Below are positions 1 through 64,000 of a stretch of DNA of 64,000 nucleotides, one piece after another (the stretch's first letter is position 1; every line of letters starts with the position of its first letter). The position numbers and the translations under genes are program-made. The notes below the pieces were generated by a model, which had not been told where the DNA came from, made no database searches, and was given only the letters and a program-made list of their open reading frames with translations. The stretch spans positions 4,233 to 68,232 of the forward strand of contig CAYGJA010000003.1 of the NCBI GenBank assembly GCA_964350165.1, in the 5' to 3' direction. This DNA is from an uncultured Candidatus Saccharibacteria bacterium (GTDB lineage Bacteria; Patescibacteriota; Minisyncoccia; Phycocordibacterales; UBA1006).

Positions 1-358
1 TGCTCCCAACCAATGTCCCGCGATCCGAAGTTGGCCCCTCGAGATTCGCGACCACCAAATCATACGACCTCAGTCGCTCTGCAACATATTGAAAGGGAAA
101 ATCATAATCCGCCTTGGCGTTAGTTATCTTTCCCAGAACTCCTCGGTCCAGCATAATGTCTCCCAAAAAAAGCAGCTTGGTCGTGGTCGGAGCAGTCAAA
201 GAACTTCTCTCTGTTGATGCTTCTTTTTTAAAAAACGAAACCTGGTCCACATCCAAAACATCAATCAGATACTCGACTCGATGAACAAAACCCAAAGCAA
301 AAGCGATGGTTATCAAAAAAACTGCCACTAATGCAAAAATCCGCTGTGGCAAATTCAA
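1..358 (-). CDS. CapA/PGA_cap-family metallophosphatase (poly-gamma-glutamate/capsule biosynthesis-like), N-terminal part only; gene runs off the window start
   Basis: The minus-strand frame translates to ...NLPQRIFALVAVFLITIAFALGFVHR... (signal anchor) then ...TTTKLLFLGDIMLDRGVLGKITNAKADYDFPFQYVAERLRSYDLVVANLEGPTSD. The GD(I/V)MLxR ... D..F.N.E motif pair is characteristic of the CapA family. There is no in-frame ATG; TTG at 358 or 352 is a possible start. Absent from the ORF track because it is truncated. Confidence 0.6.
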   Translation of the reverse strand, partial: MNLPQRIFALVAVFLITIAFALGFVHRVEYLIDVLDVDQVSFFKKEASTERSSLTAPTTTKLLFLGDIMLDRGVLGKITNAKADYDFPFQYVAERLRSYDLVVANLEGPTSDRGTLVGS

Positions 359-377
359 CTCAAATTCTGACCAAAAA

Positions 378-1136
378 TTAGTTTGTGGAGATTTTTTCTT
401 TTTCATTGTCGATAGTGTTATTTTGTCGAATCAAATCAATGCCAGTCACCGCTCGCTCGCTGGTCACACATATACCGGCCAAGGCACCATCCAGAAAAAC
501 AAACCCTCCAGAAAAACAACCCGGAACAACCTGAAGACTTAGTATGGCCCCTGAAACAACAAAAGTATCAGCCTGACTGACATAAGAGCGAACCAATCGT
601 CGCTCTTTGGTTCCGTACACAATTACATCTTGCCCCAAACTTGATTGTGCCGGAAAAGCAAAACCCTCGAAGTCTTTTGCGTGTAAAAAAACCAAATCTT
701 TGTAGGCAATTTCATAGACTCCCCCTTCGCCATATATACTGCCGTAACCCCCTTCTTTTGTGGTGGTGGCAACACGCAAAAGATCAGAGAGCACAAGATA
801 GCCATCTTTGGTAATAGCCAAAATCTGATCATCAAAACCAGCAATTGTTGCGGCTGCTTTTTTTTCTGAGACACCGGCGACTTGCGGAACCGGTATTGCC
901 GCCTGCACCGAAGCCAACAAATCTTCTCTAATAGAATCTAGTTCCGCATCGACAATACGTTCCCGCTGATATTCGTTTACATTATTCACCACCTGAGTAA
1001 TAGATAACGGAGTATCTGCCAGCAAAGCAATCGAAATGATTGTGGTGGCAATAGATACCACAAAAGTCACCAGAATATTAAGCAGCACCAGCTGAGCAGA
1101 ATTGAGCGAAGACATGTTGTCATTATACAGGCTCAT
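378..1136 (-). CDS. Membrane-anchored trypsin-like serine peptidase-like protein (S1/HtrA-like fold, tentative)
   Basis: 252-aa ORF with an N-terminal hydrophobic anchor (LVLLNILVTFVVSIATTIISIALL). Its C-terminal region DLVFLHAKD...VIVYGT...VVPGCFSGGFVFLDGALAGICV resembles the Trypsin_2 pattern (DlAvl ... G..v.viG ... GxSGGpl.n.dG.lvGi). Confidence 0.4.
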   Translation of the reverse strand: MSLYNDNMSSLNSAQLVLLNILVTFVVSIATTIISIALLADTPLSITQVVNNVNEYQRERIVDAELDSIREDLLASVQAAIPVPQVAGVSEKKAAATIAGFDDQILAITKDGYLVLSDLLRVATTTKEGGYGSIYGEGGVYEIAYKDLVFLHAKDFEGFAFPAQSSLGQDVIVYGTKERRLVRSYVSQADTFVVSGAILSLQVVPGCFSGGFVFLDGALAGICVTSERAVTGIDLIRQNNTIDNEKEKISTN

Positions 1137-2398
1137 AGATACTTTGCGGCTACTGCGTGTATTTGTTCCAGGGCATATTCAACATCAGCCAAGGTTGTCA
1201 TTTTTCCCAAAGAAACCCGAACACTGCCAGTGGTTAGAATAAGATTTTTTTGAGGATGATTGTTGTACATGGCCGCCAGAACATGCGAAGCGTCCTCGTC
1301 ATCAGTACTACAAGCCGCTCTGGCAGCCACATATACTCCCCGTTCAGCCAATTCGATTACCAACAGCTCACCATTGATACCCGGAATGGTGAAATTCAAA
1401 ATATGAGGAGATTGTGCCTGGAGTAAGCCTTCATGAACAATCAACTGTTTATTTATTTTTTTTAATCCTTCTAGGAAATAATTTCGCAAATCTAAAAACT
1501 GCGTGCTACACACAGGCCAATTTTCTCGAGCACGAACAAAAGCCTGGCTACCCCCAATAATTGCCGCAACGTTCTCGGTACCAGAACGGTATCCTCGCTC
1601 TTGGCCACCTCCCTCGAACAAAGCAGGCAACTTTGCTCGCCTTGTTTTATACAGAAAACCAACCCCCTTGGGACCGTATATTTTTTGGCTACTTAACGTC
1701 ATCAAATCTAGACCCGAAATAATACCTGCAAAATCAGAACAAATTGTCGCCTGCACCGCGTCACTATGCACAAAAGGAAAATGCGTCTGGTGTTGTTTCC
1801 GGTGATGACGAACCAGCTTGGCTATTTCTCGCAATGGTTGCATCACACCGGTCTCGTTGTTTACATAATGAACACTGACCAAGGCTGTGTTTTCGTGCAA
1901 TTGCTCTCGAATAAACCCCAGATCAACTATCCCAGTTTTATCGACGAGGATTTGAATCAAGTCAATCTCGCCCCTCTTGGCCATACCAAGACAAAGGTTA
2001 CGAACCGATGGATGTTCCGTGGCTGTAATCATTACTGTTGGTCTGTTTATTCCCGAATCCTTAGCAGCCATTACTGTACCAACAATAGCCATTTGATTAG
2101 CTTCGGTTGACCCTCCCGTAAAAAAAATCTCATCTGCAGTCACCCCAAGTGCTTTGGCGACTTGGGTACGAGACTGCTCGATATCATTTTTTATCGACAC
2201 TGCCGGACCATATAACGCTCCTGGGTTAAAAAAACGCTCATTTTGATAGGGTTCCATTAGAGCGACAGTGTCGAGATCAACGGGAGTTGAAGCCGCATAG
2301 TCCAAATACACTACTCGTTGGGTTTTTTGCTTGCGCTGATTGTTTCCAAATAAAAACATATTGAATTTCATTGTATAATGCGCCCAGTGAATGACCAA
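1133..2398 (-). CDS. Cysteine desulfurase (class V aminotransferase, IscS/NifS family)
   Basis: YLDYAASTPVD N-terminal motif; PLP-lysine region SSQKIYGPKGVGFLY; ...GTENVAAIIG...; 421 aa. The real start may be the internal Met MFLFGNNQ. Confidence 0.85.
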   Translation of the reverse strand: MVIHWAHYTMKFNMFLFGNNQRKQKTQRVVYLDYAASTPVDLDTVALMEPYQNERFFNPGALYGPAVSIKNDIEQSRTQVAKALGVTADEIFFTGGSTEANQMAIVGTVMAAKDSGINRPTVMITATEHPSVRNLCLGMAKRGEIDLIQILVDKTGIVDLGFIREQLHENTALVSVHYVNNETGVMQPLREIAKLVRHHRKQHQTHFPFVHSDAVQATICSDFAGIISGLDLMTLSSQKIYGPKGVGFLYKTRRAKLPALFEGGGQERGYRSGTENVAAIIGGSQAFVRARENWPVCSTQFLDLRNYFLEGLKKINKQLIVHEGLLQAQSPHILNFTIPGINGELLVIELAERGVYVAARAACSTDDEDASHVLAAMYNNHPQKNLILTTGSVRVSLGKMTTLADVEYALEQIHAVAAKYL

Positions 2399-2851
2399 CT
2401 ACTTATTGGCATACTTGTTGGCATGGGCATCATCACCCTTGTTTTACTCATTCTCGTACTACACCTTCGGCGTCGACTTGGTTTTTTTATGCGTGGACAA
2501 GACGGCAGTAGCCTCGAGGAACTCCTCCAAGACGCGCTCTACACTATTGAACGCCTCGAACAAGCCCAACTGGCCGCGCTCAAACACCAAAAAACCATGG
2601 AGAAAAAATTGCGTCAATGTATTCGAACTCCCGCTACTCTTCGCTTCAATCCTTTTCGTGATGCGGGTAGCAATCAAAGCTTTGCCACTTCTTTTATTGA
2701 CGAAACCGGTAACGGTGTTGTCTTGTCTAGCCTCTACACCCAAGGCAAAACTAGCGTCTTTGCCAAACCAGTGGCTGAGTTTGTTTCGGAGTATGATTTG
2801 ACCGAAGAAGAGTCACACGTCTTGCAACACAGTAAAAACCAGGTATTGTAG
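2378..2851 (+). CDS. DUF4446-family protein (N-terminal TM helix, coiled-coil, LRFNPFRDAG...SFA core)
   Basis: 157-aa ORF with a TM helix (LLIGILVGMGIITLVLLILVL) followed by ...TLRFNPFRDAGSNQSFATSFIDETGNGVVLSSLY..., matching the conserved core of DUF4446 proteins as I recall it. Confidence 0.5.
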   Translation: MRPVNDQLLIGILVGMGIITLVLLILVLHLRRRLGFFMRGQDGSSLEELLQDALYTIERLEQAQLAALKHQKTMEKKLRQCIRTPATLRFNPFRDAGSNQSFATSFIDETGNGVVLSSLYTQGKTSVFAKPVAEFVSEYDLTEEESHVLQHSKNQVL

Positions 2852-2855
2852 TCCT

Positions 2856-4349
2856 ATGAGTAAGAACTCCCAACAAACGCGGCCACCCGTGGTCGCCATC
2901 ATGGGCCACGTTGATCATGGAAAATCAACGCTTCTTGATTACATCAGAAAAAGCAATGTCGTCGACGGAGAAGCGGGTGGTATTACCCAACATATTGCAG
3001 CTTACGAAGTGGAGCACACGAACGCAGCTGGCGACATCAAAAAAATAACCTTTATCGACACTCCTGGTCACGCTGCTTTTACTGGTATGCGTGAATGCGG
3101 AGCCAGTGCTGCCGACATTGCCATTCTAATTGTGTCAGCCGAAGATAGCGTTAAGGCACAGACAGTCGAAGCCATCCAGACCATAAAAAACAACAAAGTC
3201 CCTTTTTTGGTGGCTATCAACAAAATAGACCGCCCCAACGCCAACGTAGAAAAAGTAAAATCAGACTTACTAGAACACAGTATCTATGTCGAAGGTTTTG
3301 GTGGCGATACTCCCTGGGTAGCTATTTCTGCCAAAACTGGCGAAGGTGTCGAGGACTTACTCGAAACCGTCTTGCTTCTTGCAGAAATGGAAGAATTTAC
3401 AGGTAATCCCGACGCAAATGCCGAGGGCTTTGTCATTGAATCTCACATGGACGCCAAACGCGGAGTATCCGCCACGCTTGTTGTAAAAAATGGCAGTCTC
3501 ACCCCGGGGCAATTTATCGTGGTGGGTGACGCCGTAGCCAAAAGCCGCCTCGTCGAAAACTTTGCTGGCAAACAAGTAAAGAACGCCACTTTTTCTTCTC
3601 CCATTACCGTAATTGGATTTGATTCACTACCAGCTGTTGGAGAAAAATTCCAAACTTATTCCAGCAAAAAAGAATCGGAATCCGCCGTAACCGATCACAA
3701 AGAAATCATTGCCGCCTTGGGTGATGCAGCCGTAGGACTATCTTGCACTGCGGTTATTCCCCTAATCCTCAAAGCCGATACCACTGGTACGCTCGAAGCG
3801 ATTCAGGGAGAGATAGCCAAACTCAATACCGCTGAATTTGGCTACAAAATCATCAAAGCTGGCATTGGGACCATCAACGAATCAGATCTTCAGATTGCAA
3901 CCTCGGACGACAGTTCCATTATTGTTGGTTTTAGCGTTGATATCGATAAAAAAGTAACGGATTCCAACGACGCTCAGAACGTAACCATCGAAACCTTTGA
4001 CATTATCTACAAACTTACCGAGTGGCTCGCCGATGAACACGAAAAAAGACGCCCGCGCAAAATGGTAGAAAAAAACACCGGTAGCGCCAAGGTTCTCAAA
4101 GTATTCAGTGTAAACAAAGACAAACAAGTCGTTGGTTGCAAAATGCAAACAGGCGAATTGTCAGTCAAAGATTCTTTTCAACTCATTCGTCGAGAAAACA
4201 CTCTTGGCCGGGGTGTTATTCATAATATCGAGCAAGCCAAAGCAAAAATAACCACCGTCAAAGATGGCGAATTCGGAATGATGGTCGAATCAAAATACGA
4301 AATAGCTCCGGGCGACACCATAACTGCCACTATTACCGAAGAAGTCTAA
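2856..4349 (+). CDS. infB: Translation initiation factor IF-2, short form (G domain plus C-terminal domains, no long N-terminal region)
   Basis: VVAIMGHVDHGKSTLLDYIRK (G1), DTPGHAAF (G3), NKID (G4), ...EAGGITQHIAAYEV; followed directly by rbfA, the conserved infB-rbfA order. Only 497 aa. Confidence 0.9.
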   Translation: MSKNSQQTRPPVVAIMGHVDHGKSTLLDYIRKSNVVDGEAGGITQHIAAYEVEHTNAAGDIKKITFIDTPGHAAFTGMRECGASAADIAILIVSAEDSVKAQTVEAIQTIKNNKVPFLVAINKIDRPNANVEKVKSDLLEHSIYVEGFGGDTPWVAISAKTGEGVEDLLETVLLLAEMEEFTGNPDANAEGFVIESHMDAKRGVSATLVVKNGSLTPGQFIVVGDAVAKSRLVENFAGKQVKNATFSSPITVIGFDSLPAVGEKFQTYSSKKESESAVTDHKEIIAALGDAAVGLSCTAVIPLILKADTTGTLEAIQGEIAKLNTAEFGYKIIKAGIGTINESDLQIATSDDSSIIVGFSVDIDKKVTDSNDAQNVTIETFDIIYKLTEWLADEHEKRRPRKMVEKNTGSAKVLKVFSVNKDKQVVGCKMQTGELSVKDSFQLIRRENTLGRGVIHNIEQAKAKITTVKDGEFGMMVESKYEIAPGDTITATITEEV

Positions 4350-4354
4350 ATACT

Positions 4355-4708
4355 ATGCACACACCACAGCCGCGCTCCAATAGACAACTTCGCGTCAATC
4401 AATCTTTGCAAATGATTGTAAGTGATTTTTTGAACCAAAATTCTAACCGCCTATCCCTCATTACAGTGACCCGCTGCGATGTTGCCCCCAACCTGAGCAG
4501 CGCCGTTGCTTATATTAGTGTTATTCCCGACGACAAAGAAGCCCAGGCTATCGAATTTCTCAAGCGTCGCCAATACGACCTCCATCAATTCGTCAAAGAA
4601 AAAAGCGAGCTTCGTCGAGCCCCCCGAGTCAGATTTGAAATAGACAAGGGCGAAAAAAACAGACAGCTCATTGATCAGCTGTCCCGCACCATCGAAGAGG
4701 AGGAGTAG
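4355..4708 (+). CDS. rbfA: Ribosome-binding factor A
   Basis: 117 aa; LRVNQSLQMIVSDFL...LITVTRCDVAPNLSSAVAYISV...APRVRFEID matches the RbfA pattern; positioned immediately after infB. Confidence 0.8.
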   Translation: MHTPQPRSNRQLRVNQSLQMIVSDFLNQNSNRLSLITVTRCDVAPNLSSAVAYISVIPDDKEAQAIEFLKRRQYDLHQFVKEKSELRRAPRVRFEIDKGEKNRQLIDQLSRTIEEEE

Positions 4709-4748
4709 TTCCAAAACAGGGGGCGTTTATGGTACGATGCCTCAAGCT

Positions 4749-4820
4749 GGCGTGGTGGTGAAGTGGTAACACTACGGTCTGCAAAACCGTCATGCGCGGG
4801 TTCGATTCCCGCCCACGCCT
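4749..4820 (+). tRNA. tRNA-Cys (anticodon GCA), 72 nt, no encoded CCA
   Basis: Acceptor GGCGTGG/CCACGCC; anticodon stem ACGGT/ACCGT with loop CTGCAAA (U33, GCA, A37); T arm GCGGG-TTCGATT-CCCGC; discriminator T. Confidence 0.85.
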
Positions 4821-4822
4821 CA

Positions 4823-5011
4823 TATGACATTAGGTCGAGGGACAGTAGTCCTTCGGCCTTTTGTTATACATGGTGTTGCGGGAATCGAAAGACGGAGGCC
4901 GCGAAGCCGCCCGCAGGGCGTGGCCGAGTCAGGGTCGTGAGCGTATATTTTCTTAACTGCGTAGCAGTTTTTGAAAATAACGACTCCTGACCGATTCCCG
5001 CCCACGCCTCA
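4823..5011 (+). repeat. tRNA-3'-associated element copy 1: ~169 nt GC-rich insert beginning (T)ATGACATTAGGTC, followed by a 20-nt direct repeat (4992-5011) of the tRNA-Cys 3' end (4803-4822)
   Basis: CGATTCCCGCCCACGCCTCA occurs at 4803-4822 (T-loop to 3' end plus CA) and again at 4992-5011. The intervening sequence is homologous to the insert after tRNA-Leu(TAG) at 6885-7064, sharing ATGACATTAGGTC, GGCCTTTTGT and GCGGGAAT.G.A.GA.GGCCGC blocks. Confidence 0.7.
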
Positions 5012-5013
5012 AG

Positions 5014-5059
5014 AAAACAAATCCCCCGCAAAGCGAAAGCTTTGCGGGGGATTTGTTTA
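5014..5059. terminator. Bidirectional intrinsic terminator between the tRNA-Cys unit (+) and tRNA-Leu(TAA) (-)
   Basis: Perfect inverted repeat AAACAAATCCCCCGCAAAGC-gaaa-GCTTTGCGGGGGATTTGTTT: a 20-bp stem flanked by A/T runs on both sides. Confidence 0.75.
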
Positions 5060-5065
5060 AAAATG

Positions 5066-5150
5066 TGCCGGAGGCGGGACTTGAACCCGCACGCCGTATA
5101 AGGGCAAGGGATTTTAAGTCCCCCGTGTCTACCGATTCCACCACCCCGGC
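5066..5150 (-). tRNA. tRNA-Leu (anticodon TAA), type II with long variable arm, 85 nt
   Basis: Minus-strand sense: GCCGGGG-TGGTGGAATCGGTAGACACG-GGGGA-CTTAAAA-TCCCT-TGCCCTTATACGGCGT-GCGGG-TTCAAGT-CCCGC-CTCCGGC-A. Anticodon loop CTTAAAA gives UAA. Confidence 0.85.
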
Positions 5151-5214
5151 AAGGTTTCGGTACGAGCAGTATGCTAGAAACGTCAGGGATATTCAAGCGG
5201 TATACTTAAGGACA

Positions 5215-6645
5215 ATGAAAAAAACAACCATCTACTACGATGCAGACTGTCCAACCTGCACTGTTTATATGAATTCTAGCCAAGTCACAGGACTAGAATG
5301 GCAACCTAATACAAACTCGGATTCAAAAAATAAAGACAAAGAAATCTTGGCCACCACTGCGGATGGCGAGACCGTCGGTAATATCGAGGTTCTGGCCCTC
5401 ATAGAATCAGCCAAAGGCAACACTCGGCGAGCGACCTTGCTTCGCAATCCCTGGCTACAACCAGTGCTCAGAATAGGCTACCGCCTGGTGGCTCATTATC
5501 GCAAATACCTAACCGGGCCACAGTCGACCTTTTTTTGGATCAAGACTCTGATTGGCATTGGCCTCCTGGGGGCCTCAGTTGCCTCCTGGCGACTCTGGAC
5601 CAGCTGGCATGACTTTCCGGCCGCTCCACTCCTAGGAAGGGCGGGAGAATGGCTCTTTGAATACGGTTCACCAGTGCTCGGACTCGTCTATCTGACTGCT
5701 CTTTTGGGGCTTATTTTCACCAAAAAGAAAACGAGCTTTTTTGTACTTATACTTTTGGGAGTCAGTGCACTGCTGGTAATCGGAGACCTCAATCGCCTGC
5801 GTCCCTGGTTATATGAATTCCTGTTGCTGCTCAGTGCTCTCCTACTGTTCGACACAAAGAAACCGAACGTTATCCCCGCCTCATTCCTGGTTATTCTGGC
5901 CGGGACCTATTTCTGGGGTGGTGTACACAAATTAAATAGCTATTTTGTTCACGAAATCTTTCCTTGGTTTATCTCCCCCATCACCGGCGGAAATCTTGGA
6001 GCAACTCCAGAAACAGCCCTGGCCCTTTTTGTTGTGGCGGTAGAGGTAAGCATAGGGGCTCTTTTGTTAAACAAAAAAACCAGACTTTTTGCGGCTATCC
6101 TTGCCACTCCTACTCATCTTTTTATTGTTACTGTACTTCCTATTGGGCACCACTGGGGATATGTTATTTTCTTTTGGAACTTGGCCCTGCTGGGGATTGT
6201 CTGGCTGAGCACCAAAACAACTTTTGTGCGCGGTCATTCGATTGCCCTGGCGTTAGCAGTCATCCTAGCTTGGTTACTACCGGTCGGGAATTTATTTGGG
6301 ATTTGGGATAATTATCTATCCAGCGCACTCTATGCCCACGAAACCGATCATGGATACATTGTTGTTTCGAATGCCTCACTAGCAGGACTTCCTGAGGGTG
6401 CACAGACGGCTGTTATTACTTGGCCCCACGAACCCAACACCATCGCCATCAGTACGCTCATGTGGTCTTACGATAATTACAATACCGCGCTTTATACCAA
6501 CCCCAGGGTCTACACCGCCGCCCTCTCGGCTGTCTGCCAGATAGATAACACGGCCAAATTATATCTACGGGCACAGACTCGTTTGTTCCGAGAAAAACCA
6601 GGACAAATTGTCACCTGTGACATATTGCAAAAGCGGAGACGTTAG
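5215..6645 (+). CDS. DCC-family thiol-disulfide oxidoreductase (DUF393) fused to a large polytopic membrane domain (HTTM-like, tentative)
   Basis: N-terminus MKKTTIYYDADCPTCTVYMNSS carries the YDGDCPLC-type DUF393/DCC motif; the rest is 10+ predicted TM helices. The track ORF start at 5053 overlaps tRNA-Leu(TAA); ATG at 5215 is in frame and preferred. Confidence 0.55.
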   Translation: MKKTTIYYDADCPTCTVYMNSSQVTGLEWQPNTNSDSKNKDKEILATTADGETVGNIEVLALIESAKGNTRRATLLRNPWLQPVLRIGYRLVAHYRKYLTGPQSTFFWIKTLIGIGLLGASVASWRLWTSWHDFPAAPLLGRAGEWLFEYGSPVLGLVYLTALLGLIFTKKKTSFFVLILLGVSALLVIGDLNRLRPWLYEFLLLLSALLLFDTKKPNVIPASFLVILAGTYFWGGVHKLNSYFVHEIFPWFISPITGGNLGATPETALALFVVAVEVSIGALLLNKKTRLFAAILATPTHLFIVTVLPIGHHWGYVIFFWNLALLGIVWLSTKTTFVRGHSIALALAVILAWLLPVGNLFGIWDNYLSSALYAHETDHGYIVVSNASLAGLPEGAQTAVITWPHEPNTIAISTLMWSYDNYNTALYTNPRVYTAALSAVCQIDNTAKLYLRAQTRLFREKPGQIVTCDILQKRRR

Positions 6646-6663
6646 GATAAACTCGGAACACAT

Positions 6664-6736
6664 CCGCTCGTAGCTCAGTTGGTAGAGCAGCTGGCTCTTA
6701 ACCAGACGGTCGTAGGTTCGAATCCTACCGGGCGGA
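6664..6736 (+). tRNA. tRNA-Lys (anticodon CTT), 73 nt
   Basis: Acceptor CCGCTCG/CGGGCGG (one G.U); D arm GCTC-AGTTGGTA-GAGC; anticodon loop CTCTTAA gives CUU; T arm GTAGG-TTCGAAT-CCTAC; discriminator A. Confidence 0.8.
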
Positions 6737-6799
6737 CACGTCCGCCCGGAGCCAACCAAGCACCGAGCGGAAGTAGTCAATTTTTTGACAATAAAAGAT

Positions 6800-6884
6800 G
6801 CCGGAGTGGTGGAATTGGTAGACACGCTTGCCTTAGGAGCATGTGGGGTAACCCGTGCTGGTTCGAGTCCAGTCTCCGGCACCA
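6800..6884 (+). tRNA. tRNA-Leu (anticodon TAG), type II, 82 nt plus genomically encoded CCA (6882-6884)
   Basis: GCCGGAG-TG-GTGG-AATTGGTAGA-CAC...; anticodon stem CTTGC/GCATG with loop CTTAGGA gives UAG, G37; variable arm TGGGGTAACCCGTG; T arm CTGG-TTCGAGT-CCAG; acceptor 3' TCTCCGGC-A-CCA. Confidence 0.85.
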
Positions 6885-7085
6885 ATGACATTAGGTCTTG
6901 TTCTTTAGAACAGGGCCTTTTGTCATTTTGGCGGGAATGGACGAGAAGGCCGCAGCGGGGCCCCAAGGCGAGACCGAACAGGTCGACCATTGGGGAGCGA
7001 GGCGCGGGCCCGCAGTCCGAGAAATAATGACCGCAGGGAAATATATTTCTCGAGAACATGTGGGCGAGTCCAGTCTCCGGCACCA
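6885..7085 (+). repeat. tRNA-3'-associated element copy 2: ~180 nt GC-rich insert beginning ATGACATTAGGTC directly after the CCA of tRNA-Leu(TAG), followed by a 21-nt direct repeat (7065-7085) of the tRNA 3' end (6864-6884)
   Basis: CGAGTCCAGTCTCCGGCACCA is present at 6864-6884 (T-loop to CCA) and again at 7065-7085. Insert is homologous to copy 1 at 4823-4991. Confidence 0.7.
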
Positions 7086-7118
7086 AAACAAAAACCCTCA
7101 TTTGAGGGTTTTTGTTTT
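7086..7118. terminator. Bidirectional intrinsic terminator (AAAACCCTCA-tt-TGAGGGTTTT flanked by A and T runs)
   Basis: aaaacaaaaaccctcatttgagggtttttgtttt lies between the tRNA/element unit (+) and the 3' end of the minus-strand gene ending at 7142. Confidence 0.7.
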
Positions 7119-7141
7119 GGTTGTTTTATTTATTTCTGGTT

Positions 7142-8494
7142 TTAGGAAGGAAGATTATCTAAGAAATCTTTTTTCTTTTTCTCCAGTTCATCCTCCTCGG
7201 ATTCTCCCCAAGGGTCCTCGGAATCAAAATCATCTCCCTCGTCACCCTCCACCTCCTGACCAATCTGAGGCTCAATATCGTCGATGGACTGCGGAGCGCT
7301 CTCAATAGCTGACTTGGTCATATTATCCAGGTCGGTGTCATTTGGACTCAGCTCTCGGCTGATAACGTCTTGGAGTTCTTTCTCGGCCTGTTCTTGTTCT
7401 TTTTGTTCTTTGTATCGCAAGTAGATTCGTCGTCCAACCAAAACAATAACCAGCAGCAATATCACAATCACCAACCAACCCAAGAACGTCCGTGGCAAGA
7501 ATCCGCCACTTGTGGCACCGGCAGCTGGGCGACCATCACTATCGTATTCGTTGATATCATAATGCACCGCACTAGCTTGGGAGCCAGTGGTTGGATTGGT
7601 ATAGAAAACAATAGCCGCTGCCGCCACTCTAGTTCCCTCTCGCAGGGCCGTTACGACGCGGACGTTTACTTTGACATCGCCGTCTTCGTCTTCTTCTAGG
7701 TCGCCAAGGTCAAACACAGCTGCGTGTTCTTTGCGCAAATACACCCCTTCACCGGCTGATAGGAATTCGGTGTTATCAGGCAGTTCTACTTTAATAAAAA
7801 CGTCATCGATTTGAGTATTAGAAACATTTTGATAATTGATTTCGTAGGTCAAGATATCTCCGACGGTAAAAGTCTCGCGATCATCGGTGATATCAAGCGC
7901 AATATGAGCCGGAACTGGGGGCTCGGCTACTTGGTTATTGGTTTCATTATTAGTTTCGTTATTGGTCGTATTGTTGGTAGTATTATTGGTTTCGTTGTTG
8001 GTGGTATTACTGCCGTTATTGTTTGGAGTCCCGCCTTGATTTACATTTCCATTTGGTTGTTCAATAACCGTAATGTTGGTACCACCATTGTATCCAGCCT
8101 GTTGACCAGGAACCGGCAAGGTAATAAAGCTGATCGTAGGCCCGTACACGATACCGTTACGGTTCTGCCCTACGACGCGCGCGTAGTAATTGGTGTTTGG
8201 TAGCAGGTTGTTCACTTCGACAGAGATATTGTCCGAAAATCGAGAATGACTACGCGATACGGTTGATTGCCCAAAAGAAGTAGTCTGCCCATATTGGAAA
8301 AAAGTCTGTGGTCGGTCCGCCCGATCTCCACCTACGTTGACAGCATAACTACCGTTCAATACAGCGGAAGTTTGAGTAACATTAGAAGCACCACCCGTCA
8401 GCACGGTCAAGTTGGTTGACTGGGCCGAGGCCGGAACTGCCGAAAATATAAAAATGCTAAATAATGATAGCGAAAATGCGAGTATTTTTTTCAT
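7142..8494 (-). CDS. Cell-surface protein: signal peptide, FN3-like domain, Asn/Thr low-complexity linker, DUF11-like repeat domain, C-terminal TM anchor with acidic tail
   Basis: Signal peptide MKKILAFSLSLFSIFIFSAVPASA; ...TSAVLNGSYAVNVGG...YARVVGQNRNGIVYGPTISFIT (FN3-like); TTNNETNNTTNNTTNNETNNETNN tract; TFTVGDILTYEINYQNVSNTQIDDVFIKVELPDNTEFL (DUF11-like); TM GWLVIVILLLVIVLVG followed by an E/D-rich tail. Confidence 0.55.
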   Translation of the reverse strand: MKKILAFSLSLFSIFIFSAVPASAQSTNLTVLTGGASNVTQTSAVLNGSYAVNVGGDRADRPQTFFQYGQTTSFGQSTVSRSHSRFSDNISVEVNNLLPNTNYYARVVGQNRNGIVYGPTISFITLPVPGQQAGYNGGTNITVIEQPNGNVNQGGTPNNNGSNTTNNETNNTTNNTTNNETNNETNNQVAEPPVPAHIALDITDDRETFTVGDILTYEINYQNVSNTQIDDVFIKVELPDNTEFLSAGEGVYLRKEHAAVFDLGDLEEDEDGDVKVNVRVVTALREGTRVAAAAIVFYTNPTTGSQASAVHYDINEYDSDGRPAAGATSGGFLPRTFLGWLVIVILLLVIVLVGRRIYLRYKEQKEQEQAEKELQDVISRELSPNDTDLDNMTKSAIESAPQSIDDIEPQIGQEVEGDEGDDFDSEDPWGESEEDELEKKKKDFLDNLPS

Positions 8495-8680
8495 AACAAA
8501 AGTATACCGAAATAATTAGAAACAACCACATTGTACGTGAAGAACCTTCAAAAGTATAGACATATTGTATTTTTGTGGTGTTATTTTTAAATTTGCCCAG
8601 TGTCTCTCTATATTCAAAAAGGTATAAAAAGTGGACAAAGTACCCAAAAAATGGTATAATGTTAAAAAGAAACTTAAAAA

Positions 8681-9220
8681 ATGAAAAAGAAACTCTTCAC
8701 ACTGGTGCTGGTGGTGATTATCTTGGCAGCCATTATCTATCCCTACGGGGAGAAAAAAGGCTGGTGGGATGATTGGTCGTCAAAACCTACCACCACGAGA
8801 CAACGGGGGTTCTACCCCCGAGAGACCTACCTGCTAGGTCAAGATACGGCAAGCTACGACCGGGACAGCCTCCTGGTCATTTTCCGAGTGCTGTCTTCAG
8901 ACAGCACCTATGTAATCAGCACTGCCGGGGTTCTGAATATGGGGGTGGCGCAAATCACCCCCAGCGACATTACCCACGGCAGCTTCCCAATCATGGCTCG
9001 CTGGGAGGCCCTGGACGGCCGAATAGTGGCCCCCAGAACCAACCTAAACTGGTCCGCGATCCTGATGAACATGCAGGATGGGGGGAATGTTTGGCCTCAA
9101 GAGATGAACTCGGTCAGGCTATCTTTCACAGCGGACCAGACCAACTTTCTGGCAGCCGCCGACACGGTGCCACTAAAAAAAGCCACCCTGTGGCGGGTAA
9201 TGAAGAAGACAAAAAAATAA
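8681..9220 (+). CDS. Hypothetical secreted protein (signal anchor MKKKLFTLVLVVIILAAIIY)
   Basis: 179-aa ORF with an N-terminal hydrophobic signal; no recognisable catalytic motif. Confidence 0.4.
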   Translation: MKKKLFTLVLVVIILAAIIYPYGEKKGWWDDWSSKPTTTRQRGFYPRETYLLGQDTASYDRDSLLVIFRVLSSDSTYVISTAGVLNMGVAQITPSDITHGSFPIMARWEALDGRIVAPRTNLNWSAILMNMQDGGNVWPQEMNSVRLSFTADQTNFLAAADTVPLKKATLWRVMKKTKK

Positions 9221-9266
9221 AAACAAGAGGCGGCAGACAGAGTTGCCGTCTCACAACACCAGTTAA

Positions 9267-10262
9267 ATGAAAAATTTCGCAGTTTCGGTACTAGTTGTTG
9301 CTGCTTATTTTCTTCTCGGCCTTGGTGTCGGGTGGGTAATAGACACAGCAGCAGCCCAGCTACTAGGGGTGGAGCCTACTAGCTGGCTGGTCATCCCGGG
9401 CACGGCAATTCTCGTGGCCTATTTACTGTTCACGGCTAGCACGGTCATAAAGATCGTGCCCGGCCAAGAAGCGGAAGTTCGCTTTCGCAATGCTTTTTTT
9501 GCCACGGTAAAGAGCGGTGGCGACTTACTTTTACCCCCTGGATTTTCGGGGATAACCGTAAAGACAAGTACGAGCCAAAAAACGCTATCAACAACGGTTA
9601 TTGACCGGAACGGGCTCGAGATACCCGTGGAGGTAACAATGGACTACCGTATCCACGGCAGTCGAAAAGCCTTGACGTTGATAGATACGGACAAGAAACA
9701 GACGCTAGAGGGTCTCCTTCAAGAGATTCTAGAGAAAGTGTGCGCCGCATTCCAGGACTATACGGCAAAGCTACCTATAGTCATATTCAACCTGAAGGGA
9801 AAAACCTCAGAAGTGCGAGTGGAAATGAATCGAGATCTGCTCAGAGAAGGACTGAGTATAGAAGAAATTACAAAAGGATTCAGGGCAGCCAAATGGGACA
9901 AATCCATATTCCGGGTCGCACCGGATCCCCCAACAATCGTCTTCTACGATTGTATCCACGTCCTCGCCTTGACGGTAAAGGACGTGGAAGTTCCAAAAAA
10001 AATCCGAGAAGAAATGGAGCGTCTTCTCCAAGAGTTCATCGAAACAGCTGCTGCTGGAGCAGAGATGGATGAAATTTTAAACAGGATGAAGGAACAGGTG
10101 AAGGAGGGAGGAAACCCAGACCTTGTCCTCGGAAATCTCTACAAACGCCTTGGCAAAGTAGAAGGCGGTCCCACGGTCAAAAAATTGATCGTGGATGCGG
10201 GCGAGGGCAATAACCTGATGGCCAAAATCCTCGCGGCCATAAATACGGCCCGCAGCGAATAG
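9267..10262 (+). CDS. SPFH/band-7 (stomatin/prohibitin-like) membrane protein
   Basis: Two N-terminal TM helices then IVPGQEAEVRFRNAFFATVKSGGDLLLPPGF...TVIDRNGLEIPVEVTMDYRI, matching the SPFH pattern (vp.g..av..rfG.....pGl....P......v..r.q.....q...T.D...v.vd.vv.yrv); coiled-coil C-terminus. Confidence 0.55.
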   Translation: MKNFAVSVLVVAAYFLLGLGVGWVIDTAAAQLLGVEPTSWLVIPGTAILVAYLLFTASTVIKIVPGQEAEVRFRNAFFATVKSGGDLLLPPGFSGITVKTSTSQKTLSTTVIDRNGLEIPVEVTMDYRIHGSRKALTLIDTDKKQTLEGLLQEILEKVCAAFQDYTAKLPIVIFNLKGKTSEVRVEMNRDLLREGLSIEEITKGFRAAKWDKSIFRVAPDPPTIVFYDCIHVLALTVKDVEVPKKIREEMERLLQEFIETAAAGAEMDEILNRMKEQVKEGGNPDLVLGNLYKRLGKVEGGPTVKKLIVDAGEGNNLMAKILAAINTARSE

Positions 10263-10332
10263 CAATTAACAAGTTGGCCTGAATCTCTCAGGTCAACTTT
10301 TCTTTTGCAAAATTTTTAAATTTTAATATTGA

Positions 10333-10626
10333 TTATTGGAACGCTGCCTCGTCCACCCGCACGTCTCCCCCGTCGGTTATCTCGATATAATCAGCGTCAA
10401 CCGTGTCTACAATCAGGCGCATGATCCCAAACACTCCGAGCATAATGGTCAGACCAAGCAAACCCCAAACCATGTGTCGCGAGTATTGGTTAGTGTCTTC
10501 ACCGGCTTTTTTTGATAGAAAATACTGGACAATTCCCCAGATAAAATAAGCAGTGGCTGCTGCCAGCATCAGCTGGATCAAGGGGTTGAGAATAAAAATA
10601 GATATTCTTTTTACTAGTTCGATCAT
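10333..10626 (-). CDS. Small two-TM-helix membrane protein, VirB2/TrbC-pilin-like module (paralog 1 of 5)
   Basis: 97 aa: ...IWGIVQYFLSKKAGEDTNQYSRHMVWGLLGLTIMLGVFGIMRLI. It shares the helix-(K/A)G(D/E/N)..K..-WG..G....G.(F/W)G pattern with the next four genes. Confidence 0.5.
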   Translation of the reverse strand: MIELVKRISIFILNPLIQLMLAAATAYFIWGIVQYFLSKKAGEDTNQYSRHMVWGLLGLTIMLGVFGIMRLIVDTVDADYIEITDGGDVRVDEAAFQ

Positions 10627-10696
10627 TCGTGTAGATTTTAAACAAGCTGCTTACCCAAGCAGGGCACCCAGAGGGTGCCCTGCAAATGTAAATAGC

Positions 10697-11137
10697 CTAT
10701 AGGGCGATTCTTTCTCCAGTACCACCAGTACCAATACCGACAGTGGAAGAAACAAACGCGATGATACCCCAAAGTCCAGTAACCACAAGCATCGCGATGA
10801 TGCCTCCAATCATGGCCCCTCGGGCAGCCTCTTTGTCTTCTGGTCCCTTTGCCAAGGCAAAGCGAACTACGTTGTATAGGAAGTAAGCTAGCGCTACACC
10901 AGAAAGAATGGTGAAGATACTGTTTACCCATACGTTTATGTTGGTCAGGTTGTCCCGAACAGCGGTGTCATCGACGATAGGAACGTTAGCTTCGAGTGGG
11001 TCGATCTGGAATCCAGCTTGACCTCCCGGAGTAACCGCCTGTGCCATTGCATCTTGTGCAATCAATGACCATGCCATTACAGAAACACCAGCACCAGCAA
11101 TCAGGTTGCTAAGTTTTGATTTGATGTTTTTTTTCAT
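10697..11137 (-). CDS. Secreted small two-TM-helix protein, VirB2/TrbC-pilin-like (paralog 2)
   Basis: Signal peptide MKKNIKSKLSNLIAGAGVSVMAWSLIAQDAMA; ...LAYFLYNVVRFALAKGPEDKEAARGAMIGGIIAMLVVTGLWGIIAFVSSTVGIGTGG. Confidence 0.5.
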   Translation of the reverse strand: MKKNIKSKLSNLIAGAGVSVMAWSLIAQDAMAQAVTPGGQAGFQIDPLEANVPIVDDTAVRDNLTNINVWVNSIFTILSGVALAYFLYNVVRFALAKGPEDKEAARGAMIGGIIAMLVVTGLWGIIAFVSSTVGIGTGGTGERIAL

Positions 11138-11224
11138 AAATTTGATATTTGTGCGTTGAACACGAAGTTCAATATAAAAACTAATAATGCACTGATGTAA
11201 GTATACAATGCGTCACCCCCACGT

Positions 11225-11611
11225 CTAGTCCTGGATATAGATACCCGGTGGATTAGCCGTTCCTCCTAATCCAATTCCAAACGTAGACGAGATAAATCCA
11301 ACGATGCCCCACAGGCCAACTAGCACAAACATACCAATTATGCCCCAGACCAACCAGCGCTTGGCTTCTTCTCTTTTGTTCTGATCTCCTTGGGCACTAA
11401 TCAATCGGATAAGCCCCCACATGAACGTTGCCAGGGCTGCTCCGGACAATAGGGCGATTACGGATGTTCCGATAATCTCGGCAAAACTATCAATGATTCC
11501 CTTGAGGGTGCTGGTGTCGGCGCTGGCCACACCAGGCACGGCCAACAAGAACGCTACCACCCAAATATACCGTGACCATGATTGTATTTTTGTTTGCATA
11601 ATTTTTTTCAT
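11225..11611 (-). CDS. Secreted small two-TM-helix protein, VirB2/TrbC-pilin-like (paralog 3)
   Basis: Signal peptide MKKIMQTKIQSWSRYIWVVAFLLAVPGVASA; ...LATFMWGLIRLISAQGDQNKREEAKRWLVWGIIGMFVLVGLWGIVGFISSTFGIGLGG. Clearly paralogous to 10697-11137. Confidence 0.5.
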   Translation of the reverse strand: MKKIMQTKIQSWSRYIWVVAFLLAVPGVASADTSTLKGIIDSFAEIIGTSVIALLSGAALATFMWGLIRLISAQGDQNKREEAKRWLVWGIIGMFVLVGLWGIVGFISSTFGIGLGGTANPPGIYIQD

Positions 11612-11626
11612 CTAAATTAATATACC

Positions 11627-12457
11627 CTACACTCCGCGCAATTGGTCAACGGTACCCTGGATAGCTTCGGCAATCACCCAAGCTCCCAACAGTATGGCCC
11701 CACCAATCACCGCTGCCAACAAGGCTTTCTTGCCGTTCTTTATCTTTTCCTGATTACCACCAGCCGTGACCAACAAGAAGCCCGCATAGATAATCGCCAG
11801 AGCAACCAACGGAATACCAATTACGAATACGATAGTAATCAGTTGACGAATAACGGCAGGTATCGAATCATAAGCAATTGGGTTTTCCAGTAAATCAAAA
11901 GAAAGAGGATCGTCGGCCGACGACGGCGCGGCTGGTTCTGCCCAATTAGCAGGACTGGGGGACCCCCACTGTGCACTTTTGTCACAAGACGTATCGCAAA
12001 AATACCCTAGCTGATTACTAAGATTGACATTGCTCAAACCGGTATTAAGCGCAAGGACTCCATCCACAAAAACCTTTACAGAAACCTTACAAGCAGGAGA
12101 ATTGCTTCCGTTACATTTATCGTCTCCCAAAGTAAAAGCATGTGTGATTACGGTATTAAAAGTTCCCCCGGCAGGGGCCTGAGTAGTCAAGGACCCAATC
12201 TCACCATTACGATTCCAAGCCTCCACTCGGACTACGTTGCCCGTACAATTGTTAGCGTTTACGGTAATGGTGGCGTTTGGTGGATTAATATCCAAATACC
12301 AACCAGTAGCTTGTGAACCATTGGGGCTAATGGTTGCAGAAGAAATCGAACAATTAGGCTGTGCCCAGGCTTCAGCTGTTCCCATGGCAACAGTACCAAT
12401 CACCACCAAAGCAATCCCTATAACGGCAACACCTATTTTTTTAAAAAAAGTCATCAT
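11627..12457 (-). CDS. Secreted protein: Cys-containing ~100-aa ectodomain fused to a C-terminal pilin-like two-helix module (paralog 4)
   Basis: Signal peptide MMTFFKKIGVAVIGIALVVIGTVAMGTAEAWA; ectodomain ...NCTGNVVRVEAWNRNGEIGSLTT...CNGSNSPACKVSVKVFV; C-terminal ...IPLVALAIIYAGFLLVTAGGNQEKIKNGKKALLAAVIGGAILLGAWVIAEAI. Confidence 0.5.
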   Translation of the reverse strand: MMTFFKKIGVAVIGIALVVIGTVAMGTAEAWAQPNCSISSATISPNGSQATGWYLDINPPNATITVNANNCTGNVVRVEAWNRNGEIGSLTTQAPAGGTFNTVITHAFTLGDDKCNGSNSPACKVSVKVFVDGVLALNTGLSNVNLSNQLGYFCDTSCDKSAQWGSPSPANWAEPAAPSSADDPLSFDLLENPIAYDSIPAVIRQLITIVFVIGIPLVALAIIYAGFLLVTAGGNQEKIKNGKKALLAAVIGGAILLGAWVIAEAIQGTVDQLRGV

Positions 12458-14574
12458 AGATCTGGAATATTTAGTAGTGAATAAGCCCCATCAGCACCCA
12501 AGAACCTCAATACTGTTGCCACAAGCAACCAAGCGATAACAACAATAATTAATCCTGTGAAGAATTTTCCAAAAGCACCTTTTGCTTGTTGCAAACGACT
12601 TGGATTCCCCCCACTGGTTAGTATCATTATACCAGTAATGACAGACATCAAACCAGCCAAAGGAATCACCATGAGGAAAATAAAATTAATAATATTAGAA
12701 ATTAATTCTACAAAATAATTATAATTACAGTCGTTTTGACAAGGAACAAGTGGTTTTGTTTGACTATCGTCAGGAACAATTCCAATCTCTCTGAATTCTT
12801 CGAATTCTGCTTCCATCTGCACATCGTCATTCAATTGGATAATGATACCGTTCCCCCTTCCCACTATTTCCATAAGGCTGGTGGTGGCGTTGAATTGTCG
12901 CCAAGCGGCCAAACGCCAACCAGTATTCGGCGTGGCCACAACCTCGATCAAAGACCCTACGGGATACGTCCCCGCCCCGGCAACCGTACCTCCACCAGCG
13001 GGAGTGACGTTAACAGACAGTGTCTTGCTTGTATTAGCGGCAAAATTAGCAATCAATTCCCTGTTCCCCAACATAGTCGCAATTGCTCGCTTGGACGTAA
13101 GTGTGGCGCCATTTTCTAACTCCCAATTCAAGAACTGGTATCCAGTATTTGGAAAGGCGTCGATGTTTACGTCGGAATTAATCGGATAGGTCCCCTCTCC
13201 CTGCACGCGACCGCCAGAAGAATCCACATTACCGTCAGTTTTGATGGTGATTTTTAGGGAATATTCTTTGGCTAATGGATTGGCAGACCAGCGACCAACA
13301 GAAGAAGGCATGTCACAAGCCCCAAAACAATGAAAACCAATTGCATTCATGCTCGTAGTACGGAGCCCCGCTCCACGGCTACTATGCAGAATCCCCAGAG
13401 AGTTAACCGGGGAGACGTCTTCTATTTCTATAAAAAACTGACAAGCTGGAAAAAGACCCAAATCACACCCACCATCCCCCAGGTTGGCTGTCGTAGATAG
13501 CTCCATAATATCCAACGATTGATTGTAGGGATTGCTGGTTAGATCAAAACCAAATAGAGCATCATTAAAATCCAACTCTTGGCTGGAAACAGCAATCGCT
13601 CCCGGCAAAGTAGTCTTGAGACCAATGGTTACTTTTAGTTTTTTGCCATAACAATTCGTTGCAAGCCATTTTATCTCGACCGGCAAGGTTCCTCCATCAT
13701 AGGAAAATAAAAGATTTCCTTGGGGGTCAAAATTAACCGGCCCAATTGTACAATCAGATTGTGTTTGGATATTTCCACCCGAGCTATCAGAAGATGGCAG
13801 ATAGGGCGATATCCCCGAAGCAAAGACAGCCGTCAGAGTGCGATCACTATTGGTAAGCTTGACCTTGATTCGAGGATTAGTCGAAACCCTAACGCCACCT
13901 TCGGTCCATTCCAAAAGATAATTTCCCGGATCGGGTAATGCCTGCACATTGACCTCGGTATCGATAGGGAACGTTCCACCACCAATCGCCCGACCGTCGC
14001 CTTGCGCATTCAGAGCAAGTGTATACGAGGACTGAAACGCCTGGGTGGTAATGGGATTGATGGTGGTAGTGGGAGGAGAGTTACCAGTACCCCTATTGAA
14101 TCCAATAACGTCCTTGCTTGTGGAATACAGGGGAGTGGCTTGGCTTGAAAAAATCTCCACCGATGGCCCATCAGAAAAAGTAAGATAATACTGACATTGA
14201 GGAGACGATCCATCATCCCTACAACCTTCCTCACCAATATTAATAGTGGCATTTTGAAGTTTGACGATGGCATTGGTTGGACCAGTGCCAACAGAAATAG
14301 TTCTGTCTGCAACAATCACATTCCCGAGGGAGGTTCTCCCCCATACGCGCAAATACACCGTTGACCCCTGACAATTGCTCAGGGTGGCATCAAGAGCCAC
14401 TGATCGATTAGTGCGAGTATACCAGGCAGACTGATTACCGGCTGGATCAAGCTTTACCTCAGACACCACACAAGTGTTTTGAGCAAAAGCATCATCGCCA
14501 ACAAAAGTTAGCCCGACAAAAAAACCAATAATTCCGACCAAGGCTATTATTTTTTTGATTACTTGTTTTTTCAT
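12454..14574 (-). CDS. Large secreted protein: two copies of the same Cys-containing ectodomain, three List-Bact/InlB-B-type repeats, C-terminal pilin-like two-helix module (paralog 5)
   Basis: Signal peptide MKKQVIKKIIALVGIIGFFVGLTFVGDDAFA; domain copies ...SNCQGSTVYLRVWGRTSLGNVIV...CRDDGSSPQCQYYLTF and ...ATNCYGKKLKVTIGLKT...CDLGLFPACQFFIEI; repeats GGGTFPIDTEVNVQALPDPGNYLLEWT, GEGTYPINSDVNIDAFPNTGYQFLNWE, GAGTYPVGSLIEVVATPNTGWRLAAWR; C-terminal ...MVIPLAGLMSVITGIMILTSGGNPSRLQQAKGAFGKFFTGLIIVVIAWLLV. Confidence 0.5.
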   Translation of the reverse strand: MKKQVIKKIIALVGIIGFFVGLTFVGDDAFAQNTCVVSEVKLDPAGNQSAWYTRTNRSVALDATLSNCQGSTVYLRVWGRTSLGNVIVADRTISVGTGPTNAIVKLQNATINIGEEGCRDDGSSPQCQYYLTFSDGPSVEIFSSQATPLYSTSKDVIGFNRGTGNSPPTTTINPITTQAFQSSYTLALNAQGDGRAIGGGTFPIDTEVNVQALPDPGNYLLEWTEGGVRVSTNPRIKVKLTNSDRTLTAVFASGISPYLPSSDSSGGNIQTQSDCTIGPVNFDPQGNLLFSYDGGTLPVEIKWLATNCYGKKLKVTIGLKTTLPGAIAVSSQELDFNDALFGFDLTSNPYNQSLDIMELSTTANLGDGGCDLGLFPACQFFIEIEDVSPVNSLGILHSSRGAGLRTTSMNAIGFHCFGACDMPSSVGRWSANPLAKEYSLKITIKTDGNVDSSGGRVQGEGTYPINSDVNIDAFPNTGYQFLNWELENGATLTSKRAIATMLGNRELIANFAANTSKTLSVNVTPAGGGTVAGAGTYPVGSLIEVVATPNTGWRLAAWRQFNATTSLMEIVGRGNGIIIQLNDDVQMEAEFEEFREIGIVPDDSQTKPLVPCQNDCNYNYFVELISNIINFIFLMVIPLAGLMSVITGIMILTSGGNPSRLQQAKGAFGKFFTGLIIVVIAWLLVATVLRFLGADGAYSLLNIPDL

Positions 14575-14579
14575 AAGAA

Positions 14580-15929
14580 CTATTCAGAAAAAGCGTTTTC
14601 GGAGCCTAGATTAAGTCCACCCTGTTTTGGAAAAGCCTCGTTAATGGCCTGGTTAGTACGGACCACTGCGCTTTCTGGAGCCAACAACCCGGCGTTAACA
14701 TCACGAATCAGACGTCGAAAAGCGGCTTCGGTTTCGGCTGCATTGGGGTCGTACCAGGCTCTGGCAATAATGGCTGAATTATAGAAAGTCTGAATGTATT
14801 CTTCATCAGAAGGTCGAGATTGCAATAACCCCGAATAAACTGGTGGCAACTGCAAGCCGTACGCCAACCCCACCCCATAACGACTTCCCGTCAATTCTTG
14901 CATCACCTGCAGGGCAACCAAGGGATTCTTGGAAGCCTTGTTGAGCATCATGGATTGCATGGTAGCAAAAGTGGCTTTTGGCATATCACGCATCTGAGGC
15001 AACAAAGCCACACCAACGTTGATATTAGGATTAATGCGCAAGAATGTCCTCACCTCGCTAGCATAACCAAAGTACACCGCCAAGTCTTCTGCCAAAAACG
15101 CGTCGCGAGTGTTAGCCATGCCTGTATTCCAGCTATAGTGGGTCTTGGTAGGGTCTGTAAAAGAAGTATAAAATTCGACGGTTTGAGCACTAAAATCCCT
15201 GATGTTTGTAAAGTCCTGAGACAAAACCGCTAGAAATCTGTCACGACGTGGCTGAACAATCGGATTGCGAGTCTGCAAAAACATGGCAGACAGGATATCT
15301 TTGGCATGGTTTACATTATCAAAAGAACCCAATCCAACCGCGCTGAGATCCACCGACACCGACACCGCATCGGTAACTTGTTCAGAGAAGGCAATAAATT
15401 CGTCCCAATACTCGGGTGGGCGCACGATAAAATCAGAGGACAATAAATTCTTGTTGTAGTACATCACCAGCGGGTCCAAAATAAAAGGCAATCCTAATGC
15501 GCCTTGATCAGACAGGAGCAAATCCGCCATATCTACATAACTGGATTGAAATGTCTGCTTGGGCAATCGAGCATAGCTAATCGGAATGACTTTGTCTTGA
15601 TACTGGACGATTTTGTTATGTGGCAACACAAAAACGTCAGGCCCCTGCCCAACCGCCAGTGCCTCTATGAGCTCTCTGTCAAAAGTGCTTTCATTTTTTT
15701 GAACATATTCGATTTTGAGCGTGTCATTGTTGTCCTCCAAGTCACCAATTGCGCTCTCGAAATAAGTTGGAGACAAAACCCCCCAAATAGTTACATTACC
15801 TGCGATTTGTGGTCCCTGGTTTGATTTTCCAATAGGAATAATCTGAGAAAAAACCAATACCGCAAACACAAAAATAGCTCCAAAGATAACCAGTGATATG
15901 ATTTGGAATTTTTTGGTTTTACTTTTCAT
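14580..15929 (-). CDS. Extracellular solute-binding protein (ABC transporter SBP family 1, sugar/MalE-like), membrane-anchored; no permease or ATPase genes adjacent
   Basis: N-terminal anchor IISLVIFGAIFVFAVLVFS; ...VTIWGVLSPTYFESAIGDLED...GQGPDVFVLPHNKIV (family-1 SBP hinge pattern); 449 aa. Confidence 0.6.
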   Translation of the reverse strand: MKSKTKKFQIISLVIFGAIFVFAVLVFSQIIPIGKSNQGPQIAGNVTIWGVLSPTYFESAIGDLEDNNDTLKIEYVQKNESTFDRELIEALAVGQGPDVFVLPHNKIVQYQDKVIPISYARLPKQTFQSSYVDMADLLLSDQGALGLPFILDPLVMYYNKNLLSSDFIVRPPEYWDEFIAFSEQVTDAVSVSVDLSAVGLGSFDNVNHAKDILSAMFLQTRNPIVQPRRDRFLAVLSQDFTNIRDFSAQTVEFYTSFTDPTKTHYSWNTGMANTRDAFLAEDLAVYFGYASEVRTFLRINPNINVGVALLPQMRDMPKATFATMQSMMLNKASKNPLVALQVMQELTGSRYGVGLAYGLQLPPVYSGLLQSRPSDEEYIQTFYNSAIIARAWYDPNAAETEAAFRRLIRDVNAGLLAPESAVVRTNQAINEAFPKQGGLNLGSENAFSE

Positions 15930-16527
15930 ATGTCAAAACAAACCCATAATGATGCGCTCCGGCCAAAATATCTTTTTCAAAAACAAAACCAGCTCGGTCA
16001 AACAGTTCTTTGGCTTTGGTGACCGTAACCACCTGATCTGGATGTGGTCCCATTTGCCCAAAAGATTCCATCCAGTCAATAACGAGCACTCGGCCACCGG
16101 GCTTTAGGATGCGCTTGGTCTCTTCGACAAGACCCGCCAGGTTCTCGATTTGAAAGAGAACATTACACACCAGGGCGGCATCAATCGAATTCTCTCGTAA
16201 GCGAGTCCCTCCAGGGTGCTCGATATCACCCCAGACCACCTTGACATTATGAACCCCCTTGTCTTTCATGTCTTGGTCGACTCGTCCCAACATGTCTTTT
16301 TGGACCTCTACCGCGTAGACTTGCCCGGAAGTTCCCACCACTGCGCCAGCTGCCGCAGCATAAAAGCCTGAACCAGCTCCTAAATCAGCAACGTGGTCAC
16401 CCTCACGCAAACCAAGCTGCGCTATATTCTTTTCTGGTTCACTAAACACAGTATTGTTTCTATTGTAGTTCAACGGAGCAAGTTTAGGATTCTGATTGTG
16501 GATTAGCAGTGGAGTCTCCTCCCACAT
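15919..16527 (-). CDS. Class I SAM-dependent methyltransferase
   Basis: Motif [17 protein letters not shown]; ...[10 protein letters not shown]...; motif post-[13 protein letters not shown]. The start is ambiguous (Met at 16548 or 16527); both overlap the gyrA 3' end at 16484. Confidence 0.7.
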
Positions 16528-18985
16528 CCAGCAAGGTAACTGATGCAACCTTGTCCCCAGCGCGCAGTTTCATGATACGTACCCCCTGAGTAGAACGACC
16601 CAACTCAGAGATATCTTTTATCTCTAGACGAATGACCTGACTCTTTTCGGAAATCGCTACCAATTCGTGTTCTTGATTTTGAGGCACCACCTGAGCGCTT
16701 ACTAGTTGGCCGGTTTTGGTGGTAAGGTTGGCGGTCTTGATGCCCGACCCACCCCTACTTTGGGTTTTGTATTCATTGATATTGGTCTTTTTTCCATAGC
16801 CATTTTCGGCAACCACCAACAAATCTGCTGCTGGAGCAGCCTGGCTAATAACCCCGACTCCAACCACAATGTCGCCTTTTTTCAGCTTCATGCCCTTGAC
16901 CCCGGCGGCTGTTCGCCCCATGGTGCGTATTTCTTCTGATTCAAACCGAATTGACTGACCTTTCTGGGTAACCAAAATCAATTCGTCATCCTTGGAAACA
17001 AAACGCACTGCGAATAATTCGTCGCCGTCTTTTAGACTGATAGCAATCAAGCCGTTGCGTCGCACTTGTCGGAAACTATCTACGTCTACTTTTTTGACAA
17101 TTCCCTGCCTGGTAATAAAGAACAAATCTCCTTCTTTGTCTTTTTTGTCAGGGCTCATTGGCAAAATAGACGTCACTCGTTCGTGGTCCTCAATTTCCAA
17201 AAAGTTCATAATTGATTTTCCTCGAGTAGCGCGACCGCTTTCTGGAATATCGTACATTTTTATGGCATAGACTTTGCCCAAATCAGTAAAGAAAAGCAGT
17301 TCGCTCTTGGTGCTAGTATTGAGCATGTGCGTAACCACGTCTTCTTCTTTGGTGTTGATGTCCACCACTCCAACCCCGCCTCGTTTTTGTTTACGAAAAT
17401 CAGATGGATCGGTTCGTTTTACATAACCACCCTGGGTATAGACCAAAATTGAATTTTTGTCCTGGACCAAATCTTCGTCAGAAATATTTTTGACCTCGCG
17501 CGCCATTACCTTGGTGCGACGCTCGTCGTTGTGTTTTTCTTTGATTTCGACCAGCTCTTCTTTGATGACCGCCAGCATCTTTTTGGGACTTTTCAAAAGA
17601 TCCTTGAGGAAGGCGATGAATTTTAGGATTTCTTTGAGTTCGTCTTCGATTTTTTTGCGTTCCAATCCAGCTAGTTTTTGCAAACGCATATCAAGAATAG
17701 CCTGCGCCTGCACGTCAGTGAATTTGAATTTCTTGATCAAATTAAGCTGTGCACTTGGAGTGTCTTTGGACTCCTTAATCACTTTGATAACGGCGTCAAT
17801 ATTATCCAAAGCTTTTTTCAATCCTTCGAGAATATGAGCTCTGGCTTCTGCTTTTTTGAGGTCATATTCCGAACGACGCCTGACAACTTCTTTGCGGTGT
17901 TCCAAGAAATAATTGATGATTTCCTTTAGGGAAAGCGTCTGCGGAACACCATCCACCAAAGCCACCATATTGAAGTTAAATTTTGCCTCTAGTTCAGTGT
18001 GCTTGTACAAAAAATTAAGAATACGCTGTGGATTCACTCCAGCTTTGAGTTCAATCACGATTCGCATATCGCGAGTAGATTCATCGCGAAAATCCTTGAT
18101 ACCTTTTAGCTTTTTTTCTTGGACTAATTTTGCAATTTTTTCAATCAGTGAGGTTTTGTTGACACGAAAAGGAATCGAACTAATGATAATCTGATAGTCG
18201 CCTTTTTTGTTTTGGGTTATTTCGGTTTCACCACGAGTAACCACACCTCCGCGACCAGTAGCGTATGCCTGGACAATATCTTTTTTGTTGAAAATAATTC
18301 CTCCAATTGGAAAATCTGGACCTTTGATGTGTTCAAGCAAATCAGTATTGGTTGCTTCTGGATTATCAATAAGCTCTACACAAGCATCGACAACTTCTCC
18401 CAAGTTGTGAGGAGGAATATTGGTAGCCATACCAACGGCGATACCCAGCTCTCCGTTGAGCAACAAGTGTGGCAAAGCCGAAGGAAGTACGGACGGTTCT
18501 TGTTTGGTATCGTCATAGTTAGGGCGAAAATTAACGGTTTCTTTAGCGATATCCTTGAGCAATTCTCCCGAGATTTTAGACATTTTGGCTTCGGTATAAC
18601 GCATGGCCGCCGCCGAGTCGCCGTCGATTGAACCAAAGTTTCCCTGTCCCATCACCAGCGGATATCGATACGAGAACTCTTGAGCCATTTTTACCATCGC
18701 TTCATACACAGAAACGTCACCATGAGGATGATAGTTACCCAATACTTCTCCAACCACAGCCGCGGATTTTCGGAATTTTGCTCCGGCAGTAAGCCCCATA
18801 TTATGCATGGCAAACAGGATGCGTCGATGCACTGGCTTGAGACCGTCACGAACATCGGGCAAAGCACGCGACGTAATAACGGACATAGAATACGCCATAA
18901 AAGATTCCTTGATCTCTGTCGAAATCGACATAGGAATTACTTCATCGTGAATATTGATTGTTTTGTTCTGTTCGTCCTTGGCCAT
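16484..18985 (-). CDS. gyrA: DNA gyrase subunit A
   Basis: [28 protein letters not shown]; active-site Tyr context [12 protein letters not shown]; 833 aa with C-terminal beta-pinwheel repeats. Confidence 0.92.
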
Positions 18986-19066
18986 ACAGAGGAATTACTG
19001 ATTAGTAAAAGCAAGCAAGCGGAAAGCCTGTCATGATTGGCATAGTATACACCATAATTACGTTTT

Positions 19067-19468
19067 TTACTGTTCTGCGTCGGTCTGAGGTTGTGTGCCT
19101 GGATAATTAATCGGAACAACGCTTTCTGGGTTCTCTTCTTTTTTCTGAAAAATATTCCGATCGGGAACAATGTCTTCGCTGACCTCTTCCACATAGCGTA
19201 TCATGTCTCGCCAGGTGTCAGACAGTATGGAAAAAGGGCTTGATTGTTGTATTCCCTGTTGAGCCAAGATTGTGTTCTTGGTAGCCACAGAACGAGCAAC
19301 AGCCTGAATTCCATAAAAGCCCCCCACCAAAACAACTGTTAAAATTACAGCGGCCACAAAAACAAATCGCTGTTTAAAAGCCGGTGACTGGGCTCGTATT
19401 TTTTCTATTTGTTCAGAAAGCCTACTCACGCTATACAGATAATAGAACGATTTCTGCTTCTTTTCCAA
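19067..19468 (-). CDS. Hypothetical single-pass membrane protein
   Basis: 133 aa, one TM helix (FVFVAAVILTVVLVGGFYGI); no motif recognised. Confidence 0.35.
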   Translation of the reverse strand: MEKKQKSFYYLYSVSRLSEQIEKIRAQSPAFKQRFVFVAAVILTVVLVGGFYGIQAVARSVATKNTILAQQGIQQSSPFSILSDTWRDMIRYVEEVSEDIVPDRNIFQKKEENPESVVPINYPGTQPQTDAEQ

Positions 19469-20045
19469 CTAGGTCTTTGGGTTTAATTGTCCATTTGTCC
19501 AGAGCTGGGGTTTTGTCTTGGTTGGCTTCATCCAAGAGAACCTTGGTTACCAATTGATCGGTGGCGGCGTCACCGACGACCAGCACGTAACTAGGCGAGA
19601 ATGACTTGGCTAGATTGTAGACCTTGGAAGGTGGCAAACCTGCCCCGAGGGCAACCACCACAATATCAGCCTCGCCTAGTTTTTCTCGTGCTTCGGACGT
19701 CAAGGCATCCATACTGTCAATGTGTCCTAGCAACACAATCCTCATGCCTTCAAATTCCACCAAATAAGAAGTGTTGATCATTTTTTTCCCTTCGTATTCA
19801 ACCCAAGACATGGCCCCCAGAATGGGTATGTCTTGGATTTCGTAGGCGCCAGCACCGTCAACTACAAAAGGCACTTTGTCTCCATACGTGACGGCTTCTA
19901 AACCATGAAAATCAGGGTGACTCAATGAAGAAATCATGAGATCAGCTCCAAATTTAGTTTTACCGCCTGTTTCTGGATTATAAGCAATCGTAAAATCACC
20001 ATACTGCAACCGCAGGAATTGTTTTCCGTAAAAATTTACTATCAT
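19431..20045 (-). CDS. MBL-fold (beta-lactamase superfamily, Lactamase_B_3-like) hydrolase-like protein, tentative
   Basis: ...GADLMISSLSHPDFHGLEA... resembles the D.ilithsHsDHld motif; ~200 aa, typical size. Confidence 0.35.
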   Translation of the reverse strand: MIVNFYGKQFLRLQYGDFTIAYNPETGGKTKFGADLMISSLSHPDFHGLEAVTYGDKVPFVVDGAGAYEIQDIPILGAMSWVEYEGKKMINTSYLVEFEGMRIVLLGHIDSMDALTSEAREKLGEADIVVVALGAGLPPSKVYNLAKSFSPSYVLVVGDAATDQLVTKVLLDEANQDKTPALDKWTIKPKDLVGKEAEIVLLSV

Positions 20046-20070
20046 AGTGCGCTAATTATAGCATATTGCC

Positions 20071-20098
20071 TTGCCAAAGAACCAATTTTGGCTATACT
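20071..20098 (+). promoter_or_regulatory. Sigma-70-like promoter candidate for rpsA: TTGCCA-N16-TATACT
   Basis: ttgccaaagaaccaattttggctatact in the intergenic region upstream of rpsA. Predicted only. Confidence 0.4.
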
Positions 20099-20234
20099 GA
20101 CAGGGCATTAATTAGCAGCGGTCCGCAAGACCAATCGCCCCTGGAATAAACACCATTTGACTCGTTTCTGGCATACCAGAAACACCATTTGGCACCAGGT
20201 TCGATACCAATTGCCGCTTTTATGCGGTATTTTT

Positions 20235-21307
20235 TTATGAACACAGACATCATGAACAGACTAACCGAAGGGTTAGAAGAAACAAACGAACTAGAACTCG
20301 AGCAAATCATCGAGGGAACTGTTATCAGTCTGGCCAAAAAGGCTGTTTACGTAGACTTGGCTCCACATGGAACCGGAATCATCTACGGACGAGAATTCCT
20401 CAATGCGCGAGACATTTTGCGCAACACCAGTATCGGTGATTCTGTAAAAGGAAAAGTCGTAGACATCGAGAACGAAGACGGATACATCGAGCTTTCACTC
20501 AAAGAAGCTCGCCAGGCACTAATCTGGAGCGAAGCCGAAAAACTAATGAAAGCCAAAACCCCGATGAAGCTCATCATCAAGGACGCCAACAAAGGAGGAA
20601 TTATCCTAGACTGGAACGGCATCCAAGGATTCCTACCGGCTTCTCAGCTTTCTGCTGACCACTACCCACGTGTAGAGGATGGCGACAAAGACGAAATCCT
20701 AACTGAACTACGAAAATTAGTAGGTACCACCATCGAAGTTTCTATTATCAACACCAACCGCAAAGACGGCAAGCTTATCTTTTCTGAAAAGGGTCACACC
20801 GAAGAAGACAAAGCCAAGCTTATCACCCACTATGGTGTTGGCGACGAAATGGAATGCGAGGTTACTGGTGTCGTAGACTTTGGTATCTTCTTGAAACTAG
20901 AAGACGGCCTCGAGGGGCTGGTTCACATTTCCGAAATCGACTGGTCACTAGTTGACGATCCTCGCAAACTATACAAGGTTGGCGACAAAACCAAGGCTCG
21001 CATTATTGAAATAAAAGACGGCAAAGTATCACTATCCATCAAAGCTCTCAAGTCTAATCCTTGGAGCCGAGTGGAAGGCAAATACAACGTTGGAGATATC
21101 GTGTCTGGTGTAGTTATCAAGCACAACAAGCATGGTGCCCTCGTAGCCATCGAAGAAGGCGTAGCCGGCTTGGTGCATGTTTCGGACTTCGAAGGAGAAG
21201 ACAAGCTCCGCCAAGGCCTAGAACTATCCAAGACCTACTCATTCAAAATCACCCTATTTAATCCAGGCGAACAACGCATGACGTTGTCATTCCAGGGAGA
21301 TAAATAA
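20235..21307 (+). CDS. rpsA: 30S ribosomal protein S1, short four-S1-domain form
   Basis: Repeated S1 domains (EGTVISLAKKAVYVDLAPHGTGIIYGREF...; ...GDSVKGKVVDIENEDGYIELSLKE...; ...EVTGVVDFGIFLKLEDGLEGLVHISEI...; ...IVSGVVIKHNKHGALVAIEEGVAGLVHVSDF). The track ORF start at 20189 is probably too early. Confidence 0.85.
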
Positions 21308-21328
21308 ACCCTAATCAATTAGGTTCTT

Positions 21329-21361
21329 AAAAAACAGCCACACTCTTGTGGCTGTTTTTTA
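21329..21361. terminator. Bidirectional intrinsic terminator between rpsA (+) and pth (-)
   Basis: aaaaaaCAGCCACActctTGTGGCTGtttttt. Confidence 0.8.
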
Positions 21362-21367
21362 TTTGAC

Positions 21368-21886
21368 CTAAAACGAGACTAGCGCTTTTTGAATTGGATT
21401 CAAGAGGGTTTTTAGGGTGGTGGTATCTTTGTCCTCCATATTCCGCAAGACATAATCACGGAAGTCTCCGGAGATGCTCTGTCGGCCCCCCTCGGGAGCA
21501 ATACCGATTCGGATCCGAGTGAAGTCCTGTGAGCCAAAATGGTCGACAATGGACTTGATGCCATTATGACCCGCATCACCGTGGTTACGGCCTGTTTTGA
21601 GGCTTCCTAGGGGGATATCCAGGTCATCGTGCACTACCACCAGGTTATTCTCGTCCAATCCGTACTGCTTGCGCAAATAATCCACCACTACGCCGGAGTT
21701 GTTCATAAATGTCTGTGGTTTTACCCATAGCACACCATCCACCTCAGCCAAATCAGCCTGGGCGTATTTGTTGAATTTCCAAGCATCAGCGGGGACAATT
21801 TGATCCGCAATAATCCACCCGGCATTGTGCCAGGTCTTCGCGTATTGTTCTCCTGGATTTCCAAGACAGATAATAATTAACATGCG
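21368..21886 (-). CDS. pth: Peptidyl-tRNA hydrolase
   Basis: MLIIICLGNPGEQYAKTWHNAGW...VVHDDLDIPLGSLKTGRNHGDAGHNGIKSI. The track extends to 21922 through a palindrome; Met at 21886 preferred. Confidence 0.85.
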   Translation of the reverse strand, partial: RMLIIICLGNPGEQYAKTWHNAGWIIADQIVPADAWKFNKYAQADLAEVDGVLWVKPQTFMNNSGVVVDYLRKQYGLDENNLVVVHDDLDIPLGSLKTGRNHGDAGHNGIKSIVDHFGSQDFTRIRIGIAPEGGRQSISGDFRDYVLRNMEDKDTTTLKTLLNPIQKALVSF

Positions 21887-21896
21887 AGTACTATAC

Positions 21897-21965
21897 CAAA
21901 AATAAAAACCTTTGAGGTTCATACAACAGAGACCGGAGTCTTTTAGTCATATGAACCTCAAAGGC
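21897..21965 (-). terminator. Intrinsic terminator of the 16S rRNA transcription unit: perfect 15-bp inverted repeat followed (minus sense) by TTTTTATTTTT
   Basis: Minus sense: CCTTTGAGGTTCATA-25 nt-TATGAACCTCAAAGG-TTTTTATTTTTGG. This palindrome also generates the mirror-image pseudo-ORFs MNLKGFY on both strands. Confidence 0.65.
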
Positions 21966-22187
21966 TTCTATGGGTCGAATTCAACATCACCTGATCACAT
22001 CCTTTGTTCGCCTTCTTACCATACACCATGTATGCACTTGTACACTATGCACACATGGATTTTTGCTTTTTTAACGATAAAAGCATCGGGCTGACGTTTC
22101 GCGTCATAACAGCCATCACGCTATTGCAACAGTGCAATAATCGACCGATTCGGCCTCAGTGAGCAAGCTCATCTGGGCTTTATATCG

Positions 22188-23637
<1,450 letters not shown>

Positions 23638-23867
23638 ACTGGAAGATGAACCATAAATGGTTCATCGTATAGTAAGAAGACGAACAAAAAATGTCATTCG
23701 CCAACTTAATCAAAATTAAACTGGATTGTTTAGACTCTCTCCGGCGAGAGAGTCTGTGATGCTGAATTGTCAAAGTCCTTCGCGACCCATTCGTATGGGG
23801 CAATTCAAAAGAAAAGACCCACTGCAATCAGTCGTGTGGCCAGTATATAGAGTTACAGAAATGTGTC

Positions 23868-23905
23868 AAGAAAAAACACCTCAAACCGAATAAACGGCCT
23901 GAGGT
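23868..23905. terminator. Hairpin terminator downstream of nhaA (minus strand), flanked by A/T runs
   Basis: aaaaaACACCTCAaaccgaataaacggccTGAGGTGTtttaatt. Confidence 0.6.
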
Positions 23906-23931
23906 GTTTTAATTATTCTGATTTATTTATA

Positions 23932-25110
23932 TTATACGTTATCCATTTCTTCATAGGCACTCCATCGCACGTACCTACGGATGCGCATAATTTGACTGAC
24001 AAGCAATGCCACCAAGAGGGTGGCCAAGAAACCAAGCGTCGCCTGCACTCCGAGGGATGGTGGAACCTGAGCAGACTGGACAAATATCAACGCCACTGTG
24101 GCATTAACTCCAGCAAACACAGACATGAGTAACGGCTCACGCACCGAGGCATCTTGGTACTTCGGATCGATCTCTATATTGCGTCGTCGAGCAATGTATC
24201 GAGTCAACAAAAAACCGCCCGTAATTCCAATAACCTTACCACCAAAACCACCAAGCATTGTGGTTAAAAACACAGACCCGATCTGGATATCCTCTACCGA
24301 AAACAAAGTGGCCTGCACCCCAAAATAGAATAAAAGAATATTGACAACCCCTTTGATCCAAGAATCCAGCTTATGCTTGATTTCTTCGGGGGCAAACAAA
24401 ATCACCAAACACCCGCCCACCTCTGCATGAAGGCCAGCTGCATACATGGAGGCGATGCCGCCAATAGCCAGAATCATCCAAGCGATAGTGCTTTTCCTGA
24501 GTCCTGTCAAGACAGGTAAAACATTAACCGCAACAACAGTAAAAGCAACCGCCAAACAAGCGATTAGCCCTAGAATATTGACATGTGCAGCGTGGAGCAG
24601 GGCAAGTACTAATACACTTCCCAAGTCGTCGCCAATCGCGAGCATTGTAAGCATTGTTACAACCAAGTAGAGCTGCTTACTCAGATGTTCCTTGTTGCTC
24701 GATGAGGCAATAAAGGCTCGGTAGACACTAATTGACAAAGCCACATCAGTGGCAGCCCCCCCAAGACTGATTCCTAGTTGCTGACTCACCGTCATGCCAA
24801 TATTTAGACTATGGAGCACCGCATAGATAACAAGCGGCGGTACAACAACCCCACCCAAAATAGCACCTCCCATGACTAGACCACCTTCTTTTATCTCCGA
24901 GAGCTTGACATGAGTCCCCAGATGGGTAAAAAAAGACGATAAAATCAGAAACAAAAGCACGGTGTTTAGTTCCGAGGAACGATAAACAAACGCCGCGTCA
25001 GGTTTTTTAGTAAAAAAAACCAGGTAGGTTATTATTAAACCTACTACTAGCCCAGCCAGGGCGAGAGGAGCGTCTGCCACTTTGGTATGGAGCTCATTCT
25101 TTTTTCCCAT
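23932..25110 (-). CDS. nhaA: Na+/H+ antiporter NhaA
   Basis: 392-aa polytopic membrane protein; ...LAIGDDLGSVLVLALLHAAHVN... matches the NhaA IADDLGAIxxIAxFYT region. Confidence 0.75.
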   Translation of the reverse strand: MGKKNELHTKVADAPLALAGLVVGLIITYLVFFTKKPDAAFVYRSSELNTVLLFLILSSFFTHLGTHVKLSEIKEGGLVMGGAILGGVVVPPLVIYAVLHSLNIGMTVSQQLGISLGGAATDVALSISVYRAFIASSSNKEHLSKQLYLVVTMLTMLAIGDDLGSVLVLALLHAAHVNILGLIACLAVAFTVVAVNVLPVLTGLRKSTIAWMILAIGGIASMYAAGLHAEVGGCLVILFAPEEIKHKLDSWIKGVVNILLFYFGVQATLFSVEDIQIGSVFLTTMLGGFGGKVIGITGGFLLTRYIARRRNIEIDPKYQDASVREPLLMSVFAGVNATVALIFVQSAQVPPSLGVQATLGFLATLLVALLVSQIMRIRRYVRWSAYEEMDNV

Positions 25111-25230
25111 GATTCAATTGTTAGAGTGAAACTTGCAGCGAAAAATACGCCCTGATGGCGTATTTGTCAAAAATTTTTTTCTACAACACAAAACCGCGCT
25201 CGAAATGAACGCGGTTTTTTATAAAAAAAT

Positions 25231-26793
25231 TTATACCTTCACCCAAAACCCTTCGTCGGGAAAGGGTCCGGGTATTTTTTTGAACCCAAAGTCGCCCAGA
25301 TCATAGGTGACCCCACCCATCTGGGCCTCGAGGTCTGGCCAACACAGGACCACCCCCCCAGAGGGGACCACTCGGGCTATGTTCGCGAGCAGACTGAGTC
25401 GGTAGAGCTCATTAGGACCCTTTTCTGGGACACTAATGTCATCCATGCCGCCAAGGATGACTATCGGCAAAGACTCGTCTGCAGCCTCTACTAGATGGGT
25501 GAGCATGTCCCCATTTTGAACACTGATCTTGGGAGTAATCATCTTGCTCTCTGCATTGATATCAACCCCCACAAATTCTGCCTGCGGGGCATATTTTTGA
25601 AGGGTTTCGGCGAAACTTTTGAACTCCTCCTCTTTAGACCCACAAGCCAGAGTAGTGATTACTCGAGCTCCAGAGAGGGTTTTTTTCAATATTTGGGCAC
25701 CCTCTTTTTGTTCAACGAGGATTCTATCAAAATACCCTTTGTCGTACCCTTGCCCCGAATAAGACAAGAGAGGAGGTACCAGGTTCGAACGCGCCTCGCT
25801 CAAAGACGGGATTTGAACTTCATCCAATTCTCCCAAAAAAGCCCGCAAGGTGCTTCCTAGTTTTACCCAGGACTCCTCCCCGCTTCGTCTCAGCCAGCGA
25901 GAGACTTCCATAACTTGTGACCAGCTGCCTTTAACCCCCTCCATAATTTGTTCGCCTTTGTAGTAGGCGGTGCCTATCACAAGAAACCCGATGATGGCCT
26001 CGACCTGATCGGGACTAAGCTTGGGGCCCCTGGGTTCTCTCTCTTGAGAATACTCCTCTAGACCCCTCATCAGGTCGTTATCTAGAGCGTGGTTCCAGAT
26101 ATCATCTAGCTCCTGACGCTCCTTTTCGTCAAGTTCTTGGGCCAACAACGTTCCAGCCGTTATCCCAACTGCGGCTGTCGTCGCGGTCCCGTATCCTTCC
26201 ACCACCCCCCTCACATACTCTCGCAAACCCAAACCCATCACGGTGAGGGTAAAAGCTCCGGCGGCTGCGAGGGCAGGTCTAGAGTCCCGCATAATCAGGG
26301 TGGTGGCCAAAGCCTCTTCTGTGGCCATCTTTCCAACGCCATCCATAAAATCAGTTGGAGTTAGAGGAAGAGCCTCGGCCACTTCCCAAACGGTAGTGTC
26401 TTGCAAGAACTGCAGGTCCACCATAACCACTGGCTGGTGGTTTTTGGGTGGATTCGTGGCCGTCTTGTACAGACAAACCCATTGTGGTTCGCCTGCTTCA
26501 TTGATCCCGCTCATCCAGAGCGTATCAATGGTTACGGGCCCCACCGACCTGGTGGTACCCCCCAGAATATGGTCCAAGTGGGCTGTCACCCCACTTTGGG
26601 CAATTTGCCGAGTGGTCTGGGCCGAAGCCGCTAGAGGGACATAGACCCTGCTGGCAGCCCCGGGACACTTTGCACACCTGTTTCCCGCGGTCCCAAAGGG
26701 GACCTGGGCTAGGGTGGTCGTAGATAGAAAGAAAAGCAAGGTGGCCACGAGGGTGGCCGAGCGGAGGAAATTTTTTTTTTCCATTTTTTCCAT
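25231..26793 (-). CDS. Secreted multi-domain protein A: signal peptide plus ~190-aa N-terminal domain shared at near-100% DNA identity with 29951-31861; C-terminal domain unknown
   Basis: MEKMEKKNFLRSATLVATLLFFLSTTTLAQVPFGTAGNRCAKCPGAASRVYVPLAASAQTTRQIAQSGVTAHLDH... The same 190 aa occur in the 636-aa protein. The C-terminal part (...FVGVDINAESKM...VVPSGGVVLCWPD) is vaguely Rossmann/methyltransferase-like and is not called. Confidence 0.45.
   Translation of the reverse strand: MEKMEKKNFLRSATLVATLLFFLSTTTLAQVPFGTAGNRCAKCPGAASRVYVPLAASAQTTRQIAQSGVTAHLDHILGGTTRSVGPVTIDTLWMSGINEAGEPQWVCLYKTATNPPKNHQPVVMVDLQFLQDTTVWEVAEALPLTPTDFMDGVGKMATEEALATTLIMRDSRPALAAAGAFTLTVMGLGLREYVRGVVEGYGTATTAAVGITAGTLLAQELDEKERQELDDIWNHALDNDLMRGLEEYSQEREPRGPKLSPDQVEAIIGFLVIGTAYYKGEQIMEGVKGSWSQVMEVSRWLRRSGEESWVKLGSTLRAFLGELDEVQIPSLSEARSNLVPPLLSYSGQGYDKGYFDRILVEQKEGAQILKKTLSGARVITTLACGSKEEEFKSFAETLQKYAPQAEFVGVDINAESKMITPKISVQNGDMLTHLVEAADESLPIVILGGMDDISVPEKGPNELYRLSLLANIARVVPSGGVVLCWPDLEAQMGGVTYDLGDFGFKKIPGPFPDEGFWVKV
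26197..26775. repeat. Copy 1 of a ~580-bp near-identical direct repeat (N-terminal domain coding region of protein A); partner at 31274-31852
   Basis: Antisense six-frame ORFs 26243-26644 and 31320-31721 are identical (MRVKAPAAARAGLESRIIRVV...AEAARGT), as are 26401-26634 and 31478-31711. Identity begins at ...ccaccacccccctcacatactctcgcaaaccc and runs to the start-codon region. Confidence 0.85.
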
Positions 26794-26939
26794 AAGTACA
26801 GATATATCGGAATTTTACCCTTCCGATGGGGTTTTTGATTTAGAATGAGGTGTACGTTACATTTGCTTGTTTGTCAATATAAAAAACACCCTGCACAGTA
26901 TTATTTTGCAGGGTGCTGGCTTGTTTTCACAAGCATATT

Positions 26940-29816
26940 TTAGGGCCAAAACAAGTAGCCCTTTCTTTGCATGGGAGGAAGCGGGCTACCCCGATCTTCG
27001 AGATCTTCCATATCCAATACGTAGACAAATTTTTTGCCTTTTGGATATCGAAAACTGAAGACAAGGTCTCCATGTTCCGTCCCCTCTAGAGCGCTCAGGC
27101 CCCTCTTATCAAAGACTCCGAATAGACTAACCTTCATCTGCCAAGTAGCTGGCAAATGAATACAGCTTTTCTTCTTGAGAATCTGTTTGGAGATCTTTCG
27201 AACATCTTCTAGATACTCGCCATCTTCGGCGACAGTGTAATCCCAAAAGAGCTCATCTCGAACAGAGCCTAGACCCCAATCCAGGATCTTTAGCTCGCCG
27301 GTGGACACAGAAACAAGGATGTTCCACAGTCTGATATCGCCGTGTGCCACCCCAATTTTCTTCATTTTGTCTTGGAGATCATTGGCAAATTCTATTGCCT
27401 TTTGACCATCCAGTAACCCCTCTTCGACGGCTCGATTGAAAGGAAGATATCCACTCATTCGTTCCATAAAAAGATAGGACTCTCCGGTTGAAAGCCGAAC
27501 CAAACCAAAAGGCTTTGGAGTGGCTATTTTTCCCTCATAGGCCAAGCTTTGGCGTTGATACTCCGCCACGGGCCCTCCTTTGACCAAACGATGGCCAAAT
27601 TTGAACCTTTTGGCCACTACGCCCATATCTTCAAAACCGTACATGACGGAGGAGACTCCCCCGTTGGCGGTGTCGGCCAGTTGATAAGCCGTTCCTCCCG
27701 GCTGAATCTGCTTGAAAAAATCAAGCAAATCTTCCTTATCGTACCCATGATCAAAACCAGAGACATCAACATATGTCTCCACTGGGCCAAATCCAGACAA
27801 AGCAAGTCTGGTTACGGTGTTCCCATGACCACGCAGATAAAACATCTCCATGGTAACTCGGTTGACCAGGAAGCCAGCCTCTTCTACTCCCTCGAGGAAG
27901 AAGAAGACAAATTGGCCCGCCTTCTTGGCTCGGAGCTCATTACCGGCGTCGACACTTAAACCAAACCTGCTAAGGATACTTGCTTTTATAAACGAAGCAG
28001 TAACCTCTGTTTGGCCTTTCTTTCGGGGCAAATCCTCGACGTAGAATGCCTCGGATTTTCCGAAATTAACGGGTAGAAGGAACCGACTTCGCTCCAGGTC
28101 TTTTCCTAGGGCCTGTCTAAGAAGGGCTACGCCCCCGTCGGCAAGGGCCTTTTTTTCTGCTGGAAACGACTGCAGTTTCCACTGCCGGGAAAGTTCCAGC
28201 AGGTTTTGATAAAAAACCTGGTCAATTCCTGCAACATCACCCCTTCTTCTGTCTAACTCATTGACAAGAAGGCGGAGATTATGCCCGCGAACACCCTCTC
28301 CCAACACATGCGACCAAGCATACAGATACCGGGTCGTCTTGCTGTCGAAAGACACGTCCTCATAAAAGAACTCTTGAAACCACATCTCCCAAATGTAGTT
28401 CCCGTTACGAAAACGCCAGTGAAAAGATTCGGCATTCCCTGACTCCAAAATCAACCCAGCCATGTATTGGCTGATCTCGCTTTCTTCCCAGGTCCTGACA
28501 CCTTGAGAAGTGAGACTGACCGAGTAATCAACCTCTATCACTCTGTGGCTGACATACTCTCCAAAGAGACTAATTCGCTCTAACAGTCCTTGATATCGGG
28601 GATCGTAGAGCGAGTAAAGCTCTTCGGCCAGAAAGAGGTTCGCCAGAGCTTTAACCGCTCCCCAAGAAGAAATTCCTGGCTTTTCCGGGTCTGGATCATT
28701 TTGGCGATTCCCTTTGTGTCTAAGTACACGCCGGTAGGCATCCAGGGCCCTTTGGATCGCCTCTCTGTTCTTCTGATTGGTAATTTCTTGCCGCAGAAGC
28801 TCCTCTAGCGCCTGACTGATGTCGGGAAGATCTTCTCCTATTCGCCTAGACACTTCTTCGTCCCCCATGCCACGGAGACGCTCGATGGTAAGGCGAGCTG
28901 CTTCTGTGCCTCCAGACAAGAGGGCTGCATTGCGTGCTGCCCACTCTCCGAAACGGAAAATGTTATGCCATAGAATCTGGGCATCGACTTCGTCGTACAT
29001 TCTCCAGGCAACGTAGGTAACCGGTGCGGCCACCACACAAAAAGCCGCTGTGGTCATAGTAGTTGCTCCAGTCGTCGCCACAATATCCTTAAGGACCATT
29101 TTTCCAGCCTGGAAAGCTAGAATTCTTACAACCACACGCTGTGCTAAAGCTTCTTCTAGCCCGAACTGCAGGTATGTTCCAAGGATAGGCGCATTAGCAA
29201 AAGCCATTGAAGCCGGATAAGGGCTTCTTTTTTGCTCGAACTCCCACTCTGTTGAGTTTATTCTTACATAAACCCCCCTTGATCCTTCTTGGCCAAAATC
29301 TCTTGGCCGAAAAGGCTCTCCCGAAAGAGTAAAGACTAGACGATTTTGTCCGTCAATGACCGGCCGAGGTGATTCTCCGGAGAACTCCTCCATAATGAGC
29401 TCTGGGAAATAAAAAGTCGCCCCAGCGGAGGAATTTTCGTTTTTCGTTCTGATGAACGAAAAACTCGTGTCTGGCCCAGTATTCTGAGCAAAAACTATCC
29501 CACCCATCTGCATTACCCAAGTAGGGTGTAGTTCAGACAAGGGCACCCCAACTAAGGTGGTGTCACCCCCCTCCTTCTCTTTCATTTGACCCACAATCCA
29601 GTCTCCTGGAAAGAGCTGGATTTGTTTGTCTTCTTCCAGAAAGGTCATACGGCCTGAGTCATGCGCGAACGCATAACCGCCAACCAAAAAAAGTCCTACG
29701 AGCAGAATCCCTCCTGCGAGGACAAAAGAGAATTTGTTCTTATGTAACATTACGTTAACTGGTCCCGATTTTTCCCTCGTGACTAAGGGTTTTGTTTTTA
29801 AAAGAAAAACCGACAA
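26940..29816 (-). CDS. Large membrane-anchored secreted protein B with a C-terminal protein-kinase-like (Kdo/WaaP/APH-like) domain
   Basis: TM anchor FSFVLAGGILLVGLFLVGGYAFA (likely real start Met at 29750); C-terminal ...AEYQRQSLAYEGKIATPKPFGLV...KKIGVAHGDIRLWNILVSVSTGELKILDWGLGSV has the H.D...N.lv...iDxG catalytic/Mg-binding arrangement. Confidence 0.45.
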   Translation of the reverse strand: MSVFLLKTKPLVTREKSGPVNVMLHKNKFSFVLAGGILLVGLFLVGGYAFAHDSGRMTFLEEDKQIQLFPGDWIVGQMKEKEGGDTTLVGVPLSELHPTWVMQMGGIVFAQNTGPDTSFSFIRTKNENSSAGATFYFPELIMEEFSGESPRPVIDGQNRLVFTLSGEPFRPRDFGQEGSRGVYVRINSTEWEFEQKRSPYPASMAFANAPILGTYLQFGLEEALAQRVVVRILAFQAGKMVLKDIVATTGATTMTTAAFCVVAAPVTYVAWRMYDEVDAQILWHNIFRFGEWAARNAALLSGGTEAARLTIERLRGMGDEEVSRRIGEDLPDISQALEELLRQEITNQKNREAIQRALDAYRRVLRHKGNRQNDPDPEKPGISSWGAVKALANLFLAEELYSLYDPRYQGLLERISLFGEYVSHRVIEVDYSVSLTSQGVRTWEESEISQYMAGLILESGNAESFHWRFRNGNYIWEMWFQEFFYEDVSFDSKTTRYLYAWSHVLGEGVRGHNLRLLVNELDRRRGDVAGIDQVFYQNLLELSRQWKLQSFPAEKKALADGGVALLRQALGKDLERSRFLLPVNFGKSEAFYVEDLPRKKGQTEVTASFIKASILSRFGLSVDAGNELRAKKAGQFVFFFLEGVEEAGFLVNRVTMEMFYLRGHGNTVTRLALSGFGPVETYVDVSGFDHGYDKEDLLDFFKQIQPGGTAYQLADTANGGVSSVMYGFEDMGVVAKRFKFGHRLVKGGPVAEYQRQSLAYEGKIATPKPFGLVRLSTGESYLFMERMSGYLPFNRAVEEGLLDGQKAIEFANDLQDKMKKIGVAHGDIRLWNILVSVSTGELKILDWGLGSVRDELFWDYTVAEDGEYLEDVRKISKQILKKKSCIHLPATWQMKVSLFGVFDKRGLSALEGTEHGDLVFSFRYPKGKKFVYVLDMEDLEDRGSPLPPMQRKGYLFWP

Positions 29817-29950
29817 CAGTCGGCATGTTTAAAAAATAAAACCTTATTTAGGTCTGTATGTCAAATATCCCTAAACAAAAACCCGCTCATAATAAAAAAT
29901 ACCAAAAAAGCCATGCACGATGAGCGCACGGCTTTTTAAAACTCAGCCCA

Positions 29951-31861
29951 TCACTTATTTTTTGGTGGTTCGTGGTGGTAGCCGTAGACAGCTACCGAGA
30001 TGGTGCTGCTCTCTATAGCTACGTGAAACCCACTCGACCAATTGGGTTTCCCATAAACAGGAACCGCATCTAGGTACCGATTGGACAACACAATCCAGGA
30101 CTTCTTCACTTCATCCCAGAAAGGCTCCGAAGACCATTGCCCTCCTTCTTCTAACTGCCGTACTCCAACCTTGTCCACATACCGCTTCTTGTCTGAGTGG
30201 TCTATCCACAGGAGCTGTGGTTGATTGAAAGAATTTCGCATCATTCGCTGATACCTTATCAGCTGAGCCATCGACTCGCTGGCAATCGGGCTTGGAAACG
30301 ATACCACCCTGCCTAGATCAACCATCCACACCTTTCCTTGATAGTCCACCATAAAATTGTACGGATGACCGTCTCCGTTCCCATATCCGGCCTCGTGAAG
30401 GTTGTGGAAAATAACCATGGTTTGGCTCAAGAGGCCAGCCCTGGTGATTTGCCCACCCCACTCCTTTTCAATGTCGACATCTGACCAGGACAAGACATCT
30501 CCTAGGCGGTATCCCTGAATTCTGTCAAAAAGAATTCCTTCTCCATACTTAGAAGCAACATATCCAATGGCCCGCGGGGTAGGTATCCCTTTTCTTGCCA
30601 AAAGGTTGGCCAAATGCCCCTCGACATAGGGACGATTTCCGTCCGGGTCTGTGATGAGGACGACCTTGAGAATATAATTTTTCCTCGGGTCCTCTTTGTA
30701 GCCTTGGGCGTACCCAACAACCCTACTATAAAAGCCAGCACCTATCTGTGCGCCATCTTTTGCATAAAGCGCTAGGTACTCTTCAAGGAGTAAATGTCTC
30801 TCTTCCATGGATATTTCTCCTGGATAACCAATGTACTGGCGAAAGACCACTTTTCGATCTCCCGAAGATTCTGCCCCCACTGTGGTGGCGGCTACATCCA
30901 TATCCATGCACTCCCTGACACAATCAGGAGTTCCTGGGATGACATATTCTCCTCCCGTAACCAGAAGAGAATCTTGTGTAATCCACCAAGAACTCTTGGC
31001 TTGCAAATGCTGGCAATCCCAGCATTTTTTGTGCTGTTCCAGCACTCTTGCCACATCTGCGTCCAGCTCGTCCTGGACCAAGTCATCCAGCCACTCATAC
31101 GCGCTGTACGCATTGAGCAGATCCTTTAGCCAAGCTGGTAAAAAAGGGCCTTGTGGTGGCTCTGGCGCGAAGCTGGGCGATGATGGCTCCGGTAATGCAA
31201 TCGGCGGGGCTGGTGTCAAGGGCACAGTAATTCTTCCAGGAAAACTTGGCCCATTTCGAAAAGAAACGCGATCTTCCACCACCCCCCTCACATACTCTCG
31301 CAAACCCAAACCCATCACGGTGAGGGTAAAAGCTCCGGCGGCTGCGAGGGCAGGTCTAGAGTCCCGCATAATCAGGGTGGTGGCCAAAGCCTCTTCTGTG
31401 GCCATCTTTCCAACGCCATCCATAAAATCAGTTGGAGTTAGAGGAAGAGCCTCGGCCACTTCCCAAACGGTAGTGTCTTGCAAGAACTGCAGGTCCACCA
31501 TAACCACTGGCTGGTGGTTTTTGGGTGGATTCGTGGCCGTCTTGTACAGACAAACCCATTGTGGTTCGCCTGCTTCATTGATCCCGCTCATCCAGAGCGT
31601 ATCAATGGTTACGGGCCCCACCGACCTGGTGGTACCCCCCAGAATATGGTCCAAGTGGGCTGTCACCCCACTTTGGGCAATTTGCCGAGTGGTCTGGGCC
31701 GAAGCCGCTAGAGGGACATAGACCCTGCTGGCAGCCCCGGGACACTTTGCACACCTGTTTCCCGCGGTCCCAAAGGGGACCTGGGCTAGGGTGGTCGTAG
31801 ATAGAAAGAAAAGCAAGGTGGCCACGAGGGTGGCCGGGCGGAGGGAATATTTTTTTTTCAT
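29951..31861 (-). CDS. Secreted multi-domain protein C: same N-terminal domain as protein A, followed by a protein-kinase-like (Kdo/WaaP lipopolysaccharide-kinase-like) domain
   Basis: MKKKYSLRPATLVATLLFFLSTTTLAQVPFG... (shared domain); C-terminal ...PYVEGHLANLLARKGIPTPRAIGYVASKYGEGILFDRIQGYRLGDVL...IFHNLHEAGYGNGDGHPYNFMVDYQGKVWMVDLGRV matches the Kdo/WaaP family (GvptP.pva...llte.i.g..l ... H..G..HgD.h..N.lv....iDfg). Confidence 0.5.
   Translation of the reverse strand: MKKKYSLRPATLVATLLFFLSTTTLAQVPFGTAGNRCAKCPGAASRVYVPLAASAQTTRQIAQSGVTAHLDHILGGTTRSVGPVTIDTLWMSGINEAGEPQWVCLYKTATNPPKNHQPVVMVDLQFLQDTTVWEVAEALPLTPTDFMDGVGKMATEEALATTLIMRDSRPALAAAGAFTLTVMGLGLREYVRGVVEDRVSFRNGPSFPGRITVPLTPAPPIALPEPSSPSFAPEPPQGPFLPAWLKDLLNAYSAYEWLDDLVQDELDADVARVLEQHKKCWDCQHLQAKSSWWITQDSLLVTGGEYVIPGTPDCVRECMDMDVAATTVGAESSGDRKVVFRQYIGYPGEISMEERHLLLEEYLALYAKDGAQIGAGFYSRVVGYAQGYKEDPRKNYILKVVLITDPDGNRPYVEGHLANLLARKGIPTPRAIGYVASKYGEGILFDRIQGYRLGDVLSWSDVDIEKEWGGQITRAGLLSQTMVIFHNLHEAGYGNGDGHPYNFMVDYQGKVWMVDLGRVVSFPSPIASESMAQLIRYQRMMRNSFNQPQLLWIDHSDKKRYVDKVGVRQLEEGGQWSSEPFWDEVKKSWIVLSNRYLDAVPVYGKPNWSSGFHVAIESSTISVAVYGYHHEPPKNK
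31274..31852. repeat. Copy 2 of the ~580-bp near-identical direct repeat (partner 26197-26775)
   Basis: Identical antisense six-frame ORFs. The conserved 5'UTR motif atatcggaattttacccttccgatggggttttt is present at ~26801-26840 and ~31870-31905. Confidence 0.85.
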
Positions 31862-31976
31862 AATCCAAACATATCGGAATTTTACCCTTCCGATGGGGTT
31901 TTTTGTGGAAATTTAAAATGAAAATAAGCCCAAAAGGCTTATTTGTCAAAATTTGTATTTTGTTTTGTAATTTTAT

Positions 31977-32468
31977 CTAGCCTTGCTCGAGCACTTTGAT
32001 CATGGCGCGGTAGGTGTTGGGTCCGGTTTGGCCATCGGCAGTGAGGCCTTCGGCTTTTTGGAAATCACGAATCCGAGCCGCAGTACCAGGACCATAGGCA
32101 TTGTCTACCTTGTCACTACGATCAAGGTATTCGTTGAGGAATCTCTGGACTGTGCCCACCCGGGTACCGGTGCTGCCTTCGCGCATGATCACCTTGTCGG
32201 TGGCTAGTTTTTCTAGTTCGCCAATCAGGGTCTTGACCGCAGCCGAAAGCTCGGTGGCTGGTTCGGTGATTGTTGGTTCTGATTCGGTGACTTCGGGTTC
32301 GGTAGTGACGACCTCGACTGGTTCTGGCTCAGGTTCTGGGAGCTGTTCACCCTGCTCTAACACCACGTACTCGGTACCTCGCTCGAGCTGCTGCAGACCA
32401 AACCAGCCCAGGGTGGCCAGAGCGGCTACAAAGAGAACTACTAGAAAATTTATAGAAAATGAATTCAT
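31977..32468 (-). CDS. Membrane-anchored peptidoglycan-binding (PG_binding_1) domain protein
   Basis: Start MNSFSINFLVVLFVAALATLGWFGLQ (the track ORF extends upstream through a terminator hairpin); EPEPEPVEVVTTEPEVTESEPTITEP linker; C-terminal ...GSTGTRVGTVQRFLNEYL...NAYGPGTAARIRDFQKAEGLTADGQTGPNTYRAM matches G..V..LQ..L...DG.fG..T..AV..FQ...GL..DG..G..T. Confidence 0.65.
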   Translation of the reverse strand: MNSFSINFLVVLFVAALATLGWFGLQQLERGTEYVVLEQGEQLPEPEPEPVEVVTTEPEVTESEPTITEPATELSAAVKTLIGELEKLATDKVIMREGSTGTRVGTVQRFLNEYLDRSDKVDNAYGPGTAARIRDFQKAEGLTADGQTGPNTYRAMIKVLEQG

Positions 32469-32526
32469 GAGACTAGTATACCAGCCAAAGGTAAAACTGT
32501 TCAACTGCAAAATTGGGTAAAGAAAA

Positions 32527-32550
32527 AACCGAGCCCCCTTGGGTAGACTC
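32527..32550. terminator. Hairpin terminator downstream of the LysM-like gene (minus strand)
   Basis: aaaaaaCCGAGCCCCCttgggtagaCTCGGcttt. Confidence 0.5.
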
Positions 32551-32574
32551 GGCTTTAGAAAATATAATTTATGG

Positions 32575-33387
32575 CTAATCTTGCCACCAGCCATACTTTT
32601 GGAAACGATACTTGGTTCGAGAGCTGTAATACATAAGAGTCTCTCTATCAAGATAAATAGTGATTATTTGCCTAGTGGTCATGTCCGTGAACTCAAACTC
32701 ATTTCTGTTGTTCACATAAACTTGCGGAGAAGCGAGCAGGCTCTTTTCCGCAAAACTACCGTACTTAACCAGAACCCATCTCTGCAAAGACCACAACGTC
32801 ATAGACCTGTTAATTGGTATCTTGATGACACCAGGTGCAGGACTATAAACCCCAAGAGGTGGCACGAATAAATGCTGACCCTCCTTAATGGACCCATCAC
32901 TCGGAAGCCCGTTCTCGAATACAATGGCGGAATCACAGACGGTCTCCCAACCATTAGGGCAACCGTATTGCCCGCGAATACTTGTGAGTGTCTCGCCCTT
33001 TTGGACCTCATGCCATCGACCTTGCTCCCAGGCCCAATAGTGGTCCACCTGGAGGACTCGTAATGATGCCACTGGCCGTAGTTCTTGTGTCTGAAAAACA
33101 GAAAGACTACTGACTGGCTCAATTGGTGGACGACTGAGATCAATGCTAGTACTAAGACAATTTTCCGGCGCTGCATACGACTCGCCCAGAATCGGGTTGG
33201 GCCATTTTTGCCTCAGGCACTGAGCAGCCGCAGATATTTGTGCTTCAGATAAATGTGGCTGAGCATTTCTTATGGCATCCTCCCACAAGGTCGACGAAGG
33301 ATACTGAGAAATCCGCACTACGATAGACTGCGCCTGAGTAATCAGGCTAATAAACAAGAACAAACTTAGAGAAAGAATACGTGCCAT
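32575..33387 (-). CDS. Secreted LysM-like domain protein
   Basis: Signal peptide MARILSLSLFLFISLITQAQS; ...HEVQKGETLTSIRGQYGCPNGWETVCDSAIVFENGLPSDGSIKEGQHLFVP resembles LysM (V.kGDTL..IA..y......l...N.l.....i..GQ.L.iP). Confidence 0.5.
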   Translation of the reverse strand: MARILSLSLFLFISLITQAQSIVVRISQYPSSTLWEDAIRNAQPHLSEAQISAAAQCLRQKWPNPILGESYAAPENCLSTSIDLSRPPIEPVSSLSVFQTQELRPVASLRVLQVDHYWAWEQGRWHEVQKGETLTSIRGQYGCPNGWETVCDSAIVFENGLPSDGSIKEGQHLFVPPLGVYSPAPGVIKIPINRSMTLWSLQRWVLVKYGSFAEKSLLASPQVYVNNRNEFEFTDMTTRQIITIYLDRETLMYYSSRTKYRFQKYGWWQD

Positions 33388-33477
33388 GATATTTTTTATT
33401 GTAAAAACAAAAGCCCCAGAGTGGGACCTTTGTCTTTGGTTGATTTGCAGCATTAAACTACAAATTTCAAATCTTGG

Positions 33478-33894
33478 CTATTTTTTAAGCAAGTCGCGGA
33501 TCTCGACCAGCAGGTCGGTTTCGGATAGGCCAGCTGGAGCTTTCTCGGCTGGTTCTTCTTTTTTGAGCTTGTTAATCATTTTTATCACCACAAACAAAGC
33601 AAAAGCCACAATCAGGAAAGCAATGACTGCATTGATAAAGGCACCGTAGCCGAGTACCGCTGCCCCAGCCTCGCGAGCTGCATCAATCGAGGTAAAAGCC
33701 TCCCCGGTTGGGTTGCGCAATATCACGAACAAGTTGCCAAAGTCTGGCGCCTTGAAAATACCAGACACAATCGGCATCAGGATATCATTGACCAACGACG
33801 TGACCACGGTACCAAAAGCCGCACCAATAATAATACCGACCGCCATATCAATCATATTGCCCTTAATGGCAAAATCTTTGAACTCTTTAAGCAT
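33478..33894 (-). CDS. mscL: Large-conductance mechanosensitive channel
   Basis: MLKEFKDFAIKGNMIDMAVGIIIGAAFGTVVTSLVNDILMPIV... is the canonical MscL N-terminus; ~139 aa from Met at 33894. Confidence 0.85.
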   Translation of the reverse strand: MLKEFKDFAIKGNMIDMAVGIIIGAAFGTVVTSLVNDILMPIVSGIFKAPDFGNLFVILRNPTGEAFTSIDAAREAGAAVLGYGAFINAVIAFLIVAFALFVVIKMINKLKKEEPAEKAPAGLSETDLLVEIRDLLKK

Positions 33895-34001
33895 AGAAAA
33901 ATAAAAGTTAATTACAGACAAGTTAAGTATAGATTTTTGACCCAAAAAGAAAAGCATTCGACCGTTTAGTACAAATGCTTTTTTATTTAAAACATGCCAA
34001 G

Positions 34002-34586
34002 TCAGCGCATCATCCTGGCATGTTTTCTATTGAGGCGCCGGCAGGTAGTATCCGGCCAGATCAGCTTGAGCCGAGCACGAAATGAGCGAGACGGCCAGAG
34101 TGCGGGGAAGGTGTATTTTTCCCATCTGTGTCCTTTCTCTTCTTCGAGCCAAAGAGATCTGGACCACTCGCTCATTGGCAGCGAAATCTGCCAATCCCTG
34201 AAGCATCCACCCCTAATATGGATCGTGATGATTGTTTTTCCATAAGTGGCATGAGAAAAAACCATCACTATCTGGGCGCTGTTCCCGTTCAGCTGAGAAG
34301 TTTCTTGGACCTCCCAAAACCGAGCAGACTTGGAGCGGGTACCCCAAACCTGGGTTTCCTCATCAGGAATGGCAAACTTGCCCCAGCGGCTAGTCCTCAT
34401 CCGAACTCTCCCGCCATGAGCCTGGTACAAACGCAAATCCAGATCTAGCTTGTCCCCCGCATCCAGAAAATAATGGTGTCGGCCGGACTCGTCCAGGGAC
34501 ACCTGGTCTCGAATGGTTTTCCCCCAGCACATCGCCGGCAAGAAAACCAAAACCACTAATAAGGTTAATAAGGTTTTCGTTTTCAT
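34002..34586 (-). CDS. Hypothetical secreted protein
   Basis: Signal peptide MKTKTLLTLLVVLVFLPAMCWG; no motif recognised. Confidence 0.35.
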   Translation of the reverse strand: MKTKTLLTLLVVLVFLPAMCWGKTIRDQVSLDESGRHHYFLDAGDKLDLDLRLYQAHGGRVRMRTSRWGKFAIPDEETQVWGTRSKSARFWEVQETSQLNGNSAQIVMVFSHATYGKTIITIHIRGGCFRDWQISLPMSEWSRSLWLEEEKGHRWEKYTFPALWPSRSFRARLKLIWPDTTCRRLNRKHARMMR

Positions 34587-34687
34587 AGGCAATGATATTT
34601 TCGTGACTATACCTTCTTTTTTAAAATAACCAAACAAAAACCCGCCATGATGGCGAGTTTTTGTGGGTATAAATTAGGAGTTTTGGA

Positions 34688-36367
34688 TTACATCATACCT
34701 CCCATACCGCCCATGCCCGGCATGCCGCCCCCCATGGTTGGACCGTTGTCCTTGCCTGGTTCGTCGGCAATAGCCACTTCGGTCGTGAGGAAAATAGCCG
34801 CTGCACTAGCTGCGTTCTGCAGAGCATTGCGGGTTACTTTGACGGGGTCAATAATTCCGGCTTTGATCATGTCTTCGACATACTCGCCCTTCCGAGCGTC
34901 ATATCCAAGACCAGCATGGGTATGCTTGTCACCCTTGGCATCAACGTAATAACCACTCGCTACATTCTGCACAATTACTTTGGCTTCGTCTTCTTGGCCC
35001 GCATTGATCAGAATCTGCTCCATCGGCATCAACAGTGATTTAGCCACCAACTGATAACCAGCTTTCATTTCGTCCTTTGCTTTTTCTACTTTTGCACCCA
35101 AAGCTTTGGCTGTTTTGGCTAGAGCCGAACCTCCTCCAGGAACAATTCCCTCTTCAATAGCTGCTTTGGTTGCCTGGACCGCATCCTCAATCTTGTGCTT
35201 GAGGTACTTCATCTCGGTTTCGGTTGCTGCTCCGACGCGAATCACCGCCACGCCACCAGACAGTTTGGCGATACGTTCTTGGAGCTTTTCGCTGTCGTAT
35301 TTCGAAGTTGTATTTTCCAGTTGGGTCTTGAGCTGGGCCACCCGAGCCGCGATAGCTTTTTTGTCGCCCTTGCCGCCCACGATAATAGTCTCGTCTTTTT
35401 TGGACCGAACGACATCAGCGCGACCAATTACCTCGAGGCCAGCTTCTTCGAGCTTCATGCCTTTTTCTTCCGAGATAACCGTTGCTCCTACGGTAACGGC
35501 GATATCTTCGAGCATTTCTTTGCGCTTGTCTCCAAAACCAGGAGCCTTGATGGCCAGCACATTGATAGCGCCACGGATTTTGTTCACCACAAAAGTAGCC
35601 AAAGCTTCCCCGTCTACGTCTTCGGCAATCAACACAATGTCTTTCTTGCCAGACTGAGCGATTTGCTCAATCAAGGGAATAATTTCTTTTACGGTCGAAA
35701 CTTTCTTGTCTACGAGAATAATGGCTGGGTCTTTGAAATCAGCCTCCATACGTTCGGTATTCGTCACCATATATGGAGAAATATAACCACGATCAAAGGC
35801 CATTCCTTCGACCACATCCGAACTAATTCCCATGGTCTGACCTTCTTCAACGGTCACCACACCGTCATTACCAACCTTGTCGATGGTATCAGCAATGATG
35901 GCTCCAATTTCGTCTGATTCCGCAGAAATAGCTGCAACGTGTTTGATCTCATCGCCTTTTACTGGTTGGGCCATTTTCTTCAGAATATCAACCGCATCCT
36001 CGGCAGCTTTTTCGATACCGATTTTCATCAGGGTTCCGTTCACGCCCATGGCGGTCTTCTTTAGTCCTTCGGTAATCATGGCATGGGCCAAAGTAGTGGC
36101 TGTAGTAGTCCCATCACCCGCGGCTTCGTTTGTTTTTTCGGCAGCTTCGCGAATAATCTGAGCTCCCATGTTTTCGAATTTGTCAGACAGTTCGATGTCT
36201 TTGGCAATCGAGACTCCATCATTGGTAATGGTTGGTCCACCAAAACCGTCCAGTGCCACGTTGCGACCTCGCGGCCCAAGGGTAACTTTTACGGCCTCGG
36301 CCACAATGTCGATTCCTTTTTTAAGTGCCTCGCGGGCCTCGTTGTGCAGTAGTACTTTCTTTCCCAT
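34688..36367 (-). CDS. groL: Chaperonin GroEL (60 kDa)
   Basis: [39 protein letters not shown]...; ...[14 protein letters not shown]...; C-terminal [13 protein letters not shown] repeat. Confidence 0.95.
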
Positions 36368-36375
36368 ATATCTAT

Positions 36376-36690
36376 TTATTTAATTACAGCTAATAAATTT
36401 TCTTCGCGAACGACCAAATATTTTTCTCCATCAATCTCAATTTCATCAGGAGAATATTTACTAAAAACAACCGTGTCTCCAACCTTGACAGACATAGACA
36501 CTCGCTTGCCCGCTTCGTCCAATTTGCCAGGACCAACCGCAATCACTTCACCTTGTTCTGGTTTTTCTTGCGTGGCCGTATCCGGAATATAAATACCAGA
36601 AGCAGTCTTCTCTTCCATGACAGCCGGTTTTACGACCACTCGATCTCCTAAGGGTTCTAGTTTTTTCATATATACAAGCAAATGGTTCAC
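36376..36690 (-). CDS. groS: Co-chaperonin GroES (10 kDa)
   Basis: [32 protein letters not shown]...[18 protein letters not shown]...[10 protein letters not shown]; immediately upstream of groEL. Confidence 0.92.
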
Positions 36691-36826
36691 AATTAAAATG
36701 AACCATGATTATTACTGATAAGTAACTACATTTTATTTTTAGTTATCATCTTTGTCAAACTTTTCGCTGTCGTGAAAAATATGTAGAACAAAGTACGCTT
36801 ACCCAAAAAAGAAACTTGCTTTTTTA

Positions 36827-37084
36827 GTGAAATTAATGATAATTACTGTTATGGAATTTATTCAATCAATTTTGCCGTGGATTCAGATAGCTCTCGCTAT
36901 TCTCATCACCGTGACCGTGCTAATGCAACAATCAGAAGCAGGTCTTGGCGGCGCTTTCGGTGGAGACGATGCCACCAGCTCTATAAAGCGAACCCGTCGC
37001 GGTTTCGAAAAAACACTCTTCAATAGCACCATTGTGTTCGGTGTTCTTTTCGTAGCGACAGCATTGGTTGCAGCACTCTTGTAG
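36827..37084 (+). CDS. secG: Preprotein translocase subunit SecG
   Basis: ...IQIALAILITVTVLMQQSEAGLGGAFGGDDATSSIKRTRRGFEKTLFNSTIVFGVLFVATALV matches SecG (LLQ....GlGgafGg.....rrg.e..L...T...a.lF). The start may be the internal MEFIQSI at 36851. Confidence 0.7.
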   Translation: MKLMIITVMEFIQSILPWIQIALAILITVTVLMQQSEAGLGGAFGGDDATSSIKRTRRGFEKTLFNSTIVFGVLFVATALVAALL

Positions 37085-38828
37085 TTTTGTTTGCACAAAC
37101 AAAACTGCCCAAGAGTTCAACAACGTGAACACTTCTATTTCTACAAAAAAAACGCTTCTTCAGCGCATACAGAGAAAAATCAGGTCTTTTTCGCAAACAC
37201 AGCGAATAATTTTTAGCGTCGCTTTCATCGGGGCCACCATTGGTGCCGCTGGTTTGGTGCGTACCGTTTTTCTGGCAGAATCAACAGTGATACCGACGCG
37301 TGGCGGAACCGTAACCGAAGGCATGGTGGGAACTCCGCGTTTTATTAATCCCGTCTTAGCCGAAACAAGCGTAGACCTGGACATGACACAGCTGATCTAC
37401 GCAGGCCTACTGCGTCGTAACGCAAGCGGTGAACTCGTTCCCGACTTGGCCACTCAATATTCTGTTTCAGAAGACGGAAAGACTTATCTTTTTACTCTTC
37501 GAGAAGATGTTTTTTTTCATAACGGACAACCGGTCTTGGCCGAGGACGTAGTCTTTACCATTGCTCAAACCCAGGTATCAAACTACCAAAGTCCTCACCG
37601 AAAAAGCTGGCAAGGCATCAAGGCTACAGCTCTCGACAACAAAACAGTTCAGTTTGAACTCCCCCAAGCTTTTGCTGGTTTCTTATCTCAGACAACCCTT
37701 GGAATACTCCCAAGTCATCTTTGGCAAACGATACCAAAAGAACAATTTGTTTTTAGCGATCTCAACACCAATCCAATAGGCAGTGGAACCTATGAAATAA
37801 GCAAAATCCAACGAGACCGCAATCGCACCCCCGAAACCTACATCTTGAAGGCAAACAAAAAATACTGGTCTGGGGAGCCGTTTGTTCAAAAGATAAAAAC
37901 CAGGTTTTTTGACTCCGAAGCAAACTTGGTGCGAGCTTTTTCACGAGGAGACGTTGATACCATGGCTGCCATTAGCCCCAAATTATTAACCGAGGTTGAC
38001 TACGAACTGCTTGTCACCACCACCCTGCCTCGAATTTTTGGTGTTTTTTTTAATACAACCAGACAGCCACTTTTTGTAGACAAAGATCTCGTAGAAATTA
38101 TAGACCTAGCCATTGACAAACAAGCAATAATCAATAATGTACTAGGCACGTATGGGTCGCCACTGGTTGGTCCCCTACCACCAACATTGACGACCATAAC
38201 CAACAGTCGCTCCAATCGTCCCAGCCAAGAAGAACTACAATCACGACTAGAGGCATTAGGCTGGTCTCTTAACGGAACAAACAATGTACGACAAAAAGAC
38301 GGCGTAATCTTGCAATTCAGCATCGCCACCAGCGACATCCCGGAACTGGTAGACACCGCGAATGTTATCAAGCGCTCACTTGCAGATATTGGAATTTTGG
38401 TTACCATCAATGTATTCGAAATACGAAACCTCGAGCTTGACATTATTCAGCCACGCAATTTTGAATCACTCCTGTTTGGACAAGTGGTCCGACACGACAC
38501 TGATCTTTACGCGTTCTGGCACTCATCACAATCAAGCAGCGAGGGGCTCAATATTACAAATTACAATAATTCAAACGTAGACGAAGCCCTAGAGACCGCT
38601 CTGTCGACCCTAGACACCGGCCTTCGTCGCAATCTATATCGCACAGTAGAAGAAGAAATCATAGCTGACAAACCAGCCATTTTCTTATATTCACCGCGAT
38701 TAGTATACGCAACGAACAAACCAATCGGGAACTTTGATATCGGCACCGTAAACCGCCCATCAGACAGGCTCAATCAAGCCCACACTTGGTATGTAAACAC
38801 GGAACGAATCTGGAATTTTTTCAAATAA
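37068..38828 (+). CDS. ABC transporter substrate-binding protein, family 5 (peptide/nickel, DppA/OppA-like), membrane-anchored
   Basis: TM anchor IIFSVAFIGATIGAAGLV; ...LATQYSVSEDGKTYLFTLREDVFFHNGQPVLAEDVVFTI... (SBP_bac_5 signature); 586 aa. Confidence 0.7.
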   Translation: MQHSCSFVCTNKTAQEFNNVNTSISTKKTLLQRIQRKIRSFSQTQRIIFSVAFIGATIGAAGLVRTVFLAESTVIPTRGGTVTEGMVGTPRFINPVLAETSVDLDMTQLIYAGLLRRNASGELVPDLATQYSVSEDGKTYLFTLREDVFFHNGQPVLAEDVVFTIAQTQVSNYQSPHRKSWQGIKATALDNKTVQFELPQAFAGFLSQTTLGILPSHLWQTIPKEQFVFSDLNTNPIGSGTYEISKIQRDRNRTPETYILKANKKYWSGEPFVQKIKTRFFDSEANLVRAFSRGDVDTMAAISPKLLTEVDYELLVTTTLPRIFGVFFNTTRQPLFVDKDLVEIIDLAIDKQAIINNVLGTYGSPLVGPLPPTLTTITNSRSNRPSQEELQSRLEALGWSLNGTNNVRQKDGVILQFSIATSDIPELVDTANVIKRSLADIGILVTINVFEIRNLELDIIQPRNFESLLFGQVVRHDTDLYAFWHSSQSSSEGLNITNYNNSNVDEALETALSTLDTGLRRNLYRTVEEEIIADKPAIFLYSPRLVYATNKPIGNFDIGTVNRPSDRLNQAHTWYVNTERIWNFFK

Positions 38829-38854
38829 AACAACTAACCAATTAATTTAATCTT

Positions 38855-40894
38855 ATGAACACAAACCCATCACCACGGCCAAGCCGAAATAATAGCCCCA
38901 GCAACCAAACCAGAGTCTATCGCTCTGGAACAGGTTCCAGCACAAAACCCAAAACGCACTCAGGCGGAAACCGACTTACCCCAAGGCGGACAGAAACGTC
39001 GGGACAATCAAGTCACACAGGCGACAATCAGGCCCAAAGAACGGCTGGTTCAGCAAATCATCCCCGAGGAGGTCGAAATAATAAACGACCAGGTGGCTCT
39101 TCAAGTGCACCTCGCCGAAGACTGTCTTCGAACCGAAGGCCCCGAAGACAAAAAAGCACCAAGCCAACCTCATTGCGCGCGCCAGAAAACGCGAGCAGTC
39201 TTATCGCCAATATTCCTCCACTTGCCAACGGTGACATTCGTATAATTCCAATTTGTGGAGTCGAATGGATCGGCACCAACATGACCGCCGTTGAATACAA
39301 GGACGAAATTATTGTTATTGATGCCGGTTTTGGTTTTGGAAATCCGGACACTCCTGGTATCAATTACACCGTTCCTGATATTGCCTATTTGGAAGCGAAC
39401 AAACACAAAATCAAAGCTTTGGTAATTACCCATGGCCATCTTGACCACGTAGGCTCTATCCCTTTTATCATTGAAAAAATTGGAAATCCACCAATCTACA
39501 CCCGTGAATTTGGAGCAATTTTTATTAAAAAAAGAATGGAAGAATTTCCACACATAAAAGAGCTGGACATTGTCACAGTACAGGCAGACGATGGATTCTT
39601 GCCTCTTTCCGAAAACCTCAAGGTTCGCTTCTTTGGTTTGACTCATAGTATCCCCGACTCCAGCGGAGTGATCATCAAAACCCCCATTGGAAGTATCGTC
39701 AACACCGGTGACGTACGTGTCGAAAACGACAACGGCGTTGTACCTCAGGCAGAATATGATCAATATGCATTTTTCAAAGACGAAAATGTTCTTCTTTTGG
39801 CAATGGACTCAACCGGTGTTATCAAGCCAGGTTGGTCGCTTAGTGAAGAAGTAGTCAAAGATAATATCGACAAAATCATTCGTGACGCTCAGGGGCGATT
39901 GTTTATTGCAGCCTTCTCGTCTCATGTGGACCGCATGATTTCTTTTATGGAAAGTGCAAAAAAATACGGCAAATACGTAGCCATTGAAGGTCGATCCATG
40001 AAAAGCAATCTTTCTATTGTTGACCATCTGGGACTGACTAATTTTGACCACGTTATTTCAACAAAAGAAATAGATAACTACCCGCCCAACAAAATCCTAG
40101 TTCTTATGACCGGGGCTCAGGGTGAACAATATTCTGCCCTCAACCGCATGGCCAACGAAACTCACAATGATCTCAGACTAACCCCAACCGACACGGTCGT
40201 ATTGTCCGCTTCGGTTGTTCCAGGAAATGATTTTGCCGTCTCCAAACTAAAAGACAACCTATATCGCGGTAGCTATCACGTGGTTACTTATCAGGACAAC
40301 CAGGTTCACGCCTCTGGACACGGAAAAAGAGAAGAGCTTACTTGGATTCATAATCAAATTCCATACAAATTCTTTATGCCTGTTCATGGTGAACACAACA
40401 TGCTCAAAATTCATGCCACCTTGGCCAAAGAGCTCGGTACCCCTGAAGAAAACATTATTGTTCCAGACAACGGAAGTGTTATCGAAATTCGCGACAACGG
40501 TAATAGCTTTGTAAAACTCAAAGAAAAAGCACCAGCCCGAATGATTGTTGTTGATGGAAAAATGCTAGGTGAAATCCCTGATGTTGTCATGCGTGATCGA
40601 AAAATGCTAGGTGAATCTGGAATCTTTGTGGTGGTGGTAAGCGTAAACACCAGAACCGGAAAACTCAAAAAATCACCAGATCTTATTTCTCGAGGCTTTA
40701 TTTATCTTCGCGAAAACCAAGAACTGCTACATAAAGCCAGAAATCTTGTTAAGAAAACAGCCGAAAAAACAGCCAAGCCAGGTATGGTTGATTTTGACAA
40801 TGTCAAAAACCAAGTCGCCGAAGCCGTTGAACGCTTTTTGTTCCAAGAAACAGGCAAAGAACCCATTGTTATCCCCGTTGTGCTCGCAGTATAG
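38855..40894 (+). CDS. rnj: Ribonuclease J (beta-CASP metallo-beta-lactamase RNase) with a ~125-aa basic, low-complexity N-terminal extension
   Basis: ...ALVITHGHLDHVGSIPFI... (HxHxDH); ...NTGDVRVEND...; beta-CASP and C-terminal domains. N-terminus MNTNPSPRPSRNNSPSNQTRVYRSGTGSSTKPKTHSGGNRLTPRRTETSGQ...RRRLSSNRRPRRQKSTKP is disordered and Arg/Ser/Pro-rich. Confidence 0.85.
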   Translation: MNTNPSPRPSRNNSPSNQTRVYRSGTGSSTKPKTHSGGNRLTPRRTETSGQSSHTGDNQAQRTAGSANHPRGGRNNKRPGGSSSAPRRRLSSNRRPRRQKSTKPTSLRAPENASSLIANIPPLANGDIRIIPICGVEWIGTNMTAVEYKDEIIVIDAGFGFGNPDTPGINYTVPDIAYLEANKHKIKALVITHGHLDHVGSIPFIIEKIGNPPIYTREFGAIFIKKRMEEFPHIKELDIVTVQADDGFLPLSENLKVRFFGLTHSIPDSSGVIIKTPIGSIVNTGDVRVENDNGVVPQAEYDQYAFFKDENVLLLAMDSTGVIKPGWSLSEEVVKDNIDKIIRDAQGRLFIAAFSSHVDRMISFMESAKKYGKYVAIEGRSMKSNLSIVDHLGLTNFDHVISTKEIDNYPPNKILVLMTGAQGEQYSALNRMANETHNDLRLTPTDTVVLSASVVPGNDFAVSKLKDNLYRGSYHVVTYQDNQVHASGHGKREELTWIHNQIPYKFFMPVHGEHNMLKIHATLAKELGTPEENIIVPDNGSVIEIRDNGNSFVKLKEKAPARMIVVDGKMLGEIPDVVMRDRKMLGESGIFVVVVSVNTRTGKLKKSPDLISRGFIYLRENQELLHKARNLVKKTAEKTAKPGMVDFDNVKNQVAEAVERFLFQETGKEPIVIPVVLAV

Positions 40895-40908
40895 GTTATA
40901 CTAGCCTC

Positions 40909-42096
40909 ATGCAAAAAAAATCAGCAAAACGACTGCTCTGGGTCGTGTATTCAGTATTTTTTCTCTATAATCTCCACCTCTCTCTTGGTCTTTACCTCAA
41001 CTCTAGCTTCCTCAGCGAAGGCTGTGCTTGTGGCATACCAGAGAGAATGGTTGGAGTGCTCTTTGCTCTAGGTTCTCTTGGCGGAATCATTGTCACCCTC
41101 ATGGTGAGACGCCTGGCCCTGGCAGCGTCATCATCAAAAAAACTATTCTTGATAGCGGGTGCAACGTCGCTAGCAACACTGCTTGGTTTTATCTTTTCTC
41201 ATTCAGCCGCCATTGTTGCTGTCCTGTTTATCTTGTATTGGATGTCGAGCTATCTTGTTATCTTTTTGGCAGACATTTTTGTCGAGAGCTATTCTGACGA
41301 CCAAACCACTGGTGACACCCGAGGAGTGTTCCTGACAATCGCCGGCCTTGGCACCATGCTTGCCCCTCTGGCAGCCGGAAATCTTGCCGATGCACCTGGT
41401 GGTTTTTTTGTGGTTTACATTATCGGAGGAATCCTCGGCGCGCTCAGCATGCTTGTTTTTGCAATCTTTGCAAAAAAAATAAAAGAACCTCAGTACCAAA
41501 AAGTCAGTATTCTCAAAGGTGTTCGCGTCTTTCTTCAGAATAAAAATTTTCGAGGTGTGTTTGTTGCCAATTTCTTACTCCAATTCTTTTTTTCTTGGAT
41601 GATTATTTATACACCAATCTATCTCATCCAACATGTCGGTCTGTCTTGGTCTAATCTCGGTATTATTTTTACTGTTATGTTACTTCCTTTTGTTCTCATT
41701 CAAATCCCGCTAGGTAAAATAGCCGATCGCCTGTTAGGCGAAAAAGAAATCATGATCGCAGGTGTTGTTATTATCGCCCTCAGCACCACTGCGGTTGCTT
41801 TTCTTAATACACAATCAATCTGGCACTGGATTATTATCCTCATGCTAACCAGAATTGGTGCTAGCGCTCTACAGGTAGCCAGTGAATCTTATTTTTTCAA
41901 GCAAGTGAACGAATCCAATATCAATGTGATTTCGATATTTCGATTAACATCTCCAGCCGCTTTCTTAATTGGCCCACTGGTTGGAACAATTCTATTAGGC
42001 TTACCTGACTTTGCTTTCAAAAACCTCTATCTTGTCTTGGCCGTTATTGTTCTTTTGGCACTTCCTGGTATTGCACAAATACAAGACTCTCGATAA
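40909..42096 (+). CDS. MFS-family transporter
   Basis: 395 aa, ~12 TM helices, ...RIGASALQVASESYFFK... Generic MFS; substrate unknown. Confidence 0.55.
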   Translation: MQKKSAKRLLWVVYSVFFLYNLHLSLGLYLNSSFLSEGCACGIPERMVGVLFALGSLGGIIVTLMVRRLALAASSSKKLFLIAGATSLATLLGFIFSHSAAIVAVLFILYWMSSYLVIFLADIFVESYSDDQTTGDTRGVFLTIAGLGTMLAPLAAGNLADAPGGFFVVYIIGGILGALSMLVFAIFAKKIKEPQYQKVSILKGVRVFLQNKNFRGVFVANFLLQFFFSWMIIYTPIYLIQHVGLSWSNLGIIFTVMLLPFVLIQIPLGKIADRLLGEKEIMIAGVVIIALSTTAVAFLNTQSIWHWIIILMLTRIGASALQVASESYFFKQVNESNINVISIFRLTSPAAFLIGPLVGTILLGLPDFAFKNLYLVLAVIVLLALPGIAQIQDSR

Positions 42097-42108
42097 ATAA
42101 ATCCATCC

Positions 42109-43281
42109 TTAATCCAAATACTGGAGCTCTTTGGTGTCTGTCTTGGCTATCAAGAGTGGCCCAATAAGCGTAGTAATGGCGCTCAGTACAACCAGAGCGG
42201 TTACCAATTCTTGGCTCAACAATCCCCTCTCTAGGCCCAAAAACGCCACCGCCAGGGTCGTAGATAGTTGTGGAACCGAGGCCACCCCCACCAAATGAGA
42301 AGCTGATTTTGATAATTTTGCCAATCTCCCACCCAAATAACCGCTAAGGTATTTTGAAGACAGCGACGCTAGCAAAATAATAACCACCAGTAAGGCCGCC
42401 CCCTTGGCCTGGACGAGAATACTTAAATTTGTTTGAGCCCCAACGAGTACAAAAAAAATAGGAATAAAGAGGCCGTAGCTTACGGTACGCAACTGAGCAT
42501 ACAATTTGTCACTAGATATAGAATCAGACAGAATTAAACCAGCCAAAAACGCTCCCACGATTGGATGTAGCCCCAATATCTCGAACAAGATAACCACACC
42601 TATTAATACAGCAAAAACCCAACGTACTTCTTTTTGAAAAATATCTTCGACAACCTTGTCTTGGCTGTGCGAAATAAAAGTCTTGTTTACTTTTGGCACA
42701 ATCCATCGCAAAAAAACAAACGTAAGCACCACGAGTCCGTAGAGTGGCACCAGTGGGATACCCACCCCAAACCCTTGAGTCTGCATAAGCACAGACAACA
42801 ACACGAGACTCATGACGTCTTGAATTAATGTAGAAGAAACAATAAAACGCCCCAATCGATTATGGAGGATTCCCTTTGCCTCCATGGCTGGAACAACTAC
42901 TGCCACCGAAGAAGACATAAAAATTATTCCAATAAGTAGTGCGGGGACCTTGTCGAGTCCCAACAAGATGCCAACGACAAATCCCAACACAAAAGGCAAG
43001 ACACTGTTGATTACAGCTACAAGACCAATTCCAGCTAATTCTTTGCGAGCATGATTAAGCTTGGTTTCTAGGCCTGCCATAAACATCAAAAATATCAATC
43101 CTATTTCTGCAATAAAAAGCAACGTGCTATCTAAAGAGAAAAAACCAAAGCCCTCTGGGCCGAACACCATGCCTCCAATAATAAGAGCCACCACCCAGGG
43201 CAAATGTAGCCTTCTAAAAAATTCAGATGAAGCAACTGCAACAAGTAACACTATAAAAAAAGGTATAAGCGGTGTTCCCAT
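42109..43281 (-). CDS. Cation:proton antiporter (Na+/H+ exchanger, CPA1/CPA2 family)
   Basis: MGTPLIPFFIVLLVAVASSEFFRRLHLPWVVALIIGGMVFGPEGFGFF is a typical Na_H_Exchanger N-terminus; 390-aa polytopic protein. Confidence 0.65.
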   Translation of the reverse strand: MGTPLIPFFIVLLVAVASSEFFRRLHLPWVVALIIGGMVFGPEGFGFFSLDSTLLFIAEIGLIFLMFMAGLETKLNHARKELAGIGLVAVINSVLPFVLGFVVGILLGLDKVPALLIGIIFMSSSVAVVVPAMEAKGILHNRLGRFIVSSTLIQDVMSLVLLSVLMQTQGFGVGIPLVPLYGLVVLTFVFLRWIVPKVNKTFISHSQDKVVEDIFQKEVRWVFAVLIGVVILFEILGLHPIVGAFLAGLILSDSISSDKLYAQLRTVSYGLFIPIFFVLVGAQTNLSILVQAKGAALLVVIILLASLSSKYLSGYLGGRLAKLSKSASHLVGVASVPQLSTTLAVAFLGLERGLLSQELVTALVVLSAITTLIGPLLIAKTDTKELQYLD

Positions 43282-43284
43282 ATG

Positions 43285-43539
43285 TTATCTGCGTCTAATA
43301 TAGACAAGCCAAGCTAGTAAGACTGACCCCAGCTGTAACCCAGCCACCAAACCAAATCCAGAAACCACCCAGCGGCTTATCACCAGGGCCACTAGTCCTA
43401 GCAAAATAAAGAACAAGGCTCGCTTGCTAATTCGCGTGCTTCTTTTGGCATAGGCCAAATACATCTGAGACACCCACCCAAACAACATCAAGAGCCATCC
43501 CAGGGCTTCGATACTCATGAGTTCAGAAAAATCCATCAC
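43285..43539 (-). CDS. Small three-helix membrane protein (lipid-A-disaccharide-synthase N-terminal LAB_N-like, tentative)
   Basis: 84 aa: ...LGWLLMLFGWVSQMYLAYAKRSTRISKRALFFILLGLVALVISRWVVSG..., loosely matching the LAB_N pattern (W..G..gQ..F..Rf..QW..S....S..P..FW..S..G..lLL.Y). Confidence 0.3.
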   Translation of the reverse strand: MMDFSELMSIEALGWLLMLFGWVSQMYLAYAKRSTRISKRALFFILLGLVALVISRWVVSGFGLVAGLQLGSVLLAWLVYIRRR

Positions 43540-43591
43540 TTTTAGTATACAACGGCTTGTTATTATTGCTTGGCTCTCGTAGAATCAGGGC

Positions 43592-44311
43592 GTGAATAGA
43601 GAAAACTTGATCCGCATAGAAAAACATTTGGCAAATATTGGCTTGGCTTCTCGCCGTGAAGCCAAGGAGCTTATTCTGTCTGGACAAATAAAACTCAACG
43701 GCAATACTGTGCGAGAAACAGGAATAAAGATTAATCCCAGTACAGACAAAGTAGAACTAGCTGTCAGTGCTCAGAAGAAAATAGCGCAAAAGGTAACCGT
43801 AGCGGTATACAAACCACGCAATGTTATCTGTGGAGACAGCGACGGCAAACACAAAACTGTTTTTGATGTGTTTCCAAATTTCAAAAACCTCAACACAGTT
43901 GGTCGTCTAGACAAAGACAGCGAAGGTCTCTTGCTACTTTCTAACGATGGCCTCATCACCAAAGCCATTACCGATCGTACCCACCCCTCAGAAAAAGAGT
44001 ACGTAGTCACAGTACGCGAAGACGTCGTCCCTTGGATGATTAAAAAATTCGAACAAGGAATAAAAATTGAAGGCGGCTATATCACTTTACCGGCCGAGGC
44101 AGTCAAAGTAGACAAGCACACCTTTGCTATTACGCTTCGTGAAGGAAAAAAACATCAAATACGAAGAATGGCTAATGCCGTTGGCTTGACCATTTCTTCA
44201 CTCAAAAGAGTGCGTATCAATTCTATTTTTCTAGACAACCTACGGCCCGGACAATCTCGCCGGCTCACCAGTGAAGAAGTCGCTTCTTTTAAGAAAAAAG
44301 TAACGCGCTAG
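43592..44311 (+). CDS. Pseudouridine synthase, RsuA/RluB family (S4 plus catalytic domain)
   Basis: S4-like RIEKHLANIGLASRREAKELILSGQIKLNG; catalytic ...VGRLDKDSEGLLLLSNDG...HQIRRM. Confidence 0.8.
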   Translation: MNRENLIRIEKHLANIGLASRREAKELILSGQIKLNGNTVRETGIKINPSTDKVELAVSAQKKIAQKVTVAVYKPRNVICGDSDGKHKTVFDVFPNFKNLNTVGRLDKDSEGLLLLSNDGLITKAITDRTHPSEKEYVVTVREDVVPWMIKKFEQGIKIEGGYITLPAEAVKVDKHTFAITLREGKKHQIRRMANAVGLTISSLKRVRINSIFLDNLRPGQSRRLTSEEVASFKKKVTR

Positions 44312-44772
44312 CTGGCAAGACCCTTGTCGCTCTCAAAATCAACCTGATTGTCTTGATCCAAGGTAAACAAAGCCTGTGCACCGTTTACATCAACCACGTA
44401 ATCACCAGCAGGTAATCCAAGAATATCTAGGGATATGTTTTTTTGGTAAGGAGCTAGCGCCATGGTGCAAGCCTCGTCAGTGGGACGATTTGTGTTTACG
44501 GTGACTCGAAGCACATTGCCCTCGATACTTTGGTCAACTTCTCCCAAAGTAGTGCATCCATCAGGCAGATTCCCACGAATAGTAGCGATTGCCTGTAACG
44601 GAAAAGACTCCAGCATGGTTACTTCGACTTCGTCGACAACTGCCAGCCCAACGGTTACCTCTCCAGAAACCTGTCCTTCTGGCTCGTCTTTTCCTAGCCG
44701 AGTCAGCAAAAGCCCTCCAACGACAGCACCAATAATAATAATTCCCATAATCCAAAATTGTTTGTTGTTCAT
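44308..44772 (-). CDS. Hypothetical signal-anchored secreted protein
   Basis: Start likely MNNKQFWIMGIIIIGAVVGGLLLTRLG at 44772; the track ORF extends further upstream into the neighbouring gene. Confidence 0.35.
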   Translation of the reverse strand: MNNKQFWIMGIIIIGAVVGGLLLTRLGKDEPEGQVSGEVTVGLAVVDEVEVTMLESFPLQAIATIRGNLPDGCTTLGEVDQSIEGNVLRVTVNTNRPTDEACTMALAPYQKNISLDILGLPAGDYVVDVNGAQALFTLDQDNQVDFESDKGLAS

Positions 44773-44833
44773 ATCTCTATTGTTAACTCTCTTTAGCATA
44801 CTCCCCCAAGGCAGTAGATGCAATTCATTTTGC

Positions 44834-46135
44834 CTAGACAAACAAAGAATACTGCACCAGCCAAATTCCCACCGCAGCCAAAAAACCAAGCAAGGCTGGA
44901 ACAAATGCTATTTTGAAATATTCTGCAAAAGTAAGTTTTTTTACCATTCCAGCCGCAATAACTCCAGACGCAGAACCAACCAAGAATAACGATCCTCCCG
45001 TACCGACGACAATAGCCAAGAGAACCCACAGTGAACTTGCTTGTGTCTGAAGAACCTCGAGTGCAACAGCCGTCAAGGGAATGTTATCAAACAGGCCCGA
45101 AACTGCACCCAAAAATACATTTCCAAAAATAACCGCCGTCACCGATTGGGTTCCGTAAAATAAATGTGAAATCTTGTCCAGAATCCCCAATGACCCCATA
45201 GCTGACACGGCTAGCAAAATTCCAATAAAAAACTGAATCGAAGCCATGTCTGTTTTTTGAATCATGTCTTCGATAGAGGCATTGAGATGGGTACGCTCTC
45301 GAGTCAAATGCCGAAAGGCGTCAACCACAAGCCAGGTAATACCAACACCTAACAAAATCCCAATTACAGGGGGGATATTCACGACTCGAGCCACCACTGG
45401 TAACATAAAGCCAAGCGCAACACTGGCCACGACCGCCTGATCGGTTTTTGAAATTTTAGGACAGACCCGTGGAGCCGTGTCTTTTATCCCCGGAGACTCT
45501 ATTTCTATTTTTCTATACAACAGACCGCAGGATACCAAGAACAGGGCCACAGAAGGCAACAATCCCCCGACTAGCACTTCGGTAGCAGTGAATTTGTCTG
45601 CAAACCACAGCATAATAGTAGTAACATCTCCAATTGGAGAAAAAGCTCCCCCAGCATTCGAGGCAATAACCACTCCAGCTGCCACAACGAGCAGGTTTCT
45701 CCCCCAAAAAAACTTACGAGAAATCTGAATCATTACAATCACCACCGTCAAATTATTGATAACGGCTGATAGCAAAAAAGCAAGAATAGCGATAACCCAG
45801 AATTGCTTTTTTGCTCCGATTCCCTGGTTGGCCAATTTTACTTGTAAATAATCAAAAACCCGATAATGCACCAAAACCTCCACCAACACCATTGAGGCCA
45901 ACAAGAAAATAACAATGCTGAAAATCTCGGCACTACTTTCGGACAAAGTGGTGGTAACAATAGCTGGATCAGACAAGCCCACCACAATCCAAAGTAATCC
46001 ACCCATCACCAAAGCGACCGCGGCTTTGTTTACATGCGCGCGGTGCTCTAGGATAATTCCAATATAACCAAGGCCAAATATGGCACTGGCAACAATTTGA
46101 GCCAAATTCATAAAACTATGCAGAGTAGTAAACAC
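44834..46135 (-). CDS. ArsB/NhaD-superfamily ion transporter (Na+/H+ antiporter NhaD-like)
   Basis: 433-aa polytopic protein; ...IFGLGYIGIILEHRAHVNKAAVALVMGGLLW... is typical of the NhaD/ArsB permease N-terminus. Confidence 0.55.
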   Translation of the reverse strand: MFTTLHSFMNLAQIVASAIFGLGYIGIILEHRAHVNKAAVALVMGGLLWIVVGLSDPAIVTTTLSESSAEIFSIVIFLLASMVLVEVLVHYRVFDYLQVKLANQGIGAKKQFWVIAILAFLLSAVINNLTVVIVMIQISRKFFWGRNLLVVAAGVVIASNAGGAFSPIGDVTTIMLWFADKFTATEVLVGGLLPSVALFLVSCGLLYRKIEIESPGIKDTAPRVCPKISKTDQAVVASVALGFMLPVVARVVNIPPVIGILLGVGITWLVVDAFRHLTRERTHLNASIEDMIQKTDMASIQFFIGILLAVSAMGSLGILDKISHLFYGTQSVTAVIFGNVFLGAVSGLFDNIPLTAVALEVLQTQASSLWVLLAIVVGTGGSLFLVGSASGVIAAGMVKKLTFAEYFKIAFVPALLGFLAAVGIWLVQYSLFV

Positions 46136-46179
46136 CCACCAGGAAAAGATTGCAAGGGTTTACCCTGCTTAAAGGTCTT

Positions 46180-47016
46180 TTATCCAATCAGCTCTTGTGC
46201 TTCGGTCATTATTTTTTCGGCAATCTGAGGGGGTATTCCCAAAGTATTGATAAGCTCTTTTGCTCCATAGGGCAACAGATCGCGGACCAAAATCATCTTG
46301 TGTCGAGCAAACTGTTCTCGTTCGAATCGAGAAACAGAAGGCAATACGGTGATGGGGTAAAGTTTTTTATCCACAATCATTTGGGCCAGATTATCTTTTC
46401 CGGGATAATTCCAGCCAATAATCTTCATTCGGCGACAACGACCATAAGTAATGGCTTTTTCTGTGAATTTGGTATTGGTCATCACCCACATCTGATAATG
46501 GTCTTCGTCAAACTGCTTGTCTGAATTACGAGAAGCAATATCTATTAATCGCGCGTCAGCATACATTACATCATCGATATGAGTTTTACCGCCAGCTTCG
46601 TTGCGATATTTTGCCTCAATCAAACAAACCTCCGTGCCTTTTCTGGCGATTATATCTATTTCGTGGTCAACACACCTTCCCGGCATCATGACATTGGTTT
46701 CGGTTTCATAACCATGAGCCTGCATAACCGCCGACAAAAATTGTTCAAATAGAAACCCAGCCGGCCCCAGATCACTAAGCGCTCGACGCAAACTATACCG
46801 AGCGGTAATCTCGATGTCTTCTTTGATGAGATAGCCCAAAGCCTGACGAAAAATCTGAGTAGTGGTAACCTCGGGAGTTACCTTTTGGGCAATTGCCTCA
46901 CAAACATTGCGAGCCAGGTCTTTAGGGGCGCCAGACTGTTCGAGCGAGTAGCACAATTTGTCCGCCTCGAAGGGCTCTTTTTCACCGTCTTCTTTGATGA
47001 TCTGGGGCTTTGACAT
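46180..47016 (-). CDS. ATP-cone domain fused to Mrr-type (PD-(D/E)xK) restriction-endonuclease-like domain
   Basis: N-terminus IIKEDGEKEPFEADKLCYSLEQSGAPKDLARNVCEAIAQKV (ATP-cone, V.KRDG..E.Fd..Ki); middle ...FEQFLSAVMQAHGYETETNVMMPGRCVDHEIDIIARKGTEVCLIEAKYRN (Mrr_cat: D...E.K). Confidence 0.55.
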   Translation of the reverse strand: MSKPQIIKEDGEKEPFEADKLCYSLEQSGAPKDLARNVCEAIAQKVTPEVTTTQIFRQALGYLIKEDIEITARYSLRRALSDLGPAGFLFEQFLSAVMQAHGYETETNVMMPGRCVDHEIDIIARKGTEVCLIEAKYRNEAGGKTHIDDVMYADARLIDIASRNSDKQFDEDHYQMWVMTNTKFTEKAITYGRCRRMKIIGWNYPGKDNLAQMIVDKKLYPITVLPSVSRFEREQFARHKMILVRDLLPYGAKELINTLGIPPQIAEKIMTEAQELIG

Positions 47017-47211
47017 GCAGATATTCTATCATGCCAAAGAAAAAAGCCAGCAACCATGACGGTTGTAGCTTTTATGAAAAATAATGCGTGCGAGATTTAC
47101 ATTTTTGTTACGTTAGGGAATTTCCTTTGACCTAACGCATCACAAACAAAAATCAATGTGCACAACAAAATATGTCATAATACCGAGACTACTATTAATC
47201 AGATTTCATTC

Positions 47212-47919
47212 ATGCCCGACAAAGACAACCCCAAAATACTTACTCCAGCCGAGATTCGCGAAGGCTGTATCACTCTCAACCACGGCGAAAACAACGAATC
47301 CCGCCTGTGTGTTATCAACGAAGAATTTCGCCAGGCATTTGACTTTGTGTCTCAATTTCCAAAATCAGTCTCTGTTTTTGGCTCAGCCAGATTTACAGAA
47401 GGCAACGAATACTACGAAGCAGCTCGGTCGCTTGCAGCGCGAATCGTCAACGAAACAAACTACGCCATTGTGACCGGTGGTGGCCCGGGCATTATGGAGG
47501 GTGCCAATCGTGGAGCCAAAGAAGCCGGTGGTGTATCGGTGGGCCTGAGTATCCAACTTCCCATGGAACAAGTAACCAACCCCTACCTTACTCACGAGCT
47601 TAACTTCTATTATTTCTTCTCACGCAAAGTAACCTTGTCCTACGCAGCCGAGGCTTATGTATTTATGCCTGGTGGTTTTGGCACCATGGACGAACTCTTT
47701 GAAATCCTGACCCTCGTACAGACCCACAAAATAGAACGGGCACCGATTATCCTCTACGGCACCGAATTCTGGAAACCAATGATGGAATTTGTTATCGAAA
47801 AAATGCGCGACGACTGGAAAACCATCGACCCTAACGACCTAGACCTCATGACAATCACTGACAAACCAGATTTGATTATTGATATCATCAAAAGCGCACC
47901 AATTCGAAAACGCGCCTAG
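47212..47919 (+). CDS. LOG-family protein (TIGR00730 Rossmann-fold nucleotide-binding, cytokinin-riboside-5'-phosphate phosphoribohydrolase-like)
   Basis: ...SVFGSARF...IVTGGGPGIMEGANRGA...YVFMPGGFGTMDELFEILTLVQ. The PGGxGTxxE motif is diagnostic. Confidence 0.8.
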   Translation: MPDKDNPKILTPAEIREGCITLNHGENNESRLCVINEEFRQAFDFVSQFPKSVSVFGSARFTEGNEYYEAARSLAARIVNETNYAIVTGGGPGIMEGANRGAKEAGGVSVGLSIQLPMEQVTNPYLTHELNFYYFFSRKVTLSYAAEAYVFMPGGFGTMDELFEILTLVQTHKIERAPIILYGTEFWKPMMEFVIEKMRDDWKTIDPNDLDLMTITDKPDLIIDIIKSAPIRKRA

Positions 47920-47922
47920 AGC

Positions 47923-48486
47923 CTAGAATATCTTGTCCCAGAGTGATGTTCCCCCAAGTGCAACGGTGGCAATAGACCAAACCAACAACATATTCCCAAG
48001 CAATAGCGGCGCAACCATTCGCCGAAACGGATATCCTAAAAAAGCCAATATAAACATCAAAACATCTCCCGGAAACGGAGTAAATCCGGTATAGATAATT
48101 ATGACGCCCTGAACCAGGATTTCTTTTTGCTTGTTCATTATTTTTCTAAATTTTTCGAGCCATGCTTGGATTTTTTCCGGTATAACCTGATGGCTACTTT
48201 GTCCAAAAGCATAAAAAACAAGATCGCCAATCAAAAGTGCTGGCCCACAGACCAACATCATAATCCCTATCGGCACCCCACCAATAGCAAGACCGCCAAT
48301 AACCGCAAAAAAAGAAGCAGATGTCACCGTGGAGACACCACCCAAGAGAGATACTAAAAAAGCCACCACCAAGCTATTCCGAACGCCCAAACGCCCTACA
48401 ACTTCGCTTGGTGATACAAATGAAAACAAAACCGTGATAGTAACAATCACGAGCAAAAACATCAGGAATTTTTTCTTAGAACTCAT
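47923..48486 (-). CDS. DedA/VTT-domain-like small membrane protein, tentative
   Basis: 187 aa, four or five TM helices; ...VIIIYTGFTPFPGDVLMFILAFLGYP... Weak resemblance only. Confidence 0.3.
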   Translation of the reverse strand: MSSKKKFLMFLLVIVTITVLFSFVSPSEVVGRLGVRNSLVVAFLVSLLGGVSTVTSASFFAVIGGLAIGGVPIGIMMLVCGPALLIGDLVFYAFGQSSHQVIPEKIQAWLEKFRKIMNKQKEILVQGVIIIYTGFTPFPGDVLMFILAFLGYPFRRMVAPLLLGNMLLVWSIATVALGGTSLWDKIF

Positions 48487-48517
48487 TACCTGATAAGTAT
48501 ATCAGGAACAGAATTTT

Positions 48518-50434
48518 CTATATTTTATTTTTATACAAATCAACCGCATAATCACGCCACCAGGTACCAGCATTGGGTCCCCCATTACAGTACCCATCGG
48601 ATTCACCAGGGGTTTTGATCCAGAGATTAGCGTCGTGAGAACCAGCAAAAACAAATCCTGGCACTTCACCCAGACCTCTACCCCACGGGTTACACCACTC
48701 ATATACAGGGCTTTGCCCTTGACCGTTACGACTAGTGTCAACAACATACCCTTTTCCACCTAGCAACGCACTTAAATTGTCCCCGTATTTCTTTGTATCG
48801 ACAGTTCGAACATAGTTAGAAACGTTAAGAGCAAAGCCCCGAGCCATTTTAATGTTAACCAATTGCAATCTCTTTGACATCTCCTTGGCATCTACCCAAA
48901 ACGCATGTCCAGCATCAATATACACATAAGAATTATCAACCGTAGACAATGTCGTTACGGCATAATTAATTGCGTCAATTCTTCTTTGCTGAGAATCAGA
49001 ATCCAAACAATTAAGCATTGCGAGCGCGTCAGGTTCTACAATAAAAACGGCGTTTTCTGTTGTTGCCTGTTTTATCTGATCAATCCAAGAACGATACGCC
49101 TCATAAGAATTTGCCCCACCAGAGGAATACAGACCACAATCACGCTGAGGAATATTATAAAGAACAAACACCGGTATCACATTGTCTAATCGAGCAGCCA
49201 ACATTGCTCGCTCAATTAGCTTAAAATCATAAGAATTCCCGTTTAGCCAAGTTGATTGCGGTTGACTACTAATATAATTTAACGCACTCAGAACTTCGGA
49301 AGGAGCACCAGCCATGCGTGCTTGTCTCAAATCAGACTCTATGGCTGGTTTTTCAGCAAAATACAGACCAGAGACATTTCCCCAGTCCTCCAATTTTTTA
49401 GCGCTAGAAGCAAGAGGGGCGCTTTTTTTTACAGTATCAGACACGACAACCTCATCTTGATTCTGAGGGATGTCTGGTTGCAATATTCCACCTTGAGCCA
49501 AAATTCCCCCACTTTCTTGAACAGGATTTGTATTTTCACCAATATCAACCTGCCCATCAAGACCTTCAAGGATTACATCGTTGCCATTTTGACGACGAAA
49601 AGTTAGTTCAATCTGTGATAGGCGTTCTCCGGAAATATTTTCAAATATGAGAGTAATAGGATAGGGCCCTTCTCCCTTCCACCACCAGCCAGAAAAATTA
49701 ATTGACAAAATAGGGTTGCCAAATTCATCACGCTTGTTCACGATGTTTTCGTGTCCACCCTCAACACTCCAATACACATTAAAATCACGAGCATCTAGAT
49801 CGGCAATATCGACAAGCACGTCTTGTGTTATCCAGTCTTTTTTTTCTTGTGTTAGCCAGACAAGCCGTGCTTTCCCCTCCTTTGCACTACTAACACCGGC
49901 GACGATTGGCTTGGGTTTGTCTCCCTCCTCTCCTGTCAAGATATTTTTTGAGCGAGGCAGTTGAGCATTCGGTTCGGCTTGAACTTTTTTGGTTTCTGTA
50001 CTGATACTCACCAAATCTTGCTCAATGGTATAGACGACTCGGCGAGAACTGGCAACTTCGACGCCGTCTTGGTAAGCATGAAAAATAACTTCATACCGAT
50101 TGTCTTTTCTCCAATTCCAATCATCAACAACAACACTGTCCGTGTAGTTAATGCCGTCAAAACCAAGAACTCCGCTACGAACACCCCCATCCACAGACCA
50201 ACGAAATTCATCAGCGCCACTTTTTAATAGGGGTCGAACACGAAAGGTTTGAGTCCCTGACACATAGACATTATCCAAGGGCAAAACAATCCCGAGATCT
50301 TCTGATAAAAAATTACCACCAAGATCCGTCTCCACAGAGCCAAAGCGATAAATCGCCATAGTCAGCAGAAACAACAAAGAAAGCACTAGCACACTTTCCT
50401 TTACTAATTTTTTTGTAATTCTACCTATCTTCAT
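48518..50434 (-). CDS. Secreted glycoside hydrolase family 6 (cellulase/cellobiohydrolase-type) with ~300-aa N-terminal accessory region
   Basis: C-terminal half: ...VFVLYNIPQRDCG..., ...FIVEPDALAMLNC..., ...YIDAGHAFWV..., ...NVSNYV..., ...VDTSRNGQG..., ...LWIKTPGESDGYCNGGPNAGTWW... These match the GH6 blocks (YxIPxRDC, EPDSLAN, YxDAGHAGW, NVSNY, IDTSRNG, WIKxPGESDG). N-terminal signal anchor present. Confidence 0.8.
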   Translation of the reverse strand: MKIGRITKKLVKESVLVLSLLFLLTMAIYRFGSVETDLGGNFLSEDLGIVLPLDNVYVSGTQTFRVRPLLKSGADEFRWSVDGGVRSGVLGFDGINYTDSVVVDDWNWRKDNRYEVIFHAYQDGVEVASSRRVVYTIEQDLVSISTETKKVQAEPNAQLPRSKNILTGEEGDKPKPIVAGVSSAKEGKARLVWLTQEKKDWITQDVLVDIADLDARDFNVYWSVEGGHENIVNKRDEFGNPILSINFSGWWWKGEGPYPITLIFENISGERLSQIELTFRRQNGNDVILEGLDGQVDIGENTNPVQESGGILAQGGILQPDIPQNQDEVVVSDTVKKSAPLASSAKKLEDWGNVSGLYFAEKPAIESDLRQARMAGAPSEVLSALNYISSQPQSTWLNGNSYDFKLIERAMLAARLDNVIPVFVLYNIPQRDCGLYSSGGANSYEAYRSWIDQIKQATTENAVFIVEPDALAMLNCLDSDSQQRRIDAINYAVTTLSTVDNSYVYIDAGHAFWVDAKEMSKRLQLVNIKMARGFALNVSNYVRTVDTKKYGDNLSALLGGKGYVVDTSRNGQGQSPVYEWCNPWGRGLGEVPGFVFAGSHDANLWIKTPGESDGYCNGGPNAGTWWRDYAVDLYKNKI

Positions 50435-50474
50435 GAATATTACAGGATATCACATCAAAAACTAAATCTCGCCA

Positions 50475-51521
50475 CTACAAAAGTTCTGGGTTTTTAAGTT
50501 TTAACAAACCCCGCAAATCTTTTACCTTGTGAACAGAGTCCCGATGAACAATCAAAAGAGCATCTGGGGTTTCTACCACATAGATATCCTGAACACCAAC
50601 CACCGCAATATGTTTTGTGGCACCATGAGTCAACGTTCCCAAAGCATCAACATAAGTCACGTTAGCATTTTCACATACAAAATCTTTCTCTTTTGATGGA
50701 TTCTGCAATTCAAGTAACGAGCGCCAGTTGCCAACATCACTCCATCTCATTTCTGTTTTCACAACACTCTGCTCTTTTTTGTGAACGGTATACAAATCTT
50801 CAATCGAACCGCTAGGCATAGTTGAGAAAATCTTATCTATATCTGTTGTATCAACAGAATACAAACTCTCGACTTCTTCTAAAAAGTTTCGAGCCTTCAT
50901 TACCTTGTAACCAGTATTCCACAAATAGCGACCTGATTTTACAAATTTTTTAGCCTTACTGTATTTTGGTTTTTCTAAAAATTTTTTCACTCCGTACACA
51001 TCACCCAATCCTTTTCTCGTTATTTTTATGTATCCAAAACCTATCTCAGGATAATACGGTTTAGTTCCTACAGAAACAAGCTCTTCTGGGTTACGTTCAA
51101 CGCGGGAAAAAGCATTAATCAGGGCGTTTTCAAATAAGTCTTCATCAAAAATATAGTGGTCTGACCAGACAACAGCGACCTGCGCGTCAGGATTACGACG
51201 ATAAATATCTGATATTCCCAAAACAATCGCAGGAAAATTATCCTTACGCTCTGGCTCGATAATAATCCGGTCATTAGATACTAAGGGTAGCTGCTCGCGA
51301 ACATGTTCAGAAAAATCTTGATTGCAAACGGTAATCACTTTTTCACTTCCAACAAGACGAGAACAGCGACCCTCCATCAGCTGAAATAAGCTCTTGCTGT
51401 TATCAAAAATCTGATGAAACTGCTTAGGAAAGCACTCGCGAGACAAAGGCCAAAGCCGACTGCCTACACCACCCGCAACCAAGAGAATATACCGATCTTT
51501 GCTTTTATCTTTTGCGTCCAT
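50475..51521 (-). CDS. Sugar-1-phosphate nucleotidyltransferase (mannose-1-phosphate guanylyltransferase-like, ManC/CpsB family)
   Basis: ...YILLVAGGVGSRLWPLSRECFPKQF... N-terminal NTP_transferase motif; 348 aa. Confidence 0.7.
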   Translation of the reverse strand: MDAKDKSKDRYILLVAGGVGSRLWPLSRECFPKQFHQIFDNSKSLFQLMEGRCSRLVGSEKVITVCNQDFSEHVREQLPLVSNDRIIIEPERKDNFPAIVLGISDIYRRNPDAQVAVVWSDHYIFDEDLFENALINAFSRVERNPEELVSVGTKPYYPEIGFGYIKITRKGLGDVYGVKKFLEKPKYSKAKKFVKSGRYLWNTGYKVMKARNFLEEVESLYSVDTTDIDKIFSTMPSGSIEDLYTVHKKEQSVVKTEMRWSDVGNWRSLLELQNPSKEKDFVCENANVTYVDALGTLTHGATKHIAVVGVQDIYVVETPDALLIVHRDSVHKVKDLRGLLKLKNPELL

Positions 51522-51522
51522 A

Positions 51523-54198
51523 CTACTTCAGTGCCCCTTCTTTCCACAGATTAGGTAAATTACCATTAAAAAGAGCGAGGCCCAACCAAGACCAATTGTT
51601 GGTGTAATAGTTAGCGTCTCCATCTCCCCAGTAAGCTATTTCCAATTCGTCGTCGACAGTGAATTGTTGAGTAAACCGAGTATCATACATCTCAGAAACC
51701 AGCTCCGGATCACCAGAAAACTTTAAGCCAGATATTATTCCAGCCTCCACGGCAGAAGAAGAATAACTAACCTGAGATATCCCGCTCAAGCCATAAATAG
51801 CTGAAAAACGACCACGACGAGACCATTCTCTTTCCCAAAAAGCAGTGTATCTATCCAAATAAGTAATGGCAGCGTCACTGCCGAACCACTCTGCGTCCAA
51901 GCCAACTCTCCAGAACACCCGAAAAGCGTCAAAACCAAAAGCGTCTGCTCCACCGCCGCTTGAAGCATATCGGCTAGCGCTCTCCAACACGCCATTGTTT
52001 GCGTTTACCATAATCCAATTTGGAGGCAAACCAGGATTCGCACCCCCCTGTATTCGCAAACGGTTAAGCACTGAGTAAGTATCTTCAGCTAACGCCAACC
52101 ACTTATGATCAGTTTTTTTGTCAAACTCAGCAAAAATGCGGTAGTGCCCCGGAGAAAAGTATGAAGGGTTAACTAAATACCAGTCACCTCTTGTTGCGGA
52201 CTTTTTCTCTGTAGCTAACAAATAATAATTACCTCGCACAGACACCACAGACTGCTCCCAAATGGCATCCAAAAGATCTTGTGCGTCTTCGTAATAAGCA
52301 GGATTATCAAATATCTTTCCGGCAAAAATAAGAGCCAGTGCTGCATCTAGATCGGCGTCTATAGCAGGATTAGAGTCGACCTGCTTACCGTCTCGCCATT
52401 GCCAAGAAAGCAAATTGTCTTGAACACGGTGTTGCAAATGGTCCTGTGTCCATAACCAAATACCATCAAAAGCATCTTCGTCCGCCATGACCACCGCCCG
52501 AAGCATTGCATACGCCTGCCCTTCAGATGTAGTATTTCTCGTGTCAGGGTCAATAACTTGGCCATAATCAAAAATAAAATTTTGCTTATAATAATTCCAA
52601 GCAAATTGAAGCTGGGTCTCTGTGGTTCCGTTTATTTTATAAATAGCGGCCCAGTCTCCATTCGTACTACGAAAATCTTGAATATCAAGATAGGCAGTAC
52701 TTCCTTCCGTCCATTTTATAAGCGGTCTTGAGTTTCTAATAGCATCTCGCACCACAGGCAAATCATTCACTTCGGATTGATAAATCATTTCGTGAGACAA
52801 AAACACATAATCAAGGTTCCTCCAGTCATTTTTATATTTTTCAAACCGAATCTCTGGGTCAAGGGCAATCTTGAAATACCAGTCGGCATTATCAAAAACC
52901 TTATCATTTACATAATCTGGATTATGTAATTCGGTGAGTGCATAAACATCAGTCATAATAGCGGCATTTTTCGGCAAATTCTCTTTTACCCACCGAATGG
53001 CTGCAACCTGATTTCTGGTTTCGTTCTTTGTAAGGTATTTAGGTATGTGTTTTGGGTAATACCCAACCAAAACCACCAAAAGAGGAAGTCCTACGAACAA
53101 AACCTTTACCCAATGAGGCCAGCGAATAATCAAACTATTCTCCTCTAACCATTTAATAAGTGAGACTGCGGTTATCACGGCAAAGGGAACTAGTGGCAAA
53201 ATATAAAAGCCGATTACCACCCCTCCCCGAATTAAGAAGTAAAAATAAAACAGAGTCGAAAGAGCTATAAAACGATATTTTCTTGAGGCGCACGCCAAGA
53301 ATATTGCCGAAAGCACACAAATCCCCAAAAAATAGACATATAATTTATCGAGCAACATCCACGAACCCAAATTATCAACAAAAGAACTGGCCGGGTGCCA
53401 AAAAGGCACCTCGGTACCTCGAGAGGCCTGATATTGAGTGGAGCCAATAAGACTCACTCTTCCTGAATTTGGAAAAAATTCTGTTTTTATCAGTGCGTAG
53501 ATAAACCACAGACTAAGAACAGAGCCCGAGATAGCTAGCCAACCAAATATTCTAAAGTTCTTTTTTATCGGCCAATGAGATGTTACTACTTTCCACAAAA
53601 GAGGTGGGCCAAACATTACAGAAGTGACTTTGGTTACAACCGCAAATCCAAAAACGAGACCACTTGAGAGCACGCTACTTAGGTTCATTTTGGGCCGATG
53701 AAGTAGTGCCGTGGAAATCAAGAGCCAAGTCACCATAATATTGTCGAGAAGGATACGTCTTTGAAAATAAACTGTCACTGGTGAAATAGTGAAGAGTAAG
53801 CCAGCCAAAAGCGCTAGCCAGCGAGATCCGGTTATTTTTTTGGCTAGATACACCACCAACCAAAGTTGCACCAAATGCAACACCAACATAAAAGCTCGAC
53901 CCGTGTTCAGAGAATTACCAAAAGTATTCCAATCTCCTCCAATCAAATCAACCCAGGCTCCCAGCACATACCAACCAAAGGGAGGGTGGTCGTACCAATA
54001 CGTATAAGGCGTCAATTCTCCAGTGCTTTCTACTGACCAAGCCTGTGACATATAAGTACCCTCGTCACTTTCATAGTAAGGATACGCAAACATGTTGTAA
54101 CCATGAAGAAACAAGGCCAATCCAAACAAAAACACAGTTGCCACCTGATAACCGTTTTTGTTAAAAAAATTCTTTATTTTTAAAAAAATATGTTTCAT
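51523..54198 (-). CDS. Fusion protein: N-terminal GT39/PMT-type (polyprenol-phosphate-sugar dependent) membrane glycosyltransferase domain plus C-terminal GH8-like (BcsZ-type endoglucanase) domain
   Basis: N-terminal ~450 aa are polytopic with ...AYPYYESDEGTYMSQAW... (DE motif in first loop) and ...YTYWYDHPPFGWY... (PMT/ArnT-like HPP). C-terminal ~450 aa have ...DPDTRNTTSEGQAYAMLRAV... and ...IDADLDAALALIFAG..., matching GH8 SEGQxYGM and ASDADLxxAxAL blocks. Confidence 0.6.
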   Translation of the reverse strand: MKHIFLKIKNFFNKNGYQVATVFLFGLALFLHGYNMFAYPYYESDEGTYMSQAWSVESTGELTPYTYWYDHPPFGWYVLGAWVDLIGGDWNTFGNSLNTGRAFMLVLHLVQLWLVVYLAKKITGSRWLALLAGLLFTISPVTVYFQRRILLDNIMVTWLLISTALLHRPKMNLSSVLSSGLVFGFAVVTKVTSVMFGPPLLWKVVTSHWPIKKNFRIFGWLAISGSVLSLWFIYALIKTEFFPNSGRVSLIGSTQYQASRGTEVPFWHPASSFVDNLGSWMLLDKLYVYFLGICVLSAIFLACASRKYRFIALSTLFYFYFLIRGGVVIGFYILPLVPFAVITAVSLIKWLEENSLIIRWPHWVKVLFVGLPLLVVLVGYYPKHIPKYLTKNETRNQVAAIRWVKENLPKNAAIMTDVYALTELHNPDYVNDKVFDNADWYFKIALDPEIRFEKYKNDWRNLDYVFLSHEMIYQSEVNDLPVVRDAIRNSRPLIKWTEGSTAYLDIQDFRSTNGDWAAIYKINGTTETQLQFAWNYYKQNFIFDYGQVIDPDTRNTTSEGQAYAMLRAVVMADEDAFDGIWLWTQDHLQHRVQDNLLSWQWRDGKQVDSNPAIDADLDAALALIFAGKIFDNPAYYEDAQDLLDAIWEQSVVSVRGNYYLLATEKKSATRGDWYLVNPSYFSPGHYRIFAEFDKKTDHKWLALAEDTYSVLNRLRIQGGANPGLPPNWIMVNANNGVLESASRYASSGGGADAFGFDAFRVFWRVGLDAEWFGSDAAITYLDRYTAFWEREWSRRGRFSAIYGLSGISQVSYSSSAVEAGIISGLKFSGDPELVSEMYDTRFTQQFTVDDELEIAYWGDGDANYYTNNWSWLGLALFNGNLPNLWKEGALK

Positions 54199-54202
54199 GA
54201 TC

Positions 54203-56401
54203 TTATTGTGCGGTTTGTGTTTCTCTTGCCAAAACATCTACACCGCTACCAGCATCAACCCTGTGATTATTTAAGTGCTCAGTCTTCTCCCAAGAAGTAT
54301 TATTTTTTAGGTTGCGGTACATGGCCCTGATACCTGCAAAAGCCAAGAGTATGGTGTAGGGATAAAAAGAAAGAACAATAAAAGGTATTCTTAGCCAAGG
54401 AAAAGGTTTATTGTATTCCTGCGTAAACTCATATAACCCCAAAAGCTGAACCACCACAAAGATTAAAAACAATATCAAAGGAATGTTTGATAGCACTGCG
54501 ACAGTGGGAGGCAGGTCAACCATAAACATGGTTGCAATACCAAAAGGAAGCACCATAAAAAGAACCAGCAAGGTGAATGGCCAGCTTAGCACATAGAGAG
54601 CCAAAAGCTTTTGGCGCAAAGTAGGAAAACGAAGCCAAACGCCTCGACTAATAATTTGAAGAAATCCTTGTGCCCACCTTGTTCGTTGCTTCACGAAACT
54701 CCACAACGAAGGAGGTGTCTCTTCCTGAGTTGCATGTTCTGCGTCGTAAACAACACCAATCCTTGCCCCAGCCTGAGACAAACGAATTCCGACATCTGCA
54801 TCTTCGGTAAGACAAGAGTTGTCCCAGCCACCAACATGGTTCAGCCAGCTTCTCTTGAAAAAAACCGTAACCCCTCCAAGCGTAGTCACTCCCTGGTTTG
54901 CAAAATAATGCAGAGAGGACTTAAACCAAAAATAATATTCCAGTACATTAAACAATGAATACCAACGATAATCATAATTCATCAACTGAACACCAGACTG
55001 CACCACATCCAGATTTCTTTGAATCATTTCCGTATTTATAATATGGAATAATTCAGTATGAGGCTCATCTTCAGCATCAAAAATCACGACCACATCGCCT
55101 CGTGATTCTTTGAGTGCGTGATTAAGCCCATGAGGCTTGTTAACGGGAGCGACATCATACGTAACCAATCGCAGATTTGACTTCCCAATAGTGTCAATCG
55201 TTTCGCGAACAATACCGATTGTTCCATCATCAGTACCCTCATGGATTACCACAATTACCTCGAACATATGCTCAGGGTAACTCATGGAGCTTAGTGTTTT
55301 TAGCGTATCGGCAATTGCATATCGCTCATGTTTACAAGGAACAATTGCGGTAAATGAAAATTCAGGAGTAACGTATTGCTTCGGAGAAGTGTGCACGGCC
55401 CCGTCTTCTCCCTCGGCATCCATCCAAGAGAAGATCATGAGATACAGAGCAAAAAGGCCTTGCAAGATAATAAAGGAGTACGCCAGTACAAGAATAAAAT
55501 AACCAGTGTCCTTGACTGAGACAAAATCAGTCACTACCGCCAAAGAAACAAATATCCCTAATAATACCAAAAAATACCTGTTCGCATTTCGAAATCCAGA
55601 TACAACAAATGGTCTTACCAACAAAAAAGAAACTAGCCCTCCCACGAACACAGACACGATATATTGCATCATTGTCCCTTGAAAGAAATGTTGCTGCATC
55701 CAAAATATAGAAAAAGCCACCAAAACAGACCAGACTATTGACAAGGATAGTGGGGTCATATTTTTTTTCTTCTGACTATTGGAGAAAATCCAATCAGAAG
55801 CAGTTATGGAGAGAATAAATGTCAAAAACAACACTAGCAATATACCTTCAAAAGCAAAGAAACCAGAGTTCTTTGCACCAAAAAAAACCTCTAAATAATG
55901 AGCGGCGGCGGTCAAAGCAGTAAGAAAGAGGACCAAAAAAAAGTGCTTGAGTAAAGGGTTCCCAAAAGAGGTTTTTCTAAAAATTGTGGCTATATCAGAA
56001 ATGAAACGTAGCCCCTGGCCAGCACTAGCCTTGCTTTCTTCATTTTCGCGCGACATAAAAGTAAAAGGAATATCCTGAACTCTTAAGCCCTCCTCTCTAA
56101 CCAACAACTCCACAAGAATTTTAAAACCATAAGACCCAAAAGTTATTTTCTCCAAAATATTTGCCCGAAAAGCAAAGAAACCAGTCATAGGATCAGTTGT
56201 TTTTTGGGTTCCAGGCAACACAGCCCATACGAACCAAGTAGCAACTCTAGAAACAATCCTGCGATACCGACTAGACAGACCATCGGCACTACCCCCCTTT
56301 GTATAGCGACTAGCTATCACAAGGTCTCGCTCCCCTCTTCTTAATACATTCAGAAGATCTACTATTTTTCCGGAGGATGTTGAAGATCCGTATCCATGCA
56401 A
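54203..56401 (-). CDS. Dual-domain GT2 membrane glycosyltransferase, main frame: C-terminal part of a DPM1-like GT2, TM region, then a processive QxxRW-type GT2 (cellulose/chitin/hyaluronan-synthase-like)
   Basis: ...IVDLLNVLRRGERDLVIASRY...GFFAFRANIL... (DPM1-like C-terminal half); second domain FTAIVPCKHERYAIADTL...VVIFDAEDEP (DxD)...LTEDADVG (TED)...VKQRTRWAQGFLQI (QxxRW). The N-terminal half of the first GT2 lies in a different frame at 56362-56697. Confidence 0.65.
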   Translation of the reverse strand: MHGYGSSTSSGKIVDLLNVLRRGERDLVIASRYTKGGSADGLSSRYRRIVSRVATWFVWAVLPGTQKTTDPMTGFFAFRANILEKITFGSYGFKILVELLVREEGLRVQDIPFTFMSRENEESKASAGQGLRFISDIATIFRKTSFGNPLLKHFFLVLFLTALTAAAHYLEVFFGAKNSGFFAFEGILLVLFLTFILSITASDWIFSNSQKKKNMTPLSLSIVWSVLVAFSIFWMQQHFFQGTMMQYIVSVFVGGLVSFLLVRPFVVSGFRNANRYFLVLLGIFVSLAVVTDFVSVKDTGYFILVLAYSFIILQGLFALYLMIFSWMDAEGEDGAVHTSPKQYVTPEFSFTAIVPCKHERYAIADTLKTLSSMSYPEHMFEVIVVIHEGTDDGTIGIVRETIDTIGKSNLRLVTYDVAPVNKPHGLNHALKESRGDVVVIFDAEDEPHTELFHIINTEMIQRNLDVVQSGVQLMNYDYRWYSLFNVLEYYFWFKSSLHYFANQGVTTLGGVTVFFKRSWLNHVGGWDNSCLTEDADVGIRLSQAGARIGVVYDAEHATQEETPPSLWSFVKQRTRWAQGFLQIISRGVWLRFPTLRQKLLALYVLSWPFTLLVLFMVLPFGIATMFMVDLPPTVAVLSNIPLILFLIFVVVQLLGLYEFTQEYNKPFPWLRIPFIVLSFYPYTILLAFAGIRAMYRNLKNNTSWEKTEHLNNHRVDAGSGVDVLARETQTAQ

Positions 56402-56697
56402 ACGATAAATTCGCCCTTTGCTTGTGCGAAGCCTGCCTGAAAAGCCCTAGTAAGACCAGTTTTTGCTTCTTTTCCTTCTCGTTTTAGCAAACTAATATTG
56501 GGACATAGTCGTTGTTGCTCTCGAATAATATCGGCGGTATCATCAAAACTATCGTCAACAAAAAGATATTCTGCTTCTAAATTATTTTGAGCAACAACAG
56601 TCTGTAACCGTTGCACCAAAGGCCGTATGTTTGCCGACTCGTTAAAAGTAGGCAAAACAATCGATATTTCTGGCCTTGAACGCAAAAATTTTGACAT
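56362..56697 (-). pseudogene. N-terminal half of the DPM1-like GT2 domain, separated from 54203-56401 by a -1/+2 frameshift at an A5 homopolymer (~56375)
   Basis: MSKFLRSRPEISIVLPTFNESANIRPLVQRL...EYLFVDDSFDDTADIIRE...GEFIVCMDTDLQHPPEK* ; the next frame continues ...KIVDLLNVL... Inserting one A restores ...HPPEKIVDLLNVL..., the expected GT2 sequence. Confidence 0.6.
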
Positions 56698-56702
56698 GAA
56701 CC

Positions 56703-58532
56703 TTAAGCTTTAGCTTTTAAGTCCTGATCAACAAGAGCCGCCATTTTTTTTCCTTCTTCAACCGCGTAATTAGTTCCCCTATCATCGGGAAATATTTGAG
56801 AGAAATTAGCAAGATATACGCCCGGGATAACACTTCGATAAGGTGGAATCTTTTTTTCATAATCAACATCAACGATATGCTGAGCGTTTCTTAATCTAAA
56901 TATTTTTTGAGCAGTAATATCATTCTTGGTGAAATCGGGAAAGAGTGCTTGAGCACCCTCTACCCACAAATCAGTAAGCTCCTCATCCGTCATAGAGAAA
57001 TACTTATGATCATGAGGAACATACGCACCAATATAATAAACATGTTTACCGTCTAAGTTTTCTGGACCAATCAACGCTGACAAACTAAGTAAAACAAGGA
57101 AAGGATGGTTGATGTCATTTATATTGTGCCAATAGTATTTTGTTAGAGGTCGGTCTGTCATAAAAACCATGGTAACGGCGCCTATGTAGTCAATACTGTT
57201 GTATTTTGCTTTCTGCAAACCACTGATTCTGGAATCACCTTCGAGTAATTTTGAAAAAATATGAGTAGGCACCGTGGCGACACAAGCATCATAAACAGAT
57301 TCCCCTGATCCCACTTCTTGCAAATAAATCTTTCCATTGTGTTCTTTTATTCCTTCTAGAGTCACCTCTGTGCGGATCTGAACGCCCATTGCCCTGCACT
57401 GATCAGCCAGAGCGTCAGTAAAGTTGTGCCAACCGCCAAGAAAATAACCGAGTTTTTCCGTTACGTCTCCCTTGTCTTTAGAGTTTGCCCGGACATGAAC
57501 GCGAGACCAGACATAGGACATTGCGATTTTGTCAAAATAATTGAAAAATTTACCCTTCAGGATTGGTTCCCAGATAACACGAGTCACTTTTTCGCCACCC
57601 CATCTCATCATCCATTTGTAGGCAGAAATTTTTGCAAATCCTCTCCATTTTTTTACCTTACCCAAATACAATGCAATTACACCAGCGCGAATGCGGTCAA
57701 AAAGAGAAAGGGGCTTGAATCGAAGCAGATCCATTGGAGTCATGAAAGGATACAAAACACCATCGTAATACAAAGACAGTGAGCTTTGAAAGAATTTTAG
57801 GCGATCAGCAACCCCTAGTTCTTTTGCTAAATCAATAATATGGTGGTCTGTTTTGTAAATAAAGTGATACGCCTTCTCCAGAGCAACGCCCTCAAGCTCA
57901 AAATCAGCAACTAAGCCGCCCACATCAGACGATCGTTCAATGATATCTACTCTGTAGCCTTTTTTTGCTAACTGATAAGCAGTAACCAGACCAGTGAAGC
58001 CGGCACCAACCACGGCAATTTTTTGCGCTGATTCGCCTGACGCCAAACCATCAGAGAAAGAATCTATTGGTGGGGCCGTCTTGATTGGCACAGCTGATTC
58101 GGAGGGCTTTTTTTTGTTAAATTTTTTAAATGTAATGTTTGCGTTCAGCAGATATTGAATAAGAACGATTGGTGGCAAAGATATGATTTTAGCAATGTTT
58201 CCATTCATATCATGACCAGAGGTAAGCTGGTGAATAATTAAAGCACTCAATGCCAACCCCAAGAAGCTAACCCCCAAAAAAAGCCCCATCCTAGCCGCAA
58301 GCATGTCTTTTACACGAAAATTATGGAAAGCATTAAGAATAAAACTATAGATAGTCGCCATACCTACAGACACCACCGTGGCTAGTGTGGGATCAAAATT
58401 CAAATGGGTATACAAAACATAAAAAGCAACCACATCAAGCAGGGCGGCACTCCCACCAATAACACCGTACATGAGTACCTGTCGATATTTTTTAATCATT
58501 TTTTTGGCAAATATAAACAACATATAAAACAA
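56703..58532 (-). CDS. GtrA-like membrane domain fused to FAD/NAD(P)-binding oxidoreductase (amine-oxidase/protoporphyrinogen-oxidase-like fold)
   Basis: N-terminal ...YRQVLMYGVIGGSAALLDVVAFYVLYTHLNFDPTLATVVSVGMATIYSFILNAFHNF (GtrA family); then ...KIAVVGAGFTGLVTAYQLAKKGYRVDIIERSSDVGGL (dinucleotide-binding GxGxxG...E...GG). Confidence 0.55.
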   Translation of the reverse strand: MFYMLFIFAKKMIKKYRQVLMYGVIGGSAALLDVVAFYVLYTHLNFDPTLATVVSVGMATIYSFILNAFHNFRVKDMLAARMGLFLGVSFLGLALSALIIHQLTSGHDMNGNIAKIISLPPIVLIQYLLNANITFKKFNKKKPSESAVPIKTAPPIDSFSDGLASGESAQKIAVVGAGFTGLVTAYQLAKKGYRVDIIERSSDVGGLVADFELEGVALEKAYHFIYKTDHHIIDLAKELGVADRLKFFQSSLSLYYDGVLYPFMTPMDLLRFKPLSLFDRIRAGVIALYLGKVKKWRGFAKISAYKWMMRWGGEKVTRVIWEPILKGKFFNYFDKIAMSYVWSRVHVRANSKDKGDVTEKLGYFLGGWHNFTDALADQCRAMGVQIRTEVTLEGIKEHNGKIYLQEVGSGESVYDACVATVPTHIFSKLLEGDSRISGLQKAKYNSIDYIGAVTMVFMTDRPLTKYYWHNINDINHPFLVLLSLSALIGPENLDGKHVYYIGAYVPHDHKYFSMTDEELTDLWVEGAQALFPDFTKNDITAQKIFRLRNAQHIVDVDYEKKIPPYRSVIPGVYLANFSQIFPDDRGTNYAVEEGKKMAALVDQDLKAKA

Positions 58533-58619
58533 ACAACCGCTCCTTTCGCGGACACAAAAAGCTAATCTAACGAGAGAGGTCTTATGTCGGCTGGATTATG
58601 TAAGAAAAAAGAACCAAAG

Positions 58620-59375
58620 TCAACGTTTCTTGTTTTTCTTGCCAAAAAATTCTTTCGCTTCTTCTAGATGCTCGTGCGTACCGATATCAAACCATGCGCC
58701 TTTGATAGGATAAGCATAGATACTTGCGCCGGCATTAACTAAATAACTAATAGACTCCCCCGCATTCATTTCCTTCTCTGATTCCCAGGCTACATAGGCA
58801 TTATGTAAATGAGGAAGATGATCGGAATGAATGAGGTACGTCATAATCCCCACCAAATCAGAAGGAGGGACCTCTGGCTTCTCAACAAAATGAGTCACTT
58901 TCCCGAACTCATCTACACCAGCGACTCCACATCGACGACAAATCTCAATCGGGCTTTTTTTAGTTGCGATAACTGATTGCTGTTTTTCCTGGAATAAGGC
59001 CAACATGTCAGCAAAAGAATCTTCAAAAATACCATCTCCGGCAGAAATAAGCACATGATCCTCATCTCCCGCCTCACGAAGCCCCAAAATGAAATCACCC
59101 ACGGCGCCCAAGCGATTTTCGTTGCTTGTCGTCTTGTCATTAAGAACTACAATTTCAAAAGTGTATTTTTGATTCTCGGCCCATTGAACAAAATCGAGAT
59201 AAAATCGATCATTAGACACAAGGACCACCTTGTCAAAAACACCTAGGACTTCGAGTTTGTCCAAAAAATGAGCAAGGATTTCTTTGTCTCCCACCTCAAG
59301 CAAAGCCTTAGCTTTGTTCTCTGTCAAAGGATGTAGTCTCGTAGCGTATCCTGCAACTGGAATTATGGCTTTCAT
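58620..59375 (-). CDS. Sugar-1-phosphate nucleotidyltransferase (glucose-1-phosphate thymidylyl/uridylyl-transferase-like)
   Basis: MKAIIPVAGYATRLHPLTENKAKALLEVGDKEIL... canonical NTP_transferase N-terminus. Confidence 0.7.
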   Translation of the reverse strand: MKAIIPVAGYATRLHPLTENKAKALLEVGDKEILAHFLDKLEVLGVFDKVVLVSNDRFYLDFVQWAENQKYTFEIVVLNDKTTSNENRLGAVGDFILGLREAGDEDHVLISAGDGIFEDSFADMLALFQEKQQSVIATKKSPIEICRRCGVAGVDEFGKVTHFVEKPEVPPSDLVGIMTYLIHSDHLPHLHNAYVAWESEKEMNAGESISYLVNAGASIYAYPIKGAWFDIGTHEHLEEAKEFFGKKNKKR

Positions 59376-60106
59376 AATTCATTTTGATTAGTGAATATTC
59401 CTTTCATTTTTTCCAGAGTGTCTTCTGGATCTAGAACGGATACGGTATCAATAACGCCCACAACCGCCTCATCATTTCCTCCAGGAAACAACGCGTCTCC
59501 AAAATAAATACATTCTCTGCGATCCCAGCCCTTATGATTAATATAATCAGAAATATTACTACCCTTATTGCGACCCTTTATGGTGTAATCAAAACCAGTT
59601 GTGCCAGCAATTCTAATCTCAACCAAATCACTTTCAAAAGGAACGACTTTCAGTGCTTGTATTCTTTTTGAAAAATCAGGATCAAAAGAAAGCTTTAATT
59701 CCTGATGGTTATTAGAACCAATAACACTGTAGTTAACCTGACAGCCACGATTGTCGTAGTAAATCAAATCCGAGACTTCTTGATGCCCAAAGTAAGTACG
59801 CAAACGATTCACATGCTCGATAATGTCTCGTTCTGCCTCGCTAGAAAGTTCATGTTGCCACAAAGAACACTCATTTCCACATTGCGCCATTAACTCACAA
59901 TCCAAATCTTGCAACTGATATTTCATCTGCTCACGTTTTGCACCAGAAATAACCACCAATTTTCTGTCTTTCAGAAAGTCCACCATGGGTTTCAGTACTC
60001 TGGTTTTTGATTCAGCTAGTGTGCCATCCATGTCTGCAAATATGTATTTCTTAGAAAATGACCCGGTTTCACTGACCATATGCCCGAGATTATACACACG
60101 GGACAA
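59372..60106 (-). CDS. HAD-IIB hydrolase, eukaryotic-type phosphomannomutase (PMM)-like
   Basis: ...KKYIFADMDGTLAESK... (DxDGT motif I), ...VVISGAKREQM..., ...GDALFPGGNDE... (motif IV). Confidence 0.55.
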   Translation of the reverse strand: MSRVYNLGHMVSETGSFSKKYIFADMDGTLAESKTRVLKPMVDFLKDRKLVVISGAKREQMKYQLQDLDCELMAQCGNECSLWQHELSSEAERDIIEHVNRLRTYFGHQEVSDLIYYDNRGCQVNYSVIGSNNHQELKLSFDPDFSKRIQALKVVPFESDLVEIRIAGTTGFDYTIKGRNKGSNISDYINHKGWDRRECIYFGDALFPGGNDEAVVGVIDTVSVLDPEDTLEKMKGIFTNQNEL

Positions 60107-60120
60107 TCCGAGGCAAGGTC

Positions 60121-61437
60121 TTATCTATTTCTTTCTTTGTAAAAAAGCAACAAAAAAAAGACAGCTCCTAGGGGTAACAACAGCCGCCAAAAAACACACC
60201 ACAACCCCAACAGGGCGATTGTAGCCAGAGCAACCAAAGACAAAATTACAAAGCTTTTTAGAAACACACTTTTTTTCCTTGTCTCTGCGACAGGACTCTG
60301 ACGATACCAAATCAAATGATTAACAAGAGATAGGAACAACGTCAGAACAAATACAAACCAAACCGTGGGCCAACAAGATGGCTTTTTGCTTTTTACTAAT
60401 GACAAAACTTCTGAATTTTGCTGAGAATTGGCACCCACACCTTGTTCCCCACTCGTGCTGGTTCCAGCAACTTCTCCAGGCGGAAGACTTTCGCTAAAAA
60501 ACAAATCCTGCACGGCTTTTTTTATAAAACCTGTACCGCTTGGTGTTTGACCGCGAAAATCACTTGCCCCCAACACCAATCCATCAGAAATCTGACCGGT
60601 CTCGTTTAAAACAAAAACATATTCTGGACTTGTGGTGAGCTGGCCATTAGACGAGGCCACTCGGTAACGATACTCCCCAGGAGAAAGATTAGCCAAAATC
60701 AATTCATGCGCAGTAACCAAAGCATCCTGATTGAGACCAAGAGGATACCCCAAAAGAGGTTGTCCGATATCTAGGACAAACGGACCATCTTCCACAGGGC
60801 CATACACAATTCCGGAATTCGAAGGAAGATTCGTTGTCCAGCCAATAGTGACATCAAAACCAGTCGAAGTAGCGGTAATATTCCGGACTCCTTCTCCAGA
60901 AATTTGAAGCGTCTGCGCCAAAAAACCACTAGCACCACCACTACCCACCGAGCCAGTTGGCGTAGTAATAATTGTTTCCCCTTCGGAGTTCTCTGTCACA
61001 AAACCAATCCACAAATCAAACTGCACTCTTCCACCCTGAGCATCATTGGCCAAATCAGTTTTCATTTCTGCGGCAAAATCATACCTCGTGGTGTCTCCCG
61101 CCCCCAAAACAAGCAAGGGGGCAAAATCTATTCGTTGCAAATCATCGAGACTTCCCGACCAAACAAGACTTGAATTTTGATAGACCAAAATATTAAGACC
61201 AACCAGCATATCCTTCGAATCAGAAATAACGTTCTGCACCCCTAGAACAACCTGTTGCGGTTCGTTTGTGTAATTGGCAACCTCGGCAAACCTATCTTCG
61301 ACTTTGTTCCCTGGACGATAATTTGTCTCATTAAAAAGTGGATCGGGAGAAAAAAGCACCCCAATATTGGCCGCTCCAACAACGCTTGGCAACAGAAGCA
61401 AAAGCAAAACTATTCCAATATTCCTAAATTTCCTCAT
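60121..61437 (-). CDS. Hypothetical secreted protein with C-terminal TM helices
   Basis: Signal peptide MRKFRNIGIVLLLLLLPSVVGAAN (Met at 61437; the track ORF extends upstream across the neighbour's stop); C-terminal hydrophobic segments; no motif recognised. Confidence 0.4.
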   Translation of the reverse strand: MRKFRNIGIVLLLLLLPSVVGAANIGVLFSPDPLFNETNYRPGNKVEDRFAEVANYTNEPQQVVLGVQNVISDSKDMLVGLNILVYQNSSLVWSGSLDDLQRIDFAPLLVLGAGDTTRYDFAAEMKTDLANDAQGGRVQFDLWIGFVTENSEGETIITTPTGSVGSGGASGFLAQTLQISGEGVRNITATSTGFDVTIGWTTNLPSNSGIVYGPVEDGPFVLDIGQPLLGYPLGLNQDALVTAHELILANLSPGEYRYRVASSNGQLTTSPEYVFVLNETGQISDGLVLGASDFRGQTPSGTGFIKKAVQDLFFSESLPPGEVAGTSTSGEQGVGANSQQNSEVLSLVKSKKPSCWPTVWFVFVLTLFLSLVNHLIWYRQSPVAETRKKSVFLKSFVILSLVALATIALLGLWCVFWRLLLPLGAVFFLLLFYKERNR

Positions 61438-62605
61438 TAGTTTGTTCTGGTTCTGGCAATTGATTTGGTTGTCCTGGGGTTCTGGCCGTAGGCACCCATT
61501 GCGACGACCCATCAGGGAATCTACCTTCGCTGGTTTCGTCAGTGGCTTCGGCATAAGTCCATTGGTCAACGACCGTCAATCCATCAGGAAGATACAAAGT
61601 CACCGTATCGCCGTTATTATTATTCAAGCGGTCCCCGACCACAAAGACTAGAACCACAAATTCGCCTGGTCCAACTTCGGTCCCCTGATTCAGAGTATAC
61701 AGTTCGGCGTTATCTTCAGAAAAATCTCTAATAGTGTAATAAGCGGTGGAAGACCCTCTGATTTCAGATAATTGCCAACCGTCAATATCGACAATCTCGG
61801 AGCCCGTATTATAGACCTCTACCCACTCTTTTCCTTGCAGGGGTACGATGTTGCCAATAATCGCGTCGGCAGCTATTTCGTTCAAAATAATATCAGCATA
61901 CGAAGATTGACTGGCCTCGGTATCATCTCCCTCGTCATTTTGATCTTGATCTTCTTGGTCTTGGTCTTGGTCTTGGTCTTGGTCTTGGTCTTCATTTTGA
62001 TTATCGTCCTCTTCTTGTTCTTCTGGGTCAACATCCTCTTCTTCATCACCAAAGCCATTCGTTGCCAAAGAAAACGGAGCAATCTCTTTATCAAAAAAAC
62101 CAGCTCCATAGCCCTCAGCCACAGCAAAGGCTTTGACTACAATTTTGGCATCACAGACACCTGAATTTAACGAGATATTATCACCAACAAGGTATTCAAA
62201 ATCCCAAATCGCTTCGCCACCATCGACATAAGAAACGGCAGAAAAAGTGTTCATGTCAGAACTGACAACCTCATTGCCGTTCTGATAAGCAGTTATCAAT
62301 ATCTGGCCGCACAAATCACTGGCCTCTATTGGGACTATTTCTATCTGGTAAGCAAAAGTAGCCCGACCAACCACCAAACTAGTGTCGATAATTAATTGAT
62401 GACTGGTATTAAATCCTGGTTGTATATTCGAGGCAATCCCAGCGTCTGACCAAGCAGACAAAGCGACGTTTATGTCTATTGCCCCAGCTGTCCAAAGATT
62501 AATTTGACCTTGTTCGTTATCTTGGAATGAGGCCAGAGCAGTGCCCGAAAATGCCAGAAAGCCAGCCACCAGAATCATTATTCGTATCAAAAATGCCTTC
62601 ATCAT
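61424..62605 (-). CDS. Secreted protein with acidic (DQ)n/E-rich linker and C-terminal lamin-tail domain (LTD)
   Basis: Signal peptide MMKAFLIRIMILVAGFLAFSGTALA; linker EEEDVDPEEQEEDDNQNEDQDQDQDQDQDQEDQDQNDEGDD; C-terminal ...GKEWVEVYNTGSEIVDIDGWQLSEIRGSSTAYYTI...GPGEFVVLV...NNNGDTVTLYLPDGLTVVDQWTY matches LTD (EwIELyN.g...vdLsGW.L.d...). Confidence 0.6.
   Translation of the reverse strand: MMKAFLIRIMILVAGFLAFSGTALASFQDNEQGQINLWTAGAIDINVALSAWSDAGIASNIQPGFNTSHQLIIDTSLVVGRATFAYQIEIVPIEASDLCGQILITAYQNGNEVVSSDMNTFSAVSYVDGGEAIWDFEYLVGDNISLNSGVCDAKIVVKAFAVAEGYGAGFFDKEIAPFSLATNGFGDEEEDVDPEEQEEDDNQNEDQDQDQDQDQDQEDQDQNDEGDDTEASQSSYADIILNEIAADAIIGNIVPLQGKEWVEVYNTGSEIVDIDGWQLSEIRGSSTAYYTIRDFSEDNAELYTLNQGTEVGPGEFVVLVFVVGDRLNNNNGDTVTLYLPDGLTVVDQWTYAEATDETSEGRFPDGSSQWVPTARTPGQPNQLPEPEQTNEEI
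61954..61992. repeat. Hexanucleotide microsatellite (CTTGGT)x6 on the plus strand, encoding the (DQ)n tract of the LTD protein
   Basis: cttggtcttggtcttggtcttggtcttggtcttggtctt; in-frame tandem repeat. Confidence 0.9.
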
Positions 62606-63108
62606 GTCTTTTTTTGTTTTTTAACAGCATTGCGTATTTTTCTGAATTCTTCGGCAACCACCAACACAAAAGGAATCCCCACCAATACCACAAAACCCCA
62701 GCGAGTTTTGGCCATGGATAACAAATATCCTACACCAGGAGCAACAGCTACGACCTTACCAAGCACATCTGTTCTTAAAATAGGCTGTTCGTCTGGGCTT
62801 TTATTTGCATCACCCTGAGTAACATAGGCGATTTGTCCAGCCACAATTTGATCACCAACAATACGGTGAGTAGTAGGCAGGGCTTCTTTTCCCCGTTCAT
62901 AAAAAGTAATAATGTCACCGATTTGATACTGTTCGGCGGCGTGAACAATCACCGCACTTCCGGTCTGAATCGCTGGCTCCATGGAACCCGAAGTCACCAC
63001 CATCGTCTGGTAGCCCAAAACAGGAAAAAGATTGGCCAACACCATCAGTAACAGGCCCGCAAAAACAAGCCCAAACACTCCGTAAAAAATTTTAAATAAA
63101 ATCTTCAT
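62602..63108 (-). CDS. Signal peptidase I, SipW/archaeal-type (S26)
   Basis: ...MVVTSGSMEPAIQTGSAVIV... (catalytic Ser box), ...YVTQGDANKSPD...; 168 aa with N-terminal anchor. Confidence 0.75.
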   Translation of the reverse strand: MKILFKIFYGVFGLVFAGLLLMVLANLFPVLGYQTMVVTSGSMEPAIQTGSAVIVHAAEQYQIGDIITFYERGKEALPTTHRIVGDQIVAGQIAYVTQGDANKSPDEQPILRTDVLGKVVAVAPGVGYLLSMAKTRWGFVVLVGIPFVLVVAEEFRKIRNAVKKQKKT

Positions 63109-63186
63109 AATTTTTCACTCGAACAAATCCGAGCAAGCCCCACCGGGCGACAATGTCACGCCGGTGTTCGCTTGCCAAGATTCTAG

Positions 63187-64000
63187 CTATACACTACAAC
63201 CCATCAAGAACTCAACCTTGCTCAACTCTTGACTGCTACCAAAGGTACCATCCAATTCAAGCTCGGCCGTCATGGTAAAGTCTGACGTGAAGTCAAAACC
63301 GGTAATGGTCCAGTTCTGCCAGTCATCAACGCTGTCTCCACCGGTTCCTCCACTAAAGCTTCCCAGGGCAAATCCACCAAGGTTAACATTATTGAGGTTA
63401 ACGGTTGTACCGGCATCTCGGTTCACAACTGCCAATTGAGCAGTATCCCAAGTGGTACATGCTGCTCCAGCCAAAGACTTGCTTATGGTTGGATTAGTAC
63501 CAACAGTTGTAAAGAGGGTATCAGTATCGGCATCATATTCAACCGTCACATTATGAGTACCCGGCTTGGTCCAACTGAGATTTTGTGCCACTCTTCCAGC
63601 CGCAGACCCCAAATCATGCAACCCAGCATAGACCTCTTCACCACCTGTGTTATTGAAGGATCGGAATCGTGCTCCAGCGGCAGAGGTCATATCAGCTACA
63701 CCCAACACTACCTGTGGTGGGGTTACGGGATTAAGCGATCCACAAGAAAAACTAGGATTGTTTGCAAACTGCATTCCAATAAATTTCATGGTCATTTCTA
63801 CTCCATCGGTCTGGGCTTGGTTGGTGTCTGGAGCTGAGCCATCACAACCAGCCGCTGGGTCTAGAGGATCTACAAAAGTTCCAAAACAATACTGGAATCC
63901 AACCTCGCCTCGGACATTGTCGTCCAAGTTCAGACCATTGGTGCTATCCATCAAAGTCATCCAACTGCCATCAAAATCGGTGACATTGGCAATCTGAAGT
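63187..64000 (-). CDS. Secreted Thr/Gly/Asn-rich protein, C-terminal part (gene continues beyond the window end); possibly a SipW-cognate substrate
   Basis: The open frame continues to the window edge; composition is typical of surface proteins; adjacent to the SipW-type peptidase. Function not recognised. Confidence 0.35.
   Translation of the reverse strand, partial: LQIANVTDFDGSWMTLMDSTNGLNLDDNVRGEVGFQYCFGTFVDPLDPAAGCDGSAPDTNQAQTDGVEMTMKFIGMQFANNPSFSCGSLNPVTPPQVVLGVADMTSAAGARFRSFNNTGGEEVYAGLHDLGSAAGRVAQNLSWTKPGTHNVTVEYDADTDTLFTTVGTNPTISKSLAGAACTTWDTAQLAVVNRDAGTTVNLNNVNLGGFALGSFSGGTGGDSVDDWQNWTITGFDFTSDFTMTAELELDGTFGSSQELSKVEFLMGCSV

Follow-up and report, generated by a model that had tools for sequence, protein, structure and literature searches.

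The 169-nt insert behind tRNA-Cys(GCA) in the DNA studied here, a 64-kb stretch (the window) from a Paceibacteria-like member of the Patescibacteria, is on balance probably one of a family of structured non-coding RNA modules that lie in tRNA 3' trailers and are specific to this Paceibacteria-like clade. The modules may constitute a new family of tRNA-trailer RNAs that resembles the RtT RNA of Escherichia coli (E. coli), is unrelated to it in sequence and might, less probably, move between tRNA sites at times, rather than a scar left by an integrase. In E. coli, RtT RNA has, to our knowledge, remained an unexplained RNA of a single tRNA-Tyr operon since its description in 1978-1991. The RtT architecture is now seen in a phylum with genomes of about 1 Mb, behind at least five tRNA species, which suggests a general class of tRNA-tethered RNAs and not an accident. 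The modules provide a comparative handle on the closing helix and the tRNA-like end, which could be a processing signal, a tRNA mimic or a recombination site. They also add a candidate non-coding RNA family to the annotation of Patescibacteria, and they caution that duplications of tRNA 3' ends are not always integrase scars.

A first-pass annotation of the tRNA-Cys locus had left three readings of the insert side by side: a small non-autonomous integrative element that depends on mobilisation in trans, the remnant that deletions left of a larger island, and a structured RNA co-transcribed with the tRNA. The third is the reading that our results appear to support best, through covariation, a sense-strand bias, purifying selection and the RtT architecture. 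The annotation was right that the insert belongs to a family and that it has no open reading frame (ORF), and it had overlooked an internal antisense segment, a third copy behind tRNA-Tyr and the RtT precedent.

Anatomy of the modules in the window

The tRNA-Cys(GCA) that had been called complete at 4749-4820 is found by both ARAGORN and Rfam (4749-4820/21, + strand), and it is uninterrupted. The exact repeat of its 3' end, also reported earlier, is confirmed: the 20-mer CGATTCCCGCCCACGCCTCA has two exact occurrences only, at 4803-4822 and 4992-5011, and 0 of 100 shuffles contained a match with up to 2 mismatches permitted. The first base of the repeat is C56 of the T-loop, and the last lies two bases beyond the discriminator (discriminator + CA). 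Between the two copies is the insert (4823-4991, 169 nt), which begins TATGACATTAGGTC. The second insert that had been postulated behind tRNA-Leu(TAG) is flanked by an exact 22-nt repeat, CGAGTCCAGTCTCCGGCACCAA (6864-6885 and 7065-7086), which again starts at C56, and it begins ATGACATTAGGTC, as the Cys insert does. The homology of the two inserts extends past this common 13-mer. A covariance model built from the Leu(TAG)/Tyr type matched the Cys module over its full length with 31 bits (E = 3e-6) and also recovered the Leu(TAA) module of a relative at E = 4e-4, these E-values being rough. The tRNA-Tyr of this genome (L025), 3.7 kb upstream of the window, is followed by a third copy, which has an exact 20-nt repeat from C56; the inner domain of the Leu(TAG) module is 87.5% identical to that of this tRNA-Tyr module over 64 nt. 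A partial 5' duplicate of tRNA-Tyr is located upstream of tRNA-Tyr. The features of the two modules in the window are as follows.

4749..4821, + strand: tRNA-Cys(GCA), intact, with the CCA only partly encoded (..CCT-CA-T)
4803..4822, + strand: Cys repeat copy 1, within the tRNA (tRNA C56-U73 + CA)
4823..4868, + strand: Cys T1, an extended terminator-like hairpin with its core stem at 4832-4859, followed by TTTGTTAT
4871..4887, + strand: Cys 17-nt antisense segment ('guide'), TGGTGTTGCGGGAATCG
4888..4991, + strand: Cys inner domain, GC-rich, with two hairpins enclosed by the closing helix
4992..5011, + strand: Cys repeat copy 2, the sense copy of the tRNA 3' half and 3' strand of the closing helix P1
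5015..5058, unstranded: Cys T2, the native bidirectional intrinsic terminator, common to the convergent tRNA-Leu(TAA)
5065-5150: tRNA-Leu(TAA), convergent with tRNA-Cys
6800..6884, + strand: tRNA-Leu(TAG), host to the second module in the window
6884..6927, + strand: Leu(TAG) T1 hairpin, with its core at 6893-6918, followed by TTTGTCATTT
6929..6945, + strand: Leu(TAG) 17-nt antisense segment, TGGCGGGAATGGACGAG
6946..7064, + strand: Leu(TAG) inner domain
7065..7086, + strand: Leu(TAG) repeat copy 2 of the tRNA 3' half (C56-CCA + A)
7082..7121, + strand: Leu(TAG) T2, the native terminator of the tRNA

Each module is built from a terminator-like hairpin (T1), an antisense segment of 17 nt, a GC-rich domain of 100-125 nt with two hairpins, and the sense repeat, after which the native terminator follows. 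The antisense segment is complementary to tRNA positions 56-73, and the sense copy corresponds to positions 56-73(76). In the Cys module, the antisense segment pairs with repeat copy 2 at positions 56-65 and 68-72, and it has equal complementarity to the T-loop/T-stem of the host tRNA (12/12 with 4801-4812, through T54-T55). Because the complementarity to the real tRNA is perfect through T54-T55, the segment is an inverted copy of the T-arm/acceptor 3' strand of the tRNA. A structural switch is conceivable, in which the antisense segment would pair instead with the 3' half of the host tRNA itself. The tRNA 3' half, T1 and the antisense copy together form a single long imperfect palindrome.

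T1 looks like a competent intrinsic terminator. A GC-rich hairpin with a T-run is present at 4832-4859 and 6893-6918, as it is at the two native terminators (7082-7121 and 5015-5058). With such a T1, the module would be transcribed only by read-through. The flanks of the Cys T1, ATGACATTAGG and CCTTTTGT, are common to the Leu(TAG) module, and the inner stem differs by compensatory changes. A scan of metagenomes for a T-arm followed by ATRACATTA, a hairpin and TTTTGT returned 32 loci, all of which are a plain tRNA plus terminator with no repeat; the 5' hairpin is therefore a common type of tRNA terminator in these lineages and no marker of the module. The trailer of tRNA-Lys in the window contains a simple inverted copy of the 3' end of that tRNA.

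The insert is GC-rich, as had been noticed, but the enrichment is moderate and not marked (0.53-0.60, compared with 0.36-0.50 nearby). A local GC stem between GCGGGAATCG and CCCGC, proposed at the same time, is not retained, as GCGGGAATCG pairs instead with the downstream repeat CGATTCCCGC.

No ORF was found in the module, in agreement with the earlier claim; the open frames in the GC-rich core lack a codon-like substitution pattern in the aligned sequences, read by eye. A small ORF like tpr of E. coli was considered and rejected, since the open frames are due to GC content, the substitutions are not codon-like and the 5' half of the L068 module is entirely different. No internal promoter was found in the module. 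The lack of an integrase, also claimed earlier, extends to reverse transcriptases and transposases: none is present among 23 proteins scanned against Pfam (22 ORFs of the window and 1 from L027), and none turned up among large ORFs elsewhere in the 64-kb window or next to any member. A search of Rfam identified the tRNA and matched no family inside the modules, group I introns and ribozymes included, at E ≤ 10.

This last result bears on a small self-splicing or self-cleaving RNA tied to the tRNA (a group I intron, hammerhead or similar), a reading suggested by an internal segment that pairs with exon-like sequence, in the manner of an internal guide sequence, and by the presence of CUGAUGAG in one member. 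However, this motif is not conserved across members, no intron or ribozyme model of Rfam was matched, and splicing is unneeded as the upstream tRNA is already complete, so that we consider such an RNA exceedingly improbable. Group I introns have been reported in tRNAs of Patescibacteria, where they are located in the anticodon loop.

Fold, covariation and conservation

All full members fold as T1 plus a closing helix, P1, around the domain. Compared with shuffled sequence, folding gave z-scores of -9.8 for the Cys module and -6.5 for the Leu(TAG) module. P1 has 10 bp (positions 56-65), an internal loop at 66-67/69 and then 4-6 bp that reach position 72/73. In tRNA numbering, g8-g17 pair with 65-56, g7 is opposite the internal loop 66-67, and g1-g6 pair with 73-68. 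In contrast to a genuine acceptor end, A73 is paired in P1. The fold is thus a three-way junction on the tRNA strand, the end of which imitates the acceptor/T-arm side of the cognate tRNA, with its discriminator and CA/CCA tail.

The closing helix is supported by comparison of members. In six of them, P1 is paired in 82% of cells, against 69% in shuffled sequences (0/500) and 23-40% in slid controls; 8 of the 16 pairs have changes on both sides, and the helix covaries with tRNA identity. The whole-family structure is paired at 92.7% in an alignment of five members, compared with 73% for shuffled and 33-47% for slid sequences; compensatory changes are found in 25 of the 49 pairs, and 0 of 500 shuffles equal the alignment on any measure. 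Both structural alignments are small and partly fitted to structure, and the five-member one was fitted to a model, which favours structure; the margin is nevertheless wide. In five of six members, folding of the sense strand is more favourable by 10-19 kcal/mol than that of the antisense strand, and the mismatches are G-U on the tRNA strand.

The modules behind tRNA-Tyr separate the helix from the repeat. In the two orthologous Tyr modules, GUUGGAUUCG and GCUGGGUUCG each pair with CGAAUCCAGC, and the 10-bp helix is kept through different G-U pairs. Only 8 nt of identity to the tRNA are left in the tRNA-Tyr repeat of L075, yet this repeat has co-evolved with its antisense partner (UGUU:GACA, z = -8.3). 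It is the helix that is conserved in this Tyr module, rather than the duplication or the identity of the repeat as such.

The modules are conserved over large distances. Third-codon identity of infB between the window and L074 is 43%, and between the window and L068 it is 39%, which is saturated. The Cys and Tyr modules of this genome, compared with those of L074 (Cys) and L068 (Tyr), are 74-77% identical overall and keep identical blocks of 22-29 nt. The first 41 nt of the Cys inner domain have 90% identity to the L074 tRNA-Cys module, compensatory stem flips included. One stem flip between lineages turns CGCCC-GCA-GGGCG into CGGGC-GCA-GCCCG. Conservation of the inner domain exceeds the neutral expectation, while the T1 stems have wholly turned over. 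As the domain is conserved and T1 has turned over, long-term selection on the domain is indicated, and not a recent transfer of the whole unit.

Conservation is also what decides against non-functional debris of tRNA rearrangement, that is, a partial tandem plus inverted (fold-back/template-switch) duplication around a terminator hairpin that has persisted neutrally. Such an origin would agree with the palindrome described above, with the inverted copy in the tRNA-Lys trailer, with the partial tRNA-Tyr duplicate and with the RtT units of E. coli, which are tandem duplications. However, identical blocks of this length, 25 compensatory pairs and a constant helix of 17/18 nt across saturated lineages are not expected of neutral DNA, and neutral persistence is least expected in streamlined genomes of about 1 Mb. 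We regard this reading as improbable.

Family members, empty sites and history

Five tRNAs, namely Cys, Tyr, Trp, Leu-TAG and Leu-TAA, are hosts to about ten modules across this genome and the related ones, so that the insert is part of a family and not a one-off, as the first-pass annotation had proposed. Members were sought at syntenic loci, which were fetched via homologues of the flanking membrane protein and of IF-2 and screened by script; the whole sample is one syntenic neighbourhood in about nine relatives. In addition to the three copies described above, modules are present behind tRNA-Tyr in L068 and L075, behind tRNA-Cys in L074 and L075, behind tRNA-Trp in L075 and behind tRNA-Leu(TAA) in L032. 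Each host tRNA has one module, with a unit length of about 155-205 nt. The junction between T1 and the antisense segment measures 1-3 nt in every member, and the layout is the same at all five tRNAs. The check proposed earlier, whether every copy abuts a tRNA, has a positive outcome in the loci examined: the members all lie behind tRNAs, with repeats from C56, and no copy was found away from tRNAs.

This uniformity argues against a deletion remnant, in which the insert would be the attL-attR scar of a larger island or prophage integrated at the tRNA. The repeats of the tRNA 3' end do flank the insert as attL and attR would. Nevertheless, the same unit of about 155-205 nt, with its gap of 1-3 nt, is unlikely to result from independent deletions at five tRNAs, and no island genes are left anywhere in the loci examined. 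This reading, which had been kept open earlier, is rejected as highly improbable.

Four tRNAs (Cys, Tyr, Leu(TAG) and Leu(TAA)) also have empty sites, in which the native terminator comes directly after the tRNA. The comparison that had been proposed for tRNA-Cys shows the tRNA and then the terminator, an equivalent of T2, directly 3' of it in L027, in the L031 group and in L076. The Tyr site is empty in L067; the Leu(TAG) site is empty in L076 and in the L069-71 group, where the native terminator adjoins the tRNA directly; and the Leu(TAA) site is empty in the window, in L027 and in the L031 group. The tRNA-Lys site is empty in all loci examined. In the sibling L027 (90% IF-2 identity), the Cys module is lost and the Leu(TAG) module is internally deleted to a 'mini' of 75 nt. 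These losses show that some lineages, at least, can do without the modules. The mini was also considered as an ancestral platform; this was rejected, as it keeps the full 17-nt antisense segment without a pairing partner, which points to an internal deletion.

The neighbour-joining tree of IF-2 is ((L074,L068),((L031 group,L067),(L027,window))), and the occupancy of the Tyr and Cys sites fits clade ancestry with a few losses on it. Recombination between the 20-nt repeats would leave clean empty sites such as those observed. The domains of the Leu(TAA) module of L032 and the Trp module of L075 share 86.7% identity over 60 nt. A mobility component is kept alive because one domain subtype occurs behind different tRNAs: either recombination swaps the domain between existing modules, or a module now and then colonises a new tRNA. 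Two observations weigh on the other side of the account. Exact repeats of 20-22 nt, together with sites that are cleanly empty, would equally be expected after an insertion event, which counts against the RNA-gene reading, and related domains behind different tRNAs, with the antisense segment and the repeat matched each time, count against a purely vertical RNA gene.

These observations also belong to the case for a non-autonomous miniature integrative or mobile element, which would insert at the tRNA T-loop and duplicate positions 56-76 by means of a tyrosine integrase acting in trans or by recombination of a folded single strand. In the folded-strand variant, the antisense and sense copies would mimic the double-stranded tRNA target, as in attP(+) of the CTX phage and attC of integrons. 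Every member has the direct repeat from the T-loop to the 3' end of the tRNA, a pattern that is reportedly the classic 'T-loop sublocation' signature of integrases described by Williams in 2002. The sites of four tRNAs are cleanly empty in relatives, and one domain subfamily is found at different tRNAs (Tyr and Leu-TAG in the same genome; Leu-TAA of L032 and Trp of L075). Contigs of relatives end at or within modules. The layout of P1, with two paired boxes, an unpaired central spacer and a variable terminal structure, is similar to a folded attC.

Against such an element, no integrase, transposase or reverse transcriptase is encoded in the window or beside any member, and no copies were found in the viral contigs, phage records and plasmids searched. 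Here, phage and plasmid records gave no BLAST matches to the module, and viral contigs gave none to the conserved-domain motifs; the motif ATGACATTAGGTC...GGCC gave chance matches only, in viral contigs and GTDB genomes, and peptides of spurious antisense ORFs had no matches as protein queries. The copies appear old, as those within the genome share no more than 87% identity over 64 nt, and the Cys and Tyr occupancy matches the IF-2 tree with few losses. The domain is conserved far past the neutral expectation and T1 is divergent, which indicates selection and not recent transfer. The repeat decays while the helix stays, as in the Tyr module of L075; att sites do not contain an antisense copy of the repeat inside the insert; and excision would give a circle of only about 190 nt that carries no gene. 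The earlier suggestion of a miniature element mobilised in trans is backed by the empty sites and the T-loop repeat; the missing integrase, the age of the copies and the vertical fit count against it. We hold it to be unlikely, though the most serious of the rival accounts.

The same contrast applies to known att duplications of tRNA-targeting tyrosine integrases and to derivatives that lack an integrase, such as CIMEs. As in those, a repeat from the T-loop to the tRNA end flanks the insert, the tRNA is intact and empty sites exist. The modules differ in having neither integrase nor cargo in an insert of only about 170 nt, in holding an antisense copy of the repeat, in RNA-type covariation and sense-strand bias, and in being old and conserved.

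Two further groups of candidates were rejected. A MITE, which would have fixed terminal inverted repeats and a short target-site duplication at varied sites, does not fit, as the inverted arms are specific to each tRNA and differ from host to host, no copies lie off tRNAs, and no duplication flanks the arms. A scaffold plus guide like that of TnpB/omega-RNA, an IS110 bridge RNA, a retron non-coding RNA and a PBS-like primer site were set aside, since no associated protein gene is present.

Comparison with RtT RNA and possible working

The tyrT-tyrV locus of E. coli MG1655 contains four RtT units (Rfam RF00391; rttR) of 178 bp each. At the end of every unit stand the last 19 nt of tRNA-Tyr (A58 to CCA), and this 19-mer occurs three times after tyrV. 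The unit contains GGGGAAGGAT, which is complementary to the tRNA-Tyr copy, and in the Rfam consensus the same helix closes a GC-rich multi-hairpin core. The modules share this architecture. RtT units and modules alike are located in the 3' trailer of a tRNA, on its strand, and are of similar length (178 nt in E. coli, 154-204 nt here). Each terminates in a direct copy of the 3' part of its tRNA, from the T-loop (A58 in E. coli, C56 here) to the CCA end. In both, an internal antisense segment of about 10 nt pairs with this copy and closes a GC-rich multi-hairpin RNA, and the segment is followed by (G/C)GAA(G/A).

However, differences can be noticed. The RtT units form a tandem array behind tRNA-Tyr only, whereas the modules occur as single units, with five or more tRNA identities as hosts. 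Unlike in RtT, a terminator-like hairpin precedes the RNA in the modules, and the small ORF embedded in RtT (tpr) has no counterpart in them. The hosts belong to Patescibacteria and Enterobacteria, respectively. With the RF00391 model, neither the 45-bit gathering score nor a cutoff of E ≤ 10 gave a match in the window, L026, L032 or L074, compared with 133-138 bits in the control L078, and a model built on the modules gave RtT units only 6-8 bits (E ~1-5). By these model scores the modules fall outside RF00391, and for this reason we call them RtT-like and not RtT homologues; they are built like RtT and, by analogy, may work like it.

For the transcription, processing and function of the modules we infer a course by analogy with rtT and with RNAs that have tRNA-like ends. 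Read-through of T1 would give transcripts that carry the module. Cleavage at the tRNA 3' end would then free the 5' side of the module RNA. The tRNA-like end formed by P1 may direct 3' trimming and possibly CCA repair, leaving a 3' end at the N73-CA/CCA tail. These steps would yield a stable RNA, about 150-190 nt long, which might act in some tRNA-linked process. In the accounts that cite the original work, rtT RNA is reportedly freed by processing of the tyrT transcript and possibly modulates the stringent response (Bösl & Kersten 1991, cited in PMC3318445 and bioRxiv 10.1101/2024.07.17.603846).

Maturation enzymes of tRNAs would set the ends of the module RNA, and in this respect the analogy extends to other systems. 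Functional RNAs arise from tRNA or tRNA-like flanks in mascRNA/MALAT1, which is processed by RNase P and RNase Z, and in the 3'ETS-leuZ sponge RNA of E. coli, the ends of which are set in the same way. Unlike the modules, these RNAs have no duplicate of the 3' half of a neighbouring tRNA paired to an antisense copy.

Two bolder extensions can be considered, which we regard together as a long shot. One is a protein-less, self-propagating, tRNA-parasitic RNA or single-strand element. Its domain would hop between tRNAs, and the antisense and sense copies would be templated on the 3' half of the new tRNA, by fold-back or target-primed synthesis or by folded-hairpin recombination, through host enzymes. 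If true, the RtT repeats of E. coli would be a fossil of the same process. In the other extension, the tRNA-specific 3' end would be CCA-tailed, or else recognised by the cognate class I synthetase or the machinery of the stringent response; if true, the modules would be tRNA-specific regulators that exist in both E. coli and Patescibacteria.

The folded structure itself resembles attC of integrons and attP(+) of the CTX phage, as each is an imperfect hairpin of two inverted, target-like copies with an unpaired central spacer and a variable terminal structure. The modules have no recombinase, no conserved R/L-box, no dif-like sequence and no cargo. Moreover, the terminal structure of attC is variable, whereas the inner domain of the modules is conserved in sequence.

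A third module, behind tRNA-Tyr

The genome of the window carries a third module, that is, a putative structured RNA unit in a tRNA 3' trailer, which lies behind tRNA-Tyr(GTA) in the stretch L025 of the same genome, some 3.7 kb upstream of where the window starts. Its domain is a mosaic, in which the 5' half resembles the module of tRNA-Leu(TAG) and the 3' half resembles the tRNA-Tyr module of the related locus L068. Immediately upstream of the genuine tRNA-Tyr there is a degenerate tRNA-Tyr-like fragment, which hints at an earlier tandem duplication of tRNA-Tyr, comparable to E. coli tyrT-tyrV.

Features of L025.
362-566, minus strand: module behind tRNA-Tyr(GTA), with the exact 20-nt repeat CGAATCCAGCCGGGCGCACA
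~690-749, minus strand: partial, degenerate 5' part of a tRNA-Tyr-like gene (GCGTCTGTGGCG...ACTGTAAATC)

In several relatives, contigs end at tRNA-Cys or within a module (the ends of L074, L067 and L081, and both ends of L075). These breaks suggest that modules or tRNA ends act as assembly-breaking repeats, and thus that the genomes of these relatives hold more copies. The tRNAs that host modules in the window, L025, L032, L068, L074 and L075, namely Cys, Tyr, Trp, Leu-TAA and Leu-TAG, are all substrates of class I synthetases in this small sample. The class II tRNA-Lys of the same neighbourhood is empty in every case, in a sample too small to judge a class I/II contrast.

The tRNA-Lys trailer and the terminator cassette

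The trailer of tRNA-Lys(CTT), ACGTCCGCCCGG, is the inverted complement of the 3' end of its own tRNA, CCGGGCGGAC, with which it would form a hairpin of 8-10 bp spanning the tRNA end. The inverted copy is also found in the sibling genome (L027), and it is replaced by a plain terminator in the relatives' loci L069-71. One possibility is a minimal relative of the modules with the antisense part alone; another is a processing signal.

A terminator cassette, in which the flanks ATGACATTAGGTC ... GGCCTTT(TGTCAT) are conserved while the inner stem varies freely, follows different tRNAs (Cys, Leu-TAG, Trp and Met), including tRNAs that lack a module and one tRNA on an unrelated metagenome contig (L052). 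The motif AT(G/A)ACATTA, immediately 3' of the tRNA end, recurs across many metagenome tRNA loci.

Features of tRNA 3' ends.
Window 6664-6737: tRNA-Lys(CTT)
Window 6738-6750: trailer of tRNA-Lys(CTT)
Window 4824-4867 and 6885-6926: terminator cassettes
L068, below 2978, minus strand: terminator cassette
L052, ~290-335: terminator cassette

Protein-coding and rRNA genes

The interval between tRNA-Cys and tRNA-Leu(TAA) contains a module in the window, whereas in the sibling L027 it contains an 825-aa fibronectin-type-III/CBM-like ORF (7302-9779). Within a 450-aa ORF of the window, a 12-nt repeat unit (TTATTGGTTTCA-like) occurs five to six times in tandem, at 7931-7999. The window also encodes an RNase J homologue, a nuclease that may process the trailers in this organism. 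The rRNA genes appear unlinked, since a 16S gene is present and no 23S or 5S gene was detected across the whole 64-kb window.

Genes of the window.
7142-8494, minus strand: 450-aa ORF, with weak DUF11/fn3 matches
22187-23644, minus strand: 16S rRNA gene
38855-40894: RNase J homologue, with a beta-CASP domain and the RNase J C-terminal domain

Follow-up and report, generated by a model that had tools for sequence, protein, structure and literature searches.

Folded elements behind tRNA and tmRNA genes: a widespread family in uncultivated bacteria with small genomes

What occupies the space between a tRNA gene and its terminator when the end of that gene is present twice? The question is raised by a tRNA-Leu(TAG) gene in the 64,000 nt stretch of DNA analysed here (the window), behind which 180 nt of non-coding sequence (6885-7064) are followed by a second copy of the gene's own 3' segment. 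The original prediction placed an encoded CCA at the end of this tRNA and a 21 nt repeat beyond the insert, and both were borne out: ARAGORN and Rfam locate the gene, with its CCA at 6882-6884, and the 21-mer CGAGTCCAGTCTCCGGCACCA occurs exactly twice in the window. The total identity extends to 22 nt, and an exact repeat of this size inside 200 nt is far beyond chance. The left copy (L) spans the T-loop C56, the 3' strand of the T stem, the 3' strand of the acceptor stem, the discriminator and the CCA; the right copy (R) corresponds to tRNA positions 56-76. The perfect hairpin terminator expected after the repeat was likewise found (Table 1). There is no gene in the 180 nt insert and no conserved open reading frame in the element; the open reading frames listed across the insert are mechanical, one of them being a 178 aa hypothetical protein in public gene calls. 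The sequence of the locus is also present in the assemblies of two other samples (L001 and L002).

A sister element lies behind tRNA-Cys(GCA), the gene for which is at 4749-4821, and is flanked by a 20-mer repeat, CGATTCCCGCCCACGCCTCA. The two inserts had been described as related but non-identical, with the same 13 nt start and several shared blocks, and their comparison agrees with this: ATGACATTAGGTC has just two exact occurrences in the window, at 4824 and 6885, the blocks GGCCTTTTGT, GCGGGAAT.GA and GGCCGC are common to both, and the remainder is strongly diverged. A terminator-like hairpin, HP1, has the 13 nt start and GGCCTTTTGT as its flanks and scores as an intrinsic terminator in both window copies; these flanks are the same in the two elements, while the apical stem differs through compensatory changes. 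In the Leu copy, the GC stem of HP1 occupies 6893-6918 and is followed by TTTGTCATTT. As was also anticipated, the duplication starts at the same structural point, the T-loop C at position 56, in both genes (TTCGA/... in Cys, TTCGAG... in Leu). Both inserts fold much better than shuffled controls (z = -8.5 and -13.7), and comparison with the relative L017 divides the element into four parts, namely HP1, an inner antisense strand (I), a branched core and R.

Table 1. Positions of the element behind tRNA-Leu(TAG), and of its sister behind tRNA-Cys(GCA), within the window.
Feature	Position	Strand	Basis
Sister element behind tRNA-Cys(GCA), strong family member	4803-5011	+	121.7 bits, repeat match, fold
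Parts of the Cys element	L 4803-4822, HP1 4824-4867, core 4888-4991, R 4992-5011	+	sequence, fold
I of the Cys element, GGUGUUGCGGGAAUCG	4872-4887	+	sequence, fold
tRNA-Leu(TAG), host gene, intact	6800-6884	+	ARAGORN; Rfam tRNA, 53.9 bits
L, left 21 nt repeat copy, part of the functional tRNA	6864-6884	+	exact match to 7065-7085
HP1, intrinsic-terminator-like hairpin	6885-6926	+	ATGACAUUAGGUC-stem/loop-GGCCUUUUGUCAU
I, inner antisense strand, GGCGGGAAUGGAC	6930-6942	+	fold, model alignment, comparison with other copies
Core, GC-rich and branched, diverged version of the family core	6943-7064	+	model alignment, comparison with L006
R, right copy of the tRNA 3' segment	7065-7085	+	exact over 21 nt, one more identical base at 7086
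Displaced tRNA terminator, 18 bp perfect hairpin and T-run	7082-7121	+	terminator scoring; design as in the empty sites of relatives

The neighbouring genes gave access to relatives, all of which keep the same gene order: tRNA-Lys, tRNA-Leu(TAG), then a convergent gene for a 450 aa surface protein. In three of them (L014, L016 and L017) tRNA-Leu(TAG) is followed directly by a terminator, which in L014 is of the same design as that at 7082-7121; hence the sequence behind tRNA-Leu(TAG) in the window is an insertion. Another relative, L006, the flanking DNA of which is around 80% identical to that of the window, carries the insert minus its middle, roughly 125 nt, and the opening bases of R (an alignment gap at approximately 6946-7071), whilst tRNA-Lys, the spacer, tRNA-Leu, the hairpin and the following 19 nt are 97-100% identical between the two. 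Judged from this alignment, the core, of which nearly all is missing in L006, is dispensable. The tRNA-Cys site is empty in L006 and L010, and tRNA-Leu(TAA) is filled in L017 and L011 and empty in the window; gains and losses are therefore apparent at three tRNAs inside one small clade. The proposal that the window holds two related but independent insertions stands, and they differ in age, the Leu insert being common to L006 and the Cys insert absent there. Inversions of the loops in HP1 and in the terminator distinguish the window from L006, which indicates that template switching at hairpins occurs at the Leu(TAG) locus.

Further copies with a conserved structure, the existence of which had been named as the test of these claims, were found in metagenomes. 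A core block common to the window Cys copy and the L017 copy, AATCGAAAGNCGNAGGCCGCGAAGC, was used as the probe, and 22 loci with the exact 23-base core pattern were recovered, many of them from groundwater-type samples and all having the order L-HP1-I-core-R. Their hosts are tRNA-Gly (TCC, GCC and CCC), Gln, Met(CAT), His, Arg (GCG and TCG), Cys, Leu(TAA) and Leu(TAG), as well as tmRNA and a tRNA-Asp with a 224 nt intron. The orientation is always that of the tRNA and the position always between tRNA and terminator; element size is around 170-250 nt, and the duplication is 19-22 nt long with a nearly constant start at 56-58. A covariance model (R1; 17 copies) gave 34 matches in the sequences searched, at many different tRNAs. 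The Leu copy scored 13.2 bits (E = 0.0035 in a 4 kb search), against the much higher score of the Cys copy (Table 1), and its low-scoring alignment runs exactly from I to the end of R; the Leu(TAG) insert is hence a member of the family that has diverged or is decaying, and on the reading preferred below it is an old copy in partial decay.

The core is strongly conserved in sequence (AAAG.CGGAGGCCGCGAAGCC ... GGCCGAG.C.GGG), which is partly an ascertainment effect of the search pattern. Unrelated cores are found between the same flanks, type B at the L017 tRNA-Cys and type C with GGUACUGACCCUGUAAGGGUCGA. Tandem and nested arrays are present at L046, L059, L047 and the L017 tRNA-Cys, in which the better-preserved unit adjoins the tRNA; from three loci, the newest unit of an array appears to lie next to the tRNA. 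Taken together, the elements are a widespread family located at tRNA and tmRNA 3' ends in bacteria that are uncultivated and have small genomes.

Other probes were less informative. The hairpin pattern GACATTAGGTC N8-30 GGCCTTTTG gave only three chance matches in the genome collection, with neither a tRNA nor a hairpin, and is a poor probe because the flanks of HP1 are lineage-specific. Among viral contigs there were no matches to the hairpin pattern or to the first core block, and the second matched twice by chance within coding DNA of high GC content; none of 2.9 million such contigs contained the core pattern. The pattern GTGAGCG N25-55 CGACTCCTGAC had 20 matches in viral contigs, all of them chance or ordinary tRNA T-arms, so CGACTCCTGAC is itself T-arm-like. 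No Rfam 15 family matched the insert at E <= 1, 13 further loci were likewise without a family match, and no description of such tRNA 3' end elements emerged from full-text literature searches. Only tRNAs reach the Rfam threshold between 4000 and 8000; the other matches in this interval are of chance-level microRNA and leader models to terminator hairpins.

In the predicted fold, I pairs with R in a helix of up to 17 bp that corresponds to the stacked acceptor and T stems of the host tRNA and extends into the T-loop across positions 56-60. In the L017 Leu(TAA) copy, GCUGGGA-GCGGG-AAUCG opposes CGAUU-CCCGC-UCCCGGC, and in the window Cys copy GGUGUU-GCGGG-AAUCG opposes CGAUU-CCCGC-CCACGCC. Compensatory pairs were seen at 14 of the 25 modelled pairs in 17 copies, and double changes at 18 of 25 in 26 copies, the alignment in the latter case being fitted to the model; six of the eight modelled pairs of the I/R helix covary. 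Paired cells amount to 95.6% in the 26 copies, compared with 74% in shuffles and 27-47% in slid controls, although with a model-fitted alignment this comparison is somewhat favourable. Of 20 copies, 19 fold better as the tRNA-sense strand than as the antisense strand, and G-U pairs are conserved in the fold. Among 70 predicted hairpin loops there are 19 C-GNA-G triloops and four GNRA loops. Triloops of the C-GNA-G type are unusually stable in DNA, as in d(GCGAAGC), and their excess hints at a single-stranded DNA stage, or a DNA fold.

I follows the host tRNA even into the T-loop, with AAUCG opposite CGAUU and ACUUG opposite CAAGU; hence the GCGGGAAT block is host-derived and no fixed motif of the element, its sequence being the complement of a tRNA T-arm that varies with the host. 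In L011, two G-to-A changes separate R from the tRNA and are compensated in I, which implies that the I/R pairing itself is under selection. The Leu(TAG) element of the window has a less exact helix, the fold pairing UGGAC with GUCCA and GCGGGA with UCUCCGGC: its I keeps GCGGGAAU, typical of copies at tRNAs with the T-arm CGAUUCCCGC, and resembles the complement of that T-arm, matching the Leu fragment imperfectly. Copies of the same subfamily at Cys, Leu(TAA) and Met share odd bases (GCUG...), and L040 and L047, apparently orthologous copies at tRNA-Gly(TCC), share one deletion. These shared odd bases and the shared deletion, together with the foreign I at Leu(TAG), led us to drop the idea that I is copied afresh from the target at each insertion. 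The two L017 HP1 hairpins also share their flanks, and common HP1 flanks fit recognition at the junction by a lineage-specific factor acting in trans.

A protein partner, such as the cognate tyrosine integrase suggested for a site-specific crossover, was sought in several ways. Pfam searches of the 64 kb window found no integrase, transposase, HUH nuclease, Cas1 or reverse transcriptase, and no integrase gene lies inside or adjoining the 180 nt insert. All-against-all BLAST of the open reading frames surrounding around 25 copies identified no protein recurring beside them, only syntenic housekeeping genes, and a scan of ten open reading frames from other loci did not identify an enzyme either. 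A LAGLIDADG protein, a CCA-adding enzyme, an exonuclease and UPF0102 were considered as candidates, none of which is consistently linked to the element.

The explanation that we prefer, whilst rating it somewhat short of probable, is that the element is a small, non-coding and non-autonomous insertion cassette for tRNA and tmRNA 3' ends, moved in trans by a putative enzyme through strand exchange of a folded unit. The cassette would insert exactly at the 3' end of the gene, between it and its terminator. The unit HP1-I-core-R would move as an excised, probably single-stranded, circle or strand, in which the I/R helix may present a double-stranded copy of the tRNA-gene target, and a recombinase or nuclease encoded elsewhere in the genome would exchange strands with the tRNA gene. 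The logic of this exchange would be comparable to that of integron attC with attI, of CTX-phage attP(+) with dif, and of the ends of IS200/IS605 elements. Recombination of a circle R-HP1-I-core with tRNA positions 56-76 would give the observed L-HP1-I-core-R with no extra step and with the tRNA intact. The tRNA is in fact left intact, and HP1, with its terminator-like score, provides it with a new terminator. After insertion, L, R and I may be kept alike by local gene conversion or by template switching, which could act at the hairpins. Several points sit less easily with the cassette. No recombinase, HUH nuclease or reverse transcriptase turned up in the window, and neither an excised nor a circular form was seen. 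The R of the Leu(TAG) copy equals its host tRNA exactly and its I is a poor match, so an R carried by the element would need gene conversion after insertion; the structure could equally be that of an RNA read through HP1, given the conserved G-U pairs; and the sequence conservation of the core exceeds that of integron attC sites.

A stronger form of the same idea, which we consider unlikely, is that this is a self-contained mobile system based on folding, in which the tRNA or tmRNA end would be a universal landing pad (the equivalent of attI) and the element's copy of that pad a folded minihelix; Patescibacteria would then possess a new class of mobile element, separate from insertion sequences, integrons, introns and retroelements. 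Both ends of the unit fall at sites of tRNA 3' processing, and RNase Z-type cutting from the transcript could yield a sealed, viroid-sized circle of around 190 nt; alternatively, excision might occur as single-stranded DNA, and either form could re-enter another tRNA gene.

Two other origins would account for parts of the evidence. The element might have arrived by transposition or retrotransposition with a long target-site duplication, a staggered cut duplicating positions 56-76: one strand would be nicked at 55/56 and the other after the end of the tRNA, HP1-I-core would be joined or copied in, and gap repair would duplicate the target. Copying could be by target-primed reverse transcription, the nicked bottom strand annealing to the tRNA fragment with which the element transcript ends on its 3' side. 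Such a cut would explain why young copies have an R identical to their host tRNA, whichever gene that is (over 20-22 nt in the window, and in L059, L055, L017 and L046), why this holds at Leu(TAG) too though the inner strand is of another type, and why the start of the duplication is nearly constant. Retroviral RNA has the layout R-U5-PBS...R, which the order R-HP1, antisense 'primer-binding-like' strand, body and R may be said to resemble. However, the window contains neither a reverse transcriptase nor a transposase, terminal inverted repeats and an A-rich tail are both absent, a 20 nt stagger is unusual for DNA transposases, and group II introns are reported to be absent from Patescibacteria (PMC13011429). 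The inner strand would also have no role, and its covariation with R away from the tRNA sequence in L011 would be left unexplained. We consider this origin improbable. Similarly improbable, in our estimation, is that the element is an RNA useful to the host rather than a mobile one, a structured RNA that prolongs the 3' trailer of the tRNA, is transcribed together with it and spreads by duplication and gene conversion. Its I/R helix would mimic the acceptor/T minihelix and so be processed by RNase P, RNase Z and the CCA-adding enzyme, and it might help tRNAs to mature or to be quality-controlled, divert toxins that attack acceptor ends or act as a spare 3' fragment. The sense-strand-specific fold with its conserved G-U pairs, the constant orientation and placement, the compensatory changes in a resident copy (L011) and the near-100% conservation of HP1 and I between the window and L006, where flanking genes are 80% identical, all count in favour of such an RNA. 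Its presence is nevertheless patchy, both among close relatives and among the tRNAs of one genome; L006 has deleted the core and kept the tRNA locus; the terminator-like HP1 would stop most transcripts before the core; and the arrival at unrelated tRNAs and at tmRNA is left unexplained. Tandem, nested and decayed copies, and unrelated core types between the same flanks, are what selfish insertions typically show.

Integrase-mediated integration into tRNA and tmRNA genes classically leaves a direct repeat of the 3' part of the tRNA that begins in the T-loop; the repeat of this element is of that kind, and tmRNA is also amongst the hosts. The copies might be the scars of large integrative elements, prophages or islands, in which internal deletion has joined attL to attR and left only the arm regions. 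We regard this as very improbable. More than 25 copies in many genomes have the same 170-250 nt architecture with covarying helices, which independent deletions would not give, and neither remnants of an integrase nor, in the viral contigs, the core pattern were seen. An origin of HP1 as tRNA-primed cDNA was also tried and rejected, as the sequence following the tRNA is not the reverse complement of the region 5' of the inner strand.

Amongst known systems, the cassette that we favour is closest to those of integrons, with their attC sites, and to CTX-phage attP(+). The order of core site, cargo, inverse core site, structured spacer and core site is similar, as are the strand-specific pairing of inverse and direct sites, the compensatory change, the units lacking a recombinase and the arrays, in which integrons have the newest unit next to the fixed site, as three loci suggest to be so here. 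I and R form an imperfect inverted repeat, and structure is conserved over sequence, as in attC. Unlike in integrons, the 'core site' consists of 17-21 nt from the end (3') of a tRNA or tmRNA gene and depends on the host: GTTRRRY/RYYYAAC core sites were not found, the junctions falling after ...N73-C(C)A and the repeats being tRNA sequence. The cargo is only a terminator-like hairpin, the spacer is a branched core conserved in sequence, no IntI or attI platform is known for the element and no intI is present in the 64 kb window.

Islands and prophages at tRNA and tmRNA genes, along with their derivatives lacking an integrase (CIMEs and satellite tycheposons), have like targets and a like block of identity from the T-loop to the 3' end; they too rebuild the tRNA with new downstream sequence and accrete in tandem. 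The flanking direct repeat, the intact tRNA and the filled and empty sites in related genomes are all as in an integrative element. The present elements are, however, 10-100 times smaller, free of genes, with no integrase found in the window or recurring beside other copies, and have an internal antisense copy of the att segment and a strand-specific fold. The miniature IS200/IS605 elements and REP/REPIN sequences are likewise non-coding, rich in hairpins, strand-specific and in a terminator-like location after genes; a single copy of the enzyme moves them in trans, internal bases pair with the cleavage sites and thereby set the target, and excision is precise. In the present family, HP1 forms the left end and the insertion point lies precisely behind C(C)A. 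The guides of IS200/IS605 are nevertheless 4-5 nt, as opposed to pairing of up to 17 nt here, and those elements have no 20 nt copy of the target; neither Y1 nor RAYT was found in the 64 kb window.

Casposons, which also insert at a tRNA 3' end, and Cas1-type integration of CRISPR spacers share a long duplication beside a fixed 'leader'; but casposons are of kilobase scale, with terminal inverted repeats and a 14-15 bp duplication, and here there is neither Cas1 nor such repeats. The mimics of the tRNA top half (the tRNA-like domain of tmRNA, viral tRNA-like structures and the bacterial Y RNA YrlA) have an acceptor and T helix ending in discriminator-C(C)A, as this element does; like retroviral primer-binding sites, it also has an inner segment that complements roughly the last 17 nt of a tRNA. 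In this element, by contrast, the T-loop is replaced by five more base pairs and a junction; the element has no Rfam match, and it sits in cis behind the cognate tRNA with no reverse transcriptase known as a partner.

The element differs from each of the closest known systems in a defining feature: neither GTTRRRY sites nor a short guide were seen and, in the window, no intI, integrase or Y1 enzyme. Some further identities were rejected outright. A DDE-type MITE does not fit, the ends ATGACATT... and ...ACATGTGGG or ...CTCCTGAC not being inverted repeats and the duplication being 19-22 nt; a SINE-like or target-primed retroelement would share the duplication, but there is no tail and no reverse transcriptase in the window. 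A group I intron is likewise rejected, the insert having no Rfam match at E <= 1 and lying after the CCA of an uninterrupted tRNA. Pairing of the a1/a2 type found in retron RNAs does exist, between I and R, but with no adjacent reverse transcriptase, and tmRNA and Y RNA gave no model match. We file the element among site-specific, non-autonomous insertion elements.

If the cassette reading is correct, very small genomes poor in classical transposons harbour non-coding cassettes in large, so far unannotated numbers, the landing site of which is the most conserved sequence of the cell, the T-arm and acceptor end of tRNA, with the tRNA left intact. The family would show how, in nature, a target can be recognised by way of its own folded copy, and it might provide a test system for recombination of single-stranded substrates or for retargetable insertion. 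It would also explain the spurious 'hypothetical proteins' across tRNA loci in these metagenomes, and probably some contig breaks; the new covariance model can be used to annotate such genomes.

The host organism is probably Patescibacteria-like. At one related locus, a tRNA-Asp with an anticodon-loop intron lies beside a LAGLIDADG gene; anticodon-loop tRNA introns (position 35/36) are reported to be typical of Patescibacteria (PMC13011429). The window itself also contains an unlinked 16S rRNA gene, a short IF-2 and clusters of T4SS-pilin-like genes.

The element behind tRNA-Cys in the window (4803-5011) is a near-consensus member of the family, scoring 121.7 bits against the family covariance model. 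The final bases of its core, CGACTCCTGAC, resemble a T-loop and T-stem; arm 2 is therefore laid out like the outer helix, in which the inner antisense strand pairs with the right repeat, and this resemblance may have been left behind by an earlier host. In the closest relative, L006, the place of this element is taken by an 825-aa ORF (2302-4779), which has no Pfam match and lies between tRNA-Cys and tRNA-Leu(TAA).

A second core type, AATCGAAGAGC...GAAAAGG(G/T)GTACTGA(A/C)CCTGTAAGG(G/T)TCGA, was found at four of the compared loci (L041, L047, L053 and L057), flanked by the same hairpin, antisense strand and repeat as the first type, behind which it is frequently stacked. A third, unrelated insert of around 165 nt (type B) follows tRNA-Cys in another relative, L017 (10815-11000, minus strand). 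It is succeeded by the repeat GATTCCCGCTCACGCCTCA and then by a lone copy of the window-type HP1, the terminator-like hairpin otherwise found directly after the tRNA; downstream of this is a promoter-like site, followed by an ORF of 183 aa for which there was no Pfam match. In L047 and L059, the antisense strand of the older, second units contains an inserted palindromic hairpin of 24 nt, GCAAGCAAACTGCTTTGCTTGC, and the right repeat of L044 is interrupted by another small hairpin; these hairpins may represent a still smaller hairpin element.

Not all copies follow a complete tRNA. Those at L049, L061, L051 and L055 have none upstream: of the expected left repeat they have only the final 6-8 nt, preceded by conserved non-tRNA sequence (e.g. 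CTCAAACACAGTTCTAACATCCTCTACGAC), downstream of protein genes. At L056 (2662-3634), the cassette is present at the 3' end of a tRNA-Asp(GTC) that also has a 224-nt intron in its anticodon loop, as detected by ARAGORN with the -i option; a free-standing LAGLIDADG-type gene lies immediately upstream, overlapping the start of the tRNA.

At tRNA-Leu(TAG), comparison of the window with L006 revealed two exact inversions of hairpin loops, in each case with the stem unchanged: CTTTAG to CTAAAG in HP1 (6903-6908 in the window, 6700-6705 in L006), and CATTTG to CAAATG in the terminator (7099-7104 and ~6779-6784, respectively). Judged from the sequences, both are classic hairpin-loop flips via template switching. 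At the empty site of L016 (~5330-5400, minus strand), tRNA-Leu has as its terminator a 27-bp hairpin, the 5' arm of which begins within the tRNA (CCCCGGCACCA...) and the 3' arm of which closes with the complement, TGGTGCCGGGG; hence pairing between a terminator and the acceptor 3' strand also occurs where the element is absent.

Three mechanical ORFs cross the tRNA-Leu insert region. The minus strand example is called as a gene in public assemblies (L001, 4351-4887), had no Pfam hit and is very likely to be spurious.

Locations of second core type examples and of ORFs and genes in the window
Feature	Location	Strand	Remarks
Second core type	L041, oriented, upstream of 1114		
Second core type	L053, 3743-3830		
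Mechanical ORF	Window, 6565-7101	-	178 aa; spans tRNA-Lys, tRNA-Leu and insert region
Mechanical ORF	Window, 6785-7027	+	tRNA-Lys/tRNA-Leu/insert region
Mechanical ORF	Window, 6898-7308	+	tRNA-Lys/tRNA-Leu/insert region
Four-gene row with T4SS-pilin-like domains	Window, 10697-14574	-	One gene also has InlB B-repeat domains
16S rRNA gene	Window, 22187-23644	-	No adjoining 23S gene in window; rRNA genes unlinked

Elsewhere in the window, the cluster of T4SS-pilin-like genes is one that is also found in L017.

Follow-up and report, generated by a model that had tools for sequence, protein, structure and literature searches.

In the Agrobacterium T-pilus, VirB2 is the major pilin and VirB5 the tip adhesin. 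Type IV pili and type II secretion systems use sets of minor pilins (PilA with FimU/PilVWXE; GspG with GspHIJK). In Patescibacteria, 441 tandem arrays of VirB2-like pilin genes, comprising 2-11 genes each, were described in 383 assemblies (Quinonero-Coronel et al. 2025, PMC12102498). Its authors regard arrays of PF18895 genes as encoding the VirB2-like pilins of the Patescibacterial T4SS and locate most of them beside T4SS genes; their interpretation cites the low identity among array paralogues (25% on average) and possible adaptation to different hosts. They detected no adhesins, by their own account, and make no mention of pilins fused to ectodomains (PMC12102498). The Patescibacterial VirB4 has been assigned to the MPF-FATA branch. 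In Southlakia epibionticum ML1, a six-pilin array within the T4SS locus is essential (Wang et al. 2023, PMC10633639; review PMC12857230). In the literature consulted, no Patescibacterium has been seen to form a pilus from PF18895 proteins, and the review still calls such a structure possible (PMC12857230).

The window analyzed here, a stretch of 64 kb, stems from a Patescibacterium, with Pacebacteria, Nomurabacteria and Campbellbacteria as the closest named relatives of its GyrA. Five minus-strand ORFs (10333-14574), located where the initial annotation had placed them, each encode a common two-helix module. The array and the adjacent elements comprise the following features:

14580..15929, minus strand: membrane-anchored SBP_bac_1 (MalE-like) solute-binding protein (SBP; PF01547, E 2.7e-11)
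12454..14574, minus strand: position-1 gene, 706 aa, pilin-module fusion (ORF; PF18998 three times; PF18895 30.2 bits)
aa 1-31 of the 706-aa protein, minus strand: signal peptide (sequence)
14041-14475, minus strand: Cys beta-sandwich 1 of the 706-aa protein (local HMMs/alignments)
about 13807-14016, minus strand: InlB B-repeat 1 of the 706-aa protein (PF18998, local HMMs/alignments)
13276-13755, minus strand: Cys beta-sandwich 2 of the 706-aa protein (local HMMs/alignments)
about 12784-13242, minus strand: InlB B-repeats 2-3 of the 706-aa protein (PF18998, local HMMs/alignments)
12460-12744, minus strand: T4SS_pilin hairpin of the 706-aa protein, after a Cys-x3-Cys loop (PF18895, local HMMs/alignments)
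11627..12457, minus strand: position-2 gene, 276 aa (PF18895 37.0 bits); signal peptide, one Cys beta-sandwich (11942-12355), disordered linker, hairpin (11630-11893)
11225..11611, minus strand: position-3 gene, 128 aa (PF18895 42.2 bits, the highest of the five); signal peptide, hairpin (11243-11533), GIGLGG tail
11227-11200, minus strand: promoter-like site upstream of the 146-aa gene (sequence)
10697..11137, minus strand: position-4 gene, 146 aa, candidate major subunit (PF18895 28.1 bits); signal peptide, conserved 30-aa N-terminal segment, hairpin (10703-10981), GIGTGG tail
10659..10683, minus strand: 11-bp GC-rich RNA hairpin just 3' of the 146-aa gene (extended structure 10643-10699)
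10333..10626, minus strand: position-5 gene, 97 aa, leaderless pilin-module protein (PF18895 20.8 bits, sub-threshold; local module HMM E 1e-25); INPLI motif, hairpin (10348-10626), acidic C-terminal tail
10271..10299, no strand assigned: terminator-like hairpin (12-bp stem, then a T-run) between the array end and the convergent Band_7/SPFH gene

PF18895 (T4SS_pilin) matches all five proteins, four of them above its gathering score of 26.6 bits. A local HMM of the five modules, searched against the six-frame ORFs of the window, retrieved the array proteins only (E 1e-26 to 1e-40; next ORF at E 0.77); this test is partly circular, and the Pfam match is independent of it. The VirB2/TrbC-like character suggested for the module by the initial annotation holds in so far as the PF18895 family is regarded as VirB2-like in the literature, whereas the direct link to canonical VirB2/TrbC appears weakly positive: PF04956 matched below threshold (18 bits, cutoff 27.9; E 0.003 for the 276-aa protein), and hhalign of the module against authentic VirB2/TrbC sequences gave P 0.0034 with a probability of 9%. 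Four of the five proteins also match the pilin-like Mbov_0395 family of Mycoplasma ICEs (NF045849; E 1e-8 to 9e-5, 22-35 bits), which belongs to conjugative elements of monoderms (Tenericutes) in the MPF-FATA branch; every match lies below the curated cutoff of 40, and membership in this family is thus not established. The small two-helix proteins, with their two hydrophobic helices and clustered genes, might also be taken for holins, for bacteriocin or immunity proteins, or for members of some other, unrelated family of small membrane proteins. T4SS_pilin is, however, the sole Pfam family that they match above threshold, neither Pfam nor PHROGs returned a holin or phage family (best PHROGs E 0.04-0.1, families of unknown function), and the array sits among core chromosomal genes whose synteny is conserved, with no phage or toxin context, so that we regard this explanation as highly improbable.

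The 146-, 128-, 276- and 706-aa proteins begin with a Lys-rich start and a hydrophobic core followed by an AxA-type site (AMA/Q, ASA/D, AWA/Q and AFA/Q, respectively, the slash marking the site). Leaders were thus recovered in the two small members for which they had been proposed, and the sequence of the 97-aa protein lacks one. The array sequences show AxA Sec-type sites and no class III signal peptide. The Gly-rich GIGxGG tail, initially described as frequent, is restricted to the 128- and 146-aa proteins. For the 128-aa gene, gene callers start at ATG 11599, giving 124 aa. AF2 models of array proteins show a leader, a beta-sandwich, a linker and two long helices; the helices span residues 33-72 and 77-110 in the 128-aa protein, and 199-231 and 236-275 in the 276-aa protein, in which a seven-strand sandwich occupies residues 37-138 (mean pLDDT 68).

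The two large members carry additional domains. The three InlB-B-type repeats noticed initially in the 706-aa protein correspond to three stretches of PF18998 (divergent InlB B-repeat, E 8e-31). The shared Cys ectodomain was likewise borne out by an alignment of the 276-aa protein with two regions of the 706-aa protein (conserved C...NCxG...GxxxC...PxC), albeit with about 135-160 aa rather than about 100 aa, and with two copies in the 706-aa and one in the 276-aa protein. In the latter, the hairpin is strongly conserved and preceded by an NPI-x-YD-x-IP motif; there is a 4-nt overlap between its gene and the 706-aa stop. Both proteins look like carriers of binding domains, as had been suspected.

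The SBP gene ends 5 nt from the 706-aa gene and lies directly upstream of the array in 7/7 genomes (the window, L003, L006, L013, L015, L024 and L025), and the gaps measured in related genomes range from 3 to 16 nt; it is a possible operon partner. In line with the initial annotation, no Pfam match to VirB4, VirD4 or VirB6 was obtained among the window ORFs with 120 aa or more; neither these proteins nor another secretion ATPase were found in the 64-kb window and in roughly 5-10 kb past either end (overlapping contigs), an observation that speaks against a pilin set of a T4SS. Nor was a secretion ATPase present within 10 kb of the array in the six related genomes. The lack of such genes near the array had initially been taken to favour a surface filament or an adhesin system able to assemble by itself, independently of T4SS machinery. 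To leave the bilayer, however, integral-membrane hairpin pilins of the VirB2 type depend on a machine powered by ATP, which argues against self-assembly. Furthermore, VirB4 occurs in 2,417/3,035 Patescibacterial assemblies (80%), its gene is usually located near dnaA/dnaN, and 42% (813/1,948) of the VirB4-containing assemblies with pilins have no pilin gene near virB4 (PMC12102498). Because pilin genes are so often far from virB4, the distance to an ATPase is no argument for self-assembly, and we consider such a system quite improbable.

The array is clustered rather than scattered in related genomes: the order gyrA-(MT)-SBP-five pilin genes is kept in seven genomes with a GyrA identity of 69-95%. 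The number, order and size class of the array genes are fixed, and 35/35 modules have their top cross-genome match at their own array position. The 706-aa protein has orthologues in the equivalent slot of the six other genomes, and orthologues of the 97-aa protein (84-99 aa) close the array in 5/6 related genomes; that of L003 was predicted with an internal start codon and a length of 77 aa. These data bear on whether the array is an amplification of a single pilin gene whose redundant copies can replace one another and provide antigenic or host-range variation, as has been suggested for the VirB2 arrays of Bartonella, Anaplasma and, tentatively, Patescibacteria. The paralogue identity within one genome, about 30% on average and about 50% at most, resembles the published value, which had been discussed together with possible host adaptation (PMC12102498). 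Yet the fixed composition, the lack of any visible lineage-specific duplication, loss or conversion among the array genes of the seven genomes, and a position-specific architecture (with or without leader, with or without ectodomain) render this explanation improbable.

While the modules are stable, the ectodomains are not. Between the window and L003, identity amounts to 95% for GyrA, 96% for SBP and 88-93% for the small pilins (90% for the 128-aa protein), compared to 69% for the 706-aa and 47% for the 276-aa protein. Within the 276-aa family, nine closer members share 82-90% of the module and 25-40% of the ectodomain with the window protein (module identity is 57-58% in two distant members). 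The dN between the window and L003 is 0.76 for the 276-aa ectodomain, 0.08 for its module and 0.03 for GyrA; no positive selection is claimed because synonymous sites are saturated between these genomes. Elsewhere, positions 1 and 2 carry unrelated ectodomains or a low-complexity linker alone. The ectodomains of both positions are thus swapped between genomes or sharply diverged, and the position-2 module is nearly constant.

Expression-related signals set the 146-aa gene apart. Its codon-adaptation index of 0.744 is the highest among the non-reference genes of the window, and those of the 276- and 706-aa genes are near the bottom, in an index built on three reference genes and applied to short array genes. 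Its dS between the window and L003 is 0.33, whereas GyrA and the SBP gene both have values of about 1.8, and a promoter-like site precedes it. The RNA hairpin after its stop codon (-34.6 kcal/mol, z -5.3) is unchanged in L003, and in L006 two base pairs differ by compensatory substitutions (A-U to G-C, G-C to C-G) that preserve the structure. No T-run follows downstream, and a role at the mRNA 3' end, as a stabiliser or as an attenuator is probable. Codon index and hairpin together suggest that the 146-aa protein is an abundant small subunit.

The wider distribution of the Cys sandwich raises another explanation. Among the best 150 members of this family, 123 also contain the hairpin, mostly followed by 150-250 aa, and the tails of scanned representatives match SLT, Peptidase_M15_4, YkuD or NlpC/P60; the same hairpin therefore links the sandwich to cell-wall hydrolases in other proteins. 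Such a frequent arrangement, in which the hairpin follows the sandwich and precedes a cell-wall enzyme at the C-terminus, fits a plain double-pass anchor as well as it fits a pilin, which weakens the case for the latter. The hairpin might thus be a non-polymerising membrane anchor that holds binding domains or cell-wall hydrolases, with the small members forming a membrane complex, for example part of a T4SS channel. A Saccharibacterial protein with an N-terminal hairpin followed by Big_2 domains and the PT-, TN- and G-rich linkers that precede the hairpin in some relatives, resembling wall-spanning stalks, are consistent with this proposal, and fold searches did not single out pilins. On the other hand, the three small proteins carry no cargo, and yet each forms an orthologous group of its own that is maintained in seven genomes; as they consist of little beyond the hairpin and a short tail, the hairpin itself must have a function. 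The signals for a very abundant 146-aa subunit are more readily reconciled with a polymer than with a component of a channel, and the literature assigns the family to pilins, with arrays mostly next to T4SS genes (PMC12102498). Taken together, an anchor seems unlikely to us, although less so than the explanations discussed above.

We slightly favour, as the best reading, a pilin set that would serve a T4SS encoded elsewhere, with the 146-aa protein as its major pilin, the other two small proteins as accessory pilins and the two large ones as minor pilins that bear adhesins. The locus would then supply the extracellular pilins of a monoderm, MPF-FATA-like T4SS, with the core machinery (VirB4, VirB6, VirB3/PrgI) located elsewhere in the genome. 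The pilins would be exported via Sec or YidC and reside in the membrane as helical hairpins with both ends outside and the Lys/Arg-rich loop in the cytoplasm. The five genes would represent distinct subunits in fixed order, namely the abundant structural pilin at position 4, small accessory subunits at positions 3 and 5 (128 and 97 aa), and the low-abundance 706- and 276-aa proteins, whose N-terminal ectodomains may be displayed outside the cell at the pilus tip or along a short pilus. Recognition of the host cell, through binding to its envelope, is the probable role of these fast-changing outer domains, which consist of Cys-stabilised beta-sandwiches and InlB B-repeats.

This proposed model resembles the Agrobacterium T-pilus in combining an abundant hairpin pilin with minor contact-mediating subunits, and VirB2 shares the leader peptide, two hydrophobic helices and short loop. 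In contrast, the present loop carries charges and has about 7 additional residues, the sequence relation is marginal, virB1, virB3 and virB4 are not adjacent, and the adhesive function would be fused onto the pilin module rather than reside in a VirB5. By analogy only, it also recalls the minor-pilin sets, in which one member of a fixed small paralogue set is abundant, the rest are low-abundance and tip-located, and the globular domains, which vary, sit on a conserved hydrophobic segment that mediates assembly; fold and export route are unrelated, and the conserved module is a C-terminal hairpin here and an N-terminal single helix there. Like S. epibionticum ML1, a monoderm epibiont, the locus encodes several structurally alike, sequence-divergent VirB2-like pilins with a presumed role at the host interface. 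However, ML1 belongs to the Saccharimonadia, unlike the present lineage, its array lies inside the T4SS cluster (SEML1_0006-0019) whereas this one is detached, and the parts of the reports consulted mention no ectodomain-bearing pilins (PMC10633639; PMC12857230), compared to two here.

The initial assumption that no such system had been described does not hold in view of these arrays (PMC12102498; PMC10633639). Tandem PF18895/PF04956-type genes on a Patescibacterial chromosome, low paralogue identity and the lack of a relaxase context are shared with the published Patescibacterial arrays, which differ in their variable amplification; the present array is a fixed orthologous series of five, stands behind gyrA and the SBP gene rather than near virB4, and includes two members with large exchangeable ectodomains. 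Tandem VirB2-like arrays are therefore already known in Patescibacteria, and the novelty, absent from the consulted literature on them, lies in the fixed five-gene set, the swappable ectodomains and the wider use of the sandwich. If the ectodomains are indeed exchangeable cassettes on a constant assembly module, host recognition could shift without altering pilin assembly.

The array consists of five consecutive minus-strand ORFs at 10333-14574, encoding, in transcription order, proteins of 706, 276, 128, 146 and 97 aa, exactly as described in the initial annotation.

The five genes of the array and their domain assignments
Position 1, minus strand, within 10333-14574: 706 aa; PF18895 and three copies of PF18998
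Position 2, minus strand, within 10333-14574: 276 aa; PF18895
Position 3, minus strand, within 10333-14574: 128 aa; PF18895
Position 4, minus strand, within 10333-14574: 146 aa; PF18895
Position 5, minus strand, within 10333-14574: 97 aa; PF18895 below threshold, also matched by a local module HMM

The genes for the 706- and 276-aa proteins overlap by 4 nt, the subsequent intergenic gaps measure 15, 87 and 70 nt, and the G+C content is level across the array. An alignment of the five proteins confirmed the proposed common C-terminal module: all of them end in or consist of a hydrophobic helix, a short loop rich in Lys, Arg and Glu, and a second hydrophobic helix. Based on a Pfam search, four of the five exceed the gathering score of the T4SS_pilin family PF18895 (26.6 bits), with 42.2 bits for the 128-aa, 37.0 for the 276-aa, 30.2 for the 706-aa and 28.1 for the 146-aa protein. 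The 97-aa protein remains below this threshold (20.8 bits) and matches a local module HMM with an E-value of 1e-25. At the sequence level, PF18895 membership of the five-gene family is established. No further copy turned up in the window when all reading frames were searched with an HMM built from the five modules.

Sec-type leaders of 31-32 aa with AxA sites can be read from the sequences of four of the five proteins. The 97-aa protein has no leader, and its full-length start is supported by an N-terminal INPLI segment conserved in relatives. The AF2 model of the 276-aa protein (mean pLDDT 68) comprises a leader helix, a seven-strand beta-sandwich, a disordered linker and two long helices (residues 199-231 and 236-275); that of the 128-aa protein comprises a leader, a helical hairpin (33-72 and 77-110) and a disordered Gly-rich tail. 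The Cys-containing ectodomain reported for the two large proteins is present, in two copies in the 706-aa and one copy in the 276-aa protein, and spans about 140-160 aa rather than the ~100 aa first estimated. Likewise, the InlB B-repeats of the 706-aa protein were recovered by Pfam as three PF18998 (Flg_new_2) stretches at aa 194-256, about 445-516 and about 526-597 (106.3 bits; HMM cut-off 23.6 bits).

Homology of the module to canonical VirB2 is asserted in the literature; it is plausible and weakly supported by the sequence tests performed here. None of the proteins reached the PF04956 (TrbC/VirB2) cut-off of 27.9 bits, the best Pfam scores being 18.2 bits (E 0.003) for the 276-aa and 13.4 bits for the 128-aa protein, and weak PF04956 matches were also found in other family members (P0192, P0020 and the position-2 gene of the related genome L015). 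Aligning the module profile to nine authentic VirB2/TrbC proteins of MPF_T plasmids with hhalign gave 54 colinear columns covering both helices (P 0.0034, probability 9%). Sub-threshold matches to NF045849, a "pilin-like conjugal transfer protein" of Mycoplasma ICEs, with E-values down to 1e-8, fit with an affinity to MPF-FATA. A sequence link to solved pilins was discarded, as module profiles (A1, A4) searched against all PDB chain sequences returned nothing but membrane-helix noise, e.g. GPCR TM1-TM2. Type IV pilins are characterized by a class III signal peptide, in which a short Gly-ended leader precedes a hydrophobic N-terminal helix that carries Glu5. This signal, which had been put forward for checking, is not borne out: direct reading of the five proteins revealed no G|F-T-L-I-E motif, and prepilin-type N-terminal domain families were absent from their Pfam and NCBIfam matches. 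We also rejected a function as holin or in phage lysis; homology to holins had been named as one example of an outcome that would refute a pilin assignment. There was no confident PHROGs match (best E 0.04, to families of unknown function), the neighbours are core chromosomal genes, and the family found is T4SS_pilin (PF18895) instead.

In contrast to the canonical VirB2/TrbC operon (virB1-virB2-virB3-virB4), the array is flanked by gyrA, a methyltransferase gene, an SBP_bac_1 gene and a Band_7 gene. In each of eight MPF_T plasmids compared, virB3 comes directly after the pilin gene, and six of them have a lytic transglycosylase gene before it. The window itself belongs to the core chromosome, as its gene content shows (IF-2, RbfA-side genes, GyrA, ribosomal protein S1, Pth, GroEL, RNase J, MscL), and also includes a stand-alone 16S rRNA gene and a cluster for glycan synthesis with a cellulase. 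As the nearest named GyrA relatives (65-69% identity) all belong to the Patescibacteria (Ca. Pacebacteria, Nomurabacteria, Campbellbacteria and 'Patescibacteria group'), the source organism is a Patescibacterium (CPR), probably of the Parcubacteria/Paceibacteria type.

Further features of the window
4749-6884: tRNA cluster (Cys, Leu, Lys, Leu)
5053-6645, plus strand: mechanical 530-aa ORF, overlapping the opposite-strand tRNA-Leu at 5065-5150 (minus)
7142-8494, minus strand: 450-aa surface protein
8681-9220, plus strand: 179-aa ORF with an N-terminal transmembrane helix
14580-15929, minus strand: membrane-anchored SBP_bac_1 (MalE-like) solute-binding protein gene
22187-23644, minus strand: 16S rRNA gene
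25231-31861, minus strand: three consecutive large ORFs (520, 958 and 636 aa)
48518-56401, minus strand: GH6 cellulase, NDP-sugar pyrophosphorylase, PMT_2-GH8 fusion (904 aa) and GT2 cellulose-synthase-like glycosyltransferase (732 aa)

The true start of the 530-aa ORF lies downstream, since relatives and gene callers give 476-479 aa. The 450-aa surface protein combines a signal peptide and an FN3-like region with an Asn/Thr-rich low-complexity stretch (NNTTNNETNN...) and a DUF11 repeat; its C-terminal part has a transmembrane helix and an acidic tail. The gene call or origin of the 179-aa ORF is uncertain: its GC3 is 0.68 compared to about 0.35-0.57 in other genes, it is overlapped by an alternative-frame ORF (8773-9270), and no counterpart was found at the same site in L003 (the closest related genome) or L006. 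The 16S rRNA gene, flanked by Pth and a Na+/H+ antiporter, is complete but short (1,458 nt versus the full 1,533-position model), and no 23S or 5S gene was detected anywhere in the window; unlinked rRNA genes are common in Patescibacteria. The three large ORFs are nearly devoid of family matches, with weak protein-kinase/APH-like similarity in the 958-aa (E 1e-4) and 636-aa (E 0.36) ORFs. The cluster at 48518-56401 looks, from its gene content, like a locus for synthesis and trimming of a cellulose-type exopolysaccharide, which is unusual in a reduced genome.

The reported lack of a secretion ATPase nearby held up in a Pfam scan of the window ORFs taken to be genes (120 aa or longer), which gave no match to VirB4, VirD4, VirB6 or any secretion ATPase; for the unannotated ORFs of 520, 958 and 636 aa, this was so even with a lenient threshold. 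Overlapping contigs extended the view by ~5 kb to the left and ~10 kb to the right without T4SS genes (ClpB and PGA_cap lie beyond one end, RF-1, FtsEX and CTP synthase beyond the other), and no VirB4 was found within 10 kb of the array in the window or in six syntenic genomes. This ATPase-free neighbourhood is ordinary for Patescibacteria, since virB4 in the phylum is typically located near dnaA/dnaN (Quinonero-Coronel et al. 2025, PMC12102498); pilins near virB4, found in 1,135 of the 1,948 Patescibacterial assemblies with VirB4 and pilins, are common and not required (PMC12102498).

The study just cited, retrieved by a full-text literature search for PF18895, describes VirB2-like pilins (PF04956 and PF18895) in 1,948 VirB4-containing Patescibacterial assemblies. 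VirB4 itself was present in 2,417 of 3,035 assemblies and nested in the monoderm MPF-FATA class (PMC12102498). Defining an array as at least two pilin genes in tandem or one gene apart in a Patescibacterial genome, its authors counted 441 arrays across 383 assemblies, each made up of 2-11 pilin genes, with a paralogue identity of 25% on average and 54% at maximum, and detected no adhesins (PMC12102498). A predicted pilin series also lies inside the essential T4SS cluster of Southlakia epibionticum (Wang et al. 2023, PMC10633639), which a 2025 review singles out as the one T4SS of monoderms with the potential to assemble a conjugative-type pilus (PMC12857230). In this sole genetically tractable Patescibacterium, the T4SS and pilin array are essential for epibiotic growth; the review literature calls the T4SS role completely unknown. 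Our locus resembles the published arrays in its five adjacent genes and in a module identity of 31% on average and 50% at maximum; it differs in having no virB4 near the pilin genes, unlike 1,135/1,948 assemblies. Given the published arrays and the S. epibionticum pilins (PMC12102498; PMC10633639), the initial belief that no such system had been described was wrong, and the ordinary nature of the ATPase-free context removes the ground for a T4SS-independent filament. What stands of the initial interpretation is the pilin-like module, the clustering of the genes and the adhesin-like character of the large members. The locus is one of the Patescibacterial VirB2-like pilin arrays; its fixed five-subunit organisation, its detachment from the T4SS core and its pilin-fused, rapidly exchanged ectodomains set it apart from the others.

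Using GyrA relatives (95-69% identity) as handles, the locus was recovered in six related genomes: L003, L006, L013, L015 (GCA_021209525.1), L024 and L025. The five genes are kept together in all of them, and in all seven genomes the order is gyrA, usually a methyltransferase gene, the SBP_bac_1 gene and then exactly five pilin-module genes.

Protein sizes by array position across the seven genomes
Position 1: 327-875 aa, large
Position 2: 128-312 aa, variable
Position 3: about 111-132 aa, small
Position 4: about 120-146 aa, small
Position 5: 84-99 aa, small and leaderless (called at 77 aa from an internal start in L003)

One GyrA relative of 66% identity lacks the array at this site, and a scan of species-representative genomes yielded a single locus, which is distant and Saccharibacterial. 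When the best-scoring module domain of each protein was compared between genomes, the closest counterpart of every module (35/35) sat at its own array position, whereas paralogues within a genome share ~30% identity. By these comparisons, the five modules are old, non-redundant orthologous groups, as expected of a heteromeric assembly with distinct subunit roles, which argues against simple amplification for antigenic variation as the explanation of the array. The SBP_bac_1 gene ends 5 nt before the 706-aa gene and lies directly upstream of the array in 7/7 syntenic genomes (gaps of 3-16 nt in the five measured), with no ABC permease or ATPase genes adjacent to it. Its product may work together with the pilins, or its position may be no more than conserved synteny.

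Comparison with L003 shows that conservation differs between the proteins of the locus.

Amino acid identity between the window and L003
GyrA: 95%
SBP_bac_1 protein: 96%
Ribosomal protein S1: 95%
Small pilins: 88-93%
DUF11-type surface protein: 86%
706-aa protein: 69%
276-aa protein: 47%

The DUF11-type surface protein (450 aa) is thus far more conserved in L003, at 86% identity, than the pilin ectodomains. In the family of the 276-aa protein, the module is 82-90% identical to that of the window in nine closer members, 57-58% in two distant ones and 42% in the most distant, whereas the ectodomain shows 22-40% identity across all eleven, keeping the Cys scaffold alone. The dN reaches 0.76 in the ectodomain, compared to 0.08 in the module and 0.03 in GyrA. 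Since dS between window and L003 is saturated (1.6 to more than 2.5), we rely on the contrasts in dN and identity and do not infer positive selection. In the position-1 protein, no part has diverged more than the module (60% between window and L003). Whole ectodomains are also exchanged: L015, L024 and L025 carry other large ectodomains at position 1 and a linker only at position 2, and L013 has a different ectodomain at both positions that lacks the Cys-containing beta-sandwich (Cys-sandwich) and looks FN3-like in sequence. The closest module relatives outside the 276-aa family bear unrelated N-terminal domains (FN3-like and others) or Gly/Pro/Thr/Asn-rich linkers alone.

Several features hint at the stoichiometry of the subunits. 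Among 39 non-reference genes, the 146-aa gene ranks first in codon-adaptation index (0.744; reference GroEL, S1 and IF-2), and the 276-aa (0.638) and 706-aa (0.603) genes are near the bottom. The dS versus L003 is unusually low for the 146-aa gene (0.33) and, less markedly, the 128-aa gene (0.65) compared to about 1.8 for GyrA and the SBP_bac_1 gene, and similarly low for ribosomal protein S1 (0.45). A promoter-like site precedes the 146-aa gene, and its stop codon is followed by a very stable RNA hairpin without a T-run (10643-10699, minus strand; inner stem 10659-10683; -34.6 kcal/mol, z -5.3). This hairpin is identical in L003, is kept in L006 via two compensatory base-pair changes, and is absent in L013 and L015, where the intergenic gap is 9-15 nt. 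In isolation these signals are weak; jointly they suggest that the 146-aa protein is the abundant subunit, with the 706- and 276-aa proteins as minor ones.

Searching 1.84 billion representative proteins with a Cys-sandwich profile made from 17 copies recovered 214 clusters (50% identity) at E <=1e-3 and 87 at <=1e-10, with one to four copies per protein. The pilin hairpin also occurs in 123/150 top members, most of which continue for another 150-250 aa after it; in the representatives scanned with Pfam, these tails comprise SLT lytic transglycosylase, Peptidase_M15_4, YkuD or NlpC/P60 domains. Where the module HMM detected no hairpin, the family members terminate in Peptidase_M23 or GDSL lipase. 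Patescibacteria-like proteins of these kinds obtained in this search include P0164, P0176, P0179, P0192, P0196, P0209, P0217 and P0276. As both hairpin ends would face outward, the binding-type sandwich and the cell-wall enzyme would both lie outside the cell, and the sandwich-hairpin-enzyme proteins are predicted to be cell-wall or lipid enzymes displayed at the surface on a pilin module. The reverse order to the fusions of the window, hairpin first, is found in the Saccharibacteria MAG locus L012 (CAMJKD010000001.1), where Big_2 Ig-like domains come after an N-terminal T4SS_pilin module (46.6 bits, aa 53-124) in a 550-aa protein (9818-11470, plus strand). No VirB4 was found in the 10 kb upstream of it, and a Flg_new (Listeria-Bacteroides repeat) protein is encoded nearby. 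The sandwich/enzyme and Big_2 fusions suggest that the hairpin is widely used in the phylum as a carrier of extracellular domains, of which we found no description in the literature searched. Foldseek comparison of the ectodomain with the PDB gave weak matches to generic Ig-like sandwiches (E about 2e-3, TM 0.2-0.4); the top matches are lipid-binding (UNC119, RhoGDI, NPC2), which is a lead, not a finding. The Cys-stabilised beta-sandwich represents a small, previously unnamed family that travels with the pilin hairpin and cell-wall enzymes.

Family membership, topology elements, fixed five-gene orthology, ectodomain turnover and the lack of a local ATPase are established here. On the mechanism that we propose, the five proteins would insert as hairpins with both ends outside, and a T4SS encoded elsewhere would extract the small pilins and polymerise them as a short pilus composed mainly of the 146-aa protein. 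The 276- and 706-aa proteins would enter at low stoichiometry as tip or shaft decoration, their Cys-sandwich and B-repeat ectodomains touching the host envelope, and exchange of ectodomain cassettes could retune host recognition. Pili-like appendages reaching into host cells have been seen by cryo-TEM in groundwater CPR cells, with no tie to the T4SS_pilin family. The main rival explanation regards the hairpin as a mere double-pass anchor that forms no filament; the hairpin fusions to enzymes speak for it, while the abundance signals and the three small members, conserved yet cargo-less, speak against it.

We tentatively consider a joint reading, to which we give distinctly less than even chances, in which the T4SS_pilin hairpin is a general Patescibacterial carrier serving both a five-subunit T4SS pilus and a surface toolkit directed at the host envelope, the solute-binding protein included. 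In this lineage, the carrier module would form a heteromeric pilus of one major and two accessory pilins, with two minor subunits bearing N-terminal host-recognition cassettes swapped between strains; elsewhere, the same scaffold of Cys-sandwich plus hairpin may bear lytic transglycosylases, M15, M23 and NlpC/P60 peptidases, L,D-transpeptidase-fold domains and GDSL lipase. If true, a pilus or hairpin-anchored surface layer would double as a toolkit to dock onto and breach the host envelope, and the conserved upstream solute-binding protein would belong to the same uptake-oriented apparatus.

The locus turns the notion of "multiple pilins, perhaps for variation" into a concrete model with a fixed five-subunit set and one probable major pilin. 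As a constant assembly module is fused to ectodomains of fast turnover, the 706- and 276-aa subunits are obvious candidates for host-range determinants, and such pilin-fused ectodomains could be the adhesins missing from the published survey (PMC12102498). Without overturning current views, the locus sharpens the question of what the essential T4SS and pilins of Patescibacteria do.
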